Shown here in pieces: positions 1-64,000 of a stretch of DNA of 64,000 nt. How positions within the stretch are numbered: the first letter of the stretch is position 1; each line of letters begins with the position of its first letter. The stretch is from NCBI GenBank assembly GCA_016197205.1, contig JACPWG010000096.1:29902-93901 (forward strand), given 5' to 3'. The DNA is from Planctomycetota bacterium. GTDB taxonomy: Bacteria > Planctomycetota > MHYJ01 > WSZJ01 > JACPWG01. The notes beneath the pieces are model-generated. The model was given only the letters and a program-made list of their open reading frames with translations. It made no database searches and was not told where the DNA came from. The position numbers were made by a program, and so were the translations under genes.

Positions 1-369
1 GTGCTGGGGCTTGCGCTGGCGTGGGTGATCTACCGGACGGAGGTGCGGCCCGCGTGGAACGTGGTCGAATCGGGGAAGGCGTTCGCGGAGCGGCTTCGTG
101 GTCGGACAGCCGACGGGGGCTTGATCCTGGGTTGGGGACCGGTGGAGGATGCGCTACCGTTTCACGCGCGCCGTGCCATCCGATGGTTCGCGCCGAGCGA
201 GCTCAGCTACCTCGTCGCGCGCCTTTCGCAGGCCCCCGCCTGCTACCTCGTGACGACGGAGGCGGGCCGTGCGCAGGTCCTTCGGGCCTCCACGAGCCTC
301 CACCTGACCACGCTGGAGACCGGCTGGGCGGGCGGCGAGCGCTGGGTGTTGATGACCACCGAGTCGTGA
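1..369 (+). CDS. 3'-terminal fragment (about 122 aa) of a CDS that begins upstream of the window. Product unassigned; possibly the periplasmic C-terminal part of a membrane glycosyltransferase-like protein.
   Basis: Frame is open from position 1 with a stop at 367-369. Codon bias matches the neighbouring genes. The 5' end is cut by the window edge. Confidence 0.4.
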   Translation: MLGLALAWVIYRTEVRPAWNVVESGKAFAERLRGRTADGGLILGWGPVEDALPFHARRAIRWFAPSELSYLVARLSQAPACYLVTTEAGRAQVLRASTSLHLTTLETGWAGGERWVLMTTES

Positions 370-905
370 GCGCGGGCGCATCCTTTGACCCTGCAGCCGG
401 CCCATTCAAGGTGGATGAACGAGTCGACTGTTGGGGAACAGACCATGAACGGTCCGCGGGCGGAAAGGGGCGAACAGATGGGTGCTCGCCTCCGCCGGCC
501 TCGGGCCCTTGTGGTGCAGGGCGTCCGCCCAGCACCGGCGGGACAACTCGGATGGAAATCACTCAGCCCGTTGGGTGCGGGGCAGGCTCGACGGGAAGCG
601 AGGGGGGGGGGGGGCTTCGGCGGCTCCTTGCGGGTGCGGGTGCAGGATTGGATAGCCTGCTTACGGCGAGCGAGAGTGTTGCAACACCACCCGAAGCAGC
701 GATGGCTTCGACCGCCGCGCCCGAGCTCGGAGGCGCGGCTCGGCTCGGCGGACGGCCACGGCCAGGGAGCTTCCGCGTCGGGCGCCTTCGGGCCCGCTGC
801 GGCGCGTCGGACTGTCCGGGTCACAGCCGTGCTCGACGACCAGCCGCCGGGCGGGACCGTCGTTTTTCCGTCACCCTCGTCAGGAAGGGAAAGCCGGGAC
901 GGTGC

Positions 906-2240
906 CTACCAGGAAAAGGTCACGCCCATCGTTGCCGTGTGACTCTCGATCTCCTGTCGCGCGAGATTGGAGTCGACGGAGCGGAACGCGTACTGCACGA
1001 ACAGGAGGACGTGGTCCGTGAGGTTGCGCTCGTAGCGGACCGACGCCGAGAACACGCCGTCGTCGCGGGTCTCACCGGCCTCGATCGGGTCTTCGCCGTC
1101 ATACCGCTCCCAAGACATGCCAAGGGAGCCGATCAGCCGAGCCTTCTCCGAAAGGGCGTAGGACGCGCCCGCGGCGAGCCCATCGGAGGTGAACGTCTGG
1201 AAGTCCTCGTCCGCATCGTACTCCCCGTGCGTGTAGGTGAGGAACACGTAGCGATCCCAGTCGGGCAGCAGGAGAAACTGAGTCAGTGTGCCGTAGTGGG
1301 CCTGGGCGTCAAGGTCGTCGTTGACGTCGTACTCGAGATCGACGAAGTCGTATTGGCCCCTCAGCCAGAAATTCCCCCCCTGATGCAGGAGCCCGTTCGC
1401 GTACACGTGGTGCTGTTCGTTGTAGAGGTCGAGCTCGGAGCCGATCAAGTACGTCGAGTAGTCGTACCCCACACCCGCCAGGAGGCGATCGCCGAACGCA
1501 TGCTCGTAGCCGGCGCCGGGCGTGTGGGCCTGGATGTTGAAGTCGTCGACGCTCCCGTACACCGTCTGGAAGAACGTGTAGGACAGGGAGATTCGGTCGT
1601 GGTCGGTCAGTGCGAAACGATAGCCTCCGTGGACGCGCGTCCAGAATCGACCGTCCTCCTCTTCGGTGGGGGTCGCGGTCGGATCCGCCTCGTTCGGCAA
1701 TGCGATCCCGGAGACGTAATCGCCTGCCACCGTGACGCTCAGCCACCAGGGCTTGCCATCCCCGCGTCGCGTCGTGGCGGCTGCGCGCGCATCCGGGGTT
1801 CGGTAGGGGCCCTCCGGCAGCTTCCCAGACTCGATGGCCTGAAGGAGACTGCCGACCGCGTCGGCGGTGCCCGCTTCGAGCCCTGCGGCGCGAGCCTCCT
1901 TCAGGACGGTCGCCGCCTCCGCGGGTTTCCCCTCGACGGCCAGGATCAGGGCAAGGTAGCTGCGGCACGTGGCCTCGTACCGACGGTCCAATTCGGCAGC
2001 CTGCTGGAACTGTCGACGGGCAACTTCGTACTCCTTGCGTTTGTAGGCCTCGAGCGCGGCGTTGAGCGCCTCCATCGCCTTCCGTGCGTTCTCGGGGTCG
2101 ACGGCGACGCCCTGCCCTGACGCCGCGGGCGGCGGTGTCGCAGCTTGGGCGAAGCACTCCGCGCGGCCCACGAGGGCGAATAGAACAAAAAGCGCCCAGA
2201 CCTGCCCTTGTCGCGCTACGCCTGCCACACCCCTGTGCAT
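906..2240 (-). CDS. Outer-membrane beta-barrel protein with an N-terminal TPR-like helical region, carrying a signal peptide.
   Basis: ATG at 2240 gives the signal peptide MHRGVAGVARQGQVWALFVLFALVGRAECFAQA. The C-terminal half has alternating aromatic/hydrophilic beta-strand patterns and ends in F-S-W, which is porin-like. The ORF upstream of this ATG has no protein-like sequence. Confidence 0.6.
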   Translation of the reverse strand: MHRGVAGVARQGQVWALFVLFALVGRAECFAQAATPPPAASGQGVAVDPENARKAMEALNAALEAYKRKEYEVARRQFQQAAELDRRYEATCRSYLALILAVEGKPAEAATVLKEARAAGLEAGTADAVGSLLQAIESGKLPEGPYRTPDARAAATTRRGDGKPWWLSVTVAGDYVSGIALPNEADPTATPTEEEDGRFWTRVHGGYRFALTDHDRISLSYTFFQTVYGSVDDFNIQAHTPGAGYEHAFGDRLLAGVGYDYSTYLIGSELDLYNEQHHVYANGLLHQGGNFWLRGQYDFVDLEYDVNDDLDAQAHYGTLTQFLLLPDWDRYVFLTYTHGEYDADEDFQTFTSDGLAAGASYALSEKARLIGSLGMSWERYDGEDPIEAGETRDDGVFSASVRYERNLTDHVLLFVQYAFRSVDSNLARQEIESHTATMGVTFSW

Positions 2241-2319
2241 GTGAGCTCCCCCGGAAGGACTCCGTTGTAAAATTGGATCCACCACCCCACGGAAATCGGA
2301 CCTCCACGGTCGGACGGGG

Positions 2320-3477
2320 TCAATCGCAGGGCCCCAGGTCGAACACGCCGCCGGAGACGCACCTGCCGTTGGTGCAGATAACTCCGGCGCCGAAGCGCGA
2401 GCAGTCACCCGCCCCGCTCCCCGCGGTGGGGATGAGCCCCGGAAAGCGGTCCGGGTCCGAAATCAGGCGGTTGAGGAAAATGAAAAGATTTCCGATGGGC
2501 GAGCCGGTTCCCCCGACGCTGTTGATGAAGTCCGCGTTCGCCTGAAGATTCAACTGGTTCTGGCGGGCCTGGGCGAGCCGGGCCACCTCCTGGGCGTTTT
2601 CCTCCACCTGCCTGCGCAGGTTGCGGAGGTTTTCGTCCTGCTCCGCCTGGGAATTGCCGATGATCACTCCCCGTCGGTTGTTCTCCTCGAGGTTCTCCAG
2701 TTGCGCTTCCAGCGCCTGTTGCCGCCGGAGCAACTCCACTTCGGCCGCGGACAGCGGGCTGGTGGTCGAGAGTCGCAGCAGGAGGTCCCGATCCCTCTCG
2801 TTTTGCTCCAGGCGCCGGTTGAGATTCGCGATGATCTGGGCACTGGCCTCCTCCGAGCCGCCGACGAAGACTCCGCGGCGTTCGTTCTCCTTCATGTTCT
2901 CCAGTTGCGCCCGCAGCGCCTCACGTTCGAGGCGCAACTCGACCTCCGATTGGGCGCCGGAGGTGGTCGAGAACCTGAGCAGTTGGTTGACTCTGTTCTG
3001 ATTGTCCAGCACCTGCTGGCGCAGGTTCGCGAGGTTTCGATCCTGCTCCGCCTGCGAGTCGCCGATGATCACTCCCCGCCGGTTGTTCTCCTCCAGATTT
3101 TCCAGTTGGGCGCGCAGTGACCGTCCCTCGTTCACAAGTTGGTTCAGCGGATCGACCACCTGTTGTGGGCCGGTGCTGCTCGACGACTGGGTCAGTTGAT
3201 CGATCTTTCTCTGGTTCTCCTCCACCTGCCGGCGCAGGTTCGCGAGGTTCCGATCCTGCTCCGCCTGCGAATCGCCGATGATCACTCCGCGCCGGTTGTT
3301 CTCCTCCAGGTTCTCCAGTTGGTTGCGCAGCGCCTGCCCCTGGTTACGAAGTTGGACCAGCGCATCTGCAGCCTGTGCAGGCCCATCCTCGGCGTTTGCG
3401 AGCCGGCTTGCCAGGCACAGCAGTCCCACAAGGAGCGCGAGGCTACAACTGAGTCTTCGAGTGGAGTGATGGAACAT
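2320..3477 (-). CDS. Secreted repetitive coiled-coil protein with a C-terminal Cys-rich domain. It contains four tandem 60-70-aa repeats of the form LENLEENNRRGVIIGDSQAEQDRNLANLRRQVEEN.
   Basis: ATG at 3477 gives the signal peptide MFHHSTRRLSCSLALLVGLLCLASRLANA. DNA repeat units start at about 2626, 2840, 3020 and 3236. The tail is ...CSRFGAGVICTNGRCVSGGVFDLGPCD. Confidence 0.6.
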   Translation of the reverse strand: MFHHSTRRLSCSLALLVGLLCLASRLANAEDGPAQAADALVQLRNQGQALRNQLENLEENNRRGVIIGDSQAEQDRNLANLRRQVEENQRKIDQLTQSSSSTGPQQVVDPLNQLVNEGRSLRAQLENLEENNRRGVIIGDSQAEQDRNLANLRQQVLDNQNRVNQLLRFSTTSGAQSEVELRLEREALRAQLENMKENERRGVFVGGSEEASAQIIANLNRRLEQNERDRDLLLRLSTTSPLSAAEVELLRRQQALEAQLENLEENNRRGVIIGNSQAEQDENLRNLRRQVEENAQEVARLAQARQNQLNLQANADFINSVGGTGSPIGNLFIFLNRLISDPDRFPGLIPTAGSGAGDCSRFGAGVICTNGRCVSGGVFDLGPCD

Positions 3478-3732
3478 CGAGCCACCTCCTTCGGTGAGAA
3501 TCACCTTGCCGGATTTCCCCTGGAGTCGCCCCCGCCCCCTACCCTCTCCATGAGCTCCAGCCGGGTATCCCCGTCGGTGCAGCGCGGACACGTCCACCGA
3601 AGCACCGCGCGCGAAGGCGGAAGTCCTGCACCACAAGGACTCGAGGTCGGCGGACGAGAAGACTGGGAAGTTCGCTCTTTCCCGCGCTCAGGCTTTGGAT
3701 GCTCCGTATCGCGAGCGTGTCGGCGAAATGGC

Positions 3733-6423
3733 CTACCAGTCCGGCCCGTGGACCTTTCGCGCCGACAGGTAGAAGAGCGCGTGCTCCCAGATGTGCGGCG
3801 AGTCGTTGCGGGACTCGTGGGTGAGCGCGCCGGGGAGGAGTCGGGAGAACTCGCCGAGGTGGCCGGTGCCGGTCGTCGGAACGTGGGTGGCGAACGAGGC
3901 GAGGATGGCGGCAAGTTCCGCCTCTTTCGCGGCGTCGCCGTGCCAGGCGAAGGAGAGCGCGAGGACCTGCTCGAGGTTGTAGGCGTAGTCGCCGGGCGTG
4001 CCCGCCAGGAGGGGGTCGAGAGTCGAGCGGAGCGCGTCCGCGTGCGGCGCGAGTGCCGGCGCGCCGGGCAGGCCGAAGAGGTTCGCCGGAAAGACCGCCC
4101 AGGTCGGGCCGCGGAGATTCGCGTCCGGACCCGTGAGCGTGCCGAAGACGCCGGTCGCGGGATTGTGGAAGTGCGACCAGATCGCCGTCTTCAGCGTATC
4201 GCGGCGCGACGCCCACGCTGAAACGAGCCAGGCCGCCTCCCCTTGCTCCGTGCCCGCCGCCACCGCGGCGTCGAGCGCGAGCCAAGTCGACACGGCCCCC
4301 TGTGAGCCCTGCGTGAGGGCCGGCACGTCGTCTTCGTTCGCCGGGAGGGGCAGGCCGGAGAACGGGTCGGTCCAATACGTCAGGAAATTCGCCCCGCGCT
4401 TGATGGCCGGATAGACCTCCGCCAAGTACGCCGTGCGCACGGCGCCGGCGAGCACTTCGCGATGGCTCGCCATGGACCAGACCGCGAGCGCTGCGTTATC
4501 GATCTCGAAAATCACCGGGCCGCCCGGCGTCCCGTCTGGTGCGTAGTTCATCTCCATGGTGCCCTGGAAGAACCCGGACGAGCGCTGGACGTGGGCGTAG
4601 AAAAGGTTGTGCTTCGTCGCGAGCGCGGGGTAGCCGGCGATGTCGAGGAGGCGATTGAGGAAGGCCCCGTCGCGCGGCCAATCGAACGCGTAGGGGATCT
4701 GCGGGGCGACGGAGGCCACGATGGCGCCGGTCGCGTTGTCGATGGCCGTGCGCAGCGAGATGAGGCCGCGGCGCGAGAGGCGCAGCACGTCCGGGTCGGT
4801 CGTGGCGGGCAGGATCGCGGCGCCGAGCCAGCCGTGCCACCAGAGCTGCGTGTTGTGGAGGTGCGTCGTCCACGGCACCGCGCGGGCAGTCGTGAGGACG
4901 TTCAGCGCGGCGGGCTGCGTGGCCGCGGCCGCGATGTACACGGTGACGCCGTCGGTCGTGCCGGCCTCCCCCGGCGTGCTGAGCGCGACCACGTCGTCGC
5001 CGCCACCGCCCCCGGGCGCGCCGAGGTCGAGGGGCCAGGCGAGCGCGCCGGCGGCCCGGGCCGCGCTCAGGGTGTTTCCCGAGAGCACGCCGTCCGCCGC
5101 GTCCGCGAGCGGGGAGAGCGCGGTCGCGCTGACGTTCGGCTCCAGGTCGTAGCCGAGCTGGTGGCCGGCGGTGGTCCGGTCTGAGCCGATCGTCAGGTAG
5201 ACGCCTGGGCCGAAGGTCGCGCCGGCCGCGGCGGCGGGGTTGGGGCCGGACCGCCAGGGCGGGAGCTTCGTGTAGTCCGCCACGCTGGGCCGGAAGTGCA
5301 GGATCGCGTCCTTCGTCGGCACCCAGACCGCGGCGAAATCGTTGAACGGATCGAGCAGCCAATCGGAGTATGGGATGCGAGCGAACCGATCGGTGCACGG
5401 GTCGAGATTTTCGTAGTAGATGAACGTCGCGGAGGTGACGGGGGACGAAGGCGCGCGCGTGACCTCGAAGCGGCGGACGAGGAGGTCCTTGGTGGGGTGG
5501 ACGAAGTCGCGCGAGGTCACGTGCAGGCCGAGCACGGCGTTATCGAACTCGGTGACGAGGATCGCGCTGGTGTCCTCGAGGTAGGTCTGCGAACGCGTCC
5601 ACTCGGAACCGTGCAGCAGCGAGAGGCCGGAGGTCCCGTCCGACGCGGTCCAGCGGATGGCGCCGAAGGAGCCCATGCCGGGCTCGGCGCCGAGGCGGGG
5701 CGCGGACCGGTCGGTCGCGCGATAGGCGACCTGGTCGAGGCCGCCGGGCCCCGGCCAGCGCAGGAGGGCGAGCGTGCCCTCGGCCGTGATGCCGGCGGTG
5801 AGCTTGCCGCTCCCGAGGGCGGCGTTGAGGGTCGCCGGATTCGATTCGATGAGCGCGGCGAAGGTCGGCGGCGCGTGGAGGGGTTCGCCGAAGGCCTGCG
5901 CGAGAATCGAGTGGTAGGCTGCCGACGCGACCGGAGGGAGGCCGGAGAAATCGGCCGGCGGGGTGCCGGGGGGCGCGAGGAGATTCGTCGCGCCGGTGAT
6001 CTCGGCGAGGGAGTTCACGACCTCCCACCAGGGACGGCCGCCGTATCCCCCGACGACGAGGGTGGAGTGGTCGACGAGGACCGTCCCGGCGGTGGTGACG
6101 TGGGTGGCCGTGAGGGCGTGCAGGCCGGGCTGGAGGCGGAGCCGCAGGTGTCGGCCGGCGCCGAGGTCGCCCGAGAGGTCGCTGGTCCACGTGATGGCGT
6201 CTGTCGGAAGCGCGACGCCGTGTGCGTCGCGTACCCGGGCGTCGAAATCCAGCCATTCGCCGAAGCCTCGCGCCGAAACGCCTGTCGGGGCGAGGATCTG
6301 CAGGCTTGCAGCCGGCCCCGCCGCGGGCGGGAGGCAGCCGCCGAGAAGTGCGAGTGCGAGCACCGCGATGGAAGAAACCGTCGACGCGACGCGTCCGCTG
6401 CGACCCGGGCCCTTCGACGCCAT
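3733..6423 (-). CDS. Lipoprotein of the glycoside hydrolase family 15 type (glucoamylase/glucodextranase-like).
   Basis: Start at 6423 is preceded by GGAGG. The lipobox is LALLGGC. The motif YAFDWPRDGAF matches the GH15 W-x-R-D signature. Protein length is about 896 aa. Confidence 0.55.
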   Translation of the reverse strand: MASKGPGRSGRVASTVSSIAVLALALLGGCLPPAAGPAASLQILAPTGVSARGFGEWLDFDARVRDAHGVALPTDAITWTSDLSGDLGAGRHLRLRLQPGLHALTATHVTTAGTVLVDHSTLVVGGYGGRPWWEVVNSLAEITGATNLLAPPGTPPADFSGLPPVASAAYHSILAQAFGEPLHAPPTFAALIESNPATLNAALGSGKLTAGITAEGTLALLRWPGPGGLDQVAYRATDRSAPRLGAEPGMGSFGAIRWTASDGTSGLSLLHGSEWTRSQTYLEDTSAILVTEFDNAVLGLHVTSRDFVHPTKDLLVRRFEVTRAPSSPVTSATFIYYENLDPCTDRFARIPYSDWLLDPFNDFAAVWVPTKDAILHFRPSVADYTKLPPWRSGPNPAAAAGATFGPGVYLTIGSDRTTAGHQLGYDLEPNVSATALSPLADAADGVLSGNTLSAARAAGALAWPLDLGAPGGGGGDDVVALSTPGEAGTTDGVTVYIAAAATQPAALNVLTTARAVPWTTHLHNTQLWWHGWLGAAILPATTDPDVLRLSRRGLISLRTAIDNATGAIVASVAPQIPYAFDWPRDGAFLNRLLDIAGYPALATKHNLFYAHVQRSSGFFQGTMEMNYAPDGTPGGPVIFEIDNAALAVWSMASHREVLAGAVRTAYLAEVYPAIKRGANFLTYWTDPFSGLPLPANEDDVPALTQGSQGAVSTWLALDAAVAAGTEQGEAAWLVSAWASRRDTLKTAIWSHFHNPATGVFGTLTGPDANLRGPTWAVFPANLFGLPGAPALAPHADALRSTLDPLLAGTPGDYAYNLEQVLALSFAWHGDAAKEAELAAILASFATHVPTTGTGHLGEFSRLLPGALTHESRNDSPHIWEHALFYLSARKVHGPDW

Positions 6424-6797
6424 CAGACCTCCTCGTGCCGTCTTTCCGCGCAATCCGCCCGCCTTCGCGGGCCCCAAAGAAGCGGAGCAGTTTAGCGGGA
6501 GCCGCCGGCGGAGTCAAGAGGATTGAACAGGTCGCGGATCACCGCAAGCCATGGGCACGGAGGACTCGTTGGAGGCCGGCGCGGGCGATCGGGCGCTGGG
6601 CGGCTGCGTCGATGCAGGCGTGGCCTGCGAGAGCCGCGGGACCGCTCGCTCACGCTCGCGGTTCGGTTCGATCGGTGCCCGTGCGCGTGCCAAGCGGTCG
6701 CGACGCAGGTGGCGCCCGGCGCAAACGAGCGCGCCCGCGCCGGGACCTCTCCGGTCCACGGCGCGGGCGCGCGAGCGTTGCTTTAGGCGAGGCGGCT

Positions 6798-9344
6798 CTA
6801 CGCCTTCTTCGGGATCCTCATCGAGTAGAACGACCGCCATACGAAGATCAGCGCAATCGCCAGGATCACCCCGCCGATCAAGACGGTGTAGTCCGCGCCG
6901 CCGCTGGTGTGCGCCTCGTGCTTCATCTCCAGCGCGATCTCCACGGCGAGCAACCCGAACAAGGTCGAGAACTTGATGATCGGGTTCAGCGCCACGGACG
7001 ACGTATCCTTGAACGGATCGCCCACCGTGTCGCCTACCACCGTCGCCGCGTGCAACGGCGTCCCCTTCTCCCTCAAATCCACTTCCACCAACTTCTTCGC
7101 GTTGTCCCATGACCCGCCCGCATTCGCCATGTAGATCGCCTGGAACAGCCCGAACACCGCGATCGAGATCAGGTACGCGACGAAGAAGTTCGGATCAAAG
7201 AACGCGAACGCCAGCGTGATCGACATCAGGACGATGAAGATGTTCCACATGCCCTTCTGGGCGTACTGCGTGCAGATGCGGACGACCGTCTTCGAGTCCT
7301 CGAGGTCGGCCTCTTTCTTCGTGAGGTCCATGTTCTTCTTGATGTATTCGACCGCGCTGTACGCGCCCGTCGTCACAGCCTGCATCGACGCGCCGCAGAA
7401 CCAGTAGACCACCGCGCCGCCGCAGATGAAGCCCAAGAGCACCGGCGCATCCGTCAAGCTCAGATGCAAGATGCCGGCTTTTCCGAGGATCAGGATGATC
7501 GAGAAGATCATCGTCGTCGCGCCGGCGACCGCCGTGGCGATCAGCACGGGCTTCGCCGTGGCCTTGAACGTGTTCCCCGCCGAATCGTTCGATTCGAGAT
7601 AGTGCTTGCCCAGCGTGAAATCGGGCGTGAAGCCGAAGTCTCTCTTGATCTCGTCGACGATGCCCGGGAGGTGCTCGGTCTGCGCCAGCTCGAATACCGA
7701 CTGCGCATTGTCCGTCACCGGACCGTAGCTGTCCACCGCGATGGTCACCGGTCCCATGCACAGGAAGCCGAAGGCCACGAGGCCGAACGCGAAGATCGAC
7801 CCGACGCCCACCAGCGGCGCGTTTTTGTACAGCTCCACCATCATGACCGCGTCCAGGCCCTGGAGGCTGACGAAATACGCCCCGCCCATCAGGCCCGCGA
7901 TCAAGAGGCCCATCCAGAAGGCGCTGAAGTTGCCGGCCACGATGCCGGAGAGGATGGTGAGCGACGCGCCCCCTTCGCGCGAGGCCGTCACGATCTCCTT
8001 CACGTGCTTCGAGTGCGAGCTCGTGAAGACCTTCGTGAATTCGGGGATCAGCACGGCCGCGAGCGTGCCGCAACTGATGATCGAGGCGAGTTGCCACCAC
8101 AATTCCGGCAGGGGCTTTCCGCCGACCGAGAGGTCGCGTATCAGCAGCCAGCTCATGCCGAACGAAGTCGAGATGCACAGCATCGACGCAATCCATATCA
8201 GGCGCGTGAGCGGCTGCTCGAAATCGAATTCCTTCAGACCCTTGTACTTCTTCTCGGAGATGTACTGGTTGATGAAGTAGGCCGCGCCGGACATGAAGTC
8301 CATCAGGAAGCGCATCGCGAAGATCCAGACGATCAGTTTCGCCTGGATGTCGACATAGGAAGGCAAGCTTGCGACGTACTCCGGCGTCCCTCGAGAGAAC
8401 GGCGGGACGACGGCGAGCGTGATGAAGGAGATGAGCGCGACGCCGGTCACGCCGTACGTTTCGAAGCCGTCGGCGGTCGGGCCGACCGAGTCGCCCGCGT
8501 TGTCGCCGGTGCAGTCCGCGATGACGCCGGGGTTGCGCGGGTCGTCTTCCTTGACGTTGAAGACGATCTTCATCAGGTCGGAGCCGATGTCGGCGATCTT
8601 CGTGAAGATGCCGCCCGCGATGCGCAGGGCCGACGCGCCGAGCGACTCGCCGATCGCGAAGCCGAGGAAGCAGATGCCGACGATCTCACGCGGCACGAAG
8701 AGCAGGATGATGACCATCATCACGAGCTCAAGCGAGATCAGGAAGAGCCCGACCGACATGCCGGCGCGAAGCGGAATGTTGACCACGTCCCAAGGCTCGC
8801 AGCGGAGGGCGGCGAACGCCGTACGGCAGTTTGCGTAGGTGTTGACACGGATGCCGTACCAGGCCACCGCGTAAGAGCCGAGCATGCCGACCACGGAGAA
8901 GAACAGGACGAGAAGCAAGGTCGAGAGGCTCTTCGCTTGCAGCCCCATGAAGTAGTACGACATGGCGCTGCCGATCAAGACGAACAGCATCACGAGGAAC
9001 TTGCCCTGCTGGATGAGGTAGGTCTTGCAGGTCTGGTAGATGATCTCGGAGACGTTCAGCATGGACTTGTGGCACGGCAGCACGTGGATCTGCTTGCGCA
9101 GATAGAGGCTGATTCCGAGTGTGCCGCAGATGACCCATGCGCCGTAGAAAAGCAGGTTCCAGGCGCTGATCCCGAACAGGCTGTCGAAGTGTCCCTTATC
9201 CAGGTCCGGGATCGCCAGGTCCGCTTCGCTCGCACGGGCCACGCCCGCGGAGAGCAACCAGACGAAGGCGAAAACCGGAATCGGTAACAGACGCTTGAGG
9301 GCCGCAGCCGCCGAGGCGAGCCGCGCGGGGCCGGTTCGCTCCAT
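6798..9344 (-). CDS. hppA: Membrane-bound proton-translocating inorganic pyrophosphatase (H+-PPase).
   Basis: About 16 transmembrane segments. Conserved H+-PPase motifs are present: GGG..TKAADVGADL.GK.E, DNVGDNVGD and EALEMKHEAHTSGG. ATG at 9344 has a GGAGG Shine-Dalgarno sequence. The upstream part of the long ORF is not protein-like. Confidence 0.9.
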   Translation of the reverse strand: MERTGPARLASAAAALKRLLPIPVFAFVWLLSAGVARASEADLAIPDLDKGHFDSLFGISAWNLLFYGAWVICGTLGISLYLRKQIHVLPCHKSMLNVSEIIYQTCKTYLIQQGKFLVMLFVLIGSAMSYYFMGLQAKSLSTLLLVLFFSVVGMLGSYAVAWYGIRVNTYANCRTAFAALRCEPWDVVNIPLRAGMSVGLFLISLELVMMVIILLFVPREIVGICFLGFAIGESLGASALRIAGGIFTKIADIGSDLMKIVFNVKEDDPRNPGVIADCTGDNAGDSVGPTADGFETYGVTGVALISFITLAVVPPFSRGTPEYVASLPSYVDIQAKLIVWIFAMRFLMDFMSGAAYFINQYISEKKYKGLKEFDFEQPLTRLIWIASMLCISTSFGMSWLLIRDLSVGGKPLPELWWQLASIISCGTLAAVLIPEFTKVFTSSHSKHVKEIVTASREGGASLTILSGIVAGNFSAFWMGLLIAGLMGGAYFVSLQGLDAVMMVELYKNAPLVGVGSIFAFGLVAFGFLCMGPVTIAVDSYGPVTDNAQSVFELAQTEHLPGIVDEIKRDFGFTPDFTLGKHYLESNDSAGNTFKATAKPVLIATAVAGATTMIFSIILILGKAGILHLSLTDAPVLLGFICGGAVVYWFCGASMQAVTTGAYSAVEYIKKNMDLTKKEADLEDSKTVVRICTQYAQKGMWNIFIVLMSITLAFAFFDPNFFVAYLISIAVFGLFQAIYMANAGGSWDNAKKLVEVDLREKGTPLHAATVVGDTVGDPFKDTSSVALNPIIKFSTLFGLLAVEIALEMKHEAHTSGGADYTVLIGGVILAIALIFVWRSFYSMRIPKKA

Positions 9345-9831
9345 GTTTCCTCCACTCCTTGAAGGCCGGGCGGGAAAAAGGGCAGGGTCCAAAGCTCGCC
9401 CCATCGAAGGAAGGCTCGCCGCGCCGTTGGAAGGGGGGACGCGGGCGCCGGTCCGCACCCGGACGCCAGTCGTTCGCAGCGGGGCCTTCAGGCCCTGGGT
9501 GAGCTTTGAACCATGCAGAAAAGCACAATTCCGCGAGCGGCGGATTGTATCCGCGCCGTGGGGGCGGGGCAACGAAAAACAACGCCCTTCGAGACCTCCG
9601 TCGCACCTCCTGCCTTGCATCCCCGGCGCGTTGACGCTATCCTAGTGGCCCGTTGACCCGTGCGGTCCCACTTCTGGATGGCCGGGGCCCCGTTCGTAGT
9701 TCCGCCTTCAGGCGGACCGTCTGGCCGCACCGCTATCGACTGCGGAGAGATCGGTCTGGGGGTGAGTGAGAACTTCGTCAACGGGCCTAAAACGCGGGTG
9801 GTCGCGAGCCGAGGCGGAAGGCTTGCGCAAA

Positions 9832-11328
9832 ATGGAAGTTATTCCCGGAGGCGGGCTCGCCGCCGGCCCAGAGGAAAGGAGCAGCTTGGTGTCGCAGAGT
9901 CCGAGCGGAACGTTCCCGGGCACGGAGCCCCCGGCCGGGGCCAAGGGCTTCGCCGTGGCCCTGGCGCGACTCCTCGACGACAGCGCCATGGGCGTGCTCG
10001 CCCTGCTCGCGCTCAGCCTCGCCCTCGTGCCCGTTTTCTTCCATCCGGACGCCCAGGCCCAACGGGACCTGGACCTCGTCGAGTGGCTCATCGTAGCGCT
10101 CTTCGCGACGGAGTACGTGGTCCATTGGCGCCTCGCGCCGAGCCGGAGGGCCTTCCTGACGAATCGCTGGCGCCTCCTCGACCTGGGCATCATCCTGGTC
10201 GCCGTCGCGTCCCTGCTGCCCCACGCGTGGGGGGGACTGCGGGCCTCCCCCGCCCTGCGTCTGCTCCAGGTCGTGCGCGCCTTCCTGCTCGGCACCCGCA
10301 GCGGCGGCGTGATGATCCGGCAGCCGAGCCGGCGCTCGACCGCGGGCGCGCGCGGTCCGCTGCAGGTCTCCGTCCTCGGCGAGGCGGACAAGCTCGCGCC
10401 TCGGCCGGCGGAATGGGAGGATTTTCTGCACTGGTCGCGCCGGCCGGGGGAGGAGTGGGTGCACCTCACCGGTCTCGACCACGAGCGCCTCGCGGAGGTG
10501 GCTCGCTTCGCCGGGCTTTCGCTCGAGCTGCTCGAGTCGGTCTTCGTGACCGCGAGCTACCCACGGATCAAGGCTTCCGGCCGGTTCTCGATCCTCTTCG
10601 TGTGGCTGCCGTCGCTCCGTAAGGAGGGGCCCAGCGGCATCGAGCGCCACGCGCTCCTGCTGCTTTTGAGCGAACGCGAATTGCTCAGCCTTACCCACCG
10701 CCCGACGGACCTCCAGCAGAAGCTCGTGGGAGCGGCGGAGGCGCTGCGCGTCCCCGGAGGCGCCTTCGCGACACGCATGGCGTACGCGGCGCTCAAGAAA
10801 GTCGTGCAACGGTACGAAGACGTGGCGGGCCAGTTCGAGCAGCAGGTCCGGGCGCTGGAGGACGTCCCCGTCCGGGACAGCCGGCCGGAGTTCCTGGAGC
10901 GCGCCTTTCTGCTGAAGCGGGAGATGTCCGCGGTGGAGAGCGACCTCTGGCGTCTGCACGGGATCCTGGAGGCGCTCGCGGAAGGACGCGCGACGCTCAA
11001 GGGAGGGCGCGAGGAGGACGCGGACTTCGTGCGCATCCTGGCCGCGGAGGCGGAGTACCTGCACGAGACCGTGGAAAACCTGCGGGAGGGGCTGCTCTCG
11101 CTCCTCGACCTGCACCTGAACGTCGTCTCGTTCGAGATGAACAAGGTGATGCGCGTACTCGCCGTGGTGAGCGTGCTGGGCCTCTTCCCCTCGGTCGTGG
11201 GGGGCATCCTGGGCATGAACGTCCAGGGCTCGCCGTGGGCGGTGACGCTGCCGCAGGTGGTGTACGGCGTGGGGACCGGGCTGGCCGTTTGCCTCTACTT
11301 CTTCTATGTGAAGGGGTGGCTGCGCTAG
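9832..11328 (+). CDS. Fusion protein: an N-terminal four-helix voltage-sensor-like domain (S1-S4 of the ion_trans family) joined to a C-terminal CorA-type Mg2+/Co2+ transporter domain.
   Basis: The N-terminal motifs LFATEYVVHWR...NRWRLLDLGIILVAV match the voltage-sensor S2 (FxxE(Y)xxR) and S3 (N/R-W-x-x-D). A helix with spaced Arg residues (LRLLQVVRAFLLGTR) follows. The C-terminal half has a CorA coiled-coil and two transmembrane segments with GILGMNV (the GMN motif). ATG at 9832 is chosen; an in-frame GTG at 9766 is an alternative start. Confidence 0.65.
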   Translation: MEVIPGGGLAAGPEERSSLVSQSPSGTFPGTEPPAGAKGFAVALARLLDDSAMGVLALLALSLALVPVFFHPDAQAQRDLDLVEWLIVALFATEYVVHWRLAPSRRAFLTNRWRLLDLGIILVAVASLLPHAWGGLRASPALRLLQVVRAFLLGTRSGGVMIRQPSRRSTAGARGPLQVSVLGEADKLAPRPAEWEDFLHWSRRPGEEWVHLTGLDHERLAEVARFAGLSLELLESVFVTASYPRIKASGRFSILFVWLPSLRKEGPSGIERHALLLLLSERELLSLTHRPTDLQQKLVGAAEALRVPGGAFATRMAYAALKKVVQRYEDVAGQFEQQVRALEDVPVRDSRPEFLERAFLLKREMSAVESDLWRLHGILEALAEGRATLKGGREEDADFVRILAAEAEYLHETVENLREGLLSLLDLHLNVVSFEMNKVMRVLAVVSVLGLFPSVVGGILGMNVQGSPWAVTLPQVVYGVGTGLAVCLYFFYVKGWLR

Positions 11329-11385
11329 CCGCGCGACCGTGGCGTGCCGCGACCGGAGGGCCGCGTGCCGCTCGCACCGTTCGTC

Positions 11386-11610
11386 GTGCCGGCGTGGGCA
11401 CGGCAGCGCCGTGCCCCTACGGCCAGGAGCACGCGGTGTGGCTCGACCCGCGGCCGCATCCGGTAGGGGCACAGCGTCGCCGTGCCCGCGTGAGCGGTCC
11501 GCGCCTCCACGCGGCCGTCGAACGCGTAGGGGCACGGCGCTGCCGTGCCCTCGGCTACGATGGATGCTCTCAATCGGCGGCCAACGGGTAGGGGCACGGC
11601 GTTGCGGTGC
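11386..11610. repeat. Tandem array of four 25-bp hairpin-forming palindromic repeats (GTAGGGGCACGGCGCTGCCGTGCCC) separated by unique 37-42-bp spacers. It is REP/BIME-like; the first copy is inverted.
   Basis: Copies are at about 11386, 11453, 11516 and 11578. The core has the 9-bp stem GGGCACGGC/GCCGTGCCC. Confidence 0.6.
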
Positions 11611-11616
11611 CCTCGA

Positions 11617-12276
11617 CTACGGCCGGCGCCGCCACATGGGGAAGTCGATTCCGGCCAGCCGATTGAGGGCGATCGCCTCGAGCGCGAGCAGAGAGAGCGA
11701 GGCCTGCATGACCAGGAGGTGGACGGGCTGCCGGACGACCCCCAGCGAAATGATCAGGGTCGTTGCGCCCGCGGGGGGGTGGGGGACGCCGAGGAGGAGC
11801 TGGAGGGCGCCGGTGGCCGCGAGCGAGAGCGCGGCGGCGAAAACGCGGGGGCCGTCCACGCCGCTCTGGTACGCGGGGGGGGCGTCGGCCAGGCCGGTCG
11901 CGAGAAGGGCGCCGTAGCCGCAGAGGATGCCGACGGCGTGCCCGAGGAGCGCATTGCGCGGGCTCGCGGCCGGGAGGTTCGGCGTGGAGAAAAAGAGGAT
12001 CGCGGTCGGGCCGAGGGAGGGGAAGAGGAAGGGCAGCTTCGCGAAGTGCGCGATCGCGGCCAGGGTCGCGAGGGTCAGGAAGCCGCTCAGGAAAAAAAAG
12101 GCGGCCCGTACGCGCGGCTCCGGGTAGCGGGCCAGCCACCACGCCAGCCGGAGCCGCGAGGTCGCAGGCGTCACGGCGGCCGCGCCCGTTCCGCCGGTCG
12201 CACTTCCCACCACGCTTCCCGATCCGGCGGCGCCGCCTCCTCCTCCGCTGCCCGGGTCCGGGTTGGTCGTCGTCAT
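11617..12276 (-). CDS. HPP-family integral membrane protein.
   Basis: The motif GVPHPPAGATTLII is present together with four transmembrane segments. Its start overlaps the stop of the upstream response-regulator gene. Confidence 0.7.
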   Translation of the reverse strand: MTTTNPDPGSGGGGGAAGSGSVVGSATGGTGAAAVTPATSRLRLAWWLARYPEPRVRAAFFFLSGFLTLATLAAIAHFAKLPFLFPSLGPTAILFFSTPNLPAASPRNALLGHAVGILCGYGALLATGLADAPPAYQSGVDGPRVFAAALSLAATGALQLLLGVPHPPAGATTLIISLGVVRQPVHLLVMQASLSLLALEAIALNRLAGIDFPMWRRRP

Positions 12277-13199
12277 ACGATCATCGAGTCCATCAGGGAG
12301 CGCTCTTTCGACGACAAAAGCGACTGCGCCACGGTCGAATAGAGCGCATTCGAAGCGTGCGAGGCGAGGAGCGACAGCACCTGTCGCGAGAGCGTGTCCC
12401 GCCCCCCCCCCGCGAGATAGAGCCAGCCGAAGCCCAGGTCCCTGTGCAGCGTGACCGGCACGAGGAGCCCGTCGCCGAACGCCCCCCCCTCCCGCAGGGC
12501 CGGCGCGGTCGGGTCCTCCGCGACCCGCGCCACGACGGCCGCGGCCGCCGCCGCGCCCTTCGCCGGGTCGGGGTCCGTGGCCAGATGCAGCACCCGCCGG
12601 CGCGGGTTCCCCTGCTCCTCGAACGTCTGCAGGTGCAGCACCGCGAGCGGGGTCGGGCAGAGCGTCACCGCCGTCGTGAGCACGCGTTGGAGCGCCGCCT
12701 CGAGCGGTTCGAACGAGCGAAGCGACAGCACCGACTCGTGGAGCAGGCTCAGGAACCCGCGATGCCGCTCCAGCTCCACCAGCTCCTCGAAGGCCTTGAG
12801 AGCGGTGCGCGTCGCGGCATAAAGCCGGCTCGTCGTCAGCTCGGCTTTCGGCAGATACCCGTCGATGTCGTATTCATCAATGGTCTTTTTTTCTGGCGCA
12901 GAGCCCGGCTGCCCGGTCCTCAGCAGGATTCGCACGAACCGGTTCCCCACCTCCTCCCGGATCGCGCGGCAGGCGTCGAGCCCGGCGCTGGAGGTCTCCA
13001 TCACGACGTCGAGCAGGATGACGGCCGTGTCGGGCCGCGCGCGTACGGCCTCGAGCGCCTCCTTGCCGGACGAGGCGGTCGCGAATTCGACCCCCCGGCC
13101 GTGGTACGTGACCCCCTTCAGGCTCATGCGCGTGATGGCGTGCACGTCCGGTTCGTCGTCCACGATCAGGATGCGGTGCTTCTCGGGGAGTTGCATCAT
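12273..13199 (-). CDS. Response regulator with a receiver domain and a DUF3369-like C-terminal domain.
   Basis: The receiver motifs ILIVDDEPDV, LLDVVM and D-x-x-K are present. The start is MMQLPEKHRILIVDD. A 4-nt overlap links it to the downstream HPP gene. Confidence 0.75.
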   Translation of the reverse strand: MMQLPEKHRILIVDDEPDVHAITRMSLKGVTYHGRGVEFATASSGKEALEAVRARPDTAVILLDVVMETSSAGLDACRAIREEVGNRFVRILLRTGQPGSAPEKKTIDEYDIDGYLPKAELTTSRLYAATRTALKAFEELVELERHRGFLSLLHESVLSLRSFEPLEAALQRVLTTAVTLCPTPLAVLHLQTFEEQGNPRRRVLHLATDPDPAKGAAAAAAVVARVAEDPTAPALREGGAFGDGLLVPVTLHRDLGFGWLYLAGGGRDTLSRQVLSLLASHASNALYSTVAQSLLSSKERSLMDSMIV

Positions 13200-13256
13200 G
13201 TCCCTCTATCCTGATAGCCGGTCTACAGCGGTCCAGGTATCTGCGCACCATGCACG

Positions 13257-15950
13257 CTACGGCGCCCGCTCGAGCTCCACCACGGTCGCCTTGAAGTTCG
13301 ACTGCGACGTATACGGGCAGCGACCGACGTGCGACGTCAGGTCGTTCAGGTAGCGGCCGCCGTCCACTTCCGCCCGCGTCTTGTGGAAGCTCACGTACGC
13401 GCCGTCCCCCTTGACCCGGTCGGAGACCACCACCGGGAGGATCAGCACGCCCCCGGTCTCCCGATTCGTGACGCGCGCGCGGTCGCCCGTGGCCAGGCCG
13501 AGCCGCGCCGCCAGCGCGGGCGAAACGTAGAGCGGGTTCTCGGCCGGCATGTCCACGGACGGCGTGGCCTTCCCGGAGTTGAAGGTCGAGATCGCGAATC
13601 GGATCCGCGCCCGATCGTCCGAGAGCGTCGAACGCCCCGAGTTGAGCACGATCCCTTGTGGGAGCAAGAGGTCCTTCTCGGTCGGGACGAAGAACGCGAA
13701 CTTCCGCGGGCGGCGGAAGACGTCCCGAAAAGGCACGTGCTCCGGCTCGTCGTAGGCCAGCCGATACCGCGTGGACCCGACGCCGCCGCTCACGAGCGAG
13801 CCCTGCGCGAGCAGCTCGGACCAGGCGATGGGCCGGCCGTCCGCGTGTTCGGGCCGGCAGTAGAGCGGGCCGCTCCCGCCCGCCATGTACGCCTGCACGC
13901 GCGCCCAGAGCTGGGGACGGCTCACCTCCCCGTCGATGCGGGCGAGCTTGCCGCCCGTTTCCGGCGACTCGAACCTCTCGCGCAGATAGCCCGAGTCGAC
14001 GTGCGGCGCGAGATCGGCGTGCCGTGCCCGCAGCGCCGCGTCCTCCCGCAGGCGGCGCGAAACCGCGGCCCCGGCGTCGTACACGATCGTCGCGTCCGTG
14101 CGCGTTTCGCGCGGCGCGCGCTTGCGGGGGATCGACAGCGTGAACCGCCACTCGCCGTTCTGGTAGAGCTTCGCGGCGGCGATGTGCGGCGGGGCCGGGA
14201 GCACCAACTCCGCGTGGGCGAGCGAGAAGGGGTCGGGGATCGGGTCCACGGCGACGAAGCGCACGTTGGGGGCGGTGAGCTTCTCCTTCCAGCGCAGGCG
14301 GCCGGGCATGTTGCTCTCGAACTGCGTCCCGAAGCAGACGAAGAGCTCCGGCACGGGCGCGGGGTCGGAGTAGTCGAGGGCGGCGCGCGGCGTGTCGCGG
14401 ATCGCGGTCCGGTACGCGTCGTCGGGAAGGCCCATGCGACGGGCGGCTTCGGCCGCGCCGACGTCGTTCGTCGGGATCCGCCCCATGAACGAACGGCGCG
14501 AGAGCCCCTGGACCTCCGTCTGCGCGTTGATCTGGCCCGGGATGCGGAGCGTCCCGCCGGCGGGCGTGCCGTCGGCGCGGAGGCCGTACTTGCCGAGCAT
14601 CGCGAGCAGGCTGCCCCACAGGCAGTGGGCGACCGCGCCCTTCGTCTGGGAAAGCCCGACGGACGGGATGTTGATCGGGACCACGTCGGGACGCACGAGC
14701 CGCGCGGCGATGTCGCGAATTCCCTCCACGAGCCGCGGCGCGAGGTCCGGCTCCGGCGCGATCCGGCCGGCGACTTTCTCCGCCTCGAACGCTTCGGAGG
14801 CGGCGAGGGCCGCGTACTTCTCGAACGTGGCCGGGTCCGCGTAGCGCTCGACGAAGCGCCGGTCGACGGCCTGCGGGTACCTGGCGAGCACTTCGTGCGC
14901 GACGGCGAGGGCGAGTTGCGGGTCGGCGCCCGAGCGGACAAAGAGCACGCGCCCCGGGCCGAGCTTCGCGGCGACGACCTGGGCCGACTCGGTCAATGCG
15001 ACCTCGACCATGTAGGCGTCGAGGTCCTTGCGCTTCATCACGCGCGCGAACGCGGGCGGGTGGCTGATGTAGCCGTTCCAGCCGTTCAGGAGGTAGAAGC
15101 GGCCGGGGCCGTCGAAGCCCTGTTCGAGGGTGAGGAACGGTCCTTCCTGGCCGGTGAGGATTTCGTTGTGGACGGCGCCGGCGTTCAGGCAGTGCTCCGC
15201 GTTGCCGGCGAGATTGAGGATGCCGAGGAGGCGGAAGACCTCCTGGAAGGAGAAGATCGTGAAGTAGTCGACCTGCCCGCAGGCGTAGATGAGCGTGCGG
15301 GCGGAGGTTGGGCGGTGGGCGAGGAGGAGGTCGGCGAGGCGCTCGATGGCCTCCGGGTACGAGATGGCGCGGCGCCGGCCGGTGGCGCGATCGAGCACGC
15401 TGGGCCCGGCATGGATGGGGAAGACGGGCCGTTGCAGGCCGAGCGAGATGCGCAGCTTGGCGCAGCCGGGCGTGGGCACGTGCTGTCTGAGGGTGAGCTT
15501 GGTGCTGTCGATCGTCGGCTGGTGGAGCTTGAAGACGGCGGTAACGCCCTGGGGCGAAGGCCGGTTCTCCACCTGTTGCGCGACGATCGTGCGCGCGATC
15601 TGTTCGACCTCGAGCCGACCGAGGACCGCGGCGCCCGTGGTGGCGACGTGCGCGGGTCCCTCGATTTCGAGGGGATCCGGACCCCTTGCCGGCGCAGGGG
15701 GGGCGGCGGATCGGCCGGCCTGTTCGAGCGTGGGCGTGCCGGTGCCATAGAGGAGCGCCTCGGGTGGCGGAGCGGCCGGCGCCGCCTCGATCTGGGGCAC
15801 CGCACTGTCGCCGACGCCGCAAAAGGCGCAAGAGACTCGCCCGCCGGCGACGGTCTCGCCGCCTTCGCGGAGAAAGGCCGGCGTCTCGGTGAGGTCCTCG
15901 AGGAAGCCCGCGTGATCGAGCGTTCGCGGTTCCCCCGGGGGCGTGGCCAT
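13257..15950 (-). CDS. Molybdopterin-oxidoreductase-family protein (annotated from its C-terminal domain; the N-terminal Fe-S motif is incomplete).
   Basis: ATG at 15950 (MATPPGEPRTLDH) is followed by a weak GGAGAC. The C-terminus ...DRARVTNRETGGVLILPVVVSDRVKGDGAYVSFH resembles a molybdopterin-dinucleotide-binding domain. A Cys pair C-x2-C lies near the N-terminus. Confidence 0.45.
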   Translation of the reverse strand: MATPPGEPRTLDHAGFLEDLTETPAFLREGGETVAGGRVSCAFCGVGDSAVPQIEAAPAAPPPEALLYGTGTPTLEQAGRSAAPPAPARGPDPLEIEGPAHVATTGAAVLGRLEVEQIARTIVAQQVENRPSPQGVTAVFKLHQPTIDSTKLTLRQHVPTPGCAKLRISLGLQRPVFPIHAGPSVLDRATGRRRAISYPEAIERLADLLLAHRPTSARTLIYACGQVDYFTIFSFQEVFRLLGILNLAGNAEHCLNAGAVHNEILTGQEGPFLTLEQGFDGPGRFYLLNGWNGYISHPPAFARVMKRKDLDAYMVEVALTESAQVVAAKLGPGRVLFVRSGADPQLALAVAHEVLARYPQAVDRRFVERYADPATFEKYAALAASEAFEAEKVAGRIAPEPDLAPRLVEGIRDIAARLVRPDVVPINIPSVGLSQTKGAVAHCLWGSLLAMLGKYGLRADGTPAGGTLRIPGQINAQTEVQGLSRRSFMGRIPTNDVGAAEAARRMGLPDDAYRTAIRDTPRAALDYSDPAPVPELFVCFGTQFESNMPGRLRWKEKLTAPNVRFVAVDPIPDPFSLAHAELVLPAPPHIAAAKLYQNGEWRFTLSIPRKRAPRETRTDATIVYDAGAAVSRRLREDAALRARHADLAPHVDSGYLRERFESPETGGKLARIDGEVSRPQLWARVQAYMAGGSGPLYCRPEHADGRPIAWSELLAQGSLVSGGVGSTRYRLAYDEPEHVPFRDVFRRPRKFAFFVPTEKDLLLPQGIVLNSGRSTLSDDRARIRFAISTFNSGKATPSVDMPAENPLYVSPALAARLGLATGDRARVTNRETGGVLILPVVVSDRVKGDGAYVSFHKTRAEVDGGRYLNDLTSHVGRCPYTSQSNFKATVVELERAP

Positions 15951-16236
15951 GAGCGTCTCCACGATGGAGTGGGTGCGCGGGTGCGGCGTGCGGGGAGGTA
16001 GGATAGGGGATCGCGGGGAGGGCCGCAAGGAAAAAATCCTTGCTGCGAGCGGCCTCTGTACCGCCCCGCGGCATTGGGTGACCCATTTGCTCGGCGACTT
16101 TGGCCGCCCGCTTTGTTGCGCTCGCTCGGCGTAGTTCTCCGTTACTACGCCTCGCTCGCGCGCCTCGCAGGCGGCCAAACTTGCCGTCGCCTATTGGCCA
16201 CCGACTTCCGTGGAGCGGTACTCAGCGGACGAAAGT

Positions 16237-18231
16237 TCAGCCCAGCGACTCCGCGGGCGGCGGTGCGGGCGGCTGCTCCGGCGCCGGCGCCGGGACGGTC
16301 CGCGGAAAAGTGACGACCGTGGTCGTGCCCCGCCCGGGCGTGGAGGTCATCGCGATCGTGCCGCGCAGCGACGCGGTGACGAGGTTGTGGACGATGGCGA
16401 GCCCGAGGCCCGTGCCTCCGCGGTCGCGGCCGGTGGTGAAGAAGGCCTCGAACACTCGGGGCAGGTCCTCGGGTGCGATGCCGCGGCCAAAGTCCCGCAC
16501 GCTCAGCGTGAACGTGGGCCGGAGGCCCGGGCCGGCGCCGGCGCCCGGGTCTTCGGGAGCTTCGCCCGCGGCCAGCTCGAGTTCCACGCGGCCCCCCGAG
16601 CCGTCCGGGTAGGCGTAGCGCTCGATGTTCGTGAGCAGGTTGAGAAGCACCTGCGAGAGGTGATGGGGAAAGCCTACCCATTGCCGTGCGTCGGCCGGCA
16701 GGCGATCCTGGATCTCGAGCTGGAGATGGGCCTTTCGGGCGCTCGGCGCGTACAAGGCGAGCGTATCCTCCACCGCGGAACGCAGGTCGACCGTTTCCAG
16801 CGAGTCCTGGGTTTCCTGGATGGAGAGCTTCTTGAAGCTCTGCACCAGGCGGCTGGCCCGGGCGAGGTTCCCTTGGATGAGCTGCGTCGCTTCCCGCAGC
16901 TCTTCGAGCAGGGCCGTCCCCTCCGCGTCCTTGCCGAGAGCCGCGAGCGGGCCCTCCCCCAGTCGCTCTTCGATGATGCTCGCGGCGGTCGTGACGATGC
17001 CGAGCGGCGTGTTGACCTCATGCGCGACGCCGGCGACCATTTGCGCCAGGGAGCGGTGCCGCTCCTTCTCCGCCTCCTCGAGCAGGCGCCGCAGTTTTTC
17101 TTTCGCGGCCAGTCCCTCGGCCATTTTGTTGAACGCGGCGGCGAGCTGGCCCAGTTCGTCGGTCGACCGCAGCTCCAGCCGATGGGCGAAGTCCCCGCCG
17201 GCGATCCTTTCCGTGCCGCGTACGAGGTCCTGGACCGGGGCCGACACGCGGCGGGCGATGCGTGAGCTGACGAGGAGGGAGAGGGGGATGGCGACCAGGG
17301 CGACGCCGAAGGTGATCCAACGAAGACGGCGCCGGAAATCCACCAGCCGCGCGAGCGAGAGGAAGAGCGCGTTCCAGACCGGCGCGCTGGAGCCGCCGCA
17401 GGGAAGCGGCGTGAGGACCGCGCGATAGGGGATGCCGCCGATCCGCTCTTCGAGCCGAAGCTCGGCGGAGGGTGAGGCGTCGCGGAGCCCCGTCTCGAGC
17501 GCGGCCGTCGCGGCGTCGCGCGTGCGGGCATCGAAGCTCGACGCCGCCAGGCGCCCCGCCACCACGTAAGCGACGGCGTCGTCGCCGCCCTGGAGCCGCT
17601 GCATGAGGCGGGTGAGGGCGTCCGTGATCTCGCTCGCGAGGAGGACCGTCCCCGCGAGACGGTCGCGGTCGAACATCGGGTAACCGGCCGCGACGAAAAG
17701 CCGGCCCTCGGCGACGAGGAGCGGGAGCTGTTGGTCCGGGTCTCCCTCGGCCAGCAGTCCTTGCACGAAAGCCGCTTCGGGGAGAGGCTCGGGCGCTGGG
17801 GTGGAGGGGGCGACCGGCCGCGGCTCGAGCTTGGCGGGAGCGCCCGGGGCGCGTTCCGGGTCGCGTTCGGAGAAATAGCGGGCGACGGGCCGGCCCTGCG
17901 CGTCCGTGATCGCGACGAAGTCCGCGGCGATGGCGTGGTACTCCATTTCGTAGAGGGCGACGCCGCCGGCCTTCTCGACCGGCTGCTCGCCGGACAGGCA
18001 CGCCTTGATGCGGGCGGAGTCCGCGAGCAGGGCGGAGGAGCGCAAGAGCTCCCGCCGAAGACGCTCGGTCGTGTCGTCGAAATTTCGCTTGCCGCGCTCG
18101 ACCTGCGCGGCGATCAGCTCTTCGACTTTGGCCGCGTAGAGGGCGTCGAGGGTCAGGAGCGTGCCGCCGAGGAGGACCGCCGCGGCCACGACGAAGAGGA
18201 GGAAGATCCGCGTCCGGAAGGTGAGCGTCAT
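16237..18231 (-). CDS. Sensor histidine kinase with two transmembrane segments, a periplasmic sensor domain, HAMP, HisKA and HATPase_c domains.
   Basis: ATG at 18231 (MTLTFRTRIFLLFVVAAAVLLGG). The H-box is VAHEVNTPLG. The N, G1 and G2 boxes (GGTGLGLAIV) are present. The 4-nt overlap ATGA links it to the upstream phosphoesterase gene. Confidence 0.8.
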   Translation of the reverse strand: MTLTFRTRIFLLFVVAAAVLLGGTLLTLDALYAAKVEELIAAQVERGKRNFDDTTERLRRELLRSSALLADSARIKACLSGEQPVEKAGGVALYEMEYHAIAADFVAITDAQGRPVARYFSERDPERAPGAPAKLEPRPVAPSTPAPEPLPEAAFVQGLLAEGDPDQQLPLLVAEGRLFVAAGYPMFDRDRLAGTVLLASEITDALTRLMQRLQGGDDAVAYVVAGRLAASSFDARTRDAATAALETGLRDASPSAELRLEERIGGIPYRAVLTPLPCGGSSAPVWNALFLSLARLVDFRRRLRWITFGVALVAIPLSLLVSSRIARRVSAPVQDLVRGTERIAGGDFAHRLELRSTDELGQLAAAFNKMAEGLAAKEKLRRLLEEAEKERHRSLAQMVAGVAHEVNTPLGIVTTAASIIEERLGEGPLAALGKDAEGTALLEELREATQLIQGNLARASRLVQSFKKLSIQETQDSLETVDLRSAVEDTLALYAPSARKAHLQLEIQDRLPADARQWVGFPHHLSQVLLNLLTNIERYAYPDGSGGRVELELAAGEAPEDPGAGAGPGLRPTFTLSVRDFGRGIAPEDLPRVFEAFFTTGRDRGGTGLGLAIVHNLVTASLRGTIAMTSTPGRGTTTVVTFPRTVPAPAPEQPPAPPPAESLG

Positions 18232-19007
18232 GAAGCGGCGTCCCCTCCGCCGGGCCTGGCGCGGGCGCGCGGGGGGAGCGGATTCAAGGTCTCCTGCTCC
18301 CAGTCCCCGTCCCCTCTGCGGAAGCACTCGATCCGGCGGGGGCCGTCCTCCCAGTCCACGGTCCAGACGATCTCCTGGCCGTAGGGCTCGCCGAGGGCGC
18401 CCGCGTTGAGGCAAGGCGTGTCGTCGACCCAGTCGAGGCCGAAGGCTTCGTGGATGTGGCCGCAAACGAACAGGCGTGGCCTGAGTCGTGCGATCCACTC
18501 GGAGAGTGCGCGGCTGCCGACCGGGACGCCGCGTTTCAAGCGGTCGATACGCGTCCCGAACGGGGGCGCATGGCAGAGAAAGACGTCCGGCGGGGGAGGG
18601 GCGTGGCCGAAAAGGCGGGAGAGCTTGCCCTGGGCCTGCTCGTCGGTCCATTCGTAAGGGAAATCGAAGAGGGCGGGACCCGCGCCCCCGAAGCCGGCGA
18701 GGTCAAGGTCGGCGACGCGTGTGACCTGGCCGTCGATGTTCGTGCCCGCGGCGTCGGCGGGCGGGTCGGTCAGGTCGTGGTTTCCAGGAACGAAAACGAC
18801 GGGGCAACCCAGCTTCGACTCGGTCCTGCGGAGGACGGCGCGGACGGAGGCGTCGTGCCCGCCCCGGTTGCGGCGCGTCATCGGGTCGAGCGCGACGTCG
18901 CCGACGAGAAGCGCGAGGTCGGGTCGCGGGGACGCCACGACGTCGAGGCAGGCTTCGAGGCGCTCGAGGTGGCCGTGGACATCGCCGAGGACGACGATGC
19001 GTTTCAT
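18228..19007 (-). CDS. Metallophosphoesterase (calcineurin-like).
   Basis: Motifs GDVHG, GD.A.D, GNHD and GH.H are present. ATG at 19007 (MKRIVVLGDVHGH). The in-frame ORF extension upstream of this ATG is unrelated sequence. Confidence 0.75.
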   Translation of the reverse strand: MKRIVVLGDVHGHLERLEACLDVVASPRPDLALLVGDVALDPMTRRNRGGHDASVRAVLRRTESKLGCPVVFVPGNHDLTDPPADAAGTNIDGQVTRVADLDLAGFGGAGPALFDFPYEWTDEQAQGKLSRLFGHAPPPPDVFLCHAPPFGTRIDRLKRGVPVGSRALSEWIARLRPRLFVCGHIHEAFGLDWVDDTPCLNAGALGEPYGQEIVWTVDWEDGPRRIECFRRGDGDWEQETLNPLPPRARARPGGGDAAS

Positions 19008-19255
19008 GGGGCGTGAGACTCCGACCAGGGGGTGACCGACGGCGGGGCGCGGTTGATCGTGCGGCGGCGCACATTCTGACAGCCGGGGCGGGAGGTTGTC
19101 AACTGCGGCGCGCGGGTCGAGTGCGAGATGGGAGGCTGGTGGTGGGAGGGGGCGAGGCGCGAGTTCGTGCGGGCCGGAGGCCCGCACCCCCAGGAGGGGG
19201 GTGACCAGACGGAAGGGCCGCGCGAGGTCCACGGGCGTCGATCCTCGAGCGCACC

Positions 19256-19287
19256 CCCTGGGGGCGCGGGCCTCCGGCCCGCGCGCA
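19256..19287. repeat. REP-like perfect palindrome CCTGGGGGCGCGGGCCTCCGGCCCGCGCG, copy 1 of 3.
   Basis: The 9-bp stem is GCGCGGGCC/GGCCCGCGC with loop TCC. It lies immediately left of the islet's direct repeat. Confidence 0.6.
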
Positions 19288-19304
19288 CGCCGCAACGTCA
19301 ACAC

Positions 19305-19482
19305 CCTCGCGCCCAGCCACTCCTTCGCCGCATCCAACAGGCTGTAGAACGCCGACACGACGACGAGCGTCAGCCCCGTCGACACGATCACTCCCCCGAT
19401 GACCGCCATGCACATGGGAACCCGGATTTCCCCGTCCGGCCCGAGCGCGAGCGCTCCCGGCACGGCCCCCGCCACGGTGGAA
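19305..19482 (-). pseudogene. Orphan fragment duplicating about 57 codons of the C-terminal region of the RND transporter gene 21390..24497. It corresponds to the displaced 3' end at an integration site.
   Basis: The translation AGAVPGALALGPDGEIRVPMCMAVIGGVIVSTGLTLVVVSAFYSLLDAAKEWLG is about 90% identical to residues near the RND C-terminus. The DNA is about 90% identical to 21459..21630. Confidence 0.7.
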
Positions 19483-19660
19483 TTTCCTTGGCTCCCGTTT
19501 CCCGGCTTGGGATACTACGCAGTCGGGAAGGCCTGGAGAGCGTACACGAACACCTCCCATGCGGACAGGGGCACCGCTGCGGACAGGGGGTACCGCGACG
19601 ATCCACGCAGTCACGGAACTCCATGCGACAATCCTTTTCCCGACTTGACAGGGGTGACCA

Positions 19661-20419
19661 ATGGCTAAGTGGTTTCGCACGAGGATACGGGAGGCCCGAG
19701 AACGCCTTGGACTGTCTCAGGCGGAAATGTGCCGGAGGTTCGGGGTCACCCAAAGCGCGATCTCGACCTGGGAAAATGGTACGTCGGAACCGCGGGACGA
19801 GCAGTACGAGAAGGTTGTCAGCTTGATCGAGAGTCTCGAGATTCAAGCGGAAGCAGACTCCAAAAGAGTCGTCGCAGACGAGCAACCCAGCGACCAGGAC
19901 GGCGAGCAGGACGTAGGTCAGGGACAGGTTGTTGATGGGAGGAGCAAGGGACCGACCAAAAGGGAATCAAAGATCGATGACGATGTCGTCCTTGGCCTCG
20001 TCCCTGCGGATGGGGCAGCCATCGGCAACCTCCGTCTGATAAAGGAGGTCGAGGCACGTGGCTGGAACTCGGACAAATTCTGGAGGGTTCGAGATCGGCT
20101 TCTCGATGCCGGGAGAATCATCAAAGGGCGAGGTCGCGGAGGTAGCGTCCGTCGACAGGTGATCGAGGCTGCTGAGCAAGCTACACCCTTGGCCGGGCCA
20201 CGGCTGCGCGTATCCGAGCAGTCTCTCTACTCCCCGTTGCTGAAGGTGCTTCAGGGCGAGTGGGTCAAGGACATGCAACTTGCGCCTCACCAGATCCATT
20301 TCGAGGAAACGGCGAAGCAGGGGAAAAAGGCGACAGGTGGTACGTGGACGCGGCCCGATATCACGGCTGTCAGCGTACGCTCGTATCCATATCTCCCAAA
20401 CAAATACCTCGACGTGTAG
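19661..20419 (+). CDS. Xre-type HTH protein forming the N-terminal 252 aa of an HTH/PD-(D/E)xK-like nuclease ORF. It terminates at an amber codon 20417-20419 that is in frame with the next ORF.
   Basis: The N-terminus has an HTH_3 pattern: LGLSQAEMCRRFGVTQSAISTWENG. The C-terminus contains ..TRPDITAV.. (a candidate PD motif). Local GC is lower, about 52-58%. Confidence 0.6.
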   Translation: MAKWFRTRIREARERLGLSQAEMCRRFGVTQSAISTWENGTSEPRDEQYEKVVSLIESLEIQAEADSKRVVADEQPSDQDGEQDVGQGQVVDGRSKGPTKRESKIDDDVVLGLVPADGAAIGNLRLIKEVEARGWNSDKFWRVRDRLLDAGRIIKGRGRGGSVRRQVIEAAEQATPLAGPRLRVSEQSLYSPLLKVLQGEWVKDMQLAPHQIHFEETAKQGKKATGGTWTRPDITAVSVRSYPYLPNKYLDV

Positions 20420-20437
20420 ACCTTTGAGGCCAAGACG

Positions 20438-20743
20438 GTGGACGGGCTCGACGTGACGGCGATCTTTGAAGCCGCAGCGCACGCCAGTCGTGCGACCAGA
20501 TCGTATGCTCTTTTGCAAGTACCCGAGAAGGACAGCGAGCACACGGAGGAAATCCTGAGTCGGTGCGTGTACGAAGCCACGCCCCTTCGCGTCGGGATGA
20601 TCACTTTCATCGATCCAGCGAACTATGCTACTTGGGACCCTCGTGTGGACGCACCGCGGGTCGACACGGATCCTGAACTCTTGATGCAATTCATCGCCAC
20701 ACTGACGGATGAGGCTCGAAAGCGCCTCTCGGAGTGGAAGTGA
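20438..20743 (+). CDS. In-frame continuation of 19661..20419, separated only by a TAG and 6 sense codons. It contains FEAK (a candidate (D/E)xK motif). It is either the C-terminal part of a nonsense-interrupted nuclease or an independent small ORF with a GTG start.
   Basis: Frame arithmetic: 20438-19661 = 777 = 3x259. The sequence reads ..KYLDV* TFEAKTVDGLDVTAIFEAAAHASR... It has the same codon bias as the upstream ORF. Confidence 0.45.
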   Translation: MDGLDVTAIFEAAAHASRATRSYALLQVPEKDSEHTEEILSRCVYEATPLRVGMITFIDPANYATWDPRVDAPRVDTDPELLMQFIATLTDEARKRLSEWK

Positions 20744-20943
20744 CGGGGCCGCACGACTGCGCTCTGCTTCTGGATCGGTGGACACGAACCTGTGCTCCGA
20801 CTTCGACAAGTGAGTCGCGTGCCAGCCGATCACAGCGGATCGTGCCACGCGCCGCCGCTCATGCAGACCAGTCCACTGCATCAGCGCCTTGCCCGGCAGG
20901 CGAGCCATGCGATCGGATCACGCGAACATCGGAGGACGGACGC

Positions 20944-21144
20944 ATGAACATCGAAATCGAGCGCGAGTCGGACGGGAGGTGGATCGCGGAAGTGCCGGAT
21001 CTGCCGGGGGTGATGGCGTACGGGCGGACTCGAAAGCAAGCGATAGCGAAGGCTGAGTCGTTGGCGCTGCGGGTGATCGCGGATCGCCTCGATCATGGGG
21101 AGGCGGTTCCGGAGTTGCACGAGCTCTTCGCGGTGTCCGCATGA
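20944..21144 (+). CDS. hicB: HicB-family antitoxin.
   Basis: MNIEIERESDGRWIAEVPDLPGVMAYGRTRKQAIAKAESLALRVI is HicB/UPF0150-like. GGAGGA lies 8 nt upstream of the start. A 4-nt overlap links it to hicA. Confidence 0.7.
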   Translation: MNIEIERESDGRWIAEVPDLPGVMAYGRTRKQAIAKAESLALRVIADRLDHGEAVPELHELFAVSA

Positions 21145-21356
21145 GTCGCTGGCCGTCGGCCAAGGCAAAGCTGGTTCTTGCCGCGCTCTTCCGCATCGGT
21201 TGGGTCGTCAAGCGCCAAAGCGCGGGATCGCACCGCGTGCTCGCTCGACCGGGCTGGTTGGATTACGTCTTCGCCTTTCACGACCGAAATGAAATTGGCC
21301 CCCGGATGCTCGCCCGGATCGCGAAGCGCACCGGCCTGCGCCCGAAGGATCTCTAG
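21141..21356 (+). CDS. hicA: HicA-family mRNA interferase toxin.
   Basis: MSRWPSAKAKLVLAALFRIGWVVKRQSAGSHRVLARPGW is a YcfA/HicA-like fold. Confidence 0.7.
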   Translation: MSRWPSAKAKLVLAALFRIGWVVKRQSAGSHRVLARPGWLDYVFAFHDRNEIGPRMLARIAKRTGLRPKDL

Positions 21357-21389
21357 GGTCGGCCGAATTTCCATTTTTGGGACCGTGCC

Positions 21390-24300
21390 CTACCTGATCG
21401 CTGATCCAGTGTCCACAGGTTCGCGCAAGGTCATTTCTGGCGTCCTGCTCACGACCCCGCCCAGCCACTCCTTTGCCGCATCCAGCAGGCTGTAGAACGC
21501 CGGCACGACGACGAGCGTCAGCAGCGTCGACACGACCATCCCGCCGATCACGGCCATGCACATGGGCACCCGGATCTCCCCGCCCGGCCCGAGCGCCAGC
21601 GCCCCCGGCACGGCCCCCGCCACGGTCGAAAGCGACGTCATCAGGATCGGACGCAGCCGCACCGGGCAGGCCTCGAGCAGCGCCTCGTCCCGCCCCTTGC
21701 CGGCCTCCCGGAGCTGGTTCGTGTAGTCCACCAGCAGGATCGAGTTTTTCTTCGCGATCCCCATCAAGAGGAGAATGCCGATCATGCTGTAGATGTTGAG
21801 CGAGGCGCCCGCCAGCCACAGCGCGACCAGCGCGCCCGTGACGCTGAAGGGGAGCGCGAGGAGGATCGTGAGCGGGTGCGCGAAGCTGTTGAACTGCGAG
21901 GCGAGGATCATGTACGCGACGAGGATGCCCAGGCCGAGGGCGAAGAGGAGGCTCTCGAAACTCTCCCGAAACGTCTGGGCGCTGCCGGACACCACCAGGC
22001 GATAGCCTTCGGGCACCACCTCGCGTCCGATCCGCTCGACCGCGGCCAGCGCGTCCGCCTGCGACTTTCCGGGCGCGACGTTGCCGAAAACGCCGATCGC
22101 CCGCTCCCGCCCGCGTCGTTGAATCACCTGGAGCGTCGGCTCTTCTTTCACCGTCACGACGTCCGAGAGGCGGATGAGCGCGCCCTCGCGATTCCGCACC
22201 GCGAGTCGACGCAGGTCCTCCGGACGGAAGCGTTGCGCGCGCAGCAGCCGCACGCGGACGTCGTACCGTCGGCCGCGCGACTTGAAGCGACCTGCGCGGA
22301 CGCCCCCCACCAGCGCATTCACGGTCGTGCCGATGGAGGCCATGCTTACGCCGAGGTCCGCCGCCCGCTTCCGATCGGGGAGGACCTTCGCCTCGGGCTG
22401 CCCGACCAGGTAGTCCGTGTCGACATCCACGCACAGGCCCGTCTCCTTCATCCGGTCCATGACCTCTCGGGAGACCTCCGCCAGCTTGTCCCAGTCCGCC
22501 CCGCGGATCGAGAACTCCACGGGATAGCCGCGCTGCGCGCTGAAGCCCGTCTGCGACAAGTCCTGAATGCCGACCCTCACGCCGGGCATGCGGTTGAGCT
22601 GGGTCCGGAACCGCGCCATCAGGTCCTGCATCGTCGCCTGCCGCCCGCGCTTCGGCTTGAACGTCGCGAAGAGGATCGCGGTGTTCACGTCGCCGCCGCC
22701 GAAACCGCCGACCGAGGAGAAGTACCGGTCCAGCTCGGGCTGCGCCATGGCGTAGGCTTCGCACCGGCGGACCAGCTCGTCCGTCGCCTCGATGGACGTG
22801 CCGACCGGGGTCTGGATCCGCGCGAGGAAGCGGCTCTGGTCCTGCGAGGGGACGAATTCCCTCGGCAGGAAAAGCACGGCGACGCAGGAGGAAACGAAGA
22901 GCGCCGTCGCGAGGAGCAGCGTCGCCAGGCGCCACCGGAGGCACCACCGGAGCACCCCGCCGTAGAAGCGCGCCAGCGCCCCGAACGCGTGGTCGGCCAA
23001 GGCCCCGATGCGCGTGGTGCGTGCCCCGACGTCCAGGAACTGCGCGCAACGCGAGGGCGTGAGGGTGAGGGCCTCCAGGAGCGAGAGCGCGACGGCGACC
23101 GAGAGCGTCACGCCGAACTGGAAAAAAAAGACTCCGATGATGCCCTTCATGAAGGCGACCGGGAGGAAGATCGCCAGGATCGCGGCGGTGGCCGCGATCG
23201 CCGCGAACGCGATCTGCCCTGTCCCCTCGGAGGACGCGCGGACGCGGTCCTTGCCCGACTGCGCGTGCCGGACGATGTTCTCCATCACCATGATCGCGTC
23301 ATCGACCACGATGCCGACGGAAAGGGACAGCGCGAGCAGGGAGAAGGTGTTGAGCGTGAACCCGAGGAAGTACATCGCGGCGAAGGCGCCGATGATGGAG
23401 GTCGGGATCGCGAGGAGGATGTTGAGGGTCGAGGTGAGCGACCCGAGGAAGAGCCAGCAGACGAAAGCCGTGAGAAGGATGGAGAGGACGAGCGTGAACT
23501 CGATCTCGTGAATCGCCTCCTCGACGAAGGCGGTGGCGTCGAACACGACCGACAGCTCGAGGTCTTTCGGGAGCTGTTTCCGGAGCTCCGCAACGCGGGC
23601 CTTCACGGCCTGGCCGACCGCGACGGCGTTGGCCCCGCGCTGCTTCTTGATCCCCATGCCCTGGGCGGGGAGGCCCATGGAGCGCGCGATCCGGCGCACG
23701 TCCTCGAAGCCGTCCTGGACGAGCGCGACGTCCCGCAAGAGGACCGGCCGTCCGCCCCGCTCCGCTACGACGATCGAGCGGAGACCCTCCAGGGAAAAGG
23801 CCTCCCCCTCGACGCGGACGTTCACTTCCCGGACCGAGGTCTCGATGCGACCGGCCGGCACTTCCACGTGCTCGCGGGCAAGCGCCGCGACCACGTCCTC
23901 GACCGTGAGCCTGTACGTCTCCAGCCCGTCGAGGTCAAGCCATACGCGGACGTTTCGGTCGAGGTAGCCGCCGAGCATGATCTCCGCCACGCCGGGAACG
24001 GTCTGGAGCTTCTCCTTGAGGGTGAAGCGCACGTAATCGGCCAAGTCCTGCGGCGGACGAGCGCCCGCGAGCGCCACCCACATGATGGGCTGGTCCTCGG
24101 GATTCGTCTTCGTGACCACCGGCGGATCCAGGTCGCGCGGGAGTCGCCGCTGCGCCTGGGCAATCTTGGTTTGCACCTCCTGAAGGGCCTGGTCGATGTT
24201 TCGGCCCAGGTTGAATTCGATCGTGATCGTTGCGGCACCGTTCTTCGAACTGGAGGAAACCTCGCGGACCCCGTCGACCGTCATCACGGCGTCCTCGATG

Positions 24301-24497
24301 AGATCGACGACGTCCGTCTCCATGATTTCGGGGGCCGCCCCTTCCAGCGTGACGGCGACGGTGACGACCGGGAAGTCGACGTCCGGCATCTGGCTCACGC
24401 CCAGGCGTGCGAACCCGATCCCCCCGAAGAGGAGGAGCGAGAGCATGAGCATCCAGGCGAAGACGGGATTCTTGATGCTGAGGTCGGAGAGAAACAT
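21390..24497 (-). CDS. RND efflux transporter permease subunit (AcrB/CzcA superfamily), 1035 aa.
   Basis: The canonical start MFLSDLSIKNPVFAWMLMLS is present. There are 12 transmembrane segments and two large periplasmic loops. Confidence 0.9.
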   Translation of the reverse strand: MFLSDLSIKNPVFAWMLMLSLLLFGGIGFARLGVSQMPDVDFPVVTVAVTLEGAAPEIMETDVVDLIEDAVMTVDGVREVSSSSKNGAATITIEFNLGRNIDQALQEVQTKIAQAQRRLPRDLDPPVVTKTNPEDQPIMWVALAGARPPQDLADYVRFTLKEKLQTVPGVAEIMLGGYLDRNVRVWLDLDGLETYRLTVEDVVAALAREHVEVPAGRIETSVREVNVRVEGEAFSLEGLRSIVVAERGGRPVLLRDVALVQDGFEDVRRIARSMGLPAQGMGIKKQRGANAVAVGQAVKARVAELRKQLPKDLELSVVFDATAFVEEAIHEIEFTLVLSILLTAFVCWLFLGSLTSTLNILLAIPTSIIGAFAAMYFLGFTLNTFSLLALSLSVGIVVDDAIMVMENIVRHAQSGKDRVRASSEGTGQIAFAAIAATAAILAIFLPVAFMKGIIGVFFFQFGVTLSVAVALSLLEALTLTPSRCAQFLDVGARTTRIGALADHAFGALARFYGGVLRWCLRWRLATLLLATALFVSSCVAVLFLPREFVPSQDQSRFLARIQTPVGTSIEATDELVRRCEAYAMAQPELDRYFSSVGGFGGGDVNTAILFATFKPKRGRQATMQDLMARFRTQLNRMPGVRVGIQDLSQTGFSAQRGYPVEFSIRGADWDKLAEVSREVMDRMKETGLCVDVDTDYLVGQPEAKVLPDRKRAADLGVSMASIGTTVNALVGGVRAGRFKSRGRRYDVRVRLLRAQRFRPEDLRRLAVRNREGALIRLSDVVTVKEEPTLQVIQRRGRERAIGVFGNVAPGKSQADALAAVERIGREVVPEGYRLVVSGSAQTFRESFESLLFALGLGILVAYMILASQFNSFAHPLTILLALPFSVTGALVALWLAGASLNIYSMIGILLLMGIAKKNSILLVDYTNQLREAGKGRDEALLEACPVRLRPILMTSLSTVAGAVPGALALGPGGEIRVPMCMAVIGGMVVSTLLTLVVVPAFYSLLDAAKEWLGGVVSRTPEMTLREPVDTGSAIR
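21459..21630. repeat. Direct repeat (the intragenic copy inside the RND gene) of the 172-bp sequence also found at 19311..19482.
   Basis: About 90% nucleotide identity. Confidence 0.65.
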
Positions 24498-24760
24498 GCT
24501 GTGGATTTGAGATTTGAGAATGGAGAATTCAGATTTGGGCAGGGTTCAAATCGGCAGCGTGAGGGAAACACGCTTTCGTGTCCGGACGTAGGGGCGGGCC
24601 TTGTGCCCGCCCTGTTGGCGACACCGCGCAGTCCAACGGCTTGCGGCCAGTCGTGGGCGCCCACAAGGGGCGCCCCTACGGCGGGTGGCCGGCGGCAGGC
24701 TGTAACGAAAGCCGGCCGCGGTCGGCTCGCCGTCAATTCTCAAATCCCAAATCCCAAATC
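24498..24760. repeat. MITE-like insert filling the MFP-RND intergenic space. It has inverted GATTTGAGATTTGAG... ends and an internal GC-rich palindrome GGGCGCCCACAAGGGGCGCCCCTAC. A related copy lies at about 54930..55100.
   Basis: The ends at 24504-24540 and 24740-24760 are inverted repeats of the (C)AAATCCCAAATC type. The internal roughly 100 bp are shared with 54940-55060. Confidence 0.5.
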
Positions 24761-26050
24761 TCAATTCCCCTTTTTGGCGTCCTCCTCCTCGGTGATCGTC
24801 TCCACCGGGGCGCCGTCGCGGAGGACGGAGGCGCCGCGGATGACCAGCAGTTCGCCGGCGGCGACGCCGGAGAGGACCTCGACCTCTCCCTCGCGCGTGT
24901 GCAGCCCCAGGCGCAACTCGCGTGCGCGCGCGGTCCCCTGGTCCGCGACGTAGGCCAGGAAGCCGCGGTCCGTCGGTTGCACGGCGGACTCGGGGACGAC
25001 GACCGCCTGTTGTCGCGTCTCCAGGGTGATCCGGACCTTGGCGAAGGACCCGGGCTTGAGCTGCGCGTCGTGATTTTCCATCCGCGCCAGGCACTCCACC
25101 GTGCGCGTGGCGGCGTCGGCGACCTGCCCGACGTGGAAGAGCGTCGCCGGAAATTCGCGCTCGCCGGCGGTGCGCACGGAAAAGACGACGGTCGGCGCGT
25201 GGGAGCCGGCGACCGCCGCCGCTTCCGTTTCGTTCAACTGGAAGCGCAGGCGCACGGACTCCAGGTTCACGATCGTCGCGACGACGGTCCCGATCGTGAC
25301 GTATTGTCCCTGGCCGACGCGACGCGCGTTGATGACGCCCGGAATCGGCGCGCGGATCACGGCGTCGCGTGCGTCCAGTTCCGCAAGGCCGAGCGCGGCC
25401 TTGGCCTCCGCGGCGGCGGCGCGCAGCTTCTCCACCTGCGCGTGCACCATGGTCTGGGCCTCGTCCGCGCCCGCCTTCGCCCGCTCCACGCGCGTCCGGT
25501 ACGTGCTCAGCTCTTCCTCCGTGACCCAGCCCGGATCCTTCTCGCGCACCCGGTCCCGCTTCGCAAGGGCGTCCTCCGCCTCTTTCAGGTCGGCGGCTGC
25601 CTTGTTCACGAGGGCGTTGGCCTTCCCCTCCGCCTCGCGGGCCTCGGCCTCGGCCCGGTCCAGCGCCGCGCGGGCGCGGTCCACGGCCAGGCCGTAGCGC
25701 GCGGCGTTGATTTCCGCGAGCGCGTCCCCGGCCTGGACGCGGTCCCCCTCGGCGAACCGGATCGCGCCGATGACCCCTGCCACGCGGGCCGGGATCTGGA
25801 CCTCCTCGTCCGCCTCCAGTCCGCCGACCGTTTCCACCACGTACACGACGGGCTGGGTTTTTACCTGCGCGGCGACTACGCGGAAGCCCTTCTTCGGACC
25901 GCCGGCCCCCTTGCCCCCGCCGCCCGGCCCGCCCTCCTTTCCGCAACCTCCGAGGAGGAGCGCAGGGAGGAGCAGCGCGACGGCCAAGGGCCGTCCGCTT
26001 TCCGGCGAGCGTGTCGAGAGACCCCTGCTACGCCCACGGTCACGGTTCAT
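24761..26050 (-). CDS. RND efflux periplasmic adaptor (membrane fusion protein), a lipoprotein.
   Basis: ATG at 26050 (MNRDRGRS...). The lipobox is LLLGGC. Coiled-coil and beta-barrel regions follow. It overlaps the upstream OMF gene by 4 nt. Confidence 0.8.
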   Translation of the reverse strand: MNRDRGRSRGLSTRSPESGRPLAVALLLPALLLGGCGKEGGPGGGGKGAGGPKKGFRVVAAQVKTQPVVYVVETVGGLEADEEVQIPARVAGVIGAIRFAEGDRVQAGDALAEINAARYGLAVDRARAALDRAEAEAREAEGKANALVNKAAADLKEAEDALAKRDRVREKDPGWVTEEELSTYRTRVERAKAGADEAQTMVHAQVEKLRAAAAEAKAALGLAELDARDAVIRAPIPGVINARRVGQGQYVTIGTVVATIVNLESVRLRFQLNETEAAAVAGSHAPTVVFSVRTAGEREFPATLFHVGQVADAATRTVECLARMENHDAQLKPGSFAKVRITLETRQQAVVVPESAVQPTDRGFLAYVADQGTARARELRLGLHTREGEVEVLSGVAAGELLVIRGASVLRDGAPVETITEEEDAKKGN

Positions 26051-27531
26051 TTCCACGTCGTCTCCGGAATGCGACCCAGGGCCGCGTCCAACGCCGCCTC
26101 GTCGAGCAGCCGCTGGCAGCGCTGTCGTTCCAGGTCGAGCCGCGCGGCCTGCAACTGATTCTGCGCCGCCAGCACCTCGAGGTTGGACGCGAGCCCCTGC
26201 CGGTACTCCTCCTGGCTGAGGCGAAAATTCTCCTCGGCGAGACGCGCACTCGCCTCGAACTGCGCATACAGCCGGGCGCTCGAACGCAGCCCCAGCCACG
26301 TCTCGCGCACTTCGCCGGCGACCTGTCGCAGCAGCGCCGCGTGCCGAAGGCGGGCCTGGCGCAGCGCGGACTGCGCTTCGCGGATCCGTGCGCGTGCGGC
26401 CCCTCCCTCGAAGAGCGGGTACTCCAGGCCCAGGGTCACGTCCCAGTCGGTGGCCTGCTGCACCTCGGAGAAGCCGTCCCGGTGGACGTACCAGTTGGCG
26501 GTGACGTCGGCGGACGGCCACAAGTCCCCTTGCTGGACCGAGACCGCCTCCTCCGCGGCCGCGATTTCGCGGGCGCGCGCGCGGACGTCCGGCCGCCGTT
26601 CCGTCGCCGTCGCGAGGAGCGGGGCCGGGTCCTCGGGCGCGGGCCGCTCCGCCGACTCGTCCGCGAGCGGTTGCGTGACTTCCCGGCCCACGACCACGCC
26701 CAGCCGCGTGCGGGCGATGGCGGCGTCGTTGCGCGCCCGCTCGAGCGCGGCCTCGTCCTGCGCGAGCTGCGTCTGGACGGACAGCAGCTCCGTCTTTCGC
26801 GCGAGGCCGCTTTCGCGCCGCGCCTGGACTTCGCGCGCACGCTCGCCGCCGAGCCCGACCGCCGCCTCCCGGGTCTTCACCTGGGCCTCGGCGAGCAGCA
26901 CCGAAAAAAAATCCTGGGCGACCAGCAGGAACACGAGCCGCTCCTCCTCCCGCAGGGCTTCGCGCGCCGCCTCGGACAGGCGGTCCGCCTGCCGGAGGCC
27001 GGCGAATTCCTTGAAGCCTTTGAAAAGCGGCTGCCGGAGCTGCACGCTCGCCTCGCGCCGGTCCGGCTCCACGGAGAAGCCCGAACCTCCGCCTCCGAAG
27101 CCGGCGAGGTCGCCCCCGCCTCCTCCGCCGGCCTTGAACTCGTCCTGCCGGAAATAGCTGCCGTGTACCGTGACCCGCGGGAGGACGCCGGCGATCGCCT
27201 GGTCCCGCCGGAGTACCGTCTGGAGCCACGACTCGCCGGCGAGACCCAGGCGCGCGTTTCTTGCGATCGCCGAGCGATAGCAGTCCGCGAGAGAGAGGGG
27301 ACCGGGCCCGTCCAAGGGGTCGGCGGGCGCCGGCGCCGCAACGGTCCGTTCCGCCTCGGGGTTCGGCGTCGCGGCCTCGGGCGCGGCGGTGGCGGCCGGG
27401 GCGACCGAAGGCGTCCCCGCGACGGCGGGAGGGACGTCCTTTAGCAAGGCCGCGCGATAGTGCTCGGGCTCGCGCGGGCGGCCGTCGGCGCAGCCTGCCC
27501 CCGCGGCCAGGAGTGCCAGCGCCGCGAGCAC
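26047..27531 (-). CDS. Outer-membrane efflux protein (TolC/OMF family). The start is uncertain.
   Basis: Two OEP repeats are present. A GTG start at 27531 would give MLAALALLAAGAGC. The 5' part of the 609-aa ORF is not protein-like. The stop overlaps the MFP start. Confidence 0.65.
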   Translation of the reverse strand: MLAALALLAAGAGCADGRPREPEHYRAALLKDVPPAVAGTPSVAPAATAAPEAATPNPEAERTVAAPAPADPLDGPGPLSLADCYRSAIARNARLGLAGESWLQTVLRRDQAIAGVLPRVTVHGSYFRQDEFKAGGGGGGDLAGFGGGGSGFSVEPDRREASVQLRQPLFKGFKEFAGLRQADRLSEAAREALREEERLVFLLVAQDFFSVLLAEAQVKTREAAVGLGGERAREVQARRESGLARKTELLSVQTQLAQDEAALERARNDAAIARTRLGVVVGREVTQPLADESAERPAPEDPAPLLATATERRPDVRARAREIAAAEEAVSVQQGDLWPSADVTANWYVHRDGFSEVQQATDWDVTLGLEYPLFEGGAARARIREAQSALRQARLRHAALLRQVAGEVRETWLGLRSSARLYAQFEASARLAEENFRLSQEEYRQGLASNLEVLAAQNQLQAARLDLERQRCQRLLDEAALDAALGRIPETTWK

Positions 27532-27724
27532 CCAGCGGGCGGACCTCGTCCCTGGGGACGCAGGCCCGACGGCGCCGGAACGGCCCTCCGAAACCCAGGC
27601 GTGGGTCTGCGCAGCTCCGGGGGTTGACGGCAGACAAGCCACTCGTCCCGCTCCCGCGCGCTGCGGTCGGGAGGGGCGCCACCCGGCAGCCCCCTCCGCG
27701 GACAGCGATGCGTGAGGCACGGGT

Positions 27725-28957
27725 TCACGAACCCCAGATGCGGAAGGGCAAATAGGTGAGGGCGGCGACGGTCGCCGCTGCGGGAATGGTGAGGACCCAG
27801 GCCCAGACGACGCGCGCGGCGACGCCCCAGCGCACGGCGGAGAGGCGCCGGGCGCTGCCCACGCCCACGATCGCACCGGTGATCGTGTGGGTGGTGCTTA
27901 CGGGAATCCCGAAATGCGACATGAGCAGAATGGTCACGCCTCCGCCGGTCTCGGCGCAGAAGCCGCCGAAGGGCGCGAGCTTCGTGATCTTGGACCCCAT
28001 CGTCTTCACGATCCGCCAGCCGCCGAAATAGGTGCCGAAGCTGATGGCCCCATGGCACGCGAGGATGATCCACCAGGCGAGGTGGTCGTCGATCTTGAGC
28101 GACTGTCGGCCGTCGGCCGCGGTCTCCAGCGAGCCGACCAGGACCACGTCCTTGTCGACCTTCCCCTTGGTCTTCGCCTCCGCCTCCGCCGAGGGAAGGA
28201 TCGGGTAGCGGTTCCCGTCCTTGGTCACCAGGACCAGGCTTCGCTCTGGGCCGCTCTGGAGATGGCCGGGGATTTCCTGGATGCCCGCGGCGTGCGTGAG
28301 ATAGCCCATGCCGGACGCGACCAGGAGCGCGGAGATGATGCCCATGGTCTTCTGCGCGTCATTCGAGCCGTGCGAGTAGCTGTAGACGGCCGCCGAGAGG
28401 AGCTGCAGCCGGCGGAACCAGGTGTCCACGACGCCCGGCCGCTGCGACCAGCAGAGGCGACCGGTCACCGCCATGAAAAGGAGCCCGAGCCCGAACCCGA
28501 GCAGGGGCGACACCACGATGTAGATCGAGATGCCGAGAATGCCCTTCCAGACGAGCCAGTTCGGGCCCGGCGTGAGCCAGAGGAGCGACCCGAGGCCGGC
28601 CTTGGCGATCGCCGCGCCCGCGAGCCCGCCGATGAGCGCGTGGGAGGAGCTGGAGGGGAGGCCGTAGTACCAGGTGATGAGGTTCCAGACGATCGCGCCG
28701 ACGAGCGCGGCGAAGATCAGGTTGGGCGTGATGACGGAGGGGTCGACGATCCCCTTGCCGATCGTCGAAGCGACCAGGGTCCCCGTGCCGACGGCCGCGA
28801 TGAAATTGAAGAAGGCCGCCCAGACGACCGCCGCCCTCGGGGGCAGCACCCGGGTCGAGACCACCGTCGCGATCGAGTTCGCGGCATCGTGGAAGCCGTT
28901 GATGAAGTCGAACCCGAGGGCGACGAGGACGACGAAGAGGACGTAGAAGTCAGGCAT
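27725..28957 (-). CDS. pit: Inorganic phosphate transporter of the PiT family.
   Basis: The signatures GFHDAANSIA and GSNDAQKTMG are both present. Confidence 0.85.
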   Translation of the reverse strand: MPDFYVLFVVLVALGFDFINGFHDAANSIATVVSTRVLPPRAAVVWAAFFNFIAAVGTGTLVASTIGKGIVDPSVITPNLIFAALVGAIVWNLITWYYGLPSSSSHALIGGLAGAAIAKAGLGSLLWLTPGPNWLVWKGILGISIYIVVSPLLGFGLGLLFMAVTGRLCWSQRPGVVDTWFRRLQLLSAAVYSYSHGSNDAQKTMGIISALLVASGMGYLTHAAGIQEIPGHLQSGPERSLVLVTKDGNRYPILPSAEAEAKTKGKVDKDVVLVGSLETAADGRQSLKIDDHLAWWIILACHGAISFGTYFGGWRIVKTMGSKITKLAPFGGFCAETGGGVTILLMSHFGIPVSTTHTITGAIVGVGSARRLSAVRWGVAARVVWAWVLTIPAAATVAALTYLPFRIWGS

Positions 28958-29573
28958 TCTTGAGTACGATCCCTTCCAGCACGTTGGCCACGTCCTCGCA
29001 GCGGTCCGCGGAGGACTCCAGCGACTCGTAGATGTCTTTCCACTTGATGATCTCGATCGGATTCTGGCCGCTGTCGAACAGGGTCGCGAGGGCGTGGTGG
29101 AGGATCCGGTCCCCTTCGTTCTCCTGGGTATGGACCTCCTTGCAGGCGCGCAGGATCGGGTCGGGGTCCTTCAGGTTGCGAAGCAGCTTGACCGCCTTCA
29201 CGAGGATGTCCGTGGACTTTGCAAGGACCGTCGCCAGCGCCCGGGCGTCGTCGGTCGGCTTGGCGATCTTGTACAGGATCATCCGGTGGACGGCGGTGTC
29301 GATCAGGTCGAGCACGTCATCCATCCGGCAGATGAGGTCGTGGATGTCTTCGCGGTCGATGGGCGTGATGAAGGTCTTGTTGAGCCGCTCGATCGTATGG
29401 TGCGTCAGCTCGTCCCCCGCGTGCTCCACGTTCTTGATCTTCCGGGCCTTGTTTTCGATGTCCTCGTACTTGTCGAGGAAGTCGACGAGGAGGTTCGCCC
29501 CCTCGTGTGCGTTCGCCGCCGCCTGCTCGAAAAGTTCGAAGAAGGTCTCGTCCTTCGGAAAGAGACGGAACAT
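28950..29573 (-). CDS. DUF47 (PhoU-like) phosphate-transport regulator, the usual partner of PiT.
   Basis: ATG at 29573 (MFRLFPKDETFFELFEQ...). It overlaps the pit start by 8 nt. Confidence 0.75.
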   Translation of the reverse strand: MFRLFPKDETFFELFEQAAANAHEGANLLVDFLDKYEDIENKARKIKNVEHAGDELTHHTIERLNKTFITPIDREDIHDLICRMDDVLDLIDTAVHRMILYKIAKPTDDARALATVLAKSTDILVKAVKLLRNLKDPDPILRACKEVHTQENEGDRILHHALATLFDSGQNPIEIIKWKDIYESLESSADRCEDVANVLEGIVLKNA

Positions 29574-29674
29574 GCTGCACCTCTCTGGGGTGGCCCTAGG
29601 GAGCCGCGGCGCCCGCGGGTGGGTGGGAGCGCGGATTGGAAGAGTTGAGACTATAGTCCGGCGGGGGAGGTCTG

Positions 29675-30055
29675 TCAACAGAACGGAGAGCCCGGCGGGG
29701 AGGTCGGCTCTCCCGGAGGACCGGCCGCGGGGCTTGCGGTCGGACCGGCCGTCGGACCGCCGGCCCGCGACGGTTTCGCGATCGGCGTGGGTTCGTCCCG
29801 TGAGCCGGTGATCCGATACTTGGCCCGGCGCTCCGCGTACTCCTCGGGGCTTACGGGGAGGTCCGGCGACGGGACGCCGTCCCACACCTGGTTGTAGATG
29901 GTCTTCAGGAAGGGGATGCACCAGCCGCACCCCGTGCCCGCGGAGAGGCACTCGCTCAGCAGGGAGACGCGGACGGGCCGCTCGCGCCGACAGAAATTCA
30001 CGATCTTGCGGAGCGAGACGTGGAAGCAGATGCAAACGTGGTCGTCGGGCTTCAT
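29675..30055 (-). CDS. BFD-like [2Fe-2S]-binding domain protein with a Pro-rich tail.
   Basis: MKPDDHVCICFHVSLRKIVNFCRR...CLSAGTGCGWCIPFL carries a C-x-C...C-x2-C pattern. Confidence 0.6.
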   Translation of the reverse strand: MKPDDHVCICFHVSLRKIVNFCRRERPVRVSLLSECLSAGTGCGWCIPFLKTIYNQVWDGVPSPDLPVSPEEYAERRAKYRITGSRDEPTPIAKPSRAGGPTAGPTASPAAGPPGEPTSPPGSPFC

Positions 30056-30255
30056 GGCGGAGGGAGCTCGCGAGGAACGGCGAAGGGGGAAGGGAAGCGG
30101 GTCGTCCAGGACACGCCCCATTCTACATCGCGCAGCCGACTCGTTCAAGGCCCGGGCCCGACCTGGAGCTTGAGCTAGTGCTTGCCAACCGGCGGCGTGC
30201 CCGGTATGATTTGGAGCGGAGAGGGTCCTGGTCACTCACCTGGAGAATGCGATCG

Positions 30256-30681
30256 ATGGATCTGAGCGGAAGAAAGATTCTCGTCGTCGACGACCACTCC
30301 CTTGCCCGCGAGTGCCTTCGCGAGATGCTGACGAGCTGGGGAGCGCAGGTCACCGACGTCGGCGAGGGAACCGCGGGCCTCGCGGCCATCCGAAAAGGGT
30401 CTTTCGATCTCATCATCTCCGATCTGTACATGCCCGGACTGAACGGCATGGAGCTGGTCGAAAGCGCGAAGTTCGTCAACCCCAAGATCCCGGTCGTGCT
30501 GATGTCCGCGGCTTGGCCGAAGACGGAGACCCTCAAGCGTGCGCGCGGCGGGGCGGACGGCATGCTGGCGAAACCGTTTGAAGTCAGCCAGGTCGTGCAG
30601 GTGATCTCCAGCCTCCTCGGCCTGCCCGGTTCCTCGGGGACGCCCAATCCGGACGCCGGCTCCCCTTCGCCGACGCCGTGA
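30256..30681 (+). CDS. Single-domain response regulator (CheY-like receiver).
   Basis: Motifs KILVVDDHSLARE, DLIISDLYMPGLNG and the K of MLAKPF are present. GGAGA lies 10 nt upstream. Confidence 0.7.
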   Translation: MDLSGRKILVVDDHSLARECLREMLTSWGAQVTDVGEGTAGLAAIRKGSFDLIISDLYMPGLNGMELVESAKFVNPKIPVVLMSAAWPKTETLKRARGGADGMLAKPFEVSQVVQVISSLLGLPGSSGTPNPDAGSPSPTP

Positions 30682-32183
30682 CCGCGGGTCCGCCGTCCTC
30701 CGCCGCCGGCCCGCACACGGCGGTCGACTGGAGCCGCGCGCACGAGGAGGCGCTGGAGCACTTTCGCGCCCTCCTCCGCATCGACACCACCAACCCTCCC
30801 GGCAACGAAGCCGAGGCGACGGCGTGGCTCTCCCGCCTCCTCGGCGCGGAAGGGATTTCCCACGAGGTCGTCGAGTCCGCGCCGGGACGCGCCTCGCTCG
30901 TCGCGCGCCTCCCGTCCGCCGCCCCGTTCACCGCCACGTCCGCCGCCCCGTCCGCCGCCCCGTCCGCCGCCGAGCCGTGCGCTCCTTCCGGCCCCGGACT
31001 CGCCGGCGCTTCCGATTCCGGCGCCGACGCCCTCCTGCTCAGCGCGCACCTCGACGTCGTGCCCGCCGAACCCTCCCGCTGGCGGCATCCCCCGTTTGCG
31101 GCCGAGCTCCACGACGGCTGCGTGTGGGGGCGGGGCGCGATCGACATGAAGCACATGGCCATCTATGGGCTGATGACGCTGCTCCTGCTGAAGCGCTCAG
31201 GAATTCACCTGAGGCGGGACGTCGTGTTCGCCGCGGTCGCCGACGAGGAGGCCGGGTCGTTCCTCGGGGCGGAGTGGCTCGTGCGGCGCCGGCCGGACCT
31301 GCTGCGCGGCTGCCGCTACGCCTTGAACGAGGTCGGGGGCTTCACGGTCCACATGCAAGGGCGTCGCATCTACCCCATCCAGGTCGCGGAAAAGGGGTTC
31401 GCCTGGATGACGCTGCGTGCCCGCGGCGAGCCCGGCCACGGCTCCCTGCCGGCGGTCCGGAACCCGGTGACCGCGCTCGCCCGCGCCCTCGACCGGCTCA
31501 CCGCGCGCGAGCTGCCGTACCGCCTGACGCCGCCCGTGGAGCGCTTCATGCGCGACCTCGCCAGGGAGCTGGGGCCGCCCGCGTCCCTCGTCCTTCGCGG
31601 CCTGCTCGGGCGGGCGACCTCCGGCGCGGCGCTCAAGCTCCTTCCCGACCCCGACGTCGCGCGTGTGTTCCGGGCGTCCCTGCACGACACGGCGAACGCG
31701 ACCGTGCTGCGCGCGGGCGGCAAGGTGAACGTCGTCCCGGGCGAGGCCGAGGCGGAGTTGGACGGGCGGTTCCTCCCGGGAATCGGCGTCGAGGAATTCC
31801 TGGAGGAGGTGCGGCGCGCGGCGGGGGTGAAGGGGGGGACGGCGGCGGGCGGGGACCTCGAGCTGGTCGTGCGCGCTTCCGGGAGGCCGGTGGAGGCCTC
31901 GGCGGACACGGCCCTCTTCCGGCACCTCGCGTCGGTGCTCGCGCGGCGCGATCCGGGGGCCGCGGTCCTCCCGAACCTGGTCGTGGGGTTCACGGACGCG
32001 CACGCGTACGCGGAACTCGGCCTCACGACCTACGGCTTTTCCCCGATCCGCCTCCCGCCCGACCTCCGCTTCGCCGCCCTCTACCACGGCCACGACGAGC
32101 GCATTCCGGTGGACGGCTTTCGCTGGGGGCTGGAGACCTTCTTCGAAGCGGTGTGCGGCTGGGTCGCGGGGGATGGCGCCTGA
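30678..32183 (+). CDS. M20-family metallopeptidase (ArgE/DapE/CPG2-like).
   Basis: Motifs SAHLDVVP, GRGAIDMKH and AVADEE are present. The GTG start overlaps the response-regulator stop. Confidence 0.7.
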   Translation: MTAGPPSSAAGPHTAVDWSRAHEEALEHFRALLRIDTTNPPGNEAEATAWLSRLLGAEGISHEVVESAPGRASLVARLPSAAPFTATSAAPSAAPSAAEPCAPSGPGLAGASDSGADALLLSAHLDVVPAEPSRWRHPPFAAELHDGCVWGRGAIDMKHMAIYGLMTLLLLKRSGIHLRRDVVFAAVADEEAGSFLGAEWLVRRRPDLLRGCRYALNEVGGFTVHMQGRRIYPIQVAEKGFAWMTLRARGEPGHGSLPAVRNPVTALARALDRLTARELPYRLTPPVERFMRDLARELGPPASLVLRGLLGRATSGAALKLLPDPDVARVFRASLHDTANATVLRAGGKVNVVPGEAEAELDGRFLPGIGVEEFLEEVRRAAGVKGGTAAGGDLELVVRASGRPVEASADTALFRHLASVLARRDPGAAVLPNLVVGFTDAHAYAELGLTTYGFSPIRLPPDLRFAALYHGHDERIPVDGFRWGLETFFEAVCGWVAGDGA

Positions 32184-32201
32184 CGACGCAGTGGCCGAGG
32201 C

Positions 32202-32852
32202 CTACAGCTTCACGCCTACCCAGCACCCGTCGCCGATGGGAACGATGATGCTCTGCAGCGCCTTCTCCCGCGCCATCACTTCATTGAAGGCCTGCACGGC
32301 AGGGGCCTCGCGATCCGAGGGGTGTTTGTCGAAGAGTTGGCCGAAGGCGAACGCGTTATCGACCAGCACGAGCCCGCCGGGGCGGACGATGCGGAGGCTC
32401 TCCTTCAGGTACAGCCCGTAATTCGCCTTGTCGGCATCGAGGAAGGCGGCGTCGGCGGAGTCGGCGGCGAACCCCGCCAGGACGGTCTGGCCCGGGCCGA
32501 GGTGCACTTCGATCTTGCCGGCCGCGTCCGATTTCGCGGCCCACTCGCGCGCGAAGGCGGCGTGGCGTGGCTCGACCTCGATCGTGCGCACGCGGCCGCC
32601 GGGCGGCAGCGCGCGCGCCATCCAGAGGGCCGAGTAGCCCGCCAGCGTCCCCACCTCGATCACTTCGCGCGCCCGACAGAGGCGTAGCAGGATCTGCAGA
32701 AAGCTCCCCTGCTCGGCGGAGATGGCGATCGGCGGGATCCCGGCCGCCTTCGCCGCGCGGCGCAGGTCCTTGAGAAAGTCGTCCTCCTGCACCGTGCGTT
32801 GAGCGATGTAGCGGAAGTGCTCGGCGGTGACGAGCGTGGCGGACTCGGACAT
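32202..32852 (-). CDS. SAM-dependent class I O-methyltransferase (caffeoyl-CoA OMT-like).
   Basis: VIEVGTLAGYSALWMA and FLDADKANY are present. A GGAGG RBS precedes the start. Confidence 0.7.
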   Translation of the reverse strand: MSESATLVTAEHFRYIAQRTVQEDDFLKDLRRAAKAAGIPPIAISAEQGSFLQILLRLCRAREVIEVGTLAGYSALWMARALPPGGRVRTIEVEPRHAAFAREWAAKSDAAGKIEVHLGPGQTVLAGFAADSADAAFLDADKANYGLYLKESLRIVRPGGLVLVDNAFAFGQLFDKHPSDREAPAVQAFNEVMAREKALQSIIVPIGDGCWVGVKL

Positions 32853-33161
32853 GGCTTCCTCCCGAAGGGCGTCCGTGCGTGAGATTGCGACGGTTGTGCG
32901 GTCGAATGATACCCGCGAGTCCGGCGCGAATCAATCCTTGCGCCGGCCTCGCGCAGCGCGGACAAAGTTCACGCTCGACTCCTCGGGGCGCGGGTCCACA
33001 GGCCTCGTGTCTGGACTTCGTCAACGGGCCACTCCGGACACGAATTGGGCCCGCTGGAGCAGTTCGGCGGCCATTTTGCCGAGACGCGCATTTCCGAATT
33101 GCGTCGAGCGCCCCTCGCTGCTAGAATGCCCGGCCTTTCGGTTTTCATGGAGGGAAGGAGC

Positions 33162-34484
33162 ATGACGGAACCAGCAGGCGATGCCGCCGGCGTCAACCGG
33201 CGCGACTTCCTGCGCTTCACCTCGGCGGCGGCCCTGGCGGCCTTCGTCAGCGAGGCGATCCGGGAGTCTTCGGAGTCCGGCTTCGTCCTGGCGCAGTCCG
33301 CGCGGCCCGGCGAAGTCACGGTGATGGGGATCTCGAACCACCCGAGCCCCGCGGAGATCGACAAGCGGACGCGCGAGGCGATCCTCGCCACGGACGACCT
33401 CTCGTGGCTCAAGCCCGGCCAGACCGTGGCGATCAACGTCGCCTCCAATTCTCCCCGCGGCTATCCGTTCACGACGCACCCCGAGGCCCTCAAGGCCGCC
33501 ATCCGGCTCTTCCGCGAGCGCGGGGCGAAGGTCATCGTCGCGGACCAGGCCGGCATGGAGCACGTCGCGCCCCCGTTCGGCGGCAACAGGCCGGGGGAGT
33601 TCATTCGCAAGATCTGGAGCGGCATCCCGGGGATCGCCAGCGGCCACAGGACGGGCATGGAAGTCCTGAAGACCAACGGGCTGCTCGATGCCGCGCGCGA
33701 GGCGGGCGCGGAGGTCCGGTCCTTCGACCGCGAGGAGGACTGGGTGCGCACGGGTCCGACGAAGAACTGGCCGAAGGGCTTTCGCATTCCGAAGCTGGCG
33801 GTCGAAGCCGACCACCTGGTGAACATGGCGCGGCCGGGCGCGCACGTGATGGCGGGCCACACGGGAACGATCAAGAACTGGTACGGGTGGCTGCACCCGG
33901 TCGATCGTTTCACCTCCCACTCGCGTCTCGGCTTCAACAAGGACGGCTTCGGCGTCGTGAAGCTGGACGAAAGCATCGCGGAGGTCGCCGGCGCATTCAA
34001 GGACAAGACCCGGCTGAACCTCGTGCCGGCGATCGGGACCTACACCGACGTGGGGCCGGACTGGGGGAGCCAGCCGCTCGAGTCGAGCATGATCCTCGCC
34101 AGCAAGGACCCGCTCGCGATCGACGCGGCCACCGCCGCGCTCATCCACTATGAGAAGCACCGCGTGCCGCTCTCGGAGCGGCGCAAGAACTGGCGCAACC
34201 TGGGCGACTGGCGAAACGAGTCGATGTGGGGCTCGCTGGAGAGCTTCGTGCACCGCGTCCACGGCAACTCGATGGCCGACCGCCTGGACCGCGATCCGCG
34301 CCACGGCGGCGTGTGGGACCTGCGGTCGCTGCACCGCGGCAGGGAGATCGGCCTCGGCTCGGGCGACGTGACGCTCAAGGTCTTCGGGGACGTCCATCCC
34401 GCCACGGTGAACGGCCTGACGAACCTCACGGGCGGCCGGAACGAGAAGGGGCTGCTCGATGCGCTGGAGGGGCCGGGGCACTGA
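33162..34484 (+). CDS. Tat-exported DUF362-domain protein.
   Basis: The RBS GGAGGGAAGGAG is present. A twin-arginine motif sits in VNRRDFLRFTSAAALAAF. Confidence 0.6.
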   Translation: MTEPAGDAAGVNRRDFLRFTSAAALAAFVSEAIRESSESGFVLAQSARPGEVTVMGISNHPSPAEIDKRTREAILATDDLSWLKPGQTVAINVASNSPRGYPFTTHPEALKAAIRLFRERGAKVIVADQAGMEHVAPPFGGNRPGEFIRKIWSGIPGIASGHRTGMEVLKTNGLLDAAREAGAEVRSFDREEDWVRTGPTKNWPKGFRIPKLAVEADHLVNMARPGAHVMAGHTGTIKNWYGWLHPVDRFTSHSRLGFNKDGFGVVKLDESIAEVAGAFKDKTRLNLVPAIGTYTDVGPDWGSQPLESSMILASKDPLAIDAATAALIHYEKHRVPLSERRKNWRNLGDWRNESMWGSLESFVHRVHGNSMADRLDRDPRHGGVWDLRSLHRGREIGLGSGDVTLKVFGDVHPATVNGLTNLTGGRNEKGLLDALEGPGH

Positions 34485-34493
34485 CGAAATCCC

Positions 34494-34626
34494 AAATCCC
34501 AACTCGGGCGAAGGCCCGAAACCCAAACGGACGACGAAACCACCAAGCCACCAAGGCACGAAGACCACGAAGGACCGTCACTGAGGGGGGCGAGTTTGGC
34601 TCGGCCGAAAAGCGCCTTTGTGGTCT
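34494..34626. repeat. A 133-bp structured dispersed repeat, copy 1. A second copy lies at 62293..62425 with about 98% identity. Each begins with the AAATCCCAAATCCC motif.
   Basis: Both copies abut a gene stop codon (DUF362 protein; ABC ATPase). They contain internal inverted symmetry and could be a MITE or a small RNA. Confidence 0.55.
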
Positions 34627-34663
34627 GAAATCCGAAAGCAGCAATCTACAATCAGAATCCCCC

Positions 34664-35668
34664 ATGGGAGGCGCTATGGCCGACGAGATCCATCTTCGAA
34701 GCGGCGAGGTCCTTTCGGGCGGGCAGGTGACCCAGGAGACGTGGGCCGAGGTGAAGTACGCCGGCGGCGGTGCGACGCGCGCCCTGCCGGCATGGAAGGT
34801 CGCGCGGATCGTCCACGGGGACGCCTGCGCGGACCTCGACCTGGGGCTGGAAAACGTCCAGGCCGGCAGGTTCGACGAGGCGCTGTCGGCCTTCGAGCGG
34901 GTCCGGCAGGCGGGCGCCGCCGTGCCCGCGTGGGCGCCGTCCTATGCGGCCTTCCATCGGGCGAACACCCTGCGGACGCAGGCGCTCATCCAGGAGGAGG
35001 GGGCCGAGGACGCCGCCGCGGCGCTCGTGGAGTTCACGAAGGCGCATCCACAGTCCATGCATGTGCCGGCAGCGCACTATGCGCTGGGGGATCTCTCGCT
35101 CGCGCGCGGGGACGGCGCCGGGGCGCGCGCCGCGTTCCAGCGGATGGACGAGAAGCAGTACGGCATCGCGTGGAACCTGCTCGGGTTCTTCGGCAAGGCC
35201 CGCGCGACGCTCGCGGAGGGGAAGGCGGGCGAGGCCGAGGCCCTATTCCGCGCGCTGGCGGAGCAGGCCGAAAGAGTCGAAGGGTGCGGCGAAGTGCACC
35301 GGCTCACGACGCTGGGCAGGGCGCAGGCCATCCGCGCGCTGGGAAAGCCGGAAGAGTCGATTCGGCTGGTGGAGCCGTTCCTGGCCGATGAGGGCTGGAC
35401 GAACGCGCCGGTGACGGCGCAGCTCCTGAACTACGTCGGGGAGACGGTCCTCGAGATGGGCGGGACGCCCGACCACGCATTGACGGCGATCCCCCTCTTC
35501 CTGCGGGTGGTCCGGTATTTCCCCGGGTATCACCTGGAGTTCGGCCGCGCGCTGTTCCTCGCGTCGCGCTGCTTCCGCACGCTCGAGAGCGCCGAATGGG
35601 CCGAGGCCGCGGTGGACGCGGTGAAGGAGAATTACCCGCGTTCGACTTGGGCAAAGAAGGCCGGTTAG
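34664..35668 (+). CDS. TPR-like repeat protein. An alternative start lies at about 34676.
   Basis: Helical repeat pattern; GGGAGG is adjacent to the second ATG. Confidence 0.45.
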   Translation: MGGAMADEIHLRSGEVLSGGQVTQETWAEVKYAGGGATRALPAWKVARIVHGDACADLDLGLENVQAGRFDEALSAFERVRQAGAAVPAWAPSYAAFHRANTLRTQALIQEEGAEDAAAALVEFTKAHPQSMHVPAAHYALGDLSLARGDGAGARAAFQRMDEKQYGIAWNLLGFFGKARATLAEGKAGEAEALFRALAEQAERVEGCGEVHRLTTLGRAQAIRALGKPEESIRLVEPFLADEGWTNAPVTAQLLNYVGETVLEMGGTPDHALTAIPLFLRVVRYFPGYHLEFGRALFLASRCFRTLESAEWAEAAVDAVKENYPRSTWAKKAG

Positions 35669-35710
35669 CCTTTGTCGCGGACGCGGCGACGGAGCGGTCA
35701 AAACAAAACT

Positions 35711-35755
35711 CGGGTCCGCCGTGAGGAAGCCTCGCGGCGGACCCGATTTTAATTT
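35711..35755 (+). terminator. Rho-independent terminator after the TPR gene.
   Basis: The stem CGGGTCCGCCG...CGGCGGACCCG is followed by ATTTTAATTT. Confidence 0.6.
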
Positions 35756-36061
35756 GCAGTGCGCGCTTTGGGGGAGAGTCTAGTGGGGCTTCAACATCGA
35801 TCCTGTGGGTGCGTCGCGGATTCAAATGTTCAAGGCTCAGGGAGGCCGGAGCCCTCAACGCCGATCTTCCCAGACCTGGTTCGTCCGCGGATTTCCGGAG
35901 ATTCGGTCACGCACGCGAATAAGGCGTTGAGCATCGAGCCTTGAGCATTGCTTGAACCTTGATCATTGAGAATTGAACCTTCGTTCTCCTTCCCAGGCTT
36001 TCGAGGCGGGTTGGGGCCGTGAGAGCCACCAAGAACCTACGGAACCTAGATTGAAGCCCCA

Positions 36062-36346
36062 CTAGCTCCCGCCCGAGACCACCGTGATCGGACCCACTTC
36101 CAGTTGGCCGCCGCCCGACTGGTTGATGCCCGTGAACTCGTTCGGATCCATGAAGGCCGCCATTTCGACGCTCCCGGTGTTGAGCGAGTTCGTCGAGCGC
36201 TTGAACAGGTTGGCGATCTGCCGGCCGAAGGCTCCCACGACCATCAGGCAGCCGATGGCGACGAGGGAGACGATGATAATGTACTCGGTCATGGCCTGGC
36301 CGCGGGTGTTCTTCGTCCTCTTCCTGCCGATCGTGTGGTTGCGCAT
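36062..36346 (-). CDS. flp: Flp/Fap-family type IVb pilin precursor, an orphan with no tad genes in this window.
   Basis: ..RGQAMTEYIIIVSLVAIGCLMVVGAFG carries the prepilin G/(x)xxxEY signature. The RBS is AAGGAGATGAACG-ATG. Confidence 0.6.
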   Translation of the reverse strand: MRNHTIGRKRTKNTRGQAMTEYIIIVSLVAIGCLMVVGAFGRQIANLFKRSTNSLNTGSVEMAAFMDPNEFTGINQSGGGQLEVGPITVVSGGS

Positions 36347-36410
36347 CGTTCATCTCCTTGGTATCTTGTTGCCTCTTCGACTCAGTTTTATTCGCGTATG
36401 ACCCGTCTAG

Positions 36411-36426
36411 AGCATCGGCCGTGCCA
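36411..36426 (-). promoter_or_regulatory. Candidate sigma-54 (-24/-12) promoter for flp.
   Basis: The minus strand reads TGGCAC-ggccg-ATGCT with GG-N10-GC spacing, about 65 nt upstream of the ATG, in an AT-rich region. Confidence 0.35.
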
Positions 36427-36561
36427 GTGTGTATGAATATGCGCAACATGCGTTATTGAAATGCTTTACGATCATTTGCTCGATCCCGCCCCTCGGCCGC
36501 GGCCGGTGGGAAAGGGGCGATCTGTCACCCCAGGTAACGGCCTCAGCTCGCTATCGTGCCA

Positions 36562-38793
36562 TCAAGCCTTCGCGGTTTTTCGCGAGCCGACGTGGGCCAG
36601 CGTTCCCTTCACCGTGTCCACCAGCTCTTTCACCGTGAAAGGCTTGCGCAGGATCGGCCGCTTCGCCTTCTCGATCGGCCCGCTCAGGTCGCCCAGCACG
36701 TCCCCGGTCACGAAGAGGAAGCGGTCCGCATAGGCCGCATCCCGCGCGCAGACCGACTGGTACAGCCGCCACCCGGAGCTGCCGGGCAGCCGGACGTCGC
36801 TCAGGATCAGGTCGAACGGGCGACGTGAAACGAGGTCCAGGGCCGCCGCCGGTTCGTGCAGGCACTCGACCTGGTAGCCGACTTCGGTCAACGTCCGGCG
36901 GATCATGTACGCCATCCCCGGCTCGTCCTCGACCACGAGCACGCTGGCATCCGTCGAGGTCGGCGTCAGCGCGGAGAGCGCCGCCTCGGCCGCCGCCGCC
37001 CCGGGACTCTCGTCGAGGTGAGGCAGCTCGATGCGGAAGATCGCCCCGCCCCCCGGCGCGTTCGCCGTCGTCACGGAGCCCCCATGGTCGCGGACCACGC
37101 CGGCCACGAGCGCGAGCCCCAGCCCGGTCCCCTGCCCGATCGGCTTCGTGGTAAAAAAAGGATCGAAGATCCGCGTCAGGTTCTCCGGCGGGATTCCCGT
37201 GCCGGAATCCTCGATTTCGATGCGCACGAGACGGCCGTCCCCCGGCTCCGCCCGCATGCGCGTTACGATCCGTTTCGGCCCTCCCCGGTCCAGGACCGCG
37301 TCCCGCGCGTTCGCGAGCAGGTTCAAGAAGGCGCGATGGAGTTGTCCCCTGTGGCCGAGTACGCGAGGGAGGCCCGTGTCCATTTCGCGGACCACCTCGA
37401 TCCCGAGGGTGGCGAGCGGAGGGGACAGGGAGGCCAGGGCATCCTCCAGCAGCCCCGGCAGGTCCAGCGCCTCTTTCGGCGTCGACTCCCGCCGCACGAC
37501 CGCCAGGAGATCCTGCACGAGCGTCCTGCACCGGCGCGCCTCCGCGATCAGGATGCGCAGGTCCTCCTGGGTCTTCGGTTCCTTGGCGTCCCGCCCCAGC
37601 AGTTCGGAGAGCCCGAGGATCGAACCGAGCGGGTTGTTCAGCTCGTGCGCGACCCCCGAAATCAGCGTCCCGAGCGCGGCGAGCTTCTCGCGCTGGATCC
37701 GTTGCTGGCGATGCCGCTCCCGTTCCGAGGTCTCGCGCAAGAGCGTCAGGTAGACCGGCCGTCCGAGCTGTCGAAGCTGCTTCACGTTGACCGCCACCGG
37801 GCGGGCCCCGGCCGGACCCTGGACGTGGAACCCCTCCCGGTCCTGGCACTCGTGGCCGGACGCCACTTCCACCAGGACGTTCGCGAACGTCGGCCGCTCC
37901 GCCTCGGGGAAGAGCTGTTCGACGCGCAGGCGGCACAGCTCCTCGGCCGACACGCCGGTCAGCTTGGCCGCGGCGTGGTTCGCCTCCAGGATGACGTGCG
38001 TCGCCGCTTCCACCACGAAGGTCGCGTCCGTGTTCGCGCCGAACAGCTCCCGATAGCGCGCCTCGCTGGCCGCGAGCCGCTCGCGATATTCGGTTTCCCG
38101 GGCCAGCTCCAGCTCGCGATAGTACGGGCCGACGATGCGTTGCAGGAGGAGCACCCCCAGGAAGGGAGCGATGAGGAGCACGAGCAGACCCGCGAGGAGG
38201 GTCCGCCGGCGCGCCGCGTCGAGCCGGCGCGTGACGATTTCGTAGGGCTGGTGGACCGTGACGAACACGTGGAGCGGCTCGATCGGAGCCAGGGACAGCA
38301 GCTCCTCCTTGCCGGCGAGGGTGAAGTAGCGGCCCGCGAACGGGGCGCCCGCGCCCAGAACCTCGAGGAGGGAGCGGCGGTCCCCTTCCGCGCCGATGAC
38401 CGCACGGTCGCCGACCGAAACGCCGCGCAGGTCCGGGCGCCGGCTGTGCAGGAGGACGCGGCCTTCCGCATCCAGGATGCAGAGGTAGCCCTCCTCGCCC
38501 ACGTACAGCCCGTTGCTCTCCCGCTGGAAGCGGTCCACGAAATCGTCGACCGACGTGAAGGTCCCGGCCCGCGCCTCGAGGGTTCGCGCGAGGGCGTCGG
38601 CCAGCAGGACATTCTCCTGGTACACCAGCTCGACCAAACCCGCGCGCTCGCCGAGGTAGGCCGCCGTGCCCATCCCCGCCACGATCAGGATGCCGAGGCC
38701 GGCCACGGCGAGGGAGGTCTTGCTGACGAGGGTCAACCTGCGGGACCGCGTCCCGGCCCTGCCGCCGGCCTCCCCGCTCGAAGTCGAGGACAT
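36562..38793 (-). CDS. Hybrid sensor histidine kinase/response regulator, with a periplasmic sensor domain and PAS, HisKA, HATPase_c and REC domains.
   Basis: ATG at 38793. The H-box is VAHELNNPLG. G-boxes are present. The C-terminal receiver has VLVVEDEPGM..DLILSDVRLPG..K. Confidence 0.8.
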   Translation of the reverse strand: MSSTSSGEAGGRAGTRSRRLTLVSKTSLAVAGLGILIVAGMGTAAYLGERAGLVELVYQENVLLADALARTLEARAGTFTSVDDFVDRFQRESNGLYVGEEGYLCILDAEGRVLLHSRRPDLRGVSVGDRAVIGAEGDRRSLLEVLGAGAPFAGRYFTLAGKEELLSLAPIEPLHVFVTVHQPYEIVTRRLDAARRRTLLAGLLVLLIAPFLGVLLLQRIVGPYYRELELARETEYRERLAASEARYRELFGANTDATFVVEAATHVILEANHAAAKLTGVSAEELCRLRVEQLFPEAERPTFANVLVEVASGHECQDREGFHVQGPAGARPVAVNVKQLRQLGRPVYLTLLRETSERERHRQQRIQREKLAALGTLISGVAHELNNPLGSILGLSELLGRDAKEPKTQEDLRILIAEARRCRTLVQDLLAVVRRESTPKEALDLPGLLEDALASLSPPLATLGIEVVREMDTGLPRVLGHRGQLHRAFLNLLANARDAVLDRGGPKRIVTRMRAEPGDGRLVRIEIEDSGTGIPPENLTRIFDPFFTTKPIGQGTGLGLALVAGVVRDHGGSVTTANAPGGGAIFRIELPHLDESPGAAAAEAALSALTPTSTDASVLVVEDEPGMAYMIRRTLTEVGYQVECLHEPAAALDLVSRRPFDLILSDVRLPGSSGWRLYQSVCARDAAYADRFLFVTGDVLGDLSGPIEKAKRPILRKPFTVKELVDTVKGTLAHVGSRKTAKA

Positions 38794-39118
38794 AGCTGCT
38801 CCCGTCGCGCGGCGCCGCGCCGCGATCGAACCGACCGCGGGCGCATACCCTGGGCGCCCGTTTCGCACAAATTCCGTCCCCCTTATAGTGGACCGGTCCC
38901 CGCCGGTCAACCCTCGCGTGCGAATGGCGGCGCTACCGCTCGTCGGGGCGACGGGTGTCGCAGGCCGCTCCCGGTTCGGCTGCGCCGCCGCCGCCCCTGC
39001 GTACCTTGCATGTTGCCCGCCACGCGCTATAATCGGAGACCGTCCCGTCGACGGCGTCGGCAGCGTCGGCCCCGCCGGCCGCCCCTTCCGGGTTCCATCC
39101 AGTGTCGGGGAGCTTGAA

Positions 39119-42100
39119 ATGTCCGAGGGTCAGACCCAAGGTACCGGCGCCGCCGCGGCCGAGGTGGACGACCTCACCGGCCTCCCCAGCCGCCGCGCCC
39201 TGTCCGAGTACCTCGAAGCCGCGGTGAATTGGAAGTCCGGAAAGCCCACCCCCTTCTCCCTCCTCGTCCTCGACCTCGACGACTTCAAGCGGCTCGGCGG
39301 GCTCGCCGACCGCGGCGTCGGCGACCGGGCGCTCCTCCGCGTCGTGCAGGTGCTGCGCGAAACGGTCGGCGAGGGCGTCCGCATTTTCCGGTACGCCGGA
39401 GACCAGTTCGTCCTCTTCGCCTCCGACATCAACCGGAAGGCGGCCGTCGCGCTCGGCGAGACCCTGCGCGTCCGCATCGCCTCGGAGTCCTTCGTCGGGG
39501 CCGGCGCCGCCGAGGTCCGCATGGGCGCCTCCGTCGGCATCTCGGCCTTCCCCGACGACGCCCAGACCGCACGCGGCCTCCTCGGCTGGTGCCAGCTCGC
39601 CCTCCGTCAGGCGAAGAAGGCCGGCAAGGACCGCGTGTTCGAGACCTCCTTCGTCGATACCACGACGCTCGCCGAGAAGGCCGTGCTCGACGGCTTCCCG
39701 TGCCGCCGCACGGTGAGCCGCGACCGCGAAGTGGCCGCCCTGCTCGAGGCGCTCCGCATGGCCTCGCGCGGGAACCCTCACCTCTGCCTCGTCCACGGCC
39801 CGCCGGGCGTGGGAAAGACCCGCCTCCTGCGGGAGCTTGCGTCGGCGGCGGAGGGCGACCGCTGGACGCTCCTTTCCCTGGCCTCGCCGCCGGAGGAGGC
39901 CGCCATGCCTTTCTCCGTGCTGGTGTCCCTGCTCGAGCGCCACCTCCGCGCGCAGCCCTCCAGTCGCGAGGCGCTGCAGGACCTCGCCCCGGAGGCCGCG
40001 CAGAGTCTCGTCGCCGCGCTGCCCGGCTTCCGCGACCTCCTGCCGCAGGTCGCCGTCGACCTGTCCGCCGTGCGTCGCACGCGGCTCTTCGAAGCGCTGC
40101 TCGGCGTGCTCCGCGGCCTCGCGCTGCGGTCGCCCCTCCTCGTGCTCGTGGATGACGCGGATTTCCTCGACGAAGGCTCCGCGGAGGTCTTCCGCCACGC
40201 CCTGACGCAGCCGATCCTCCGCTTCGCCCTGGTTTGCGCGTGCCGGTCCGCGGAGGAACCCGGCGTCGATCCCGACGGAGTCGTGGGTTCGGGCTCGGGC
40301 TCGGGCTCGCGCGCGCCGGCCGGCGGGACGTCCGCTGCGGCCCCCGCGATGAACCTCGCTTCGATCGCGCCCCCGGGCTCCCCGCTCGCCGATTTGCTCG
40401 CCTGGGCCGCCGCGCGCGCCGCCTTCCGTCGCATCCCGCTCGGCGGGCTTGACCTGGTCCAGATGAATGAACTGGTCTCCTCGCTCATCCCCGGCCGCCC
40501 CCGGGACGCCGCCTTCGACCAGGCCGTGTACCAGCTCACGCGCGGCAACCCGCTCTTCGTGGAGGAAACGCTCAAGCGGCTCATCTTCCTCCGCGTCCTC
40601 CAGCGGCTGCGGGACGTCTGGACGCTCGGCGCCATTCCGATGGAGCACATGCCCACCGTCCTCGACCACATCCTCCGTGACCACGTGGAACGACTCGATC
40701 CCGAGACCCTCGAGGTCCTCTCCGCCGCCGCGGTCATCGGCTCCCAGTTCCCGATCGGGCGCCTCAAGGCCCTCCTTGGCCGGAACGAAGGGGAGACCAT
40801 GCACATCCTCGACCGCGCGCGCCGCGTCGGGCTGATCGTGCCTTACGGGCCGGGCGGCGACGAAGTGGTCCAATTCGCGTCCCGGCGGACGCGCGAGGCC
40901 GCCTACGGCCGCATTCCCGAGGAGGAGCGCCGCGCGATCCACGCGCGCCTGCTCCAGCTCGAAGTGGACGCGGCCGCCGCGTCGCTGGAGGCTGCGTTCG
41001 CGCGCCTCGCGTGCCATGCGGCGCAGGCGGGCGATGCCGCAAAGGCCGGCGAATACCAGGCCCGGCTCGACGTCCGCCGGGCGTTCCTCTTCGACGCCGC
41101 GGAAATCCGCTCGGCGCTTCCCTACCCGACCGACGGTCACGCGCCCGTGATCACGGAAGGGCCTCCGCTCGACCCGTCCACGCTCGAAATCGTCGTGGCC
41201 ATGGCCCGCTCCCTCACGATGGCGGTGAACTCCAGCGGCTACTATCCGCCCGGCAGCACGATCATCATGAACGCGGTCCTCACCTTCCACCGGGCGCTCA
41301 AGGACGTGCTCGACCGCGTGGAAAGCTTCGCGCTGTCCGACGGCGGCGAAAGCCTGCTCGTCAACGGCCATCGGATCCCGGCAGGCATCCCGTCCCAGCC
41401 GACCCAGGAGTTTCTCTGGCTGCTGTCCTCCTCGCGCATCCGCGCGGTCCGGTTCCGCCGCGGCCTCACTCCCGACGAGGCGCGCAAGCTCGTCGATCTG
41501 CTTGGCACGCCGCCGGCCGAGGACGCGGTCCTGCCGAACTACTGGGAGTCCCTGCTGCGCGTGAGCGGCGTGAAGCATGCCGAGCTGCTCCAGGCCGGGG
41601 ACGGCGCGCGGAAGGCCGCGCCGGTCGCGGGTCGGGAACCGCCCGCGCCGTTGACCGAAGCCGGCCTTGCCGCGCTCCGCGAGCTCCTGCGCTACCTTTC
41701 GTTCGCCATCGAGACGCTGCGGACTTCGGGGCGCGGGCGGATCCAGCTCGCCGGGTCCGCGGAACGGATGGAGGACGCGCTCGCCCAGCTCTTCCGCCAC
41801 GCCGATCGGGTGCTGGTGGTGCGGGACGAAGAGAGCTTCCGGGTGAACGGGGAGCGCGCCGACCTGCGCGCCCTCGGCACCTCCGCGTCGGACCTGCACC
41901 GCACGTTCGGCCAATGCGGCCTCGACGCCTTCGGACTCGCGCGCGGCGCCACCGTTCCCGAGGTTACCCGCTTCCTGCAGGCCGTGGCCACCTGCCCGGG
42001 TCGTCCGAGCACGCCCAGGTACTGGGAAAACCTCGCCCAGGAGATGGGGCTTGTGAACTGCTTCCTCGGCGAGTTCGCGTCCGCGCAGTCGGAGCCCGGA

Positions 42101-43678
42101 GCGTCCTCGGCCCCTCCGTCGTCCGGGTCCGGCTCCGGGGGCGCGGCCCTGTCCTCCGCCGCGTCCGCGGGGTCGCTCGCGGGTCCGGCTGCGGGCCCGT
42201 CCCGGTTCGGCCGCGCGGAGTCCACGTCGGACGAGCGAGCGGCCTTCGGCGGACCCTCCTCCCTGCGAAGCGAGAGCCAGCGACTGAAGGGACAGCAGGC
42301 CGCGGCCGCTCTCGCGGTGGTGGAGAGCTATGTTTTCGGGCCGGCCTCGTCCCGTGCCGGAGCTCCGGGGGGGGAGCCCGGCGGTCCCGCCCGCGGAGGG
42401 GGCCTTCCCGATCCGTTCTCCGCGGCGGGCGCGCCCTCAGGTGTTCACCTGAACTCGCCGGCCGTGCCCATGGCGCCGCCCCCGGTGATCGTGAACGAGC
42501 TGGCCGCGCCCTTGCAGCACCTCCACGGCGCGCAGGCCTGGGACGGTTTCCATCGGGTCGTGGGGCGGCTCCTGGAGGGGCTCGCGCTACCCGAGGAGGC
42601 GGCGCGTCTGCGGGCGGCGGGCTTGACCACGTCCGTCCTTCTTGCGCTGCCCGCGGCGCAACCCGAACTCTACGCGGCCCTCGTCGAGCCGCTCGCGCTT
42701 CGCCTCTGCCTGGAGCCGTCTCCGGGCGTGCTGGACGCGCTGCTGGCTCTCGCCCTCGACGCGGTTCGCTTTTTCGTGGAGCGGGGCGAGCTGACGGCGA
42801 TCTGTCGGCTCCTGTCCGAGGTGCCGCGGGGCGGCGAAGGAGGAGGCGACAAGGGCGCGTCCTCCGCCCGCGCGCAACGGGGGGCCGAGTTCCATCGCCG
42901 GCTCGCCGAGTCCCCGCTCGTCGACCTCCTGCTCCATCGGGTGGCGGATCCGGAGCCCGCGCAGCAGAACCTCTCCCGGCAGGCGCTCATGTCGCTGGGG
43001 CCCGCCATTCTTCCGAAGTTGCTCGCGTTCGTAAAAGGGGCCGGCGAGCTGGCCCCGCGCCGCGCCGCCGCGGCCGTGCTCCGGGCGGTCCACCCGGGCG
43101 CGGAGGCGGAGGTCGTCCGGGAGCTGAGCCCCTTCGCGCCGGCGGCGGAGTGTGGACGGCTGGTGGAGGTGCTGGACCTGCTCGTGCAGGACCCGACGGC
43201 CGCCGCGCTGGCCACCGCGCGTCACCCGGATCCCCAGGTGCGGGAGCGTCTCCTCGGACTGTTGCGCCGGCTGGAGCGCGGCACGGTCGTGCGGATTCTC
43301 TTGCGTGCGCTCAAGGACGACGATCCCGCCGTCGGGCGGGTCGCGATTCCGTGGGTCGGCGACCTGCGGCTTGCGGAGCTGATCCCGACCCTGGGGACGC
43401 TTTTGAAGGATGCACGCGATGCCGAGACCCAGGAGGGGCTGTGCCTCGCCCTGGGCAAGATCGGCGACGCGGGCGCGGCGCCCGCCCTTGCGGGCGTGCT
43501 GGCGAAGGTCCCGACGCTCGGCCTCTGGGGCGGCCTGCCCGAGCGTGTCCGCAATGCGGCGGCCTGGGCCCTCGGGGCGCTCGGCGTGCCCGCGGCGCGT
43601 GAGACGCTGGAGCGCGCGGCGGCGCGAGATCCGTCGGCGCTCGTCCGGTCCACGGCGAAGCTGGGGCTGAGGCAGTGA
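39119..43678 (+). CDS. STAND-type signalling protein of 1519 aa. It has an N-terminal degenerate GGDEF domain (RYAGDQF in place of GGDEF), a P-loop NTPase module, a long helical region and C-terminal HEAT/PBS repeats.
   Basis: GGGGAG lies 6 nt before the ATG. The Walker A is HGPPGVGKT and the Walker B is LLVLVDDAD. The C-terminal repeats read AAAWALGALG...ARETL. Confidence 0.75.
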   Translation: MSEGQTQGTGAAAAEVDDLTGLPSRRALSEYLEAAVNWKSGKPTPFSLLVLDLDDFKRLGGLADRGVGDRALLRVVQVLRETVGEGVRIFRYAGDQFVLFASDINRKAAVALGETLRVRIASESFVGAGAAEVRMGASVGISAFPDDAQTARGLLGWCQLALRQAKKAGKDRVFETSFVDTTTLAEKAVLDGFPCRRTVSRDREVAALLEALRMASRGNPHLCLVHGPPGVGKTRLLRELASAAEGDRWTLLSLASPPEEAAMPFSVLVSLLERHLRAQPSSREALQDLAPEAAQSLVAALPGFRDLLPQVAVDLSAVRRTRLFEALLGVLRGLALRSPLLVLVDDADFLDEGSAEVFRHALTQPILRFALVCACRSAEEPGVDPDGVVGSGSGSGSRAPAGGTSAAAPAMNLASIAPPGSPLADLLAWAAARAAFRRIPLGGLDLVQMNELVSSLIPGRPRDAAFDQAVYQLTRGNPLFVEETLKRLIFLRVLQRLRDVWTLGAIPMEHMPTVLDHILRDHVERLDPETLEVLSAAAVIGSQFPIGRLKALLGRNEGETMHILDRARRVGLIVPYGPGGDEVVQFASRRTREAAYGRIPEEERRAIHARLLQLEVDAAAASLEAAFARLACHAAQAGDAAKAGEYQARLDVRRAFLFDAAEIRSALPYPTDGHAPVITEGPPLDPSTLEIVVAMARSLTMAVNSSGYYPPGSTIIMNAVLTFHRALKDVLDRVESFALSDGGESLLVNGHRIPAGIPSQPTQEFLWLLSSSRIRAVRFRRGLTPDEARKLVDLLGTPPAEDAVLPNYWESLLRVSGVKHAELLQAGDGARKAAPVAGREPPAPLTEAGLAALRELLRYLSFAIETLRTSGRGRIQLAGSAERMEDALAQLFRHADRVLVVRDEESFRVNGERADLRALGTSASDLHRTFGQCGLDAFGLARGATVPEVTRFLQAVATCPGRPSTPRYWENLAQEMGLVNCFLGEFASAQSEPGASSAPPSSGSGSGGAALSSAASAGSLAGPAAGPSRFGRAESTSDERAAFGGPSSLRSESQRLKGQQAAAALAVVESYVFGPASSRAGAPGGEPGGPARGGGLPDPFSAAGAPSGVHLNSPAVPMAPPPVIVNELAAPLQHLHGAQAWDGFHRVVGRLLEGLALPEEAARLRAAGLTTSVLLALPAAQPELYAALVEPLALRLCLEPSPGVLDALLALALDAVRFFVERGELTAICRLLSEVPRGGEGGGDKGASSARAQRGAEFHRRLAESPLVDLLLHRVADPEPAQQNLSRQALMSLGPAILPKLLAFVKGAGELAPRRAAAAVLRAVHPGAEAEVVRELSPFAPAAECGRLVEVLDLLVQDPTAAALATARHPDPQVRERLLGLLRRLERGTVVRILLRALKDDDPAVGRVAIPWVGDLRLAELIPTLGTLLKDARDAETQEGLCLALGKIGDAGAAPALAGVLAKVPTLGLWGGLPERVRNAAAWALGALGVPAARETLERAAARDPSALVRSTAKLGLRQ

Positions 43679-44029
43679 GGGGGCCGGGGAGAGTCGTAGG
43701 CATCGACGGAGGCGGTGCGCTGCAATGCGAGAGGGCTGGAAATAGAGAACAGGTAAACGAAACACAGAGACGCGGAGGCGCAGAGGCTCATCGGTGCTTC
43801 GGCAATTCACCTCCCCAGTCGAACCGATGGACCTGCGGAGATTTGAAATTTGATATTTTGAAATTTGGAATTTGAAATCGGTGGACCGAGCCTGGACGAA
43901 AACGCGTAACCGCACTGCCGTCCGGTTCCCAGGGCATTCCGATCCTCCTGCGCTCCCATCTCGTTCCGTTCCGTGCCGTCTCGTCTCACCATCGAACCGT
44001 CAAGCTCCTTCTTGACCTAATGGTTTCTC

Positions 44030-46783
44030 ATGCTGCGCTACGAGGACTTCCTGCTCGGACGCCGTGCCTGCGCCGCGGGCCTGGTTTCCGAGGACCGGCT
44101 CTGGGCGCTCTACCGACGTCTGGAGCACGAGCCCGACGGGCTCGGCCTTGCCGAACTGCTCGTCGCAGGCGGCGTGGCCACGCGCGAAGAACTGGGCGCG
44201 CTGGCGCGCGCCGGCCCAGGACCGGCGGGAGTCGCACAAGTCGCCGACGGCGCCCCGACCCTCACGGACTCCGGCTGCGCGACGGCGCAGCCTTCCCATT
44301 CGTCCCCGCCCCCCGCGTCGTCCGCCATCCTGAACCTCCCGCTCCCGCCCATCCCCAGCGAGGCGTCGACGCTGCTCGGCTCGTCCGAGCTGAACCTCAT
44401 GCCGGGCCCGACCGGCGGCGCGGCGGCCGTCCTCTCGCAAGGACCGGGCGCGGCCCCGAATCCTGGTCGCCTGTTCGGCAAGTACGAGCTCCTGGACGTG
44501 GTCGGGCATGGGGGGATGGGCGTCGTCTACAAGGCCCGGGACCGCGACCTGGGCCGAGTCGTGGCCTTGAAGACCCTGCTCGCCGGCTCCACGCAGGATC
44601 CGAACCGCATCGCTCGCTTCTACCGCGAGGTCCGGATGGCCGCTTCCCTGTGCCACCCGGCCATCCTCCCGATTCACGACGTCGGCTGCGAGGGCGGCTT
44701 CCATTATTTCACGATGGACCTCGTCGAGGGGGAGACGCTGGAGGCGCGGCTCGCCGCGGGTCGTCCCGAGCTGCGGCAAGGGGTCGAGTGGGTGCGGGGG
44801 ATTGCGGAGGCCTTGGATTTCGCGCACGCGCAAGGGGTCGTGCATCGGGACGTGAAGCCCTCCAACATTCTCATCGACCGCGCCGAGCGACCGTTCCTGA
44901 GCGATTTCGGACTTGCGCGCGGGATTCAAGACGCGACGGAGCTGACCGCGAGCGGGGCGGTCGTGGGCACGCCTTCGTACATGGCCCCCGAGCAGGCCGG
45001 GGGCGTGGGGCCGATCGATGGGCGCTGCGACGTCTTTTCGCTTGGGGCGGTCCTCTACAAGGTGTTGGCCGGCGTCCAGGCGTTCACCGGCGACTCGCCG
45101 GCCGCGGTCATGCACCAGACGCTGCTGTGCGATCCGCCGCCGCTTCGGAAGCGGGACCCGTCCCTGCCGCGGGACCTTGAGGTGATTTGCCACAAAGCGC
45201 TTGAAAAGGAACCCGCGCGTCGCTACGCGACCGCGGGTCATTTCGCGGCGGACCTGGGCAGGTACCTGGCGGGGGAGCCGATCCTGGCGCGACCGCTCGG
45301 CGTCGGCGCGCGGCTCGGACGGTGGGCGCGTCGCTTCAAGCTGCCGCTCGCGGCCGCGGTCGTGGCGGTTGCGGCCGTGGGGCTTGCGTGGCGGGAGCGC
45401 GCGGGGCGCGAGGCGCAGGCGGACTCGATGCTGGAGGAGGCGGCCGGGGCCGTGGAGCGGTTCGAGGACGCGGCGATGCGCCATCCGATGACGCCCGCGG
45501 TCCGGAAACTGCTTGCGACGCAGCCGTCGGGGCTTCTGGATCGCCTGCTCGTCGAGGCCCCGGAGTTCGGTCCCCTCTACGCGTGGCGCGGCAAGCTCCA
45601 CGACCTCGTCGGCGAAGAGGCGCGCGCCGAGGACGACTATGGCGAAGGCTGCCGGCGCGGCGCCCGCTACGCGATCGTCTGGTTTCTCCGCGGTACCCAC
45701 CGGATCGCGCGCTACGTGCGCGTTCGCGGCCTCCCGACCACGCGCGTGGAGGCGAATCATCTGGAGTTCGTGCCGCCGCGGGAGGAGACGCCGGACGAGC
45801 GCGCGTGTCGCGAGGGCGGGCTTGCGGACCTGGAGGAGGCGCTCGCCTCCGGCGGCGGGCGCGGCCTCGTCGGGCGGCAGGAGACGAAGCTGGCGCGGGC
45901 GATGAGCGCGCTCTACGCCGGGCGGGAGGGCTGCTACGAGTCGGCTCTCGGGCTGCTCGAGGGCGTGACGCTGCCGACCGCGGACCGTCTGCGCGGCATC
46001 GCGCTTTACCATCTGCAGCGCTTCGGAGAGGCGCGGGAGGCCTTCGGCCGCTGCCTGGCCGAGTGGCCGGAGGACGTGGAGGCCTACCATCTGCGAGCGC
46101 ACGCGGCCTACGCCTCGGGGATCGCCGAGGCCGCGCGCGGGGAGGATCCTCGGGCCTTCTTCGAAAAGGGGATCGCCGACCTGGACGAGGCGCTTCGGCG
46201 GGAGCCGGGCCGCGTGAAAGTGTACAACAGCCGCGGGGCCATGCGTCACCACCTGGCCCAGGTCGAGGCGAGCGCGGGCATCGACCCGCGCGGCGAGTTC
46301 GAGAAGGCGTGCGCCGACTACGGCGAGGCGATCACGCGGGACGCCGGCTTTGTGCTTGCGTACACGAACCGCGGTTTCGCCCGGCTCGAACTCTCTTCGG
46401 CGATCGCGGCGCACGACGAGGACCCCACGCCCGCCCTTCGTCTCGCCCTCGCGGATCTCGACCAGGCCGTGCGCCTCGCGCCGGAATTCGCCGACGCCTA
46501 CAACAACCGCGGCAATGCGTGGAAAAGCCTGGGGCTGGCGCAGGAGCATCGGGGCGAAGACGCGTCCGAGAGTTTCCGTCGCGGCGAGACCGACTACAAG
46601 GAGGCCGTCGCTCGGGGAAATCCGACCGCGTACCTGAACCTCGGCGTGCTGCTGCGCTGCATGGGGCGCAACCAGGACGCCATCGCCGCCTTCGAGGCCG
46701 GCGCGCGCGCCGCCCCCGCGCACGCCGACTGGGCGCGGCAGCAACTGGACTTCACGCGGCGCTTGATCGGCGGCGGGAAGTGA
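44030..46783 (+). CDS. Ser/Thr protein kinase with C-terminal TPR repeats.
   Basis: Motifs GHGGMGVVYKA, HRDVKPSNIL, DFGLA and GTPSYMAPE are present, followed by TPR-like repeats. Confidence 0.85.
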   Translation: MLRYEDFLLGRRACAAGLVSEDRLWALYRRLEHEPDGLGLAELLVAGGVATREELGALARAGPGPAGVAQVADGAPTLTDSGCATAQPSHSSPPPASSAILNLPLPPIPSEASTLLGSSELNLMPGPTGGAAAVLSQGPGAAPNPGRLFGKYELLDVVGHGGMGVVYKARDRDLGRVVALKTLLAGSTQDPNRIARFYREVRMAASLCHPAILPIHDVGCEGGFHYFTMDLVEGETLEARLAAGRPELRQGVEWVRGIAEALDFAHAQGVVHRDVKPSNILIDRAERPFLSDFGLARGIQDATELTASGAVVGTPSYMAPEQAGGVGPIDGRCDVFSLGAVLYKVLAGVQAFTGDSPAAVMHQTLLCDPPPLRKRDPSLPRDLEVICHKALEKEPARRYATAGHFAADLGRYLAGEPILARPLGVGARLGRWARRFKLPLAAAVVAVAAVGLAWRERAGREAQADSMLEEAAGAVERFEDAAMRHPMTPAVRKLLATQPSGLLDRLLVEAPEFGPLYAWRGKLHDLVGEEARAEDDYGEGCRRGARYAIVWFLRGTHRIARYVRVRGLPTTRVEANHLEFVPPREETPDERACREGGLADLEEALASGGGRGLVGRQETKLARAMSALYAGREGCYESALGLLEGVTLPTADRLRGIALYHLQRFGEAREAFGRCLAEWPEDVEAYHLRAHAAYASGIAEAARGEDPRAFFEKGIADLDEALRREPGRVKVYNSRGAMRHHLAQVEASAGIDPRGEFEKACADYGEAITRDAGFVLAYTNRGFARLELSSAIAAHDEDPTPALRLALADLDQAVRLAPEFADAYNNRGNAWKSLGLAQEHRGEDASESFRRGETDYKEAVARGNPTAYLNLGVLLRCMGRNQDAIAAFEAGARAAPAHADWARQQLDFTRRLIGGGK

Positions 46784-46867
46784 GAGGGAGAATCGTCACG
46801 AGCTGTTCATGGGGACGACCGGAGAGCAGAAGCTCTACACAACAATTTCCGAATTCCCGTCACGATT

Positions 46868-46898
46868 CCTGGGGGCGCGGGCCTCCGGCCCGCGCGAA
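46868..46898. repeat. REP-like palindrome, copy 2, lying between the Ser/Thr kinase and the NACHT gene.
   Basis: It is identical to the 31-mer at 51427..51457 in inverted orientation. Confidence 0.6.
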
Positions 46899-46998
46899 CT
46901 GGCACTTGTCCTCCACTTCCCCGCAACCGCGGGCCCAAAGGTGACCAGTGTTCGTCAACGCGGTACTCGCCACCGTGGCGCCCGGAGCCGAGCCCGGC

Positions 46999-47028
46999 TT
47001 GACGCCGCCCTCGGACTGCGCGTAGAAT
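46999..47028 (+). promoter_or_regulatory. Near-consensus sigma-70 promoter (TTGACG-N18-TAGAAT). It predicts a leaderless transcript for the NACHT gene.
   Basis: The -10 element ends 7 nt before the ATG at 47035. No Shine-Dalgarno sequence is present. Confidence 0.4.
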
Positions 47029-47034
47029 GAAGTC

Positions 47035-49314
47035 ATGACGCCTCCCCAGCCGAACCCCAATCTGCCCGTCGCGGCTTGTTCCCCCGCGCCTCCACCGGCG
47101 GGCTCTGTCGCCGACCACCCGCTCTGGCGGGCCATCTGCGCCTACGCTCGCGGTCCGGAGATCGCCCGCCTTCGGTATGTCGGTTTTCGCCTACAAAAAA
47201 AAGGTCCGCCCAGCCTCCCCATCGAGGAGGTCTTCGTCCCGCCCGAGGTGGAGCTGATGGTGCGCGGCTTGGCGCATGAGGCGGCCGAGAAGCCCGCGAG
47301 CCCGCGGAGCGACTCGACCTCGCCGGCGCCAACGAACAAGCCCTGGGCGGGGCACACGCCGGAGCGGTTGGTCTCGGCGTCCTTTGTCGACGTGTTTCGC
47401 GAATCGCGAGGCGTCGTCCTTCTGGGGGGGCCTGGCTCGGGCAAGACCACGGTCGTGCGTCGCCTTGCGACCGCCGCCGCGGCGGGGGCGCCGGCGTTGG
47501 AGGCTGCGTTCGGGGTGCGGGAGGAGCTGCTACCGTTGCCCGTCAGCGTCGGACTGCTCGCCGAACATCGGCGGCGGTCGGCCGTCGGCATCACGGTAGT
47601 TGACGCGATGGCGCCGTACCTCGCCGCACGCTGCGCCGCACGCGAGCCGGAGCTCCACGCCTTTCTCGAAGACCGGCTTGCGAGCGGCGCATGCCTGGTG
47701 CTCCTGGACGGCCTGGACGAAGTCCACCGCGAGGAGCGCAGGGCCGTGTCCCAATGGCTGGAGGGCTTTGCGAACCGTTACCCGGCAAATCGATTCGTCG
47801 TCACCTCCCGCGTCGTCGGGTATGCGCACTTCCGCTTGCCGAGCGGGGTCGAGGTGACGCTCCGCGCATTCAGTGACGCGCAAGTCAAGGCCTTCGTCAG
47901 GAGCTACTTTCGCGCTTGCTGGGCCTGGGAGAACGAAGATCCGGCCGGGTCGGGGTCGGAGACGGCAGCGATGGACTTTTTGGCCGCCCTCCGGGCCAAC
48001 CCGCGCATGGCGGGGCTTGCCCGAAGTCCCTTCCTCCTGTCGGCCCTCGCGCTCGTCCACCGTGCCGAGGGGAAGCTGCCGCGTCATCGGGTGGCGGCCT
48101 ACGACATGTTCGCTCGCGCCCTGTGCGAAACCTGGGACGAGGCGCGACGCCTGTCCCCTGTGTCCCCCGGTACGGGGGCGACCGCGACCGCGTCCGTGTC
48201 GTACGAGGAGGAGGCGATCCCCATCCTCGGAGAGCTGGCGATCCGAATGCACGAACGGTATCCGGCCGGCATCGCCCCCGATGAGTTTGTCCGGCGAACC
48301 CTGGAGCAGGCCCTCCGCGAGCGGGTGGGCCTGTCAGAAGCCGACGCGCGCCCGGCGGTGGACCGATTCCTGAGCTTGGTCACGGAGCGCTCGCCGATTT
48401 TGCAGGAGCGCGGACCCGGGAACTGGGGATTCTTCCACCTGACCTTTCAGGAGTTCTTCGCTGCCCTGGGACTGCACTACCAGGACCGCTTCGAGACCGT
48501 TGCCTGGGAGCATCTGTTTCACGCCCGTTGGCGCGAGGTGATTCGGCTTGGCCTCGGGTATCAGGCTATCGTGCAGAAGCGTGGGCGGGCGACGCAGACT
48601 TTCGTCGAGCGTGTGTGGAGGCAGGGGCGGGACTCCCAGCGGCCATGGGTGACAGAAGTCTTGAGGAAGCACGTCCCGCTTGCGGTGCTCCTCGCCGCGG
48701 AGGCGGGGGACGCGCTCTCCCCAAACGTTCAACAGGGGTTGGTGCACGATTTCGTGCAATGGGCGCCCCTGCGGCACCCCGAGATTTCGAGCTCCCTGAT
48801 GACAGACCTCGCCCAGAGTGTCCTTAGGGAGCAAATCGTGAGGCTCTTCCCCTTCGATCCCTGCTATCCCAACGTGCAACGCCTCCACTACCTGGAAGAC
48901 TATGCTCGTGAGCCAGGCGACCGCCCACGCGCCTCTAGAGTAGTCAGCGTATTGACAATCAATGCAGGGGGTAACACGCTCTGGGTGTCCGAGAATGAGG
49001 TGAATGAGGCCTTGAGTGCTGTTCGCCCAGGGAGCACGGCCATTTGCACTGCGCGGAACGCGCTGGCTGCCGCGATCGAGCCTCAGGAGAAGATTGTTGC
49101 AGCGCTGATCCTTGCCCGTCTGGGCGGATTGGAAGCTGTGCCGGGCCTCCTCGATCTCCTCAACTCGGACCACGAAGTGCTTCGGAACGGTGGTGTTTGG
49201 ATTCTCGGTGAGTTGGCCGCCGAGGTCGCCGTGCCCGCTCTCTTGGGGCCAGCAAAGGCCGGGGATCAGGACGCGCTCGCCGCCCTCTGGAAGATCTCCG
49301 AGGCCCTGGAATAG
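47035..49314 (+). CDS. NACHT-domain NTPase (bacterial STAND) with C-terminal HEAT repeats and only a short N-terminal segment.
   Basis: Walker A is LLGGPGSGKTT. Walker B is LVLLDGLDEV. Sensor-1 is FVVTSR. The C-terminal repeats read ILARLGGLEAVPGLLDLLNSDHEVLRNGGVWILGEL. Confidence 0.8.
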   Translation: MTPPQPNPNLPVAACSPAPPPAGSVADHPLWRAICAYARGPEIARLRYVGFRLQKKGPPSLPIEEVFVPPEVELMVRGLAHEAAEKPASPRSDSTSPAPTNKPWAGHTPERLVSASFVDVFRESRGVVLLGGPGSGKTTVVRRLATAAAAGAPALEAAFGVREELLPLPVSVGLLAEHRRRSAVGITVVDAMAPYLAARCAAREPELHAFLEDRLASGACLVLLDGLDEVHREERRAVSQWLEGFANRYPANRFVVTSRVVGYAHFRLPSGVEVTLRAFSDAQVKAFVRSYFRACWAWENEDPAGSGSETAAMDFLAALRANPRMAGLARSPFLLSALALVHRAEGKLPRHRVAAYDMFARALCETWDEARRLSPVSPGTGATATASVSYEEEAIPILGELAIRMHERYPAGIAPDEFVRRTLEQALRERVGLSEADARPAVDRFLSLVTERSPILQERGPGNWGFFHLTFQEFFAALGLHYQDRFETVAWEHLFHARWREVIRLGLGYQAIVQKRGRATQTFVERVWRQGRDSQRPWVTEVLRKHVPLAVLLAAEAGDALSPNVQQGLVHDFVQWAPLRHPEISSSLMTDLAQSVLREQIVRLFPFDPCYPNVQRLHYLEDYAREPGDRPRASRVVSVLTINAGGNTLWVSENEVNEALSAVRPGSTAICTARNALAAAIEPQEKIVAALILARLGGLEAVPGLLDLLNSDHEVLRNGGVWILGELAAEVAVPALLGPAKAGDQDALAALWKISEALE

Positions 49315-49318
49315 CCGG

Positions 49319-49978
49319 TCACCGCCGCCGCGATAGCCGAAACACTCCCACGAATTCGCCGTCGTCGCTGCGGACCTTGCGCAACGCCTCAGCGATCTGG
49401 CGCAGGTCCCGCGCATGCCGCGCCTCCCCGTGAAGCGCCGGCCGCGCCCGCAGTTGTGCTCGCAACTCACGCGCCTGCCTCCGGAGATCCCGGTAGGCGC
49501 GCCATCGCTCGGCCCGGCGGCTGGCGAGCACCTCCCGGTTCAAGTCGAGCCCGTCCGGAGCGACCGTCTCCTTTCCTGCCCCGTCAATGCCGACGAGCGT
49601 GATGAGCCCCATGCCACCCCGAACCTCCCGAGCGCGCAGGTGGATGGCGGGGTCGAAGCCCGCAGCGCAGGGGTCGAGGGGATGACGACATGCGTCCTTG
49701 CTCCTCCCGTTCATCACTTCCTTGATTTGGTTACACCCGTGACAGGACAGCCGGAGATTTTGCCAGTCGAATTCATGCTCTGGCCAAAGTCCCACGCCCT
49801 TGGGCAGGTAGTGTTCCCGCTCCGGGGAGTCCGTTTCGCTCTCGCAATACGCGCACTTGTTCCGGAATATCCCCAGGAGCCACCGCAGCACAGGCTTCTC
49901 GGGGTAGTCGTCCATCCTTCCACTCGCCAGTACCGCGAGGGCCTCCGCGGGTGGCGGTCCCAGCGTTACTGGCCTCAT
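49319..49978 (-). CDS. HNH endonuclease of the Septu PtuB-like family (associated with AAA_21-type ATPases).
   Basis: The motifs CAYCE...EHYLPKG...W.NLRLSCHGCNQIK are present. The ATGA overlap links it to the upstream ATPase. Confidence 0.7.
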   Translation of the reverse strand: MRPVTLGPPPAEALAVLASGRMDDYPEKPVLRWLLGIFRNKCAYCESETDSPEREHYLPKGVGLWPEHEFDWQNLRLSCHGCNQIKEVMNGRSKDACRHPLDPCAAGFDPAIHLRAREVRGGMGLITLVGIDGAGKETVAPDGLDLNREVLASRRAERWRAYRDLRRQARELRAQLRARPALHGEARHARDLRQIAEALRKVRSDDGEFVGVFRLSRRR

Positions 49979-51306
49979 GGTGTCCCCGCGCCACTCATCG
50001 GAGGGAGCTGCTCCGGCGGGCTGAGAGTCTCAAGCTGCCCCTCCCACTCGTCGATCCGCCGCTGCTGCTCCGCCGTCGGGGTGGCGTCCCCGATCTCCGC
50101 CAGGAGTGCGGACAGCTTCCCGAAGACCTCCATCACCTTCACGGGCAGGTCCGACACGCCGAAGAGGTCGGTGATGATGCGGCTGATGGTCTTCGCCAGC
50201 GGCGCCCCGGTGTCCGAGCGCACGGTTTCACAGGTGACGCCGTCCTTCGCACGAACCAACCGATGGACGCGATACGAGCGGTTCAGGCCGACCAGCCCCG
50301 TGAGGACCAGTGGCGAGTGCGTCGCCACGATGAACTGCGCGTTGGGCAACAAGCTGGAGAGCCGGGGAATGACCTGCCGTTGCCAGCTCGGGTGAAGGTG
50401 CGCGTCGAGCTCGTCGATCAGGACGATGGCCGGCGCCTCGAAGGCCTCCTCCCGAGGCTGAGGCTGGGAGTAGAGGACCCCCTCCGCGACGCGCAAGGCC
50501 AGCGCCAGGATCGCCTGTTCCCCATCCGAGAGCATGTGGAAGGGGAGTTCCGCGTGCGGGCCGCGGATCATTACGTGTCCGACCTGCGTGTGGAACGGGA
50601 GCAATTCGTACCCAGGGAGTAGCCTTCGAATCGCGGCTTGATAGGCAGTGAATTCGCGCAGGCACTCCGACCGCCCTTCCTTATCGTCGATCACTTGGCG
50701 CATGTATGCCGCGACCACGGAGCTCAGTGGGCCCGCAGCGCTGTCGGTACCGTTGAGCGCGCGATTGTAATTCTCCGATCTCACCGCGACGAGGCGTGGC
50801 GGCAGCACGTATTTCGCCTCCATCCGACCTGTCTGTAATCCTGCGGGCCGGATCGACGGCACGAAAACGAAGGGTGTGGTCGCTTGGGCGCCCTCGGCCG
50901 GCTCTAGCGGACCCGCTCGGGAGGATGTGCGCGTGCTGTCGAAGCCGTACTCCGAGAGGAGAGTCGTTTCGCTTCCCTGCGCCAAGGTCTCGCGCATCGT
51001 GAACCACGCGCTCTTGGCCCCTCCGGCCATCATGGTACTCACCTGGTGGCCCGTAACGTCGGGCAGGTCCTCGAGGCGACCCTCGAGCCGCGCGAAGACC
51101 TCGGCTGTGGTCATGCCCGCCCGCATGAGCGATTCAGGGTACTGCTGGCTCGCAAGGCCGCGGTTCAGATAGATCGCGAGCAAGCGCAGGATCGTGCTCT
51201 TCCCCGACCCGTTGTCACCGATGAGGACGTTCCAGGCGGGGTCAAGATCGAGGGTTGCGCGACCGACGCACTTGAGGTTGGTGAGTTCCAGGCTGGCGAA
51301 GCGCAA
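49975..51306 (-). CDS. ATPase of the AAA_21/ABC-type (Septu PtuA-like).
   Basis: Walker A is GDNGSGKST. LSDGEQ and the Walker B IVLIDELDAHLHP are present. The H-loop is ATHSP. The likely TTG start at 51306 gives MRFASLELTNLKCV, and GGAGAG lies 5 nt upstream. A GTG at 51384 is an alternative start. Confidence 0.7.
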   Translation of the reverse strand: MRFASLELTNLKCVGRATLDLDPAWNVLIGDNGSGKSTILRLLAIYLNRGLASQQYPESLMRAGMTTAEVFARLEGRLEDLPDVTGHQVSTMMAGGAKSAWFTMRETLAQGSETTLLSEYGFDSTRTSSRAGPLEPAEGAQATTPFVFVPSIRPAGLQTGRMEAKYVLPPRLVAVRSENYNRALNGTDSAAGPLSSVVAAYMRQVIDDKEGRSECLREFTAYQAAIRRLLPGYELLPFHTQVGHVMIRGPHAELPFHMLSDGEQAILALALRVAEGVLYSQPQPREEAFEAPAIVLIDELDAHLHPSWQRQVIPRLSSLLPNAQFIVATHSPLVLTGLVGLNRSYRVHRLVRAKDGVTCETVRSDTGAPLAKTISRIITDLFGVSDLPVKVMEVFGKLSALLAEIGDATPTAEQQRRIDEWEGQLETLSPPEQLPPMSGAGTP

Positions 51307-51426
51307 GGGGGCTCTCCGAAACGTGTGGATTCGCGGACAGCACGGACCCGGGGAGCGCGTGGCCCGTGGACGGAATTTGAACACGGTCCTCAGCCGAGTT
51401 ACGGCAAGCCGTAGCTCTGGTGGCCG

Positions 51427-51457
51427 TTCGCGCGGGCCGGAGGCCCGCGCCCCCAGG
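51427..51457. repeat. REP-like palindrome, copy 3 (inverted), lying upstream of the PtuA-like ATPase.
   Basis: Its reverse complement matches 46868..46898. Confidence 0.6.
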
Positions 51458-51691
51458 AAGGGCGTCTGGAATTCGTGAATGGGGCAGTAGGAATTCGATG
51501 CTTGCTCCGCGAGTCTAACCTATCGAACGCGTGGAAACAAGCCGAACGTCCTCGATCGCGTGCGACTTTGATTCGTCGATCGTTGCGCTCGGCGGGAGAA
51601 TGTTGCAAAATAGCGGCACGAGGTCAGCCGCCGGGAATTTGCCGGAGTGTCGCGGCGGATACCCACCCCGGTCCTTTGAGGCGCTTCTCGC

Positions 51692-53779
51692 GTGACGGAA
51701 CACAAGCACACCAACCGGCTCGTCCGGGAGACGAGCCCGTACCTCCTCCAGCACGCCCACAACCCGGTGGACTGGTACGCCTGGGGGCCCGACGCGCTCG
51801 AAGCGGCGAAGAAGGCGGACAAGCCGATCTTCCTGTCCATCGGCTACAGCGCCTGCCACTGGTGCCACGTGATGGAGCGCGAGTCGTTCGAGAACGAGGA
51901 AACGGCCGCGCTCATGAACCGGCACTTCATCAACGTGAAGGTCGACCGCGAGGAGCGGCCGGACCTGGACGAGATCTACATGGGCGCGGTGCAGCTCCTG
52001 ACCGGGCGCGGGGGCTGGCCGATGTCGGTCTTCCTGCTGCCGGACCTGCGCCCGTTTTTCGGCGGGACGTATTTCCCGCCCCGCGACGGAATGGGCATGC
52101 CCGGCTTTCCGACCGTGCTGGAGCAAATCGCGCGTGCCTTCAAGGCTCGTCGACTGGAGCTTGGGCAGAGCGCGGAAAAGATCGTCGAGGCGGTCCGCGA
52201 CATGTGCGCGATTCAAGGCGAGCCGGGGGCGGTGGACGCCTCCCTGCTCGACCGCGCATGCGAGGGACTCGTCAAGGGCTTCGACCGCGAGCACGGCGGC
52301 TTCGGCCACGCGCCGAAGTTCCCTCCGAGCATGGAACTGAACCTGCTCCTGCGGCGGCATCGGCGCGGCCGCGACGCGCGCTACCTCGAGGTCGTGGAGA
52401 CGACGCTCGACCGCATGGCCCGGGGCGGCATGTACGACCAGGTCGGCGGCGGCTTTTGCCGCTACTCGACCGACGAGCGCTGGCTCGTGCCGCACTTCGA
52501 GAAGATGCTCTACGACAACAGCCTCCTCGCCCGCACCTACCTCGCCGCCTGGCAGGCGACCGGCAAGCCTTTCTACGCCCGGGTCGCTCGGGAAACGTTG
52601 GACTACGTGCTGCGCGACATGAGCCGCGCCGGAGGCGGGTTCTTTTCGGCGGAGGACGCGGACAGCGAGGGCGTCGAGGGCAAGTTCTACGTATGGGAGC
52701 CCGCCGAAGTCCTCTCGCTCCTCGGCGACGAAGACGGCCGGCTCTTTTGCGAGTTCTACGACATCACGCGCGAGGGGAACTTCGAAGAGAAGAACATCCC
52801 CAATGTCCCGACGCCCATCGAGGAGTTCGCCCGTGCCCGGAAGCTGGACGCCGAGACGCTCGTGGCGCGACTCGACGCCGGGCGCGCGAAGCTGCTGACG
52901 GCGCGTGCGCGGCGCGTGCGGCCCGGGCTGGACGACAAGCTCCTGACGAGCTGGAACGCGCTCATGGTGCGCAGCATGGCGGCCGGCTGGCAGATCCTGG
53001 GCGACCGCCGGTATCTCGACGCGGCGATTGCGACCAGCCGCTTCCTGCTCGACACGCTGCTCAAGGACGGCCGGCTGCTCGTGACGTGGCGGGCCGGCCA
53101 GGCGAAGCTGAACGCCTACCTCGACGACTACGCCTTCCTCCTCGCCGCGCTCCTCGACCTCTACGAGTCGACGTTCGACCGCGTGTGGCTGGACGAGGCG
53201 CTCCGCCTGAACCGCACCGTCCTCGAACGCTTTTGGGACGCGAAGGAGGGCGGGTTCTTCTTCACCTCGGATGATCACGAAACGCTGCTCGCGCGCACCA
53301 AGGCCCCATATGATGGCGTGATCCCTTCGGGGAATTCCGAGATGGCCATGAACCTGCTGCGGCTGTCGCTCCTGACGGGGGACGCGGACCTGAGGGAGCG
53401 GGCCGGGCGGATCCTCTCGCTCTTCCACGAGAGCATGGCCTCCTCCCCGCGCGGCTTCGCGAACATGCTCTGCGCGCTGGATTTTTTCCTCGGCCCGACG
53501 ACCGAGGTCGCGCTGGCCGGGCCCGCGGGTTCCGCCGAAGTCGAGGGTTTCCTGCGCGCCATCCACGGACGCTACCTGCCGAACCGTGTGCTCGCGTTGA
53601 CGGACCCCGGCGACCCCGGCGCCGCCGACCTGGAGCGGACCGTTCCACTCCTCGCAGGCAAGCGGCTCGCGGACGGCAAGCCGGCGGCGTACGTCTGCAC
53701 CGCGAGCACGTGCAGCCTGCCGGTGACGAGCGTGGAGAAGCTGGCGGAGCAGCTCGAGGCCGGAGGGGGCGGGGAGTGA
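51692..53779 (+). CDS. Thioredoxin-domain protein of the YyaL/DUF255 family (thioredoxin-like plus six-hairpin glycosidase-like fold).
   Basis: The conserved N-terminus is [55 protein letters not shown]. Confidence 0.85.
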
Positions 53780-53823
53780 GGGGGAGCCGCCCTTGGAGAA
53801 CGAAGCAGGGCGCGCCCACGATC

Positions 53824-53866
53824 GAAAAAAAGACGGCGACGGGCCCGCGCGCGCGGACCCGTCGCC
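53824..53866 (-). terminator. Rho-independent terminator for the His/Cys lipoprotein gene.
   Basis: The stem GGCGACGGG..CCCGTCGCC is followed by T7 on the minus strand. Confidence 0.6.
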
Positions 53867-53919
53867 GGACGATCAACGTTCCGAACAAGTCCGCCGTGCG
53901 CGGCTCGCTCGACTGCGCC

Positions 53920-54705
53920 TCAGTGGTGTTTCTTCTTTCCCCTCAGGTCGATCGTCACGGTCCATTGACCATTTGCGAAGAAGTGCCCGCACCCCGGTCC
54001 ATGCACGTGGCTCTCGACGAGCACCCACTTGCCGCACCCGGCGTCGTAGCAGTGACCGCACTCGGCGCTGTGGACGTGCCCGACGGGGATTTCGACGTAG
54101 AGCCCCGGGATCGCGACTTCGACGGCCGGTTCGTCGACCACGACGGCCCACTGGCCGTCCAGGAACACGTGGCCGCAACCCGCGCCGTGGACATGGCCCG
54201 CCTGGAGCAGCCAGGCGTGCCCGTCCCAGTAGTGGCCGCATGCGGCCGAATGGACGTGCACCGCCGGTACGCTCACGCCTACTTCCAGGGAAGGGGCGCC
54301 GAGCGAGAGCGTCCACTGGCCGTTCACGAAGTAGTGTCCGCAGCTCGGCCCGTGTACGTGCTGGGCCAGCACGACCCAGCCGTGGCCGTCCCAGCAATGT
54401 CCGCAAGTGGCGCTGTGGGCGTGACCCAGGGGAACTGTGACGTACGCCGACGGGAGGGTGACGGCCACCGTGGGCGCCCCGACGGCGAGTATCCATCGGC
54501 CGTCACTGTAGAAGTGGCCGCACCCGGGCCCGTGCGCGTGATTCGCGATCACGACCCACCCATGTCCGTCCCAGTAGTGTCCGCACGTCGCCGTGTGCAC
54601 GTGCCCCTCGACGAGTATGTGCGGTCCGTCGACGGTCGCGGTACAGCCGGCGAGCGCGAGCGCCAGCCCGATCCAGACAACCAGTACACTTGTACACTTG
54701 AGCAT
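53920..54705 (-). CDS. His/Cys-rich lipoprotein built from eight 29-aa units (HxH-x3-CGH-x4-GxW). It is a putative metal-binding protein.
   Basis: AGGAGG RBS. The lipobox is LALALAGC. The repeats read HVHTATCGHYWDGHGWVV / HAHGPGCGHFYSDGRW and so on. Confidence 0.65.
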   Translation of the reverse strand: MLKCTSVLVVWIGLALALAGCTATVDGPHILVEGHVHTATCGHYWDGHGWVVIANHAHGPGCGHFYSDGRWILAVGAPTVAVTLPSAYVTVPLGHAHSATCGHCWDGHGWVVLAQHVHGPSCGHYFVNGQWTLSLGAPSLEVGVSVPAVHVHSAACGHYWDGHAWLLQAGHVHGAGCGHVFLDGQWAVVVDEPAVEVAIPGLYVEIPVGHVHSAECGHCYDAGCGKWVLVESHVHGPGCGHFFANGQWTVTIDLRGKKKHH

Positions 54706-55140
54706 GACTTCCTCCTGTCCTATGGGAGACGCTCCGCCCCGCTTCGAGCCCATGCCCGGAGGGACGGTCGAAAGTTCGCCTGTCGCATCGCGGCTCATTT
54801 CCGTTGCCCTCCTGGTCCCTGTCCGGATTCTCCAGACTTCGTGGCCAGCAAGTTGAACATTAGAAAGCTGTTGTTACTGTATAATATATTCGATATTTGT
54901 GAAATGTCAATCAGAATGTGAGTGCGCAGAGTGCGCGAGGCCCGTCCGCAAGGTCTCTGCTCGAGCGGGCCCGCAAGGTCCTTTCGATGGGTGCGGTAGG
55001 GGCGCCCCTTGTGGGCGCCCAGCGGCGGACGCCGCTTGCGAGACCGGCGGGCACAACGCCCTACGCCTCGATGGGTGAGTAGGCTGCTTGCGGCCGGCAG
55101 CAGGGCGTAGGAGCCATCCTGAGAGGGCTGGCCCTGACTC

Positions 55141-55249
55141 CTGGAATGGTAGCAAACGCTGAACATTCGCGGAACGCCGACCTGCGTGTACTTCTGCTGA
55201 GTCGTGCCGCAGCCTGGAACGGTAGCAAACCCTGAACATTCGCGGAACG
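55141..55249. repeat. Two 36-bp direct repeats, CTGGAAYGGTAGCAAACSCTGAACATTCGCGGAACG, 73 bp apart, ending 37 nt upstream of the CPBP protease start.
   Basis: Direct reading. Possible paired operator sites or a duplicated small-RNA seed. Confidence 0.5.
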
Positions 55250-55285
55250 AGGCCAAACGGCCCTTCTGGAGACTGCAGGATCCGC

Positions 55286-56209
55286 ATGTCTGAAACCCTT
55301 GCAACATTTTTCACACGCGTGGATCTGGGAGTGCTCGCGGTCACTTTCTTGCCCCTGCTCTTGGCGCAAGTCGCGCTCGGGATCCCAAGGGCAGCCGCCT
55401 GGATCGAGGCGGCGCTGCGCGCTCGCGCGCGCGCGTGGGCATGGTGCGGCGGCGGCGTCGCCGCGCTCTTCCTGCTTGCCGGTCTTGCGGTGGGCAATTT
55501 CGATCCGTATGCGACCGCCATCGTCGCAGCCGGGACGCTGGCCGTGCTCGGCGTCCTCCGCGTCGTCCCGCGGGGCACTGCGTCGCTGACGGCAGCGGAT
55601 GCGGCGGCGTGGCTCTTGCTCTGGATCCCGTTCGATCTCCGGTGGGCGACTGCGCTCTGGCAGGGGCCGCGCGACATCGCCTACAACTGGCTCGCGGTCG
55701 CCGTCTCCGTCCTGGCCGTCGTCGGCTGGGGCGTGGTCCGCGGCCTGCCGGGGCTCGGCTACCGCCTCCTCCCGACACGCCGCGACGTCTCCTCCGCCTT
55801 CCTCGCCCTCCTCGGGCTCGCCGCGACCTGCATTCCGCTCGGACTCATTGTCGGGTTCCTCCACTTCCCGCCGACAAGATCCCCGCGCTGGGAGATGCTC
55901 CCGCTCCAGTTCGTCGGCCTCGTGCTGACGGTCGCCATCCCGGAGGAGCTGTTCTTTCGCGGCATTCTCGAAAACGGGCTGCGGCGCACGCTCTCCGCGC
56001 CTCGCCTCGCCGCCCCGCTGGCCTCCCTTGCCTTTGGCCTCATGCACTGGAACAACGCGCCCGACACCCGCGCGCGCGTCATCTATTGCTCGCTCGCCAC
56101 CGTCGCCGGCCTGTTCTACGGCTGGGCCTACCGGCGCTCCGGCAGCCTCGCCTCGGCGATCCTCGTGCACGCACTGGTCGACCTGCTCTGGGACGCCGCC
56201 TTGCGCTGA
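55286..56209 (+). CDS. Intramembrane glutamic endopeptidase of the CPBP (CAAX protease/Abi) family.
   Basis: EELFFRG, the FGLMH motif and the second His motif HALVDLL are present, with 7-8 transmembrane segments. Confidence 0.75.
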   Translation: MSETLATFFTRVDLGVLAVTFLPLLLAQVALGIPRAAAWIEAALRARARAWAWCGGGVAALFLLAGLAVGNFDPYATAIVAAGTLAVLGVLRVVPRGTASLTAADAAAWLLLWIPFDLRWATALWQGPRDIAYNWLAVAVSVLAVVGWGVVRGLPGLGYRLLPTRRDVSSAFLALLGLAATCIPLGLIVGFLHFPPTRSPRWEMLPLQFVGLVLTVAIPEELFFRGILENGLRRTLSAPRLAAPLASLAFGLMHWNNAPDTRARVIYCSLATVAGLFYGWAYRRSGSLASAILVHALVDLLWDAALR

Positions 56210-56357
56210 AGGACCGCAGGTTTCGCCGGACAGCAGCCCCGTTCTGGAAGGCCCGCGGTGATGGGAGCGGAGGCCAGCCCTTTCAGGGCGTTCGACTACT
56301 GTGAGCTGGAGGTTCGGCTGCCGGGTGCGGGAACGATCGGCCTTGCACCTATGATTT

Positions 56358-56575
56358 TCCGCCGGCCTCGAGCCCTTGTGGTGCAGGGCTTCCGCCCTGC
56401 ACCGACGGGACGCCCCGCGTGGAATTCGCAGAGCCTGTGGAGTGCGGGGGCGGCCAGAGAAGGTTGGGGAGGAGCTTCAGACTCTTCGTGCGAGAGCGGG
56501 TGCAGGGCGGACTCGTCCACCGAAGCGCCGCGCGCGAAGGCGGAAGCCCTGCACTACAAGGCCGGCTCAAGTCGC
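56358..56575. mobile_element. Solo MITE-like element with 29-bp terminal inverted repeats (CCGCCGGCCTCGAGCCCTTGTGGTGCAGG ... CCTGCACTACAAGG...).
   Basis: The same TIRs occur at 492..520 and 3625..3653 bracketing a 3.2-kb cassette. The internal sequence is related. Confidence 0.55.
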
Positions 56576-56633
56576 AGGGTCAAGTGAACAGACGGCTTGC
56601 GTCAGGCACCAGGGCGGCGCACTCACCTTGGAA

Positions 56634-56810
56634 GGGCTGGGGCAGAAGCCTATGCCGCCTTCGCTGCCTTCCTCGGCCAGAGCGCGCACGCGAGGCCCAC
56701 GGCGAGGTAGCAGCCGCAGGTGATGGCCCACGCGCTGGGCGCGAGCGCGCCCGCCGCGGCACGCAGCCCCTGCAACTCGCGGTTGGCGGCGCCGTGCGTT
56801 GCCGCGGCCC
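56634..56810. repeat. A roughly 175-bp direct repeat, copy 1. Copy 2 lies at 60541..60720 and is nearly identical.
   Basis: The two copies bracket the 3.7-kb decayed block (hsdR::IS66 remnant, orphan gene, TA pair, ATPase pseudogene). Confidence 0.6.
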
Positions 56811-56937
56811 TGTGCGCGTCGGGGAGGCGCCGCGAGAACGGTCGCGAAGCGGCCGAGGGCGCGCGTCTCCGTAGCAACGCGTCCCCTCCTACCACCTCAT
56901 TCCTGATCCGTCCCTTGCTGCATCGAGACGGGTGCGC

Positions 56938-57759
56938 ATGTCCGAAACACCCGAGGCCGCTGCGCGCGAGAAGATCGATCGCCTTCTCAACCAGTGCGGG
57001 TGGGACGTCCAGTCCCACGCGCAGATGAACATTACCGCGTGCCCCGGCGTCGCGGTCCGGGAGTTCCCGCTCAAGACCGGCTTCGCCGACTACCTCCTCT
57101 ACGCCGACGCCAAGGCCATCGGCATCGTCGAGGCGAAGCCCGAGGGCCACACCCTCACGGGCGTCGAGGTCCAGTCGGCCAAGTACACCTCGGCTCTCCC
57201 GGCCGGCGTTCCCCGCTACCACCTGCCGCTGCCGTTCGCCTACGAGTCCACGGGCGCCGAGACGCAATTCACGAACAACCTCGACCCCAGCCCTCGCAGC
57301 CGGGAGGTCTTCGCCTTTCACCGGCCCGAGGAATTGATTCGACTTGCCAAGCTCGACTCGCAGGTCCGGGCAAACCTCGGCAAGCTGCCGGTGCTGGACG
57401 CCGGCCGGCTCTGGCCCGTCCAGAGCATGGCCATCAACACTGCGGAGAGGGCCCTTCGGGGAATCGCAGTGGGACGAAAGAACTGGCTTTTCGCAGGCAG
57501 CGACGCGGGCGGCGCACATGCCGCGGTGTTCTACACCTTGATCGAGAGCTGCAAGGCCGTGGGCGCGGAGCCCTTCGCCTACCTGCGCGACATTTTTGCG
57601 CGCATCGCGGCCTATCCCGCGCGGCGCATCGCCGACCTGATGCCAGTAAACTGGGCGGCAGCCCGACGCGCTGCGACAGTGGCGCCCCCGGCTGCTGTCG
57701 CCCCCCTCCTCGGTGGCCTCGTGCTGCCCTCCGGAGAGGCCGCGGTCGCGCAATCGTAG
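56938..57759 (+). pseudogene. Mosaic remnant. The N-terminal about 150 aa are the N-terminal domain of a type I restriction enzyme R subunit (HsdR_N). The C-terminal about 95 aa are the C-terminal fragment of an IS66-family transposase.
   Basis: KIDRLLNQCGWDV...FPLKTGFADYLLY..IGIVEAK is HsdR_N. ...GRKNWLFAGSDAGGAHAAVFYTLIESCKAVGAEPFAYLRDIFARIAAYPARRIADLMPVNW is the IS66 TnpC C-terminus. The junction is near 57400-57475. Confidence 0.65.
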
Positions 57760-58308
57760 CCTCCGCCGCGACGTGACCGCTCGCGTCGCCGGGCAGCGCG
57801 CGTGACGAAGCCTCCCCCACGCCCGCCCACAGGCTGCCGTCCGAGGCCGCCCCGCGCAATTCGCGCGCAGCTCTGCCTCCCAATCACCCTCCAGTGCCAG
57901 CATCGCGAGCAGCCTCTCCTACTGCCATCCGCGGCCCGCCCTCCGCCTCGTCGCTTCGCTCAGGCCGGCGCACGCACGGAGAGTGCACGCCTCTGCCTGA
58001 CTCACGGCGTCTCGTGGGCAGTCAGGGGACCATCGTTTCGGAACTGAGGGACTCGCTGCGCGCGGGCAAGCGGCGGCGGGCAACGATGAAGGCACGAAAG
58101 GGGGTGCACACGACTCGCTGTGTGGTCGGCGACTCGGGGAGGTCACCGAAGAAACGGACGAGTCCCGGTCCTGTCGTCACGCAACGGCCAGCGGGCATCG
58201 TGGACGGAGCAGGGAGGCGATCCGGCGGCGACTAGCAACTTGTGCGCCGAAGCACGGTGCCCAGGAGGATGCAGTTCGCCAGACGCTTACGAAACCGGGA
58301 CGGACCAC

Positions 58309-58773
58309 ATGGAGATTCTTCCCAAGGGTGCGGAACAGCCGCCTGCATTTTCATTGCTGAGGGTCGAGATCGGTTGGAAAAAAGTCACACGCAACCAGGC
58401 CCTCCACCAGTATTCCCTCGCAATCACTGTCTGCCTTGAAAGACCTCCTCGAATTGACGGATTCAGGTTATCGCTCAAGTGGCCCGTCCGGGTCCGAATT
58501 CGCGAGTTGGTCGGGTTCGTCGATGACGGCCAGGTCCAGATCGGGGAACATACCTACCGGCGGCTGCGCTACGATAGTACAGAGCAGCTTTGGCCCGGAT
58601 GCCCTGCGGAGATTACTGGGGTAGGGCGTCAGTCCAAACTGATCTACGAGTACGACCACGACATCTGGCGCTGCTTGGAGAGGCGGCCCTGCGACTTGCT
58701 CTACTCATTGAACCTGCCGACGGCGCTGCCCGTTGAAGGCAAGAAGCCCATGCACGAGTTGAACTACTTCTGA
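58309..58773 (+). CDS. Hypothetical protein of 154 aa in a locally lower-GC patch, with no recognisable domain.
   Basis: ATG start. GC is about 55% against about 70% background. It sits next to a toxin-antitoxin pair. Confidence 0.4.
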   Translation: MEILPKGAEQPPAFSLLRVEIGWKKVTRNQALHQYSLAITVCLERPPRIDGFRLSLKWPVRVRIRELVGFVDDGQVQIGEHTYRRLRYDSTEQLWPGCPAEITGVGRQSKLIYEYDHDIWRCLERRPCDLLYSLNLPTALPVEGKKPMHELNYF

Positions 58774-59012
58774 GTGGAGCTGGGCAGGACAGCCTCGACC
58801 GAGACCCGGGGGCGCGCCCGCGGCCGGTGAGCTTCTCTCGCCCCACGCGGAGGTTTCCAATCCAAGCTCGGCACTCTTGGAGCAGATCCGGCGCGACCGC
58901 GGTCCACCTTCTCCGCCCCGACAGCAGCCTACAGCGGCAGATCCGCCCCGCCGTCCCGCCATTCCTCCGCCTCGGTAGCCGACCGCACGAGTAGGAGGTC
59001 CTCGACGACCTC

Positions 59013-59288
59013 CTACACCGGTGTCCGCGGGTCGACCCACAGGATTCCCCACGTGTGACCGCCGCGGCGAAAGTGAACGGCGAGGTGCCGCGCCATGCTC
59101 CGGCGATCCAGCGTGATCAGCAGCCTACCTGACCGATCGAGGTAGTCCAGCAGTTCCGGATCCTTGGTGCCGAGCGGCGGCGCTCCAGGATCCCCAACGC
59201 GCAGGAGGGAGACTGCGGGTTCTCTCCGCAGCAGGGCGCGAAACAGGTGGCTCGGCAGGTTCTCATCCACAAGAAAGCGGACTCTCAT
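59013..59288 (-). CDS. DUF5615 (PIN-like) putative toxin.
   Basis: MRVRFLVDENLPSHL... The ATGA overlap links it to the upstream DUF433 gene. Confidence 0.55.
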   Translation of the reverse strand: MRVRFLVDENLPSHLFRALLRREPAVSLLRVGDPGAPPLGTKDPELLDYLDRSGRLLITLDRRSMARHLAVHFRRGGHTWGILWVDPRTPV

Positions 59289-59617
59289 CGGCCCTCGACT
59301 GGGTGTTGACGGGAGCATGCCCGCGCCTGTCGAAGGCGCTGGATCAGCGGCAACGAGAGCATGGCACGCACTCGCCTCGACCGCGTCCGATCCCGTTCAA
59401 CCCGCGCGATGTATGCGTCCATGCGAGGGCGACTCGCGAGGTAGTAGGCGATTACGCCATAGGCCTGATCGAGCGAGAGCGTCGGGTACCTGGACACGAT
59501 TTCTTCCGGAGCGAGTCCCCCTTGAAACGAGTACACGACGCACTCGACCGGCAGTCTCGTGCCGCGCACCAACAGCTCGTCGGGGCCCCGCCGGTCCAGG
59601 AACTCCGCCATCCGCAT
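59285..59617 (-). CDS. DUF433 putative antitoxin.
   Basis: ..LVRGTRLPVECVVYSFQGGLAPEEIVSRYPTLSLDQAYGVIAYYL. Confidence 0.55.
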   Translation of the reverse strand: MRMAEFLDRRGPDELLVRGTRLPVECVVYSFQGGLAPEEIVSRYPTLSLDQAYGVIAYYLASRPRMDAYIARVERDRTRSRRVRAMLSLPLIQRLRQARACSRQHPVEGR

Positions 59618-59839
59618 GGCTTCTTCCCCCACAAGAACATGGCTCCAGCACGCAAAAGCACACAATAGCAGGGCCTTCCCGCGAACGCAAGAGCGCAGCC
59701 GCCGGGCCGGTCCCCGTATCACCTCGATCATGCCTCTAGGAGCGAAGAGTCGATCGCACGCGCTTCGGCAGGAACTTGGGAAAGAGGCCGGTCAGCATCG
59801 CCGCGGCGGAGGGCTCCTCCAGAAAGAACACCATCTCGC

Positions 59840-60330
59840 TCATCGCGGGTCGGCCCCGGCGAAACTACCCTGCTTCCACGGATAGTCCATCTGGTCGCCG
59901 TCGGCCATGTAGGCATTGATCTGCTTGTCCTCCGAGGCACGACGGATCGTCGCGTAGCCCCCCTCCTTCACCAGCCAGAACACCTGCTCCAGCTCCGCCG
60001 CGTCAAGGAAGTCGGGCGAGTGGGTCGAGATGAAATCCTGCCCGCCACGAGCGGCATACTCCCGGAACTCCTCGGCCAGCTCCCAGAGCAACTTGGGATA
60101 GAGCTGGTTTTCCGGCTCCGGACCTCGTGGAAGCCGCGGCTGCCGCCCAGCTTGCTCAAGGCGACGTGCACATTCTCGGCCAGGGCGTCCTTCAGGAACC
60201 CGAAGACGCTGAAGAGCGTCGACTTGCCGGTCCCGTTTGCGCCGACGATGACCCACATCCTCGGCAGGTCGCGCATCTCCGCGTCCATGAACGCGCGGAA
60301 ATTCTTGAGGCGGATGGCCTCGATGTTCAT
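59840..60330 (-). pseudogene. Frameshifted, internally deleted AAA/ABC-type ATPase. A Walker-A N-terminal piece and an H-loop C-terminal piece lie in different frames.
   Basis: MNIEAIRLKNFRAF..VIVGANGTGKSTLF (ORF 59968..60390) and ..DFISTHSPDFLDAAELEQVFWL (ORF 59840..60256) overlap out of frame. Their combined length is too short for an intact ATPase. Confidence 0.55.
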
Positions 60331-60380
60331 GGCAAACGCTCCGGTCTCATCCAACCTGGCGTGGCGTGCGCATGCGTATT

Positions 60381-62045
60381 CTACCCGCAAGTCCGCAGAA
60401 GCGCACGTGACGACTCAGTTCCTGCCCGCGAGGACTCGCCGCCGGCGCTTCGGAATAGCACGGGGCCGAGCGTGGCCGAATCCAGGTAAATGGGCTGGGC
60501 GATGCCCGAGCGGGTTGCCGCCCGCGAACTTGCGGGCTTTCGACAACGCGTTCTATGCCGCCTTCGCTGCCTTCGGCGCCTTCCTCGGCCAGAGCGCGCA
60601 CGCGAGGCCCACGGCGAGGTAGCAGCCGCAGGTGATGGCCCACGCGCTGGGCGCGAGCGCGCCCGCCGCGGCACGCAGCCCCTGCAACTCGCGGTTGGCG
60701 GCGCCGTGCGTTGCCGCGCCGCCAGCGGCCCGCCGCCGCCCGGAGTTTCGAGGCGCGTGAGCGCGACGCGGTTGCCCAAGAGGCCGAGCCCGACCGTCGT
60801 CGCCACCAGCGTGGCGCATACCGGAAACGCGTCCGCGCCGAACATCGGCCGGAGGAGCGGGTAGAGCGAGGCCGCCAGGAGGCCGAGGTAGAAGGGCGCG
60901 CTCGAGATGCGCCCGCGGAAAAGGCCGCTCAACGAGAGGCCGTTTCGCCGGACCTCGCCGCCGTAGCCGGCCTTTTCCGCGCGCGTCGGCTCCGCGGCCG
61001 AATGCGTCGGGGCCAGGAGCAGCAAGAAAAGCAGGGTCAGGACGATCACCGAGATGAACGGACCCGCCGTGCCGGGCGGCTGCCCGCCGAGCAGGAGCGC
61101 GGCGACCCCGATCACGGTGACGGCCAGGAGCGTCCTTCCCGCGATGGAACGGTCCCTTTCCCGCCCGCGGAGCTGCGCGATGCCGAAGGCCGTGAACGTC
61201 CCGGCCAGCAGCAAGTTGACGGCGATGGTGAGGAGGCCGATCGGGATCGGGACGCCGAAAACCTCCAGGTCCCCCCAATAGCTGAGCGCCACCATGGGGG
61301 ACAGGGCCCCGAGCAGGCCGATCGCCGCGATGACTTGCTCCGCCTCTCCCATCGGCGATGCCGTGCGGGTCGCCGAGGCGGCGATGCCGAGCGCGAGTGG
61401 AATGATGACCGCGTAGGTCGGGATCAAGACGAAAAAGCAGACCACCGCGCCCATCGCCTTTTGCAGCGCGACCTGCACGCGGCTGGCCAAGTGCTTCACC
61501 GCGCCCATCGCGATCGAGGGCGTGCGGTGCGGCTGCGCCGAGATCAGGAGGCAGAGCGCAGCGAGAGCGAGGTCGTTCGCCGCGAGGAGGACGAAGTACG
61601 CCGGGACGACGTAGTACGGGAACCCGCCCGACAGGTACAGGACCGACATCGCGGGTACGAGGAGCGCCTGGAACGAGAGCGCGGTCCAGGTCGCGAAGAA
61701 CAATTTGCCGCGGAACAGCCGCTCCGGAGAGAGAGGGCTCGCCTGGAGGACCTCGTAAGTATTCTTCTCGCGCTCCACGACGATCCCGCCGGCCGCGATC
61801 GGCACGAGCACCATCGCCAGCAGATTCTGGATCAACCCGTAGGCCATGAGCGCGAGCCGCCCCGCGTTCGTGAGCGCCCCCGGGCTCGCCGTCTGCGCCG
61901 CCAGGAGGACCAGCGCCGGCAGCGACAGCATCGCGGCCAGCCACCAGGCACGCCCGCGAACCCGGCGCTCCCGCACCGTGACCCGCAGCTCCCGCAGGAA
62001 CAGCGGATTCCAGTCCCATGTCAGAAATCGTGTCACGAGGAACAC
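60381..62045 (-). CDS. ABC-2-type transporter permease with multiple transmembrane segments. Its 3' end appears replaced or extended by a 170-bp repeat copy.
   Basis: GTG at 62045 gives MFLVTRFLTWDWNPLFLRELR. About 10 transmembrane segments follow. Sequence downstream of about 60720 (inside repeat 60541..60720) becomes Arg-rich and non-protein-like, yet the frame stays open to 60381. Confidence 0.55.
   Translation of the reverse strand: MFLVTRFLTWDWNPLFLRELRVTVRERRVRGRAWWLAAMLSLPALVLLAAQTASPGALTNAGRLALMAYGLIQNLLAMVLVPIAAGGIVVEREKNTYEVLQASPLSPERLFRGKLFFATWTALSFQALLVPAMSVLYLSGGFPYYVVPAYFVLLAANDLALAALCLLISAQPHRTPSIAMGAVKHLASRVQVALQKAMGAVVCFFVLIPTYAVIIPLALGIAASATRTASPMGEAEQVIAAIGLLGALSPMVALSYWGDLEVFGVPIPIGLLTIAVNLLLAGTFTAFGIAQLRGRERDRSIAGRTLLAVTVIGVAALLLGGQPPGTAGPFISVIVLTLLFLLLLAPTHSAAEPTRAEKAGYGGEVRRNGLSLSGLFRGRISSAPFYLGLLAASLYPLLRPMFGADAFPVCATLVATTVGLGLLGNRVALTRLETPGGGGPLAARQRTAPPTASCRGCVPRRARSRPARGPSPAAATSPWASRARSGRGRRRRQRRRHRTRCRKPASSRAATRSGIAQPIYLDSATLGPVLFRSAGGESSRAGTESSRALLRTCG
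60541..60720. repeat. A roughly 175-bp direct repeat, copy 2, overlapping the 3' end of the ABC-2 permease ORF.
   Basis: See copy 1. Confidence 0.6.
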
Positions 62046-62051
62046 CCCTGA

Positions 62052-62178
62052 GGATTGCTGGTTGAGGATTGACGATTGCTGATTGACGATTGACGATTGA
62101 CGAGCGACGAGCGACGAGCGACGAGCGACCAGCGACCAGCGACCAACGACCAGCGACCAGCGACCAGCGACCAGCGGG
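62052..62178. repeat. Heptanucleotide microsatellite of about 18 units, grading (GATTGMY)n to (GAGCGAC)4 to (CAGCGAC)8. It ends 7 nt upstream of the ABC-2 permease start codon.
   Basis: Direct reading of 62052-62178. Confidence 0.7.
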
Positions 62179-62292
62179 GCCCGCGTGCGGACCCGTTCGC
62201 GCCATACGCCGACTACCCCGGGCCCGAGGTTCTCCAGCGGTCGAAATCAGCAATCAGCAATCGGCATTCTGCAATCGAAAAGTCTCAAATCC

Positions 62293-62425
62293 AAATCCCA
62301 ACTCGGGCGAAGGCCCGAAACCCAAACGGACGACGAAACCACCAAGCCACCAAGACACGAAGACCACGAAGGACCGTCACTGAGGGGGGCGAGTTTGGCT
62401 CGGCCGAAAAGCGCCTTTGTGGTCT
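62293..62425. repeat. A 133-bp structured dispersed repeat, copy 2.
   Basis: See copy 1. Confidence 0.55.
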
Positions 62426-63345
62426 TAGTGACTTCGAGTCTTTGTGGTTTCGTCGCCTGCGAATCTGGACACGCTTTCAAGAAGTTCACCGGTAGGGGTC
62501 CAAGACGACACGACCCGTCGGTGAAGCTCCGGGATCGCTTCGCGCGGGCCGGCGAACTGGAACCGGAGCAGGTTGCCCTCCACTACCGGCTCCACGACGC
62601 CGGGGCAGCCCTCCAGGGCCGCACGCGCGGGCGCGGCGTCGCCGAGCAGTCGAATGCGCACCTCGGGGCGCGGCGCCAGCGCGGCGCGAATCGAGTCGAT
62701 CGTGCCGATCGCGCGCACCTGACCCTTCTCCAGGATCGCCACGCGGTGGCAGACCTCCGCCAGCTCGCCCAGAATGTGGGAGGACCAGAGGATGGTCTTG
62801 CCGCGACGCGACAGCTCCCGCAGGATCTCCTGGAACTCCACCCGCGCCCGCGGGTCCAGCGCCGACGTCGGCTCGTCCAAGAGCAGCACCCGCGGTTCGT
62901 GGAGGAGCGTCTTCGCCAGGAAGAGCCGCTGCCGCATCCCGCGCGAGAGCGTCTCGATCCCCGACTCCCGGCGGTCGACCAGGTCGGTCAGCTCCAGCAC
63001 GTCGGCGATCGCGCGGTCGCGCGTCCCCGCCGGGAGGTCGTAGACCCGGGCGAACGTGTCGAGGTATTCCCACACGAGGAGGTCCTCGTACATGCCGTAC
63101 GTCTCCGGCATGTACCCGATCCAGCGGCGCACCGCTTCCGCGTCGCGCACGGCATTCGTCCCGCCGATCCGGATTTCCCCTTCATCGGCCTCCTCGACCG
63201 TCGCGAGGATGCGGAGCGTGGTCGTCTTCCCCGCGCCGTTCGGTCCGATGTAGCCGAAAATCTCGCCCTGCCCGATCGACAGCGTGACGCCGTCGAGCGC
63301 CACCGCCTCGCCGAACCGCTTGCGCACGCCGCGCAGCTCGATCAC
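62425..63345 (-). CDS. ABC transporter ATP-binding protein.
   Basis: The RBS GAAGGAGGG lies before a GTG start at 63345. Walker A is GPNGAGKTT. The signature is LSRGMRQRL. Walker B is LLLDEPTSALD. Confidence 0.8.
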   Translation of the reverse strand: MIELRGVRKRFGEAVALDGVTLSIGQGEIFGYIGPNGAGKTTTLRILATVEEADEGEIRIGGTNAVRDAEAVRRWIGYMPETYGMYEDLLVWEYLDTFARVYDLPAGTRDRAIADVLELTDLVDRRESGIETLSRGMRQRLFLAKTLLHEPRVLLLDEPTSALDPRARVEFQEILRELSRRGKTILWSSHILGELAEVCHRVAILEKGQVRAIGTIDSIRAALAPRPEVRIRLLGDAAPARAALEGCPGVVEPVVEGNLLRFQFAGPREAIPELHRRVVSSWTPTGELLESVSRFAGDETTKTRSH

Positions 63346-64000
63346 TTGGCCCCCTCCTTCTTTCGGAGGTCGCGGCCCGGCAGCGGGACGACGAGCGCCG
63401 TGGTGCGGCGCTCCAGCCTGCCGGCAATGGCCTGCCAGGGGGACGGGAGGTCCACGAATGCGACGAGCACGAGGTCCCCCTTCGGCTTTGTCTCCGGCGC
63501 CGCGTCCGCGCCCGGCGGCGACGGCCAGTCCCAACTCGAGCGAACGATCTGGGCCAGGCCGAAATGGAGGGCGTTGCCGCGGACCATCTGCGTGACGCCG
63601 ACGCGCTCCATCGCGGCTCGGAGCCCCTTCGGAGCGCGGACCGTCCCGCCGATCGGCACGTCCCCGAGCGGCTCCTCGCCTCTGCGAGAAAGCAGCCATG
63701 CGTCCCGCCACGGCCAGGGCGTTCGGTTCACGAGCCCGCCGAGCCCGCCCTCGTCTCCGAGCTCCAGGTCCGACTGGATGCCGTCCCCCAGGTCGATGCC
63801 GGCGAGGGTGTGGAAGACGCGGGAGGAGTTGGGCCGGAACTCGAGGTCCTGTAACCGGCAGGCTTGCTCTCCTTCCCTCCACGTGAACCGCGCCTCGCGG
63901 CGAAGGCCCAGGAGCGGGCGCAGCTCCTCGAGGCAGAGGGAAGGGCGGCCGGGGGCGGTTTCCTCGTGCAAGCCGGGCGAGGCGTGCCAGAAGGAGTCGA
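63342..64000 (-). CDS. 3' part of a CDS that extends beyond the window end, overlapping the ABC ATPase start by 4 nt (GTGA). Product unknown.
   Basis: Open frame to the window edge. The overlap suggests operon coupling. Confidence 0.35.
   Translation of the reverse strand, partial: DSFWHASPGLHEETAPGRPSLCLEELRPLLGLRREARFTWREGEQACRLQDLEFRPNSSRVFHTLAGIDLGDGIQSDLELGDEGGLGGLVNRTPWPWRDAWLLSRRGEEPLGDVPIGGTVRAPKGLRAAMERVGVTQMVRGNALHFGLAQIVRSSWDWPSPPGADAAPETKPKGDLVLVAFVDLPSPWQAIAGRLERRTTALVVPLPGRDLRKKEGAK

Follow-up and report, generated by a model that had tools for sequence, protein, structure and literature searches.

Does the block at 491-3654, in which two genes lie between inverted repeats, represent a mobile element that has taken up passengers, or a resident operon with repeats on either side? 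The window, i.e., the whole stretch of 64,000 nucleotides that was analysed, taken from an uncultured, Planctomycetes-labelled genome, also contains a gene-less element bearing the same repeats, located about 53 kb from the two-gene unit on the same contig (Table 1). The two-gene unit looks like a passenger-carrying miniature transposon. In the reading that we tentatively favour, and to which we assign somewhat less than an even chance, a single non-autonomous repeat element, symmetric in build, occupies 491-3654 and has a two-gene operon at its centre; structurally it would be a mobile insertion cassette (MIC).

Table 1. Features of the two-gene unit and of the gene-less small element (positions in the 64-kb window).
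Feature	Position	Strand	Remarks
Left arm	491-600	+	Terminal inverted repeat 491-529; arm interior 537-600
Left-arm hairpin	511-536	+	GTGG 511-514; stem 513-522 / 527-536; loop GTCC
Inner part of left end	601-646	+	Matches small-element spacer; 13-G tract 602-614
Left copy of junction direct repeat	639-646	+	GGTGCAGG; closes inner left end
Non-coding stretch, left end to OMP-gene stop codon	647-905	.	Without counterpart in small element
Passenger gene 1, HYZ53_16580, 444 aa	906-2240	-	Sec signal; TPR-like helices ~49-138; predicted 14-strand β-barrel 165-443
Passenger gene 2, HYZ53_16585, 385 aa from ATG	2320-3477	-	Sec signal (ANA/E); four helical repeats of 67-71 aa
Right arm, inverted	3512-3654	-	Terminal repeat 3654-3616; interior 3575-3512; ~143 nt
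Right-arm hairpin	closed by GGTGCAG 3576-3582	-	Right copy of junction repeat; 33 extra loop nt
Small-element full left arm	56358-56467	+	Perfect hairpin 56380-56403
Small-element spacer	56468-56498	+	Between its two arms
Small-element truncated right arm	56575-56499	-	Hairpin with 33-nt loop; TIR core 56539-56561

A 29-bp terminal inverted repeat with two mismatches had been described in an earlier note on this DNA. The match between 492-520 (+) and 3625-3653 (-) holds, albeit with three mismatches instead of two; 492-520 (+) differs from 56359-56387 (+) at a single position, and a terminal-repeat match was obtained by chance in none of 100 shuffles. The repeats are longer than bare 29-nt termini and form inverted arms of ~110-145 nt. 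In pairwise alignment, the two ends of the large unit match as an inverted repeat at 39 of 43 positions, and in-register comparison extends the homology inward by at least 64 nt (40/64 and 36/64 identical, against a background of 17.4 ± 3.6 of 60 and a maximum of 32 in 20,000 samples). A CTCG/CGAG extension of the large-unit repeat was rejected as family sequence, as it is missing from the small element. Searching the 64-kb window with an arm profile recovered three full arms (E 1e-28 to 1e-26) and a truncated one (E 3e-6), all four of them extragenic, and no further arms elsewhere in the window. All full arms start with TCCGCC at the same nucleotide, and the sequences outside the arms are unrelated.

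Identity among the arms amounts to 34-37 of 39 positions at the termini (87-95%) vs. 36-40 of 64 in the interior (56-62%) and to 30 of 33 in the right-type hairpin loop; such a gradient, with ends conserved above interiors, is expected under recognition constraint. With the hairpins in register, the interior of the right arm (3512-3575) aligns with those of the left arms, such that the large unit is symmetric and its ends are exactly complementary. What had been envisaged as a possible pair of MITEs consists of the complementary halves of one symmetric element and not of two complete MITEs. The longest perfect identity between arms is 14 nt, and as the interiors have diverged by ~40%, any movement must be ancient.

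The cargo-less element of ~220 bp noted earlier is real. It measures 218 nt (56358-56575), inside the size range of MITEs (about 70-300 bp), and is intergenic; no ORF in it shows GC3 of the coding type, and as a whole it folds into a long hairpin. The ~150 nt at its left end align with 491-646 and the 63-77 nt at its right end with 3576-3653 (92%), so that it equals 491-646 fused to 3576-3654, the two parts overlapping in the direct repeat GGTGCAG(G). Its terminal inverted repeats comprise a 23-nt core with one mismatch, and its right end is degenerate over the outermost 16 nt. MITEs usually arise from a longer parent by such internal deletion between direct repeats, and a deletion derivative of a longer relative is what fits the sequence of the small element best. 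It would belong to the same family as the two-gene unit, a deletion between two GGTGCAG repeats having removed its centre and the inner part of the right arm. If true, this would be a clean natural case of a miniature element born from a longer parent by short-repeat deletion.

An assembly artefact can be dismissed for the cassette and its right junction, since an independent Logan contig derived from the same read set (L009) reproduces 535-6662 with one SNP; it starts inside the left arm, at 535. Another Logan contig (L010) ends at 56387, i.e., it contains one flank base and exactly the first 30 nt of the small-element terminus. We take this break to be the signature of a branch in the 31-mer graph (k = 31), and as the terminal 30-mer is not shared by any copy in the window, a break exactly at the terminus hints at the existence of at least one further copy, although two of six contig ends examined lie in non-repeated sequence and breaks can have other causes. 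The first 215 nt of a third contig, L011, are absent from the window.

As had been claimed, exactly two genes are present between the terminal repeats, both of them on the minus strand and with coding-type GC3. Their GC3 (0.80-0.83) is lower than that of the adjacent GH15-like gene (0.91) and nevertheless inside the range of other genes in the window; their GC content is likewise somewhat below that of the flanking gene. The operon is co-directional with the GH15-like gene upstream, and the right arm is situated between the stop codon of the latter (3733) and the start of passenger gene 2. A consensus scan for sigma-70 promoters and terminators, uninformative overall, detected no sigma-70-like promoter for the operon. 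The arms are located in the 5' and 3' untranslated regions of the operon transcript and are complementary to each other, so they could affect mRNA stability. Neither passenger is related to transposition, both proteins are singletons at the 90% level among 5.8 billion clusters, and no matches to either were found in PHROGs.

The product of passenger gene 1 had been proposed to be an outer-membrane protein (OMP) with TPR and β-barrel parts, in agreement with an AlphaFold model (pLDDT 87) that features 14 strands preceded by N-terminal helical repeats and overlaps best with the 14-strand structures OmpG and CymA. This model used 43 remote homologues; a model from the single sequence reached a pLDDT of only 39.6. 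The protein is distantly related to the BBP2/Slam (DUF560) families, with 14 of the 43 remote homologues matching BBP2_2, eight SlipAM and one TPR_Slam, while the OMP itself yielded no match to SlipAM/DUF560 (PF04575) even at E <= 10. Passenger gene 2 is preceded by an AGGAGG ribosome-binding site 7 nt upstream. The four repeats of its secreted product were borne out, although at 37-68% identity they are not near-identical. The last repeat is followed by a tail of 73 aa that is indeed Cys-rich (four Cys among the last 27 residues), and no match to a barrel domain points to a C-terminal eight-strand barrel.

The OMP and the secreted protein probably constitute a functional module, because OMP homologues elsewhere also adjoin small secreted proteins. 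All seven loci with OMP homologues possess an adjacent same-strand gene without recorded Pfam hit, a signal peptide is present in all four of these that are seen whole, and the products often carry a Cys-containing C-terminal tail. The motif C-[VP]-[SA]-G ... C occurs in the window as well as at three of the seven homologous loci. No inverted repeats bound the pair at the one homologous locus long enough for this test. The TPR-barrel OMP may serve to export the Sec-secreted repeat protein encoded next to it, or to anchor it. Regardless of mobility, the recurrent combination of a TPR-barrel OMP and a small, C-terminally tagged secreted protein suggests a module for export or anchoring, as yet uncharacterised and related to BBP2/Slam.

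With regard to mobility, the idea of a non-autonomous transposable unit is matched by the anatomy, namely inverted arms, sharp common termini, conserved ends, lack of an internal transposase and a gene-less copy, but not by a target-site duplication, a transposase or a second copy of the cassette, none of which was found. Neither element is flanked by target-site duplications of 2-10 bp, the flanks compared (GGTGCTCGCC ... CGAGAAGACT and ATGATTT ... TCAAGTG) having no direct repeat in common. The cognate transposase that the earlier note had suggested looking for was not detected in the 64-kb window, nor was any RAYT or Y1/HUH protein among the ORFs scanned; the sole trace of a transposase in the window is the C-terminal remnant of an IS66 element near 57.4-57.7 kb. 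The element family is seen at only two loci in the 64 kb. Zero matches to the element pattern were obtained in JGI metagenome contigs and IMG/VR, and neither the element DNA nor the repeat protein matched PLSDB. Scanning a genome collection with CCTTGTRGTGCAGGRCKTCCGCC returned, among the matches listed, only a conserved Mycobacterium/Actinomycetota coding gene, i.e., a chance match, and a search for spurious ORFs translated from other element copies found none. Searches likewise yielded neither relatives of the neighbouring GH15-like gene, with which an empty site might have been compared, nor a related genome or metagenome locus for a comparison of presence and absence. Two further candidates were rejected: a composite transposon, as the arms are 110-143 nt long and non-coding and there are no flanking IS copies with transposase, and an integron cassette, as the arms are inverted rather than direct and have no attC core.

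The most serious competitor, doubtful in our view and still to be reckoned with, is a resident operon that never moved and whose genes are flanked by two independent, partly decayed insertions of an intergenic repeat of the REP/REPIN or MITE type, one in the intergenic region on either side, the arms acting at most as RNA hairpins (terminator or stabiliser). Such an intergenic-REP scenario stays serious because the terminal core resembles a REP unit in its construction and because canonical GTAG REPs occur in the window. Every arm holds a REP-like hairpin with GT[G/A]G, a 10-bp stem and a 4-nt loop as its core architecture. An imperfect palindrome of 20-40 nt, the REP criterion, is present in GGTGCAGGGC-TTCC-GCCCTGCACC (-13.7 kcal/mol, z -5.5), the other left hairpin folding at -10.5 kcal/mol (z -2.1). 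Clusters of canonical GTAG-tagged REPs are located at 11394-11614, 24588-24679 and 54996-55022, and no Rfam family was found in the window at gathering thresholds. GTAG REPs are reported from the PVC superphylum (Planctomycetes, Verrucomicrobia, Chlamydiales); REPs sit for the most part downstream of genes and in gaps between convergent ones, in many cases as inverted dimers (PMC3733652). The right arm begins 78 nt past the stop codon of the GH15-like gene, and 74 nt separate the end of the small element from the stop of a gene 3' end that has been displaced. The lack of target duplications also agrees with independent insertions. On the other hand, this scenario needs two separate truncations that are complementary by chance: the left copy runs to 8 nt into the right hairpin, and the right copy is the exact remainder plus the arm interior. 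Moreover, there are only four such units in 64 kb, and homology reaches 20 nt outside and >60 nt inside the hairpin, beyond the 20-40 nt of a REP.

We consider it very improbable that the 2.9-kb two-gene segment was inserted into a pre-existing element of the 218-nt type with GGTGCAG(G) as a 7-8-bp target-site duplication. GGTGCAG(G) does flank the segment directly (Table 1), the small element is collinear with both ends, and the GC of the passengers is somewhat lower than that of the flanking gene. However, 3512-3575 would then be inserted DNA and yet is homologous to the arm interior in register, and the segment itself lacks inverted ends. As GGTGCAG is an intrinsic part of the hairpin in every arm, its recurrence needs no duplication. 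Lower still is the probability that an old segmental event duplicated the regulatory regions 5' and 3' of the operon and was followed by loss of the genes from the second locus, without any involvement of a mobile element; while the arms coincide with the non-coding regions upstream and downstream of the operon and the small element corresponds to these two regions fused, neither the inverted repetition of the ends over ~110 nt nor their sharp common termini are explained. Least credible of all are arms serving as recombination sites of an invertible segment that switches the surface/secretion operon on or off relative to read-through from the GH15-like gene, a notion consistent with inverted repeats bracketing a surface-protein operon that is co-directional with the upstream gene and for which no sigma-70-like promoter was detected, but at odds with the failure to find a recombinase gene nearby, the gene-less element made by the same arms at another locus and the short stretch of perfect arm identity.

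Returning to the symmetric element with the operon at its centre, the factor that moves or copies the elements would be a protein whose gene lies elsewhere in the genome and which recognises the hairpin together with the ~40 conserved terminal nt. The lack of a target duplication together with hairpin-bearing ends points to a duplication-free mechanism, such as that of a RAYT or IS200-type HUH enzyme, and makes a cut-and-paste DDE enzyme less likely. A more specific version, in which a duplication-free, hairpin-recognising system (REP/RAYT-like or similar) carried an operon for an undescribed two-component export module, made up of an OMP with TPR and 14-strand barrel and a secreted partner with a C-terminal Cys loop, appears improbable. 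We know of no REPIN-type element with cargo, and to our knowledge almost nothing has been reported about mobile DNA in this uncultured lineage. Should the block move as one, gene-less miniatures and their gene-carrying relatives would spread surface/secretion modules within it.

Among known systems, MICs, e.g., MIC231 of Bacillus cereus and the TnXax1-derived MICs with effector genes in Xanthomonas (PMC4337579; PMC3129680), resemble the present unit in that inverted repeats bracket passengers without a transposase, the same repeats also occur as gene-less miniatures in the genome, and the passengers have surface or secreted functions. The repeats of known MICs trace to named IS/Tn elements, whereas searches of the window, PLSDB, IMG/VR and JGI contigs turned up no IS that shares the present ends; known MICs have target-site duplications (5 bp for TnXax1) that are lacking here, and the present arms are ~110-145 nt long and hairpin-bearing. 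The 218-nt element resembles MITEs as it is non-coding and intergenic, has terminal inverted repeats and a long hairpin and is apparently an internal-deletion derivative; it differs from them in the lack of a target-site duplication and in its one degenerate outer terminus.

Similarity to REPs and REPINs consists in a short, GT[A/G]G-tagged palindrome near each terminus, inverted pairs, the lack of target duplications and an extragenic position downstream of genes. The tag, GTAG and unpaired in REPs, reads GTGG in three of the four units (GTAG in the fourth) and is partly paired, and the conserved unit spans ~110 nt rather than 20-40 nt. Four units were counted within the 64-kb window; REPs occur in tens to hundreds of copies, mostly outside genes. 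Genes bracketed by inverted repeat units are also the layout of REPtrons and TIRtrons, i.e., RAYT or TIRYT genes flanked by inverted REPs or long TIRs (PMC3733652, PMC3116915); the genes bracketed here do not encode a tyrosine (HUH) transposase.

The passengers are best compared with OMPs of the Slam/type 11 secretion system (DUF560, PF04575), which have adjacent cargo genes (PMC8406197, PMC12282271). The OMP studied here differs from these as it has no SlipAM match itself and its homologues match BBP2_2 more often (14/43 vs. 8/43), its neighbour appears to be devoid of the cargo-defining C-terminal eight-strand barrel, judging from domain matches, and the organism is placed outside the Proteobacteria. 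As in Slam, an N-terminal periplasmic TPR domain precedes the predicted C-terminal barrel, which has 14 strands in our model, Slam barrels also being 14-stranded, and the OMP gene adjoins that of a Sec-secreted protein.

The products of the two genes enclosed in the large unit are identical (100 %) to HYZ53_16580 (outer-membrane protein, gene 1) and HYZ53_16585 (secreted repeat protein, gene 2) of the NCBI metagenome-assembled genome 'Planctomycetes bacterium', where they are encoded on a 162-kb contig. The window has a G+C content of 68.8 %. Logan, which assembled run SRR12113391 independently, gives the region 535-6662 with one SNP; an artefact of a single assembler is therefore excluded for the cassette, for its right repeat and for the point where it joins the upstream GH15-like gene.

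The inverted repeat between 492-520 and 3625-3653 was recovered, albeit with three mismatches instead of the two counted in the earlier note. A direct copy of 492-520, one mismatch apart, furthermore stands at 56359-56387, and none of 100 shuffles gave a match. After pairwise alignment the two ends of the large unit agree, inverted, at 39 of 43 positions, and the repeats constitute long arms that reach beyond short TIRs: the right-end interior, read from 3575 to 3512, agrees with 537-600 at 40 of 64 positions and with 56404-56467 at 36 of 64, in register from the hairpin inward, while all other offsets gave 19-26 of 60 and random window segments a background of 17.4 +/- 3.6 of 60 (maximum 32 in 20,000 samples). 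Apart from the three full arms and the truncated one, a profile built from the arms detected none in the 64-kb window. All three full arms begin at a common nucleotide (TCCGCC...), and the sequences outside are unrelated. Between the terminal part and the interior their mutual identity drops from 34-37 of 39 positions to 36-40 of 64, a gradient that would be expected for termini recognised by a protein with a drifting remainder. In every arm GT[G/A]G precedes a 10-bp stem, e.g., GGTGCAGGGC-TTCC-GCCCTGCACC, the same architecture as in REP units; the left-type hairpins fold with -13.7 kcal/mol (z -5.5) and -10.5 kcal/mol (z -2.1), and the right-type hairpins contain 33 additional loop nucleotides, an insertion common to both right-type arms (30/33 identical). 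Within its left end the large unit has a run of 13 G (602-614), to which GGTTGGGGAGGAG corresponds in the small element; this possibly slippage-prone tract has the same length in the independent Logan assembly.

Passenger genes and repeat arms of the large unit and the small element
Feature	Position	Strand	Characteristics
Gene 1	906-2240	-	444 aa; signal peptide; weak TPR and β-barrel matches
Gene 2	2320-3477	-	385 aa; Sec signal (ANA|E); four 67-71-aa helical repeats; 73-aa tail
Full arm	491-598	+	arm-built profile, E 1e-28 to 1e-26 across the three full arms
Full arm	56358-56465	+	as above
Full arm	3654-3513	-	as above
Truncated arm	56575-56499	-	arm-built profile, E 3e-6

The gene-less element at 56358-56575 that had been described as cargo-less is real, its left ~150 nt aligning with 491-646 and its right part with 3576-3653 (92 %). 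It corresponds to 491-646 plus 3576-3654, overlapping in GGTGCAG(G), which is located at 639-646 and 3576-3582 and, in the small element, at 56499-56506. We tentatively prefer a single symmetric element with arms at both ends and the two-gene operon at its centre, because one event then explains all features: deletion between the two GGTGCAG repeats of such a parent would yield an element of the small type. Small and large elements are ~62 % identical in the left interior and ~92 % in the right part, a divergence too great for the small element to descend from this very copy of the large unit, so that the family must once have had at least two members, long or short.

A strong, somewhat less probable rival is that an ordinary resident operon is merely flanked by two independent truncated copies of a REP/REPIN-type repeat. 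This would fit the REP architecture of the arms and the canonical GTAG-tagged palindromes that a simple scan of the window found clustered at 11394-11614, 24588-24679 and 54996-55022 (GTAGGGGCACGGC..GCCGTGCCC and GTAGGGGCGCCC-CTTGT-GGGCGCCC), but it requires two truncations that are by chance exactly complementary. These clusters represent REP-type repeats, and a RAYT may accordingly be encoded in the genome. A reading in which the genes entered a pre-existing small-type element with a 7-8-bp duplication is unlikely, because the 64 nt immediately inside the right repeat, which would have come with the insertion, are arm sequence. The remaining probability is divided among insertion, inversion and duplication scenarios.

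The earlier interpretation as a transposable cassette held with regard to structure, which is that of mobile insertion cassettes, and not with regard to the marks of transposition: direct repeats of 2-10 bp indicative of target-site duplication were absent from the termini of either element, and the window genes scanned comprised no transposase, RAYT or recombinase, the sole trace being an IS66 C-terminal remnant at ~57.4-57.7 kb. The element had no match in JGI metagenome contigs, IMG/VR or PLSDB, and searches for ORFs translated from other element copies and for relatives of the flanking GH15-like gene found none. Logan uses k = 31, and its contig L010 equals window 52490-56387 with zero mismatches; it stops after a single flank base and precisely the initial 30 nt of the small element's terminus, a 30-mer that does not occur in any other window copy. 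For this reason a further copy is probably present in the sample; such an ending is produced when a 31-mer graph branches at the terminus, and the evidence is suggestive only. Another Logan contig, L009, starts at 535 inside the left arm, and two of the six contig ends that were examined fall outside repeated sequence.

Further repeats occur in the window. Direct repeats of 159 nt (97 % identical; 56648-56806 and 60560-60718), a duplicated 3' end of a membrane-protein gene, enclose 3.8 kb of decayed mobile DNA (56807-60559) with an HsdR_N fragment fused to an IS66 C-terminal fragment, a DUF5615/DUF433 pair and a split AAA_15/21 ATPase. The left junction of this region is either polymorphic or a MAG misjoin, since in Logan contig L011 the segment 56807-60607 adjoins 215 nt absent from the window. 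A 135-nt repeat (99 % identical; 34492-34626 and 62291-62425), the latter site with an internal 42-nt inverted repeat (62331-62372 / 62414-62455), is probably another miniature repeat family, and a palindromic intergenic family, GTTCGYGCGGGCCGGAGGCCCGC...CCCCAGGA, forms inverted pairs at 19148-19289, 46845-46914 and 51420-51480. Direct repeats of 173 nt (90 % identical; 19310-19482 and 21458-21630) flank a 2-kb low-GC3 region with an HTH gene; this region may be a second small insertion, bracketed by the duplicated end of a gene. A 292-aa protein (53920-54798, minus strand) without Pfam match is made up of repeated H-V-H-x-x-x-C-G-H motifs; it is probably secreted, His/Cys-rich and metal-binding.

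Both passenger proteins are singletons among 5.8 billion clusters, and their GC3 values of 0.83 and 0.80, vs. 0.91 in the neighbouring gene, are inside the range of other window genes. For gene 1, 195 remote homologues were found at E <= 1e-3; in the 150 of them that are listed, identity does not exceed 34 %. The 43 aligned sequences (query plus 42 homologues) include matches to BBP2_2 (14), SlipAM (DUF560; 8), DUF2860 (6) and TPR_Slam (1), and the AlphaFold model based on this alignment (pLDDT 87) agrees with the TPR N-terminus and β-barrel proposed previously, predicting helical repeats (49-138) followed by a 14-strand barrel (165-443). Its closest PDB overlaps are 14-strand OmpG and CymA; further overlaps include TPR-barrel exporters such as BcsC and PgaA. 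The gene 2 product is indeed predicted to be secreted, with four repeats and a Cys tail, but the repeats, once called near-identical, share 37-68 % identity. Four Cys fall within the last 27 residues of the 73-aa tail, and similarity to a halocin-C8-like N-terminal family is borderline (27.2 bits vs. a cut-off of 27).

Each of the seven gene 1 homologues placeable on contigs is adjoined by a same-strand gene without recorded Pfam match. These partners are complete in four cases (loci L015, L019 and L021), with a signal peptide start and much low-complexity or coiled-coil sequence, and the remaining three are cut C-terminal fragments. Cys-containing C-terminal tails occur in five of the seven, taking the form C-[VP]-[SA]-G ... 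C, spaced C-[VP]-[SA]-G-x(7-12)-C, in L012, L014 and L018 (likewise in window gene 2, 2320-2400), and CxYC...CxC in L015 and L021; both partners in L019 terminate in VAPSTLSF. The short Cys loop or VAPSTLSF end may serve as a sorting tag, and outer-membrane protein and secreted partner look like a module. In L014 (1-477), the Cys loop of the partner is followed by a segment SDRRLKTNIE..., which would be typical of tail-spike domains that act as self-cleaving intramolecular chaperones (S74-like). No inverted repeats flank the pair in the one homologous locus long enough to test.

In layout, the pair is similar to Slam/T11SS, where a TPR and barrel protein adjoins its cargo. Membership was nevertheless rejected on two counts: the defining DUF560 has no match in the gene 1 protein itself, and the C-terminal eight-strand barrel of known T11SS cargo (PMC12282271) is lacking in the gene 2 partner. 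GTAG REPs are known in the PVC superphylum, Planctomycetes included, and RAYT or TIRYT genes have been described with flanking inverted REPs or long TIRs (PMC3733652). By structure, the two elements correspond to a mobile insertion cassette and a collapsed MITE-like relative; such cassettes carry passenger genes between IS-type inverted repeats without a transposase (PMC4337579).

Follow-up and report, generated by a model that had tools for sequence, protein, structure and literature searches.

Within the window, that is, the whole 64,000-nucleotide stretch of DNA that was analyzed, a single open reading frame encodes a voltage-sensor domain (VSD) joined to a CorA-type channel subunit. The first-pass annotation had proposed such a fusion, and the proposal holds by sequence profile, by predicted fold, by motif conservation, and by conservation of the fusion in ∼190 relatives. 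According to the profiles and the AF2 model, residues ∼48 to 159 are a bona fide S1–S4 voltage-sensor domain without an S5–S6 pore, followed after a linker by a complete CorA-type channel subunit (alpha/beta domain, stalk helix, TM1, GMN motif, and TM2). Taken as a whole, the product is best explained as a single inner-membrane protein of 479 to 498 aa with six transmembrane (TM) helices and an N-in/C-in topology.

Reading frame, topology, and domain identity

The frame contains no internal stop codon and specifies 498 aa plus the stop, in agreement with its initial description as one continuous ORF (Table 1). The ATG at 9832 that had been taken as the start is probably wrong, and the sequence favors GTG 9889 as the probable true start: this codon is preceded by a Shine-Dalgarno-like AAAGGAG, the identical protein P0001 (479 aa, NCBI source name) begins at the same GTG, and the N-termini of most homologues fall at the equivalent alignment positions 19 to 20. 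Because S1 begins at residue 48, the domain architecture is untouched by either start, and initiation at 9889 removes no part of the voltage sensor.

Pfam searches with cutoffs of 25 bits for Ion_trans (PF00520) and 27 bits for CorA (PF01544) matched PF00520 to residues 55 to 159 (E 1.6e-10, 41 bits) and PF01544 to residues 209 to 490 (E 2.4e-32, 112.8 bits), the latter consistent with the CorA assignment made at the outset. The Ion_trans match covered profile positions 8 to 114 of 241, i.e., the S1–S4 half only. No S5–P-loop–S6 pore was found by Pfam, hydropathy, or AF2, and no TM helix lies between S4, which ends at residue 159, and CorA TM1, which starts at ∼436. When the VSD family profile was compared with the PDB, it matched Cav3.2 (E 3.9e-32), Nav1.7 (E 1e-26), Kv4.2 (E 8.5e-11), and the bacterial NavRh (E 1.6e-10). 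By both profile comparisons, the N-terminal bundle scores as a voltage sensor and not as a generic 4-TM bundle. Hydropathy and the AF2 model (a monomer, pLDDT 85) gave the expected arrangement of 4+2 TM helices, including the four-helix S1–S4 fold, and placed the end of S4 in the cytoplasm, the side required for the CorA N-terminal domain; the charge distribution was compatible with the N-in/C-in topology. The lowest confidence of the model fell on S4 and the linker (pLDDT 46–76).

The C-terminal part matched the CorA of T. maritima (TmCorA) over residues 205 to 497 in a phmmer search (E 1e-14), and TmCorA accounted for all of the top Foldseek matches (E 1e-13, TM-score on target of 0.63–0.71). 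The GMN motif was invariant in the 120 close homologues over which all conservation counts were taken, with GEN or GQN in some distant members. By residue mapping, N437, M440, and L443 are the equivalents of TmCorA N288, M291, and L294, and the tail residues K494, G495, W496, L497, and R498 were conserved among homologues. The score against the NCBIfam corA equivalog TIGR00383 was 86.9 bits and did not reach the cutoff of 200.75. Judged by these comparisons, the protein is a member of a distinct CorA subfamily rather than a canonical housekeeping orthologue.

Table 1. Features of the VSD-CorA gene, given as window positions, and the evidence for each.
Feature	Positions	Strand	Evidence or content
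Whole ORF	9832–11328	+	VSD, linker, and CorA channel in one frame; translation, Pfam Ion_trans and CorA above gathering cutoffs
Probable true start	9875–9891	+	Shine-Dalgarno-like AAAGGAG at 9875–9881, 7-nt spacer, GTG at 9889–9891; 479-aa product
S1 helix, residues 48–70	9973–10041	+	AF2 helix 50–70, pLDDT >90; conservation
S2 helix, residues 74–101	10051–10134	+	Charge-transfer-center motif F91-x-x-E94-Y95; aligns with S2 of Cav3.2 repeats
S2–S3 turn and S3 helix, residues 105–128	10144–10215	+	F108...N-x-W113-R114-x-x-D117
S4 helix, residues 137–159	10240–10308	+	R137, R143, Q146, R149, R156; AF2 helix 140–159, pLDDT 61–76
Post-S4 segment and linker, residues 160–177	10309–10362	+	Conserved G159, R163, G175-P176
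CorA cytoplasmic domain, residues 178–435	10363–11136	+	N-terminal alpha/beta domain and long stalk helix; Pfam, phmmer, Foldseek, AF2
Pore helix TM1 (residues 436–460) and G461-M462-N463	11137–11220	+	GMN at 11212–11220, end of TM1
TM2 (residues 473–493) and C-terminal tail K494-G-W-L-R498	11248–11325	+	AF2 helix 473–493

Conservation of the sensor residues and distribution of the fusion

The conserved residues of S1 are L48, G54, F55, L56, A57, L63, P67, and F70. The translation contains both of the motifs first noted in S2 (F-x-x-E-Y-x-x-H/R) and S3 (N-R-W-R-x-x-D). The S2 motif reads LFATEYVVH (F91-x-x-E94-Y95-x-x-H98), with F91 in 118/120 and E94 in 116/120 homologues, and both residues are also kept in archaeal members. 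The S3 motif NRWRLLD (N111 to D117) is the counterpart of the "pWnllD" signature of S3 in Cav3 alignments; D117, W113, and R114 occur in 119, 118, and 116 of the 120 homologues, respectively. In S4, the family consensus R137...R143-x-x-R146-x-x-R149 places a basic residue at every third position, and the counts were 117/120 each for R143 and R146 and 119/120 each for R149 and R156. Aligned in register with S4 of Cav3.2 repeat II, R137 corresponds to R1, P140 to the R2 slot, R143 to R3, position 146 to the K4 slot, and R149 to R5. The sensor residues persist even where identity falls to 30%, in members from Methanocellales and Gammaproteobacteria, and from this pattern we conclude that the functional VSD residues are under selection.

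These data bear on the suggestion that the channel is not gated by membrane potential and that S1–S4 is an appendage with either a structural role (membrane anchoring or assembly) or a non-electrical sensory one (detection of lipid, pH, or a ligand, for example a metal). The S1–S4 domains of TRP channels and the Zn2+-regulated TMEM266 would be analogues of such an appendage. Conservation of the residues that serve only charge translocation (Phe and Glu in S2, Asp in S3, and RxxRxxR in S4) nevertheless exceeds 95% across very deep divergence, and the profile is closest to voltage-gated Cav, Nav, and Kv proteins, not to TRP channels; we therefore consider an appendage of this kind unlikely.

The S4-like helix of the initial description is present with its arginines, but the regular periodicity ascribed to them is a property of the family. 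In the window protein, S4 (RASPALRLLQVVRAFLLGTR, R137 to R156) has its arginines spaced by 6, 6, and 7 residues, not 3, and residue 146 is Gln (CAG, 10267–10269), so that the series reads R137, R143, Q146, R149. With Q146 in place of R146, this copy lacks the classic RxxRxxR that characterizes the family; one central S4 charge is gone, and the sensor of this copy may be weaker or altered as a result. A gating pore can open when an S4 arginine is lost, and pore-less VSDs can conduct, as Hv1 does. Together with Q146, these precedents would fit a VSD that itself conducts, either as an Hv1-like proton pore or as an omega/gating-pore leak, with the counter-ion flux coupled to CorA-mediated Mg2+ movement. 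We judge this to be very improbable, given that the S4 arginines are intact in 117/120 relatives and that S1 has no mid-membrane acidic residue, positions 51 to 70 having only hydrophobic or small residues across the 120 sequences. The middle of S1 is where Hv1 carries its selectivity residue, Asp112 (PMC3840923). A conserved Trp in S4 is a further criterion for Hv1 according to a 2023 review, which reports no Hv-type channel in prokaryotes (PMC10377628), and no S4 Trp occurs in the 120 sequences. An Hv1-type proton channel is thus unsupported, both the mid-S1 acidic residue and the S4 Trp being missing from this set.

The homologue search returned 173 matches, with both domains present in 118 of the 120 listed, and ∼190 full-length relatives share the domain order at similar length. 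The hosts of these relatives are Planctomycetota, Verrucomicrobiota, Gammaproteobacteria, and methanogenic archaea. Among GTDB species genomes, 58 loci were found, distributed over several phyla of bacteria and three orders of euryarchaea. When the N-terminal 200 aa served as the query in an exhaustive search, most of the matches were VSD-CorA proteins or fragments of such proteins. The same domain order, which the annotation had proposed to look for in databases, is therefore found across several bacterial and archaeal phyla. The family is compact (∼470 aa) and widespread.

Because the source is a MAG (P0001) and Q146, unique to the window copy, could be a consensus error, we also considered an assembly chimera or a frameshift-fused gene pair. 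Against such an artefact, the same order occurs in ∼190 independent sequences, including one from the cultured isolate Aliiglaciecola litoralis JCM 15896 and others on contigs of >1 Mb, and the VSD and channel halves co-diverge (r = 0.91, 190 members), with mean pairwise identities of 43% for the VSD versus 41% for the channel domain. These results refute the artefact, to which we assign a negligible probability; the fusion is real and old.

The gene stands alone in the window between oppositely oriented genes, with an H+-pyrophosphatase upstream and an HPP-family gene and a response regulator downstream. No conserved operon partner was found, the neighbors being different in Opitutus, two other MAGs, and a 1-Mb contig. 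A role as a defense-system CorA effector was rejected on the basis of no PADLOC match, no CRISPR genes nearby, and no conserved neighborhood.

Proposed voltage control of the channel

The best-supported mechanism, which we regard as somewhat more likely than not, is that VSD-CorA is a membrane-potential-gated Mg2+ channel. Like other CorA proteins, it would assemble from five subunits around a single central Mg2+/Co2+ pore, with the five voltage sensors arranged at the periphery; the pore features GMN and N437/M440/L443 are kept. We infer the voltage dependence, the ion selectivity, and the pentameric assembly alike. The membrane potential would move the S4 arginines through the F91/E94/D117 charge-transfer center, and this movement would be passed on to the closed-open equilibrium of CorA. 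One possible route is the conserved post-S4 segment (L-G-x-R156-A-S-G-V-x-V-R163) together with a fixed-length tether to the N-terminal domain, and a second would be direct contact with TM2. The post-S4 segment and linker are variable in sequence and fixed in length, the distance from R149 to P176 being 28 to 29 residues in 119/120 homologues and 27 in one, and this constancy hints at coupling. We put forward the coupling interface as a proposal, the AF2 model being a monomer that is least confident in S4 and the linker (pLDDT <50 for residues 163–170). As to polarity, the sequence gives no prediction of whether hyperpolarization or depolarization would open the channel.

A further hint concerns the Mg2+ sensor. 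Canonical CorA is closed by cytoplasmic Mg2+ bound between neighboring N-terminal domains, and the acidic residues of this closure site appear not to be conserved in the VSD-CorA family. In an alignment of the window protein with TmCorA at ∼20% identity, the M1/M2 sensor acids D89, D253, and D175 are not conserved; D89 aligns with S236 (S/A/T in the family) and D253 with I402 (variable, R/D/E and others), so the inter-subunit D89/D253 site, whose role in channel closure is documented (PMC12933068), is not kept. The closest relatives that have no VSD (Bathyarchaeia L060/L062) lack these Mg2+-sensor residues as well. Because these relatives share the loss, and because the identity to TmCorA is ∼20%, a lost Mg2+ sensor is a weak argument for voltage control.

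If the channel is under voltage control, electrophoretic Mg2+ uptake would be matched to its driving force. Such feed-forward control would be physiologically sensible because Mg2+ entry via CorA is electrophoretic, and it would tie Mg2+ homeostasis in bacteria directly, at the molecular level, to the membrane potential. We know of no VSD that gates a pentameric non-P-loop pore, and mechanistic precedent is therefore lacking; a sensor acting on a five-fold-symmetric Mg2+ channel would raise a new question of electromechanical coupling. The full-text literature searched yielded no description of a VSD-CorA protein, in agreement with the initial remark that this is not a textbook architecture; the coverage mostly excluded subscription journals, so this absence is not proof. 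We see about an even chance that voltage-gated Mg2+ channels, and VSD control of a pentameric non-P-loop pore, are encountered in these proteins for the first time, that S1–S4 has served Bacteria and Archaea as a portable regulatory module independently of the eukaryotic VSP, Hv1, and SLC9C1, and that prokaryotes couple Mg2+ uptake directly to membrane potential. These proteins would then contradict the generalization that prokaryotic voltage sensors always carry an S5–S6 pore (PMC10377628). CorA can already be studied with two-electrode voltage clamp and cryo-EM (PMC12933068), and with a compact family and at least one cultured host (Aliiglaciecola litoralis), the hypothesis is directly testable.

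Comparison with known voltage sensors and CorA proteins

Voltage sensors drive tetrameric P-loop pores, a phosphatase, a sensor-internal proton path, and one eukaryotic exchanger. VSD-CorA shares with the VSDs of Kv, Nav/BacNav, and Cav channels (PF00520) the S1–S4 bundle, the center formed by S2 F-x-x-E and the S3 Asp, the S3 N-x-W-x-x-D motif, and, in the family, an S4 arginine at every third residue. In contrast to these channels, it has neither an S4–S5 linker helix nor an S5–P–S6 pore, its S4 carries fewer charges (3–4) with a Pro in the R2 slot, and the partner of its sensor is a protein for which a pentameric, not a tetrameric, assembly is expected.

With canonical CorA (TmCorA, PF01544), the protein has in common the alpha/beta domain, the stalk helix, the two C-terminal TM helices, GMN, and a basic W-L tail, the K494-G-W-L-R498 tail being the counterpart of the CorA KKKKWL motif (PMC12933068). 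It differs by the extra N-terminal four-helix VSD and linker, which add ∼175 aa. The CRISPR type III-associated CorA membrane effectors, which are activated by SAM-AMP (PMC10600005), show that the CorA scaffold can take regulatory input other than cytoplasmic Mg2+; VSD-CorA differs from them in having no defense or CRISPR genes nearby and in keeping GMN and the pore residues as in transport CorAs.

VSDs uncoupled from a pore have been treated as eukaryotic (PMC10377628), and SLC9C1 is described as the only known transporter regulated by voltage-sensing domains (PMC10620092). Compared with the eukaryotic pore-less VSD proteins Ci-VSP, Hv1, TMEM266, and SLC9C1, the effector in VSD-CorA is a channel of an unrelated superfamily, and the hosts are prokaryotes.

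Domain architecture of the VSD-CorA protein

The single open reading frame at 9832-11328 (498 codons) encodes a protein, VSD-CorA, with an N-terminal S1-S4 voltage-sensor domain (VSD) followed by a C-terminal CorA channel. Pfam assigned residues 55-159 (counted from ATG 9832) to positions 8-114 of the 241-position Ion_trans model (E 1.6e-10, 41 bits, cutoff 25), a match confined to the S1-S4 half, and residues 209-490 to CorA (E 2.4e-32, 112.8 bits, cutoff 27). A hydropathy scan and a full-length AlphaFold model (pLDDT 85, pTM 0.73) both gave the 4+2 transmembrane helices expected in the first-pass annotation, and the S2, S3, S4, and GMN motifs quoted there are all present in the translation. 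VSD-CorA has no S5-P-S6 pore: the Pfam match goes no further than S4, and the stretch from residue 159 to CorA TM1 (residue ∼436) contains no hydrophobic helix. Basic residues prevail in the S2-S3 loop (5 K/R, 0 D/E) and acidic ones in the S1-S2 loop. These charges fit a voltage sensor in its usual orientation, N-in, which would leave the end of S4 in the cytoplasm, the side required for the CorA N-terminal domain.

Features of the VSD-CorA gene and its surroundings (window positions unless residues are stated)
Feature	Position	Strand	Remark
H+-pyrophosphatase gene	6798-9620	-	upstream, divergent
Sigma-70-like promoter match	9572-9544	-	
VSD-CorA open reading frame	9832-11328	+	498 codons
S2 motif	L-F91-A-T-E94-Y95-V-V-H98	+	from translation
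S3 motif	N111-R-W113-R114-L-L-D117	+	from translation
S4	R137-ASPAL-R143-LL-Q146-VV-R149-AFLLGT-R156	+	from translation
Gln146 codon	10267-10269	+	CAG
GMN	residues 461-463	+	from translation
Four palindromes	11389-11612		convergent intergenic region
HPP-family membrane protein gene	11617-12276	-	downstream, convergent
Response-regulator gene	12273-13199	-	downstream, convergent

The start codon first assigned, ATG 9832, has a weak upstream purine stretch, whereas AAAGGAG stands ahead of GTG 9889, separated from it by 7 nt. An identical database protein of 479 aa (P0001, from a Planctomycetota MAG; NCBI source name 'ion transporter') begins at GTG 9889, and the alignments of most homologues start at the equivalent position. 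Translation probably begins at GTG 9889 rather than ATG 9832; the architecture is untouched by this choice because S1 begins at residue 48.

When a profile of the N-terminal domain built from 27 diverse sequences was searched against all PDB sequences, it matched all four repeats of Cav3.2 (E 3.9e-32), Nav1.7 (E 1e-26), Kv4.2 (E 8.5e-11), and the bacterial sodium channel NavRh (E 1.6e-10). In the alignment to channels, the F-x-x-E-Y and N-P-W-R-x-x-D motifs of the VSD-CorA family correspond to the S2 'FxxE' and S3 'xWNxxD' motifs, and the S4 register against Cav3.2 repeat II equates R137 with R1, R143 with R3, residue 146 with K4, and R149 with R5, P140 occupying the R2 slot. The fold comparison taken alone gave a small margin for a voltage sensor over other four-helix bundles; the profile evidence together with motif conservation is decisive, and by these sequence criteria the domain is a voltage sensor and not merely a four-helix bundle, as the first-pass annotation had proposed.

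The C-terminal part is CorA, again as annotated. Residues 205-497 align by phmmer to Thermotoga maritima CorA (TmCorA, the canonical Mg2+/Co2+ channel; E 1e-14), Foldseek of the AlphaFold model returned TmCorA structures (E 1e-13, TM-score on target 0.63-0.71), GMN is invariant throughout the close VSD-CorA family, and pore residues N437, M440, and L443 are the counterparts of TmCorA N288, M291, and L294. Its NCBIfam corA equivalog score of 86.9 bits, below the 200.75-bit cutoff, marks this part as a distinct subfamily. At the acidic positions of the TmCorA cytoplasmic Mg2+ sensor there is no conservation: S236 stands opposite D89 (S, A, or T across the family), I402 opposite D253 (variable: R, D, E, others), and K322 opposite D175. 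Site M1, through which TmCorA is regulated, consists of D89 and D253, and a D253K mutant no longer closes when internal Mg2+ is high (PMC12933068). The apparent loss is weak evidence, since the alignment has ∼20% identity and the nearest VSD-less CorA relatives, from Bathyarchaeia (L060 and L062; ∼320 aa, 24% identity over residues 203-497), also lack these residues. These two are candidates for the CorA lineage that gave rise to the fusion. Among distant VSD-CorA members, GEN or GQN replaces GMN in loci L027 and L029 (Methanocellales), L033 (Victivallales), L044 (Moduliflexus), and L046 (UASB14), all with their voltage-sensor motifs kept, which suggests subclades of different cation selectivity.

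Distribution and conservation of the fusion

A word-indexed protein search returned 173 matches; 118 of the 120 listed are proteins of 447-539 aa with both Pfam domains, and the two exceptions (P0058, 465 aa; P0112, 350 aa) carry PF01544 only. HMMER was also run exhaustively over 1.84 billion cluster representatives using the N-terminal 200 aa alone, giving 233 matches. Nearly every full-length protein among the best 150 was a VSD-CorA; channels with a pore (one 6-TM channel of K+ type, two-repeat channels, and a 24-TM channel) appeared only at E ∼1e-9 or weaker. Four matches of ∼260 aa (P0163, P0177, P0225, and P0228) cover the S1-S4 half of Ion_trans only, with neither CorA nor a pore domain detected and the sensor sometimes preceded by a ∼100-aa N-terminal region; these may be truncated gene calls or more pore-less prokaryotic voltage-sensor proteins.

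The same domain order, a check proposed in the first-pass annotation, was found in other bacteria and in archaea. Scanning GTDB at one genome per species yielded 58 loci, from Planctomycetota, Verrucomicrobiota (Opitutaceae, Limisphaerales), Burkholderiales, Victivallales, Moduliflexus, and Gammaproteobacteria (including the cultured Aliiglaciecola litoralis JCM 15896), and from the archaeal Methanocellales, Methanomassiliicoccaceae, and Methanoregula. Both domains were recovered with family HMMs in 21 of 24 translated loci; L060 and L062 have the CorA part only, and L039 (Acidobacteriota) gave partial matches. Across 190 full-length members, pairwise VSD and CorA identities correlate (r = 0.91) and the two domains are equally well conserved (mean identity 43% for the sensor and 41% for the channel), in keeping with a single ancient fusion whose halves have evolved together ever since, both under purifying selection. 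An assembly chimera is ruled out, and the probability that the architecture is an artefact is close to nil.

None of these distant members has lost the S2 F-x-x-E; the S3 Asp persists in all except L047 and L056 (Methanoregula group; Tyr instead), and the S4 R-x-x-R-x-x-R at 143-149 in most. The S4 consensus of 120 homologues reads R137 ... R143-x-x-R146-x-x-R149 ... R156 ... R163, with R143, R146, R149, and R156 each present in 117-119. Beside this conservation stands the possibility that the S1-S4 domain has a non-electrical structural or sensory role, which we consider unlikely, if well short of negligible. Aliiglaciecola has Lys at 137, and L043 (Methanomassiliicoccaceae) has R143 and R146 and no Arg at 149. 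In the Methanoregula group, Arg occupies positions 137, 140, and 143, and Gln is found at 146 and 149; sensors with this outward-shifted S4 (R-x-x-R-x-x-R-x-x-Q-x-x-Q; L045, L047, L053, L055, and L056, Methanoregula and relatives) may operate over a different voltage range or be degenerate.

The periodically spaced arginines described earlier hold for the family but not for the window copy, where the spacing is 6, 6, and 7 residues and Gln occupies position 146, alone among the 120 homologues (Arg in 117). Its codon is one transition from CGG, and Gln146 could be a genuine lineage-specific gating-charge loss or a MAG consensus error. With Arg instead of Pro at position 112, several further non-consensus residues, and just 52% identity to its nearest relative among the matches listed, the window protein reads as an atypical member.

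Gene neighborhood

The VSD-CorA gene stands alone on its strand at this place in the window. The longest pyrophosphatase open reading frame has ∼170 codons ahead of the Pfam match; translation therefore probably starts at a more internal codon. The HPP-family and response-regulator genes overlap by 4 nt (12273-12276) and therefore probably form one operon; the C-terminal half (∼180 aa) of the regulator is uncharacterised. Opitutus sp. ER46 also has a response regulator, this one with an HD_5 domain (L001, 6398-7591), convergent with and directly downstream of VSD-CorA; this is probably a coincidence because such a gene is absent from three other neighborhoods. Four relatives' neighborhoods have no consistent shared neighbors and PADLOC gave no match, leaving neither an operon clue nor a sign of a defence role. 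The four ∼28-nt GC-rich palindromes (GTAGGGGCACGGC-nnn-GCCGTGCCC) in the gap from the VSD-CorA stop to the HPP gene are spaced by 71, 63, and 62 nt, and the 64-kb window has no other copies (0.03 expected by chance). With 71-79% identity among the copies, they resemble REP/BIME-type elements or stacked terminator hairpins and not a CRISPR array.

Proposed voltage coupling and known systems

Domain identities, domain order, topology, and conserved charge-transfer and pore residues are established. We lean modestly toward VSD-CorA being voltage-gated; conduction by the sensor itself is improbable. From family knowledge, the protein would be a pentamer with five peripheral sensors, conducting Mg2+/Co2+ through the GMN-capped pore. 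In VSD-CorA proteins, membrane potential would displace S4 and bias the closed-open equilibrium of CorA. In canonical gating, the cytoplasmic N-terminal domains rearrange and five-fold symmetry is lost once Mg2+ leaves the inter-subunit sites (PMC12933068; titles of entries 3jcf, 3jcg, and 3jch), and in VSD-CorA each sensor is tethered to the very domain that rearranges. The segment directly after S4 is highly conserved (G154, R156, G159, and R163); the remaining linker is variable in sequence and fixed in length (R149-P176, 28-29 residues in 119 of 120 and 27 in the other). A fixed-length tether with a conserved basic interfacial segment is what would be expected of a mechanical coupler, for which the S4-phosphatase linker of Ci-VSP provides a comparison; alternatively, the sensor could pack directly against TM2. 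Since the membrane potential provides the driving force for Mg2+ uptake through CorA, voltage control, of either polarity, would act as a feed-forward regulator of that uptake.

The CorA and VSD modules are each textbook and their combination is not, and the first-pass annotation agrees here with the full-text literature searched, which is largely without subscription-journal articles: no paper on a VSD-CorA protein was found, and none of its 8 million texts contains the phrase 'voltage-gated magnesium channel'. Public database entries already carry both Pfam labels, under the names 'ion transporter' or 'CorA family divalent cation transporter', so the architecture is visible to anyone looking. 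We regard it as a CorA that has acquired a new regulatory module and a voltage sensor joined to a new effector, both parts of known kinds; the uncharacterised VSD-CorA is of real interest to channel biophysicists. The SLC9C1 structure paper (PMC10620092) singles out that exchanger as the sole transporter known to be controlled by voltage-sensing domains. VSD-CorA differs from the CRISPR-associated CorA effectors in giving no sign of a defence role; with the six-TM channels (Cav/Nav/Kv), whose S5-P-S6 pore it lacks, it has the S2 and S3 motifs in common.

Follow-up and report, generated by a model that had tools for sequence, protein, structure and literature searches.

The window, by which we mean the whole 64-kb stretch of DNA analysed here, contains an intact gene for an HAE1-type RND efflux permease (21390..24497, minus strand; 1035 aa, matching ACR_tran over residues 4-1005 with E=4e-288), and next to its 3' end a short islet of lower-GC DNA bounded by a direct repeat. 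The repeat copies (19310-19482 and 21458-21630) are spaced 2148 nt apart and are 90% identical, with 17 differences and no indels; the repeat reported in the preliminary description is thus confirmed, with a length of 173 nt in place of 172 bp. The right copy (21458..21630, minus strand) is part of the working RND gene, encodes TM12 to ...AAKEWLG, and retains the residues that do not vary across 77-78 of 78 relatives. The left copy (19310..19482, minus strand) is an orphaned, displaced RND 3' fragment corresponding to ACR_tran positions 975-1020, and has Gly-to-Asp and Pro-to-Ser substitutions at such invariant positions, a sign of relaxed constraint. The orphan's VIVSTGL and the MVVST(F/L)(M/L)TL pattern of the working copy are both found in other RND proteins; VIVSTGL is a natural allele there, and the two copies differ in the manner of alleles. 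Ten of the 17 differences fall at third codon positions, an excess that loses significance (P=0.21) when purifying selection acting on the working copy is taken into account. Six are G/C transversions, and relative to the working copy the orphan has eight GC-to-AT and three AT-to-GC changes. GC3 is host-like in both the right copy (54/56, 0.96) and the left (51/56, 0.91), values with probabilities of P=7e-7 and P=1e-4 respectively under a cargo GC3 of 0.70, and the copies resemble the RND genes found in high-GC genomes and not cargo-type DNA.

The cargo between the copies (19483..21457, no strand assigned; 1,975 bp) consists of two independent gene modules and unique spacers. Its GC content is 0.610 compared with 0.688 for the whole window, the lowest of any stretch of 1,975-bp length in the window, which bears out the earlier observation of ~1.98 kb of lower-GC DNA at this position; its GC3 ranges from 0.67 to 0.78. 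At both borders (19482/3 and 21457/8) RND sequence gives way abruptly to low-GC DNA, and the end of the repeat coincides with the end of RND conservation. At the DNA level only 19620-20752 (the nuclease gene) and 20945-21355 (hicBA) are similar to other loci. A tandem direct repeat, TGCGGACAGGGG(C/GT)ACCGC x2 (19560..19596, plus strand), was read directly from the sequence in the unique 137-bp stretch that separates the left joint from the nuclease-gene module, and could be a candidate operator. Logan contig L001, from another assembly of raw reads (SRR12113391), reproduces both repeats, both junctions and the amber codon discussed below base for base; its reads are probably the same as those behind the MAG. 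Because two assemblies show the same arrangement, a single assembler cannot have produced it as an artefact.

The final 22 sense codons and TAG stop of the RND gene (21390-21457) come from islet DNA and carry GVVSRTPEMTLREPVDTGSAIR, so that the unique tail described previously is present, its 23 codons being 22 sense codons plus the stop. RND homology to all relatives ends at about residue 1006-1012, and the relatives' own tails extend a median of ~19 aa past this point. GC3 is 0.91 in the RND gene and a cargo-like 0.70 in the new tail (16/23 codons), and a count of 15/22 or fewer has P=0.002 under the host value of 0.91. The lower GC of the insert and the tail GC3 of 0.70 uphold the original proposal that foreign DNA displaced the RND 3' end and supplied a replacement tail. 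No relatives closer than 63-72% in amino acid sequence, the level of the best RND match, were found in any collection searched.

The module adjoining the RND gene is a hicB-hicA cassette, convergent with it and with only 33 nt between the RND and hicA stop codons. The hicB product (20944..21144, plus strand; 66 aa) matches HicB_lk_antitox (E=9.7e-7) and phrog_497, HicB-like, and is a short antitoxin that lacks a DNA-binding domain; hicA (21141..21356, plus strand; 71 aa) overlaps hicB by 4 nt, matches the full HicA_toxin profile (E=5.4e-10), and appears intact. More than 5,000 HicA homologues are found, the best 120 of which are 72-86% identical and come from many phyla, and the overlapping 66-aa/71-aa cassette recurs in unrelated contexts. 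Judging from its intact domains it is probably an active example of a promiscuous type II toxin-antitoxin cassette.

The other module (19661..20743, plus strand) encodes Xre-type helix-turn-helix and winged-helix domains followed by a PD-(D/E)xK nuclease, and is now either a pseudogene or the gene for a truncated 252-aa HTH protein; the two modules agree with the cargo of hicBA and an Xre-HTH gene first proposed. The HTH open reading frame (19661-20419) ends in an amber codon (TAG, 20417..20419, plus strand), beyond which the frame is open for 107 sense codons, and not 102 as first counted, to 20743. Both the PD and ExK motifs recognised earlier are present with the TAG between them, although their spacing is 23 residues and not ~30. 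The TAG arises by a G-to-A change from TGG and stands in place of a Trp codon, three residues ahead of the catalytic ExK. The nuclease is a member of a widespread family covered by no domain library; the family is solitary, with no conserved partner across 58 loci, which does not support the label of toxin.

The change from TGG to TAG is a nonsense mutation of the ordinary kind. The 15 closest homologues have TGG at this codon and the others encode I, V or T; of 84 homologous loci, this one alone carries a stop at the position (0/83 of the others covering it). The gene keeps 51 of 52 family-conserved positions, and intact relatives show 0-1 violations. Since the rest of the gene looks intact the break is evidently recent, or possibly a population variant, in keeping with the earlier option of a freshly inactivated gene. 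The truncated gene would yield at most a 252-aa DNA-binding stub, from which we infer the absence of nuclease activity. It is rather unlikely that the TAG reflects an error of sequencing or consensus calling, or a variant carried by a minority of the population, in an organism with an intact and active nuclease gene. Such a reading would suit a gene that, the stop aside, cannot be told from intact homologues in its conserved positions and open downstream codons, and the two assemblies probably go back to one set of reads; nonetheless the TAG is given by two different assemblers, nonsense decay occurs elsewhere in the family (three internal stops in locus L097 and one in L141), and copy-specific changes downstream of the stop (E-to-V, R-to-Y, R-to-P, V-to-R) are somewhat more radical than those upstream. 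The preliminary description had also raised programmed amber read-through or suppression that gates production of the full-length nuclease, to which an open frame past a stop lying between the catalytic motifs lends itself. The stop, however, is restricted to one of the 84 loci with Trp in its nearest kin, TAG is the stop codon of 10 of 25 confident host genes, among them the RND pump gene and hicA, and no suppressor tRNA or Rfam element was found in the window or region; control by read-through is therefore very unlikely indeed.

Outside the left repeat copy lies an inverted pair of a REP-like host repeat (19163..19288, no strand assigned), with a 35-nt unit and hairpin core GCGGGCCTCCGGCCCGC. 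The window has four exact copies of the core, copies of the repeat besides this pair lie at 46867-46903 and 51425-51465, and the pair has an RNA fold of -126.8 kcal/mol (z=-6.8); the Logan contig breaks within it, at 19256. The palindrome arms (19163-19197 and 19254-19288) end 21 nt outside the left repeat copy and ~195 nt short of the actual joint between islet and host at 19482/19483. This distance and the dispersed nature of the repeat speak against the suggestion that the palindrome sits exactly at the left junction as an insertion hot spot, and the pair occupies the former RND-phosphoesterase intergenic region. The metallophosphoesterase gene (18228..19004, minus strand) likely starts at the Met at 19004, giving a product of 259 aa, as also called for the Logan contig. 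A longer frame (18228-19475), annotated in GenBank as 415 aa, spans the REP pair and orphan, but the Metallophos domain begins at residue 159 of this frame, and the internal Met (MKRIVVLGDVHGH) is preceded by a promoter-like TTGACA-18-CAGAAT site (19102-19073). The in-frame fusion of orphan and phosphoesterase noted previously thus exists as an open frame, although it is probably an open-frame artefact and most likely not a real protein. Neither the REP pair nor the extended fusion frame belongs to the insertion event; they are features of the host.

No recombinase was found among the 30 window ORFs scanned against Pfam, and no further ORF lies between the repeats beyond the three cargo genes, consistent with the earlier statement that the islet has no integrase. 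The nuclease and hicBA modules occur separately elsewhere: hicBA is absent from 81 nuclease-family loci, the nuclease gene is absent from four hicBA loci, and an RND tail lies next to the gene in none of these 85. The closest nuclease homologues (L002 and L087) have mobile-element-like surroundings, with a candidate primase (weak, below-threshold Pfam matches to Toprim and a CHC2 zinc-finger), an excisionase-like MerR/HTH_17 protein, and an ORF6N protein, and homologue P0005 has a Phage_integrase (tyrosine-integrase) gene directly next to it.

We lean towards the view that a small, integrase-less islet was acquired horizontally, displaced the RND 3' end, and is now decaying. The incoming DNA would have carried lower-GC cargo attached to a diverged 3' segment of an RND gene, recombining with the resident gene through RND homology either by a single crossover of a circular fragment or by a homologous event at one end and an illegitimate join at the other, with the geometry of the 'C-terminal displacement' in rhs and cdiA loci. 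The pump gene would thereby have been rebuilt with its conserved TM12 followed by a fortuitous 22-codon tail read from cargo, and the old 3' fragment pushed 2.1 kb downstream as an orphan. We infer that hicBA is the only working cargo, whose addiction would oppose loss of the islet by recombination between the 173-nt repeats; the nuclease is truncated by the single recent nonsense change. The islet is an ordinary relic of horizontal gene transfer and not a new regulatory device.

A doubtful though possible alternative is that the islet is the remnant of a site-specific integrative element, or a non-autonomous, CIME-like one, that used a tyrosine or serine recombinase and carried an RND-mimic attP, and whose integrase was later lost along with most of the cargo, or is supplied in trans, the repeats representing attL and attR. 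Direct repeats, a reconstituted target and a displaced orphan are the classical geometry of 3'-end integration, and the primase, excisionase-like, ORF6N and integrase genes near nuclease homologues would fit such an origin. Against it, besides the missing recombinase, the putative element-borne copy has a host-like GC3 of 0.96 and not the 0.67-0.78 of the cargo, the new tail resembles accidental read-through and not a maintained mimic, the related loci offer no second instance of the element or of its association with an RND tail, and deletion of all but two small modules with both ends kept is unparsimonious. The host-like codon usage of both repeats, the lack of an integrase, and the separate occurrence of the cargo modules elsewhere, never next to an RND tail, lead us to favour recombination over an integrase remnant. 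It is improbable that the cargo was instead inserted by illegitimate repair (end-joining or replication slippage) that duplicated 173 bp of the resident gene in situ, with the 10% divergence arising later and mostly in the orphan. The host-like composition of both copies, the abrupt joints at both cargo borders, the lower GC and invariant-site substitutions of the orphan, and a codon-position pattern compatible with duplication followed by divergence would all accord with this, but three neighbouring amino acid differences reproduce the natural VIVSTGL allele, which random decay is unlikely to do, and the G/C transversions look like long-term coding divergence. Moreover, ~7-10% neutral divergence implies an old event, yet the nuclease gene has one lesion only.

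The recombination account has its nearest counterpart in the C-terminal displacement of rhs and cdiA loci, where orphan toxin-immunity modules were reportedly described by Jackson et al. (2009) and Poole et al. (2011). PMC5361080 presents the same displacement logic for Vibrio cholerae T6SS effectors. In these systems, as here, a conserved gene gains a new 3' end and downstream cargo, and the old 3' end is kept downstream as an orphan that opens with a conserved core of ~100-200 bp, giving a diverged direct repeat. Here, however, the target is an RND transporter where those systems have a polymorphic toxin, the new 'tip' amounts to 22 residues of meaningless tail, and a toxin-antitoxin pair with a nuclease gene takes the place of a toxin domain and its immunity gene as cargo, from a single event with no array. 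PMC5704250 reviews islands and integrative elements in the 3' ends of tRNA, tmRNA and protein genes, including integrase-less, cis-mobilizable CIMEs. These share with the islet the direct repeats around compositionally deviant DNA and the reconstituted target 3' end, and CIMEs also its absence of internal mobility genes; the islet differs in its repeats, which are host-like and not cargo-like in composition, in the lack of a defined short att core, and in that neither a nearby integrase nor a second copy or relative of the element was found. Site-specific integration into a gene's 3' end gives the same geometry as the account we favour.

Individual components also have familiar counterparts. 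The REP pair resembles REP/BIME-type palindromes in its GC-rich hairpin unit (33-40 nt in these) and several intergenic copies, here as an inverted pair, although it has no demonstrable link to the insertion. The hicBA genes match HicAB systems (PF07927 HicA_toxin and PF15919 HicB_lk_antitox) above Pfam thresholds and share the gene overlap and the HicA GSH motif, but hicB precedes hicA, and its short product does without the C-terminal DNA-binding domain usual in HicB. The nuclease is like the solitary restriction-endonuclease-fold enzymes that bear DNA-binding domains at the N-terminus, a group represented by Mrr, by MspJI-type (type IV) enzymes, and by the nuclease domains of PaqCI, FokI and LlaBIII: one or more winged-helix domains precede PD-(D/E)xK, and there is no methyltransferase or other conserved partner.

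The islet at 19483-21457 comprises 1,975 bp with a GC content of 0.610, lower than that of any other equally long stretch of the 64 kb, the window as a whole having a GC content of about 69%. It is flanked by the two copies of a 173-nt direct repeat (19310-19482 and 21458-21630), which repeat finding and pairwise alignment show to be 90% identical, with 17 substitutions, no indels and a spacing of 2148 nt, confirming that this is a low-GC islet with a flanking duplication. The right copy lies within the RND permease gene, and the left copy is a displaced (orphan) fragment of the 3' end of an RND gene. The window sequence from 19256 through the entire RND gene is also present in Logan contig L001 (5.3 kb, run SRR12113391), which covers both repeat copies, both joints (19482/19483 and 21457/21458) and the amber codon discussed below; as the two are identical, the islet structure is real in the reads and not the product of one assembler, although these reads are probably the source of the metagenome-assembled genome (MAG) itself. 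In GenBank the region is part of a 162-kb contig whose MAG carries the label 'Planctomycetes bacterium', and is listed with the proteins MBI3270633 to MBI3270638.

There are only three open reading frames between the repeat copies, and no convincing terminator or Rfam motif was found within the islet. The cargo ends have no terminal inverted repeats, and a transposon is therefore unlikely. Two of the three genes are a co-oriented hicB (20944-21144, + strand; PF15919, 29.4 bits versus a cut-off of 27) and hicA (21141-21356, + strand; PF07927, E=5.4e-10, 39.7 bits versus a cut-off of 27, profile positions 4-58 of 58) that overlap by 4 nt. By their domain matches, a HicA domain (dsRBD-like fold) with an adjacent HicB, they belong to the HicAB type II toxin-antitoxin systems. 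The HicA is of a very widespread 71-aa subfamily with more than 5,000 homologues, the best 120 of which span many phyla at 72-86% identity, and the same hicBA cassette occurs in four unrelated contigs, with the gene always paired with a 66-aa HicB. Similarity of the cargo DNA to other loci is confined to two segments, 19620-20752 (the third gene, encoding a nuclease, plus ~40 bp upstream) and 20945-21355 (hicBA exactly). Among the 81 nuclease-family and four hicBA loci fetched, none contains both modules together or either one beside an RND tail, and none is a second copy of the islet, as they share only the individual genes with it. The cargo is a mosaic. A tandem direct repeat, TGCGGACAGGGG(C/GT)ACCGC x2, at 19560-19596 (+ strand) may serve as an operator or as a site for recombinase binding; it falls within the 137 bp of unique sequence that separate the left joint from the nuclease-gene module.

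The nuclease gene (19661-20743, + strand) begins with a segment encoding an Xre-type helix-turn-helix (HTH_3, 2.8e-11), ends at a TAG at 20417-20419, and has 107 more open codons beyond it. When the part of the gene beyond the HTH is used as a query, with the stop taken as a sense codon, 207 homologues are found that run uninterrupted (...NKYLD(V/I)WTFE(A/V)K...) across the stop position; full-length homologues are ~255 aa, or ~355-359 aa with the Xre HTH. The preliminary description guessed at a PD-(D/E)xK nuclease, and this guess was correct. An alignment of 86 sequences shows no variation at E185, P231-D232, E255, K257, E269 and H273, and the window copy encodes the first five of these residues, with the ExK downstream of the stop. 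An AlphaFold2 model (pLDDT 85) of P0003, a homologue 78% identical to the window protein, shows an Xre HTH followed by a disordered linker, then a winged helix and lastly an alpha-beta-beta-beta-alpha-beta domain, and places the invariant residues at canonical sites (at the N-terminus of helix 1, where strand 2 starts and where strand 3 ends). The family thus has both the core fold and the E ... (P)D ... (D/E)xK signature of the PD-(D/E)xK superfamily.

The family contains 518 representatives (at 50% identity) at E<1e-30 and 2,588 at E<1e-3. Beyond the Xre HTH there is no named match in Pfam, NCBIfam, PADLOC, PHROGs or PDB sequences, Foldseek against the PDB gives weak matches only (MspJI, E=5e-3), and no recurrent neighbor is seen in 58 loci. 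The viral collections yield two matches, one near a prohead protease, which are too few to regard the family as phage-borne. In the search of representatives, four proteins of 580-765 aa (P0246, P0247, P0250 and P0252) match the profile in 5-6 stretches, and in P0250 and P0252 the winged-helix region scores best, suggesting a tandem array of such domains ahead of the nuclease domain.

The in-frame TAG had been read either as a fresh inactivation or as a means of control by read-through or suppression, and it is the former that is well supported. A stop is present at this position in only one of 84 covering loci, the window's own; in the 15 closest the codon is TGG (Trp), and in the others it encodes Ile, Val or Thr, so the TAG is a single G-to-A nonsense change. 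TAG terminates 10 of 25 confident window genes, the RND gene and hicA among them, there is no tRNA gene in the window, and there is no Rfam match in the region; programmed read-through is therefore very unlikely, there being neither conservation of the stop nor a suppressor tRNA, a recoding signal or a reassignment of TAG. The gene otherwise looks healthy, keeping 51 of the 52 family positions conserved at ≥90% and equaling its intact relatives in this, which points to a recent inactivation or to a variant within the population. Since the stop falls within strand 3, three residues ahead of the ExK, any product is predicted to be catalytically dead. This gene has decayed elsewhere too: two further family loci carry internal stops, three in L097 and one in L141. 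The hicBA addiction module is probably the sole working part of the islet.

The RND permease gene (21390-24497, - strand; ACR_tran, E=4e-288) is complete at 1035 aa. The target gene has thus been reconstituted intact with flanking direct repeats, a pattern that processes other than site-specific recombination can also produce. GC3 is 0.67-0.78 in the cargo and the new 22-codon RND tail, and the tail appears to be an accidental read-through into the cargo. The repeat copies have GC3 values of 0.96 and 0.91, like the host, and therefore both come from RND genes of high-GC genomes. Ten of their 17 differences are at third codon positions, and both the VIVSTGL of the orphan and the pattern of the working copy occur in other RND proteins, such that the copies seem to differ as alleles do; RND conservation ends exactly at the end of the repeat. 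The orphan also has Gly-to-Asp and Pro-to-Ser changes where 77-78 of 78 relatives share the same residue, a mark of relaxed constraint. A search of genome contigs with the RND protein returned 80 loci, the best 64% identical, in none of which a phosphoesterase gene lies downstream, and the best match to the RND C-terminus in a set of 5.8 billion proteins is 72% identical, with neither the new nor the old tail in any match. The closest RND relatives in the collections searched are thus 63-72% identical at the amino acid level and do not share the phosphoesterase synteny. Between the permease gene and an outer-membrane factor gene (OEP, 26047-27876) is an open reading frame (24546-25946, - strand) at the position expected for a periplasmic adaptor; it has no Pfam match at E≤1e-3 and may be called in the wrong frame or from the wrong start, or encode a divergent adaptor.

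At 19163-19288, in the former spacer between the RND and phosphoesterase genes, is a REP-like inverted pair with a very stable predicted fold (z=-6.8), which the preliminary description placed at the junction as a possible insertion hot spot. It lies 21 nt past the orphan copy and ~195 nt from the novel joint. Its 17-nt core, GCGGGCCTCCGGCCCGC, has four exact copies in the 64-kb window (0.59 expected), and further intergenic units of 33-40 nt that are 90-97% identical to its arms occur at 46867-46903 and 51425-51465. Several dispersed intergenic palindromic copies within the 64 kb surveyed are as expected of REP/BIME elements, and the pair is made up of a host unit and does not mark the insertion point. 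Contig L001 breaks within one of its arms, at 19256. The pair and the orphan fragment are both included in a 415-aa frame (18228-19475, - strand; MBI3270633.1), in which the orphan had been thought to be fused to the phosphoesterase. In this frame the Metallophos match starts at residue 159, right after an internal Met with a promoter-like site upstream, and it is far more likely that the product is a 259-aa protein starting at 19004; the 415-aa fusion is best taken for an artefact, a frame that stays open in 70%-GC DNA.

As to how the islet arrived, there is no recombinase between the repeats or among the 30 window open reading frames scanned, in agreement with the earlier report that an integrase is absent; the sole mobile-element enzyme among the 30 is an IS66 remnant at 57 kb. 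Together with the host-like GC3 of both copies, their allele-like differences and the coincidence of the repeat end with the end of RND conservation, this leads us to favor recombination with incoming DNA as the route. DNA carrying a diverged RND 3' segment and the cargo would have recombined with the resident gene, either through a Campbell-type crossover or through illegitimate recombination aided by homology, resulting in C-terminal displacement. A decayed integrase-borne element is a serious rival, as it would leave an identical geometry. The nearest nuclease homologues lie near excisionase-like and ORF6N proteins and a candidate primase (weak Pfam matches, below threshold), and one homologue adjoins an integrase gene, but the islet has neither an integrase nor att sites matching a known one by which to class it as a site-specific element or CIME.

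Less probably, the repeat arose by duplication in situ followed by divergence. The distribution of differences over codon positions is suggestive of two alleles under a naive null (P=0.027), but is compatible with such a duplication under a null that allows for selection on the working copy (P=0.21). In a reading that we consider very improbable as a whole, the family would be a widespread class of solitary nucleases, selfish or defensive and not yet described, that make the very break through which their gene, along with hitch-hiking cargo, enters conserved genes via homology-directed repair, in a homing-like and integrase-free manner, and that are silenced by nonsense mutation once fixed. 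Overall, the islet is a decaying, unexceptional product of horizontal transfer. The observations of the preliminary description thus hold, and its interpretation does so in part: the nuclease and its inactivation are upheld, and the read-through, the REP hot spot and the phosphoesterase fusion are not.

A second patch of mobile and defense debris lies further right. A chimeric open reading frame at 56932-57759 (+ strand) has a weak HSDR_N match (the N-terminus of type I restriction HsdR) followed directly by the final ~30 residues of an IS66 transposase and the IS66 C-terminal element, and looks like debris from an IS66 insertion into a restriction gene. It is followed by a toxin-antitoxin-like pair (59013-59731, - strand), in which a DUF5615/PIN_10 gene (59013-59318) overlaps a DUF433 gene (59285-59731), and by a fragment (59968-60390, - strand) of an AAA_15/AAA_21 (AbiEii/OLD-like) ATPase gene with the N-terminal Walker A region alone. 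Elsewhere, a full-length AAA_15/AAA_21/SMC_N ATPase (469 aa) and a 219-aa protein without a Pfam match are encoded at 49319-51384 (- strand) and may constitute a two-gene defense system; the REP-like unit at 51425-51465 is directly upstream. A 292-aa predicted secreted protein with ~8 His/Cys-rich repeats (HVH..CGH(Y/C)(W/F)DGHGW...) and no Pfam match is encoded at 53920-54798 (- strand).

The chief value of this analysis is a corrected annotation, given that in the GenBank record the nuclease pseudogene is split and the phosphoesterase is too long, at 415 aa. Only the nuclease family is a lead of broader interest: it has thousands of members in bacteria of soil, sediment and groundwater, with an active site that is fully conserved in the sequences aligned, and is a candidate for an uncharacterized solitary enzyme of restriction or defense type. 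In its solitary architecture, with a DNA-binding domain and a nuclease domain and no methyltransferase, it resembles the type IV (Mrr/MspJI-like) restriction enzymes, but it does not belong by sequence to any named catalytic family, e.g. Mrr_cat. The islet would also be a clean example of C-terminal displacement befalling an ordinary housekeeping or transport gene, with the essential part of the gene kept intact. Such displacement is best known from polymorphic-toxin loci, and the process proposed here for the RND gene would be the same as that at rhs and cdiA loci.

Follow-up and report, generated by a model that had tools for sequence, protein, structure and literature searches.

A stand-alone Septu operon lies tail to tail with a shortened NACHT gene between REP-like hairpins

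In a 64-kb stretch of DNA from a Planctomycetes-labelled MAG (the window), three genes form a compact block with inverted REP-like hairpin copies at its two ends. The reading that we favor, at a probability of roughly 0.7, is that the block consists of a stand-alone type I Septu operon lying tail to tail against a shortened, orphaned NACHT gene of the STAND family. The features on which this reading draws are as follows:

19167..19284: two more hairpin copies, head to head, at 19167 (reverse strand) and 19264 (forward strand), outside the cassette
46845..46905, forward strand: left REP-like element, with its hairpin at 46875..46895; 52/61 match to the right copy
46999..47028, forward strand: sigma-70-like promoter match, TTGACG-18 nt-TAGAAT (consensus match only)
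47035..49314, forward strand: NACHT NTPase gene, 759 aa, NCBI MBI3270653.1
49319..49978, reverse strand: ptuB, Septu HNH nuclease, 219 aa, PADLOC PtuB model
49975..51306, reverse strand: ptuA, Septu ABC-type ATPase, 443 aa, NCBI MBI3270655.1, PADLOC PtuA model
51420..51480, reverse strand: right REP-like element, with its hairpin at 51430..51450; inverted sister of the left copy

The layout described in the earlier note, with its three open reading frames, ATGA overlap, 4-nt gap between stop codons, and flanking inverted repeats, is present in the sequence throughout. The ptuA gene starts with a TTG codon preceded by GGAGAG, and a longer open frame on the same strand extends to 51384. Its stop codon overlaps the ptuB start codon on the same strand in the sequence ATGA, and the ptuA-ptuB operon is translationally coupled. 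The stop codons of ptuB and the NACHT gene are convergent and separated by 4 nt (ccgg), and no terminator-like site was found between them. The 3 genes have a GC3 of 0.78 to 0.83, versus 0.88 to 0.91 in the neighboring genes. This shift in composition is modest and common to all 3 genes; together with the 4-nt packing, it would agree with a joint acquisition of the two units and with selection acting on each. Upstream of the NACHT gene, the near-consensus sigma-70 promoter that had been reported does exist as a match to 10 of the 12 consensus positions, ending 6 nt before the ATG; as a single site found where 0.4 would be expected, it is not significant by itself. The NACHT transcript may be leaderless.

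By their sequences, ptuA and ptuB form a clear stand-alone type I Septu pair, in agreement with the earlier assignment of the ATPase and HNH genes to PtuA and PtuB. The ATPase, which is 100% identical to NCBI protein MBI3270655.1, matches the PADLOC PtuA model with E = 1.1e-47 over model positions 2 to 413 of 436, as well as the Pfam profiles AAA_21 (E = 2.6e-21) and AAA_15 (E = 1.5e-19). Its translation contains a Walker A motif (GDNGSGKST), an ABC signature (LSDGEQ), and a Walker B motif (LIDELDAHLH), and its best matches among solved structures are PtuA (8ee4) and retron PtuA chains (E = 1e-17 to 1e-21). At 443 aa, it is close in length to the 465 aa of the stand-alone PtuA in 8ee4, while retron-associated PtuA proteins are about 550 aa long (PMC12819146). 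PtuB matches the PADLOC PtuB model with E = 4e-19, and more weakly PtuB in the PDB and the families TIGR02646 and NF041761. Its designation as an HNH nuclease held in part: the match to the Pfam HNH profile stays below the cutoff (17 bits), and the assignment relies on the PADLOC PtuB models together with the motif CAYC...EH...N...CHGCN (CAYCE...EREHY...WQNLRLSCHGCN), which follows a CxxC...H...N...CxxC pattern. Pfam searches of the 3 block genes detected no reverse transcriptase domain, and searches of the 64-kb window found no retron ncRNA, other known RNA family (Rfam), or tRNA.

The convergent gene encodes a NACHT NTPase (Pfam NACHT: 49.2 bits, cutoff 26.7; E = 7e-13), with a Walker A motif GGPGSGKTT (GPGSGKT) and a Walker B/signature motif LLDGLDEV (DGLDE); the latter agrees with the bacterial NACHT signature D[GAS]hDE as defined by Kibby et al. 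(preprint, bioRxiv 10.1101/2022.07.19.500537). As noted before, the protein has almost no N-terminal segment: only about 22 proline-rich residues precede the family core. Homology to the family begins in the linker at residues ~8 to 23 and stops at residue ~602; the NACHT module and helical core (residues ~23 to 602) are kept. A tail of 158 aa follows, in which HEAT repeats had been recognized; the HEAT_2 match scores 20.1 bits in the whole protein and 24.7 bits in the tail alone, below the Pfam cutoff of 27.7. The open reading frame is fully open, with intact Walker A and signature motifs, and of the 156 positions that are nearly invariant in the family the protein keeps 142 (91%, in a family range of 88% to 100%), from which we conclude that the gene is not visibly decayed. 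NCBI annotates it as a normal protein of 759 aa. We considered and rejected the idea that the NCBI pipeline had flagged it as a pseudogene, given its entry as MBI3270653.1. An insertion of PtuAB that cut off the 3' end of the gene was likewise rejected, because the native C terminus of a homolog can be aligned to the final ~50 residues (ALWKIS versus ALWKLS, E = 0.004). On this alignment, the HEAT array is contracted rather than cut, with the native C-terminal end kept.

Comparison with homologs showed what this gene has lost. The normal form of the family is a two-gene operon, in which a Schlafen-AlbA_2/HATPase_c_4 gene is followed by a gene for a protein of ~1150 aa, in which an N-terminal domain with a cyclase-like fold precedes a NACHT module and an extended HEAT array. 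An N-terminal domain of ~170 aa with the cyclase-like fold, absent from the window copy, is found in 116 of 119 homologs, whose N-terminal extension measures at least 81 aa (median 172 aa). Modeling of this domain (pLDDT 83.7) gave a predicted structure resembling the catalytic domains of class III cyclases (E = 1e-9, target-normalized TM 0.75 to 0.77), which suggests a class III cyclase fold. Among 1.84 billion representatives, searched exhaustively, no more than two further matches to the family began at the linker. Of the 25 informative close loci, 21 carry the SLFN_AlbA_2 + HATPase_c_4 partner gene immediately upstream, usually with a 4-nt overlap; tblastn detected no such partner anywhere in the window, and no remnant of the N-terminal domain upstream of 47035. 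The HEAT array, which spans ~350 to 400 aa in the family, is ~250 aa shorter in the 158-aa tail of the window copy. The core itself is homologous to that of the family, with 50% identity over 586 aa to one homolog (P0004, E = 1e-161). To judge from these alignments, the window NACHT gene is an atypical, shortened, and orphaned member of a large STAND family. Since the family architecture includes both the N-terminal domain and the partner gene, their absence is better explained as loss than by the earlier suggestion that an effector function may be supplied in trans.

Nowhere else was the NACHT gene found to be linked to PtuAB. None of 103 loci with NACHT homologs (29 close and 74 distant, from genomes and metagenomes) had a PtuA or PtuB neighbor. 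The earlier note had itself named this outcome as refuting, and it speaks directly against the previously undescribed three-component system that the note had put forward. Conversely, none of the three closest PtuAB loci had a NACHT neighbor, and their gene order is X-PtuA-PtuB. One of these three (L082, MBI3270995.1) is probably a second Septu locus of the same MAG, as its accession lies in the number run of the window proteins. The only other homolog starting at the linker that could be looked up (P0035) had no PtuAB downstream. Exact-sequence look-up of the window NACHT and PtuA proteins in a contig index returned no match, and no PtuA relatives were found on viral contigs. As the pairing is absent both from NACHT loci and from the closest PtuAB loci, we regard the adjacency as a one-off juxtaposition. 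The nearest relatives are only ~51% (NACHT) and ~41% (PtuA) identical, so that an association specific to this lineage would be invisible to comparative analysis. HEC-01, an ABC-ATPase defense candidate, directly adjoins one close NACHT-HEAT locus (L093) and lies ~4 kb from another (L087), so that these NACHT loci do show some tendency to lie close to such systems. The neighborhood is defense-island-like at most, and not a conserved three-component system.

The genes around the block have ordinary signaling and housekeeping functions, and an IS66 fragment lies ~5.5 kb downstream. Support for the composite defense island proposed earlier is weak: the GGDEF-AAA_16-HEAT protein at 38666..43678 has no PADLOC match, and the neighboring Ser/Thr kinase matches only the generic kinase part of the PADLOC PD-T4-6 models. 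A role for this kinase as a PD-T4-6 defense gene was rejected for that reason. The flanking DUF255 gene has its nearest ortholog at only 65% identity, with nothing else syntenic.

As had been observed, copies of a hairpin flank the block in opposite orientations, with GCGCGGGCCTCCGGCCCGCGC occurring at 46875 (forward) and 51430 (reverse). What had been called a perfect 21-bp palindrome in fact folds into a stem of 9 bp closed by a 3-nt loop that is not symmetric (TCC/GGA), and the 21-mer consequently has an orientation. The left hairpin reads GCGCGGGCC-TCC-GGCCCGCGC, with its CCTGGGGG head directed outward and its GAAC tail inward. A pattern scan for the hairpin returned 8 matches where 0.16 were expected, and the core 13-mer occurs in 5 copies versus 0.04 expected. 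The left and right copies share a run of 34 identical nucleotides and 52 of 61 positions (85%; 46845-46905 and 51420-51480), and fainter similarity continues to about 75 nt, whereas they match other copies of the family at only 37 to 41 of 61 positions. They are sister copies within a dispersed REP-like family, which has 4 to 5 members in the 64 kb, including a weak copy at 16512. About 76 nt separate the two 21-nt hairpins at 19167 and 19264, the former of which has its stem preserved by a compensatory C>T/G>A change. All four strong copies are located between called genes, and at the ends of the block a hairpin lies ~125 to 140 nt upstream of each transcription unit (NACHT and ptuAB). A search of 85 loci of other organisms turned up no copy. 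A Logan contig spans exactly the cassette, with both of its ends inside the two hairpins. No target-site duplication is visible around the inverted repeats, and Pfam searches found no transposase or integrase inside the block.

If the block is a stand-alone Septu operon beside an orphaned NACHT gene, the Septu pair would act alone, as has been described for stand-alone PtuAB. An oligomer of the PtuA ATPase would restrain the PtuB HNH nuclease as long as no phage infects; upon infection, nicking of DNA or cleavage of tRNA would halt the phage. The NACHT protein, having no output domain, would be either a remnant in decay or a pure sensor that works autonomously, without connection to PtuAB. Rearrangement mediated by the repeats, or horizontal acquisition, may have given rise to the 4.6-kb block and shortened the NACHT operon at its 5' end.

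Other explanations share parts of this evidence. The block could be a small defense island, in which Septu and a minimal NACHT sensor, each independent and functional, were co-acquired on a single horizontal segment. The lower GC3 of all 3 genes, the well-conserved NACHT core, the nearby IS66 fragment, and the position of HEC-01 next to close NACHT-HEAT loci all agree with this. However, no output is evident for a NACHT protein that lacks both an effector domain and its usual partner, the window protein has no NACHT-type match among the PADLOC models, the composition shift is modest, and the neighbors are ordinary signaling and housekeeping genes; we consider an island of this kind unlikely. 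It is very unlikely that the 4.6-kb block is a mobile cassette, with the inverted repeats of ~61 to 75 nt as its termini, moved in trans by a REP-associated tyrosine transposase or by REP recombination. Such mobility would account for the closer resemblance of the left and right copies to each other than to the rest of their family, for the lower GC3 inside the block, and for the Logan contig that begins and ends in the two hairpins. Nevertheless, assembly with short k-mers would be interrupted by a 34-nt inverted repeat whether or not the block is mobile, and the core hairpin is a dispersed repeat of the genome. The block has neither a visible target-site duplication nor a transposase or integrase of its own, and searches for another cassette copy or for an empty site yielded none, the nearest DUF255 ortholog being too distant (65%, no synteny).

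In a three-component system, the NACHT-HEAT protein, which has no effector of its own, would detect infection by means of its HEAT tail and would activate or license PtuAB in trans, by analogy with the type I-A retrons, which co-opt PtuAB as an effector module under the control of another sensing module (PMC12819146). Besides this precedent, the intact NACHT reading frame and motifs, the promoter-like site of its own, the atypical GC3 of all 3 genes with stop codons 4 nt apart, and the same hairpin upstream of both transcription units can be cited in its favor. Yet no second instance occurs among the 103 NACHT loci or the closest PtuAB loci, and PtuA has the stand-alone length, without elements like those gained by retron-associated PtuA. 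The genes are convergent and not co-transcribed, the missing N-terminal domain and partner are losses by the architecture of the family, and elsewhere in the window an unrelated locus carries the hairpin too. We hold such a system to be highly improbable, and likewise the specific form in which the NACHT-HEAT sensor is a recruited third, regulatory component of Septu, with the effector in separate genes and a hairpin before both units.

What the region contributes is one more, divergent Septu locus, in a Planctomycetes-labelled MAG, and a case of a STAND immune-type gene trimmed to its NTPase core; neither alters current understanding. Should the short NACHT protein nonetheless control PtuAB, this would be a second use of Septu as a plug-in effector, after the type I-A retrons, and a rare case of a bacterial NLR-like receptor signaling to a separately encoded effector. 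A more useful by-product lies outside the window, in the conserved operon of a Schlafen-AlbA_2 gene and a cyclase-fold-NACHT-HEAT gene, which is uncharacterized as far as we could find and has no system-level match in the PADLOC models searched.

Among known systems, the pair most resembles type I Septu (8ee4/8ee7), with which it shares an AAA_15/AAA_21 ABC-type ATPase gene followed by an overlapping, co-directional gene for a small HNH nuclease, full-length matches to the PADLOC PtuA and PtuB models, and the stand-alone length of PtuA. It differs in its divergence, with the nearest PtuA relative at 41% identity, and in lacking the conserved upstream gene X (~165 aa) of its closest relatives; it also falls short of the NCBIfam equivalog cutoffs, for which retron Ec78 served as the basis. 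The PADLOC ATPase_I-A and HNH_I-A models of the type I-A retrons (Ec78/Eco7) match the window pair as well, but its PtuA is without the ~100 aa of extra length seen in retron PtuA. The flanking repeats are like REP/REPIN elements in being short, GC-rich, imperfect palindromes that are extragenic and multicopy, occur in inverted pairs, and show a compensatory stem change, whereas the pair around the block is 4.5 kb apart rather than tens of bases. With the operon of SLFN_AlbA_2/HATPase_c_4 and cyclase-fold-NACHT-HEAT genes, the NACHT gene has ~45% to 51% identity in common over the NACHT-helical core of ~580 aa, as well as the C-terminal end, but not the N-terminal domain, the partner gene, or ~250 aa of the HEAT array. 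No experimentally tested relative of the NACHT protein was identified. As in the antiphage bNACHT proteins described by Kibby et al., there is a NACHT NTPase module with Walker A and B signatures; unlike these, the window protein has no N-terminal effector domain, and its HEAT tail is short and falls under the Pfam cutoff.

The three genes of the block lay where the earlier note had placed them, and its anatomy was largely right:

47035..49314, + strand: NACHT gene, 759 aa (MBI3270653.1)
49319..49978, - strand: ptuB, HNH gene, 219 aa
49975..51306, - strand: ptuA, ATPase gene, 443 aa (MBI3270655.1)

The stop codon of the ATPase gene overlaps the start of the HNH gene by ATGA, and the NACHT and PtuB stop codons converge with 4 nt between them, where no terminator-like structure was found, both as described before. 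ptuA starts with TTG, preceded by GGAGAG, while its longest ORF reaches 51384. The products of the NACHT gene, ptuA, and the upstream kinase gene (MBI3270652.1) all had exact NCBI matches, and a Logan assembly made independently from run SRR12113391 contains positions 46872..51449 at 100% identity.

The proposed Septu identity of the ATPase/HNH pair held up: PADLOC PtuA models matched the ATPase over the full model length (E = 1.1e-47), the ATPase also had Pfam AAA_21, AAA_15, and SMC_N matches, and PtuB models matched the small protein (E = 4e-19), which carries the HNH signature CxxC...H...N...CxxC. The best solved-structure matches of the ATPase were PtuA chains from Septu (8ee4) and from retrons Ec78 and Ec83; a PDB PtuB chain matched the HNH protein only weakly. 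At 443 aa, the window PtuA is close in length to stand-alone PtuA (465 aa), whereas retron-associated PtuA measures about 550 aa, having gained an N-terminal extension and other elements for retron binding (PMC12819146). Neither a reverse transcriptase nor an Rfam RNA was present. These features identify the pair as a stand-alone type I Septu. In Septu, the PtuB nuclease is restrained by the PtuA oligomer, and rising ATP lowers its DNA-nicking activity (PMC12819146); another report gives tRNA-Tyr cleavage as a way in which Septu stops phage T6 (PMC13096335). By analogy with this literature, the same mode of action would be expected here.

The closest PtuA relatives (38% to 41% identity) were found in three loci, two of which share one PtuA, leaving two independent sequences. 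All three have the gene order X-PtuA-PtuB, in which X is a small gene directly upstream of ptuA:

L082, 6532-9168: X-PtuA-PtuB
L083, 2800-5537: X-PtuA-PtuB, same PtuA as L084
L084, 685-3173: X-PtuA-PtuB, same PtuA as L083

The X protein has a conserved core of ~165 aa (54% identity between the two lineages), had no Pfam or PADLOC match, and is absent from the window locus; we record this variant as a lead. L082 encodes MBI3270995.1 and so probably belongs to the MAG from which the window comes, which would give this organism two Septu loci.

The other gene had been described as a NACHT-HEAT NTPase. The NACHT assignment was significant (Pfam, 49 bits), with intact Walker A and D-G-L-D-E motifs, while the HEAT repeats were reduced to a 158-aa tail with a sub-threshold score. 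Homologues are mostly 1100 to 1200 aa long, versus 759 aa here, and similarity to them (45% to 51% identity) runs from residue ~8-23, a linker, to residue ~602 (window ~48840). At least 81 extra N-terminal residues were present in 116 of 119 homologues (median 172), and such residues occurred in all 31 homologues of the multiple alignment. When 1.84 billion representatives were searched exhaustively with HMMER, neither a closer relative nor a clade of short forms turned up, and the linker was the starting point of just two further family hits, P0035 and P0390. The window protein is thus a shortened form within a larger family. Because its last ~50 residues align to the native C-terminus of a Sorangium homologue of 913 aa and the tail still scores, below threshold, as HEAT, the HEAT array is contracted; truncation of the array by PtuB was ruled out on the same evidence. 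The core shows no visible decay, as 142 of 156 near-invariant positions (91%) were kept, the third lowest value of 32 sequences (family range 88% to 100%).

The full-length family forms a conserved two-gene operon (loci L002-L007 and L087-L109; e.g., L005 8178-12796 and L007 8292-13237), in which a gene encoding SLFN_AlbA_2 and HATPase_c_4 domains (~395-450 aa) precedes one for a ~1150-aa protein in which an N-domain is followed by a NACHT module and a long HEAT array. Pfam had no match for the N-domain. A confident AlphaFold model of it (16 sequences, pLDDT 83.7) gave class III adenylyl/guanylyl cyclase catalytic domains as top Foldseek matches (E ~1e-9, target-normalised TM 0.75-0.77), which suggests a class III cyclase fold; one family member has a different N-domain (VFVASPGDV...). 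The partner gene lies directly before the NACHT gene, usually with a 4-nt overlap, in 21 of the 25 close-family loci whose upstream DNA is long enough to tell, and in none of 74 distant loci. The window contains neither N-domain nor partner gene, and tblastn found no remnant of either. The window gene, a probable remnant of such an operon, has an intact ORF and a plausible promoter, but no output domain. Among the PADLOC models searched, no system-level match was found for the operon; the NACHT-HEAT protein received only HEAT-ARM_XIII/WGR_XIII hits and the partner pAgo/Aga hits. The operon, which may be a STAND system for signalling or defence that has yet to be characterised, was recorded as a further lead.

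The earlier note had suggested either a composite defence island or a new three-component system, and for the latter co-occurrence of NACHT and PtuAB was the test set beforehand. We sampled 80 NACHT loci from one genome scan (6 of them close) and 23 close loci from one metagenome scan, which was queried with a family-specific stretch. A PtuA profile from 80 homologues and tblastn with the window PtuA and PtuB detected no Septu pair in these loci (all fetched loci together, 1.56 Mb), PtuAB was absent downstream of the one other retrievable linker-starting homologue, and all three X-PtuA-PtuB loci lacked a NACHT gene. In the loci sampled, the arrangement is therefore not conserved, and the three-component reading failed the refutation test that the note itself had set. 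The only ABC-ATPase neighbours were of the HEC-01A type, in two close loci, either directly after the NACHT-HEAT gene and followed by a DUF4276/HEC-01B gene (L093, 10595-12406) or 4 kb away (L087, 6655-7905); this is a hint of a preference within the family for sites close to ATPase-based defence candidates. In L021, an AAA_21 gene with a frameshift is located 5 kb away from a distant NACHT gene.

The repeats bracketing the block were inverted, as claimed, but the 21-mer forms a hairpin (9-bp stem, 3-nt loop) and is not a perfect palindrome:

46875, + strand: left cassette copy, facing the NACHT gene
51430, - strand: right cassette copy, facing ptuA
19264, + strand: further copy
19167, - strand: further copy, stem kept via a C>T/G>A double change
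16512: weak copy

In each case, the gene that a cassette copy faces lies ~125-140 nt downstream of that copy. The core 13-mer occurs 5 times against 0.04 expected, and all copies share roughly CCTGGGGG-hairpin-CG(A/C)AC. Since the two cassette copies match at 52 of 61 positions, versus 37-41 for any other pair, they are sister copies; weaker similarity extends to ~75 nt, and the closeness of this pair suggests that the two went through a rearrangement together. At 11396-11612 lie four direct copies of a second hairpin family, GGGCACGGC-NNN-GCCGTGCCC (spacing 62-71 nt, variable loops), and 28 nt of it recur at the end of L082, just 3' of the PtuB gene; this looks like a REP/BIME-type cluster, and may alternatively be a degenerate CRISPR-like array. 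Both hairpin families were recorded as leads. Beside the 19167/19264 hairpins, a short ORF (19290-19425, - strand) looks by eye like the C-terminus of an efflux transporter of the RND type (…VIGGVIVSTGLTLVVVSAFYSLLDAAKEW…), and may be a gene fragment. REP-like hairpins are abundant at the gene boundaries of this genome, so that a block flanked by two is unremarkable.

GC3 of the three genes (0.78-0.83) is among the lower values in the window, versus 0.88-0.91 in their neighbours, with a modest overall GC shift. For the flanking DUF255 gene, the closest orthologues (65% identity) have entirely different neighbours. Around the block lie ordinary signalling genes, among them a histidine kinase, and a transposase fragment:

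38666-43678: GGDEF-AAA_16 (STAND-like)-HEAT protein, 1670 aa, no PADLOC hit
44030-46783: Ser/Thr kinase with TPR, just upstream of the cassette, PADLOC PD-T4-6 up to E = 4e-86
56875-57759: IS66-family transposase fragment, C-terminal parts only, ~5.5 kb downstream

The PD-T4-6 match, the only PADLOC hit among these neighbours, lies mainly over the kinase domain; it probably reflects similarity that Hanks kinases share in general, and the kinase is probably not a defence gene. The nearby IS66-family fragment suggests that the region is somewhat plastic.

Taken together, we favour, at a probability of roughly 0.7, a stand-alone Septu operon lying tail-to-tail with a 5'-truncated orphan of an SLFN and cyclase-fold-NACHT-HEAT operon. 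This juxtaposition would be unique to this genome, probably arising from repeat-associated rearrangement or acquisition of a foreign segment, and Septu would work on its own. The undecayed NACHT core would also fit a mini-island of two functional defence genes that act independently, which we consider unlikely given the missing output domain and partner gene. A repeat-bounded mobile cassette, compatible with the other readings, would account for the sister hairpins; neither a target-site duplication flanking them nor a transposase between them was found, and we regard it as quite improbable. Least probable is a NACHT-controlled Septu, for which the tight spacing of the genes speaks, and against which their convergent orientation and the sampled loci do. 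A very young, lineage-specific association could have escaped the comparison, as the nearest relatives are only ~50% (NACHT) and ~41% (PtuA) identical.

As for known systems, the GGDEF-AAA_16-HEAT neighbour, with its diguanylate cyclase output, parallels the nucleotidyl-cyclase-fold, STAND, and HEAT layout of the full-length NACHT family, and the window locus itself offers divergent new examples of kinds already known.
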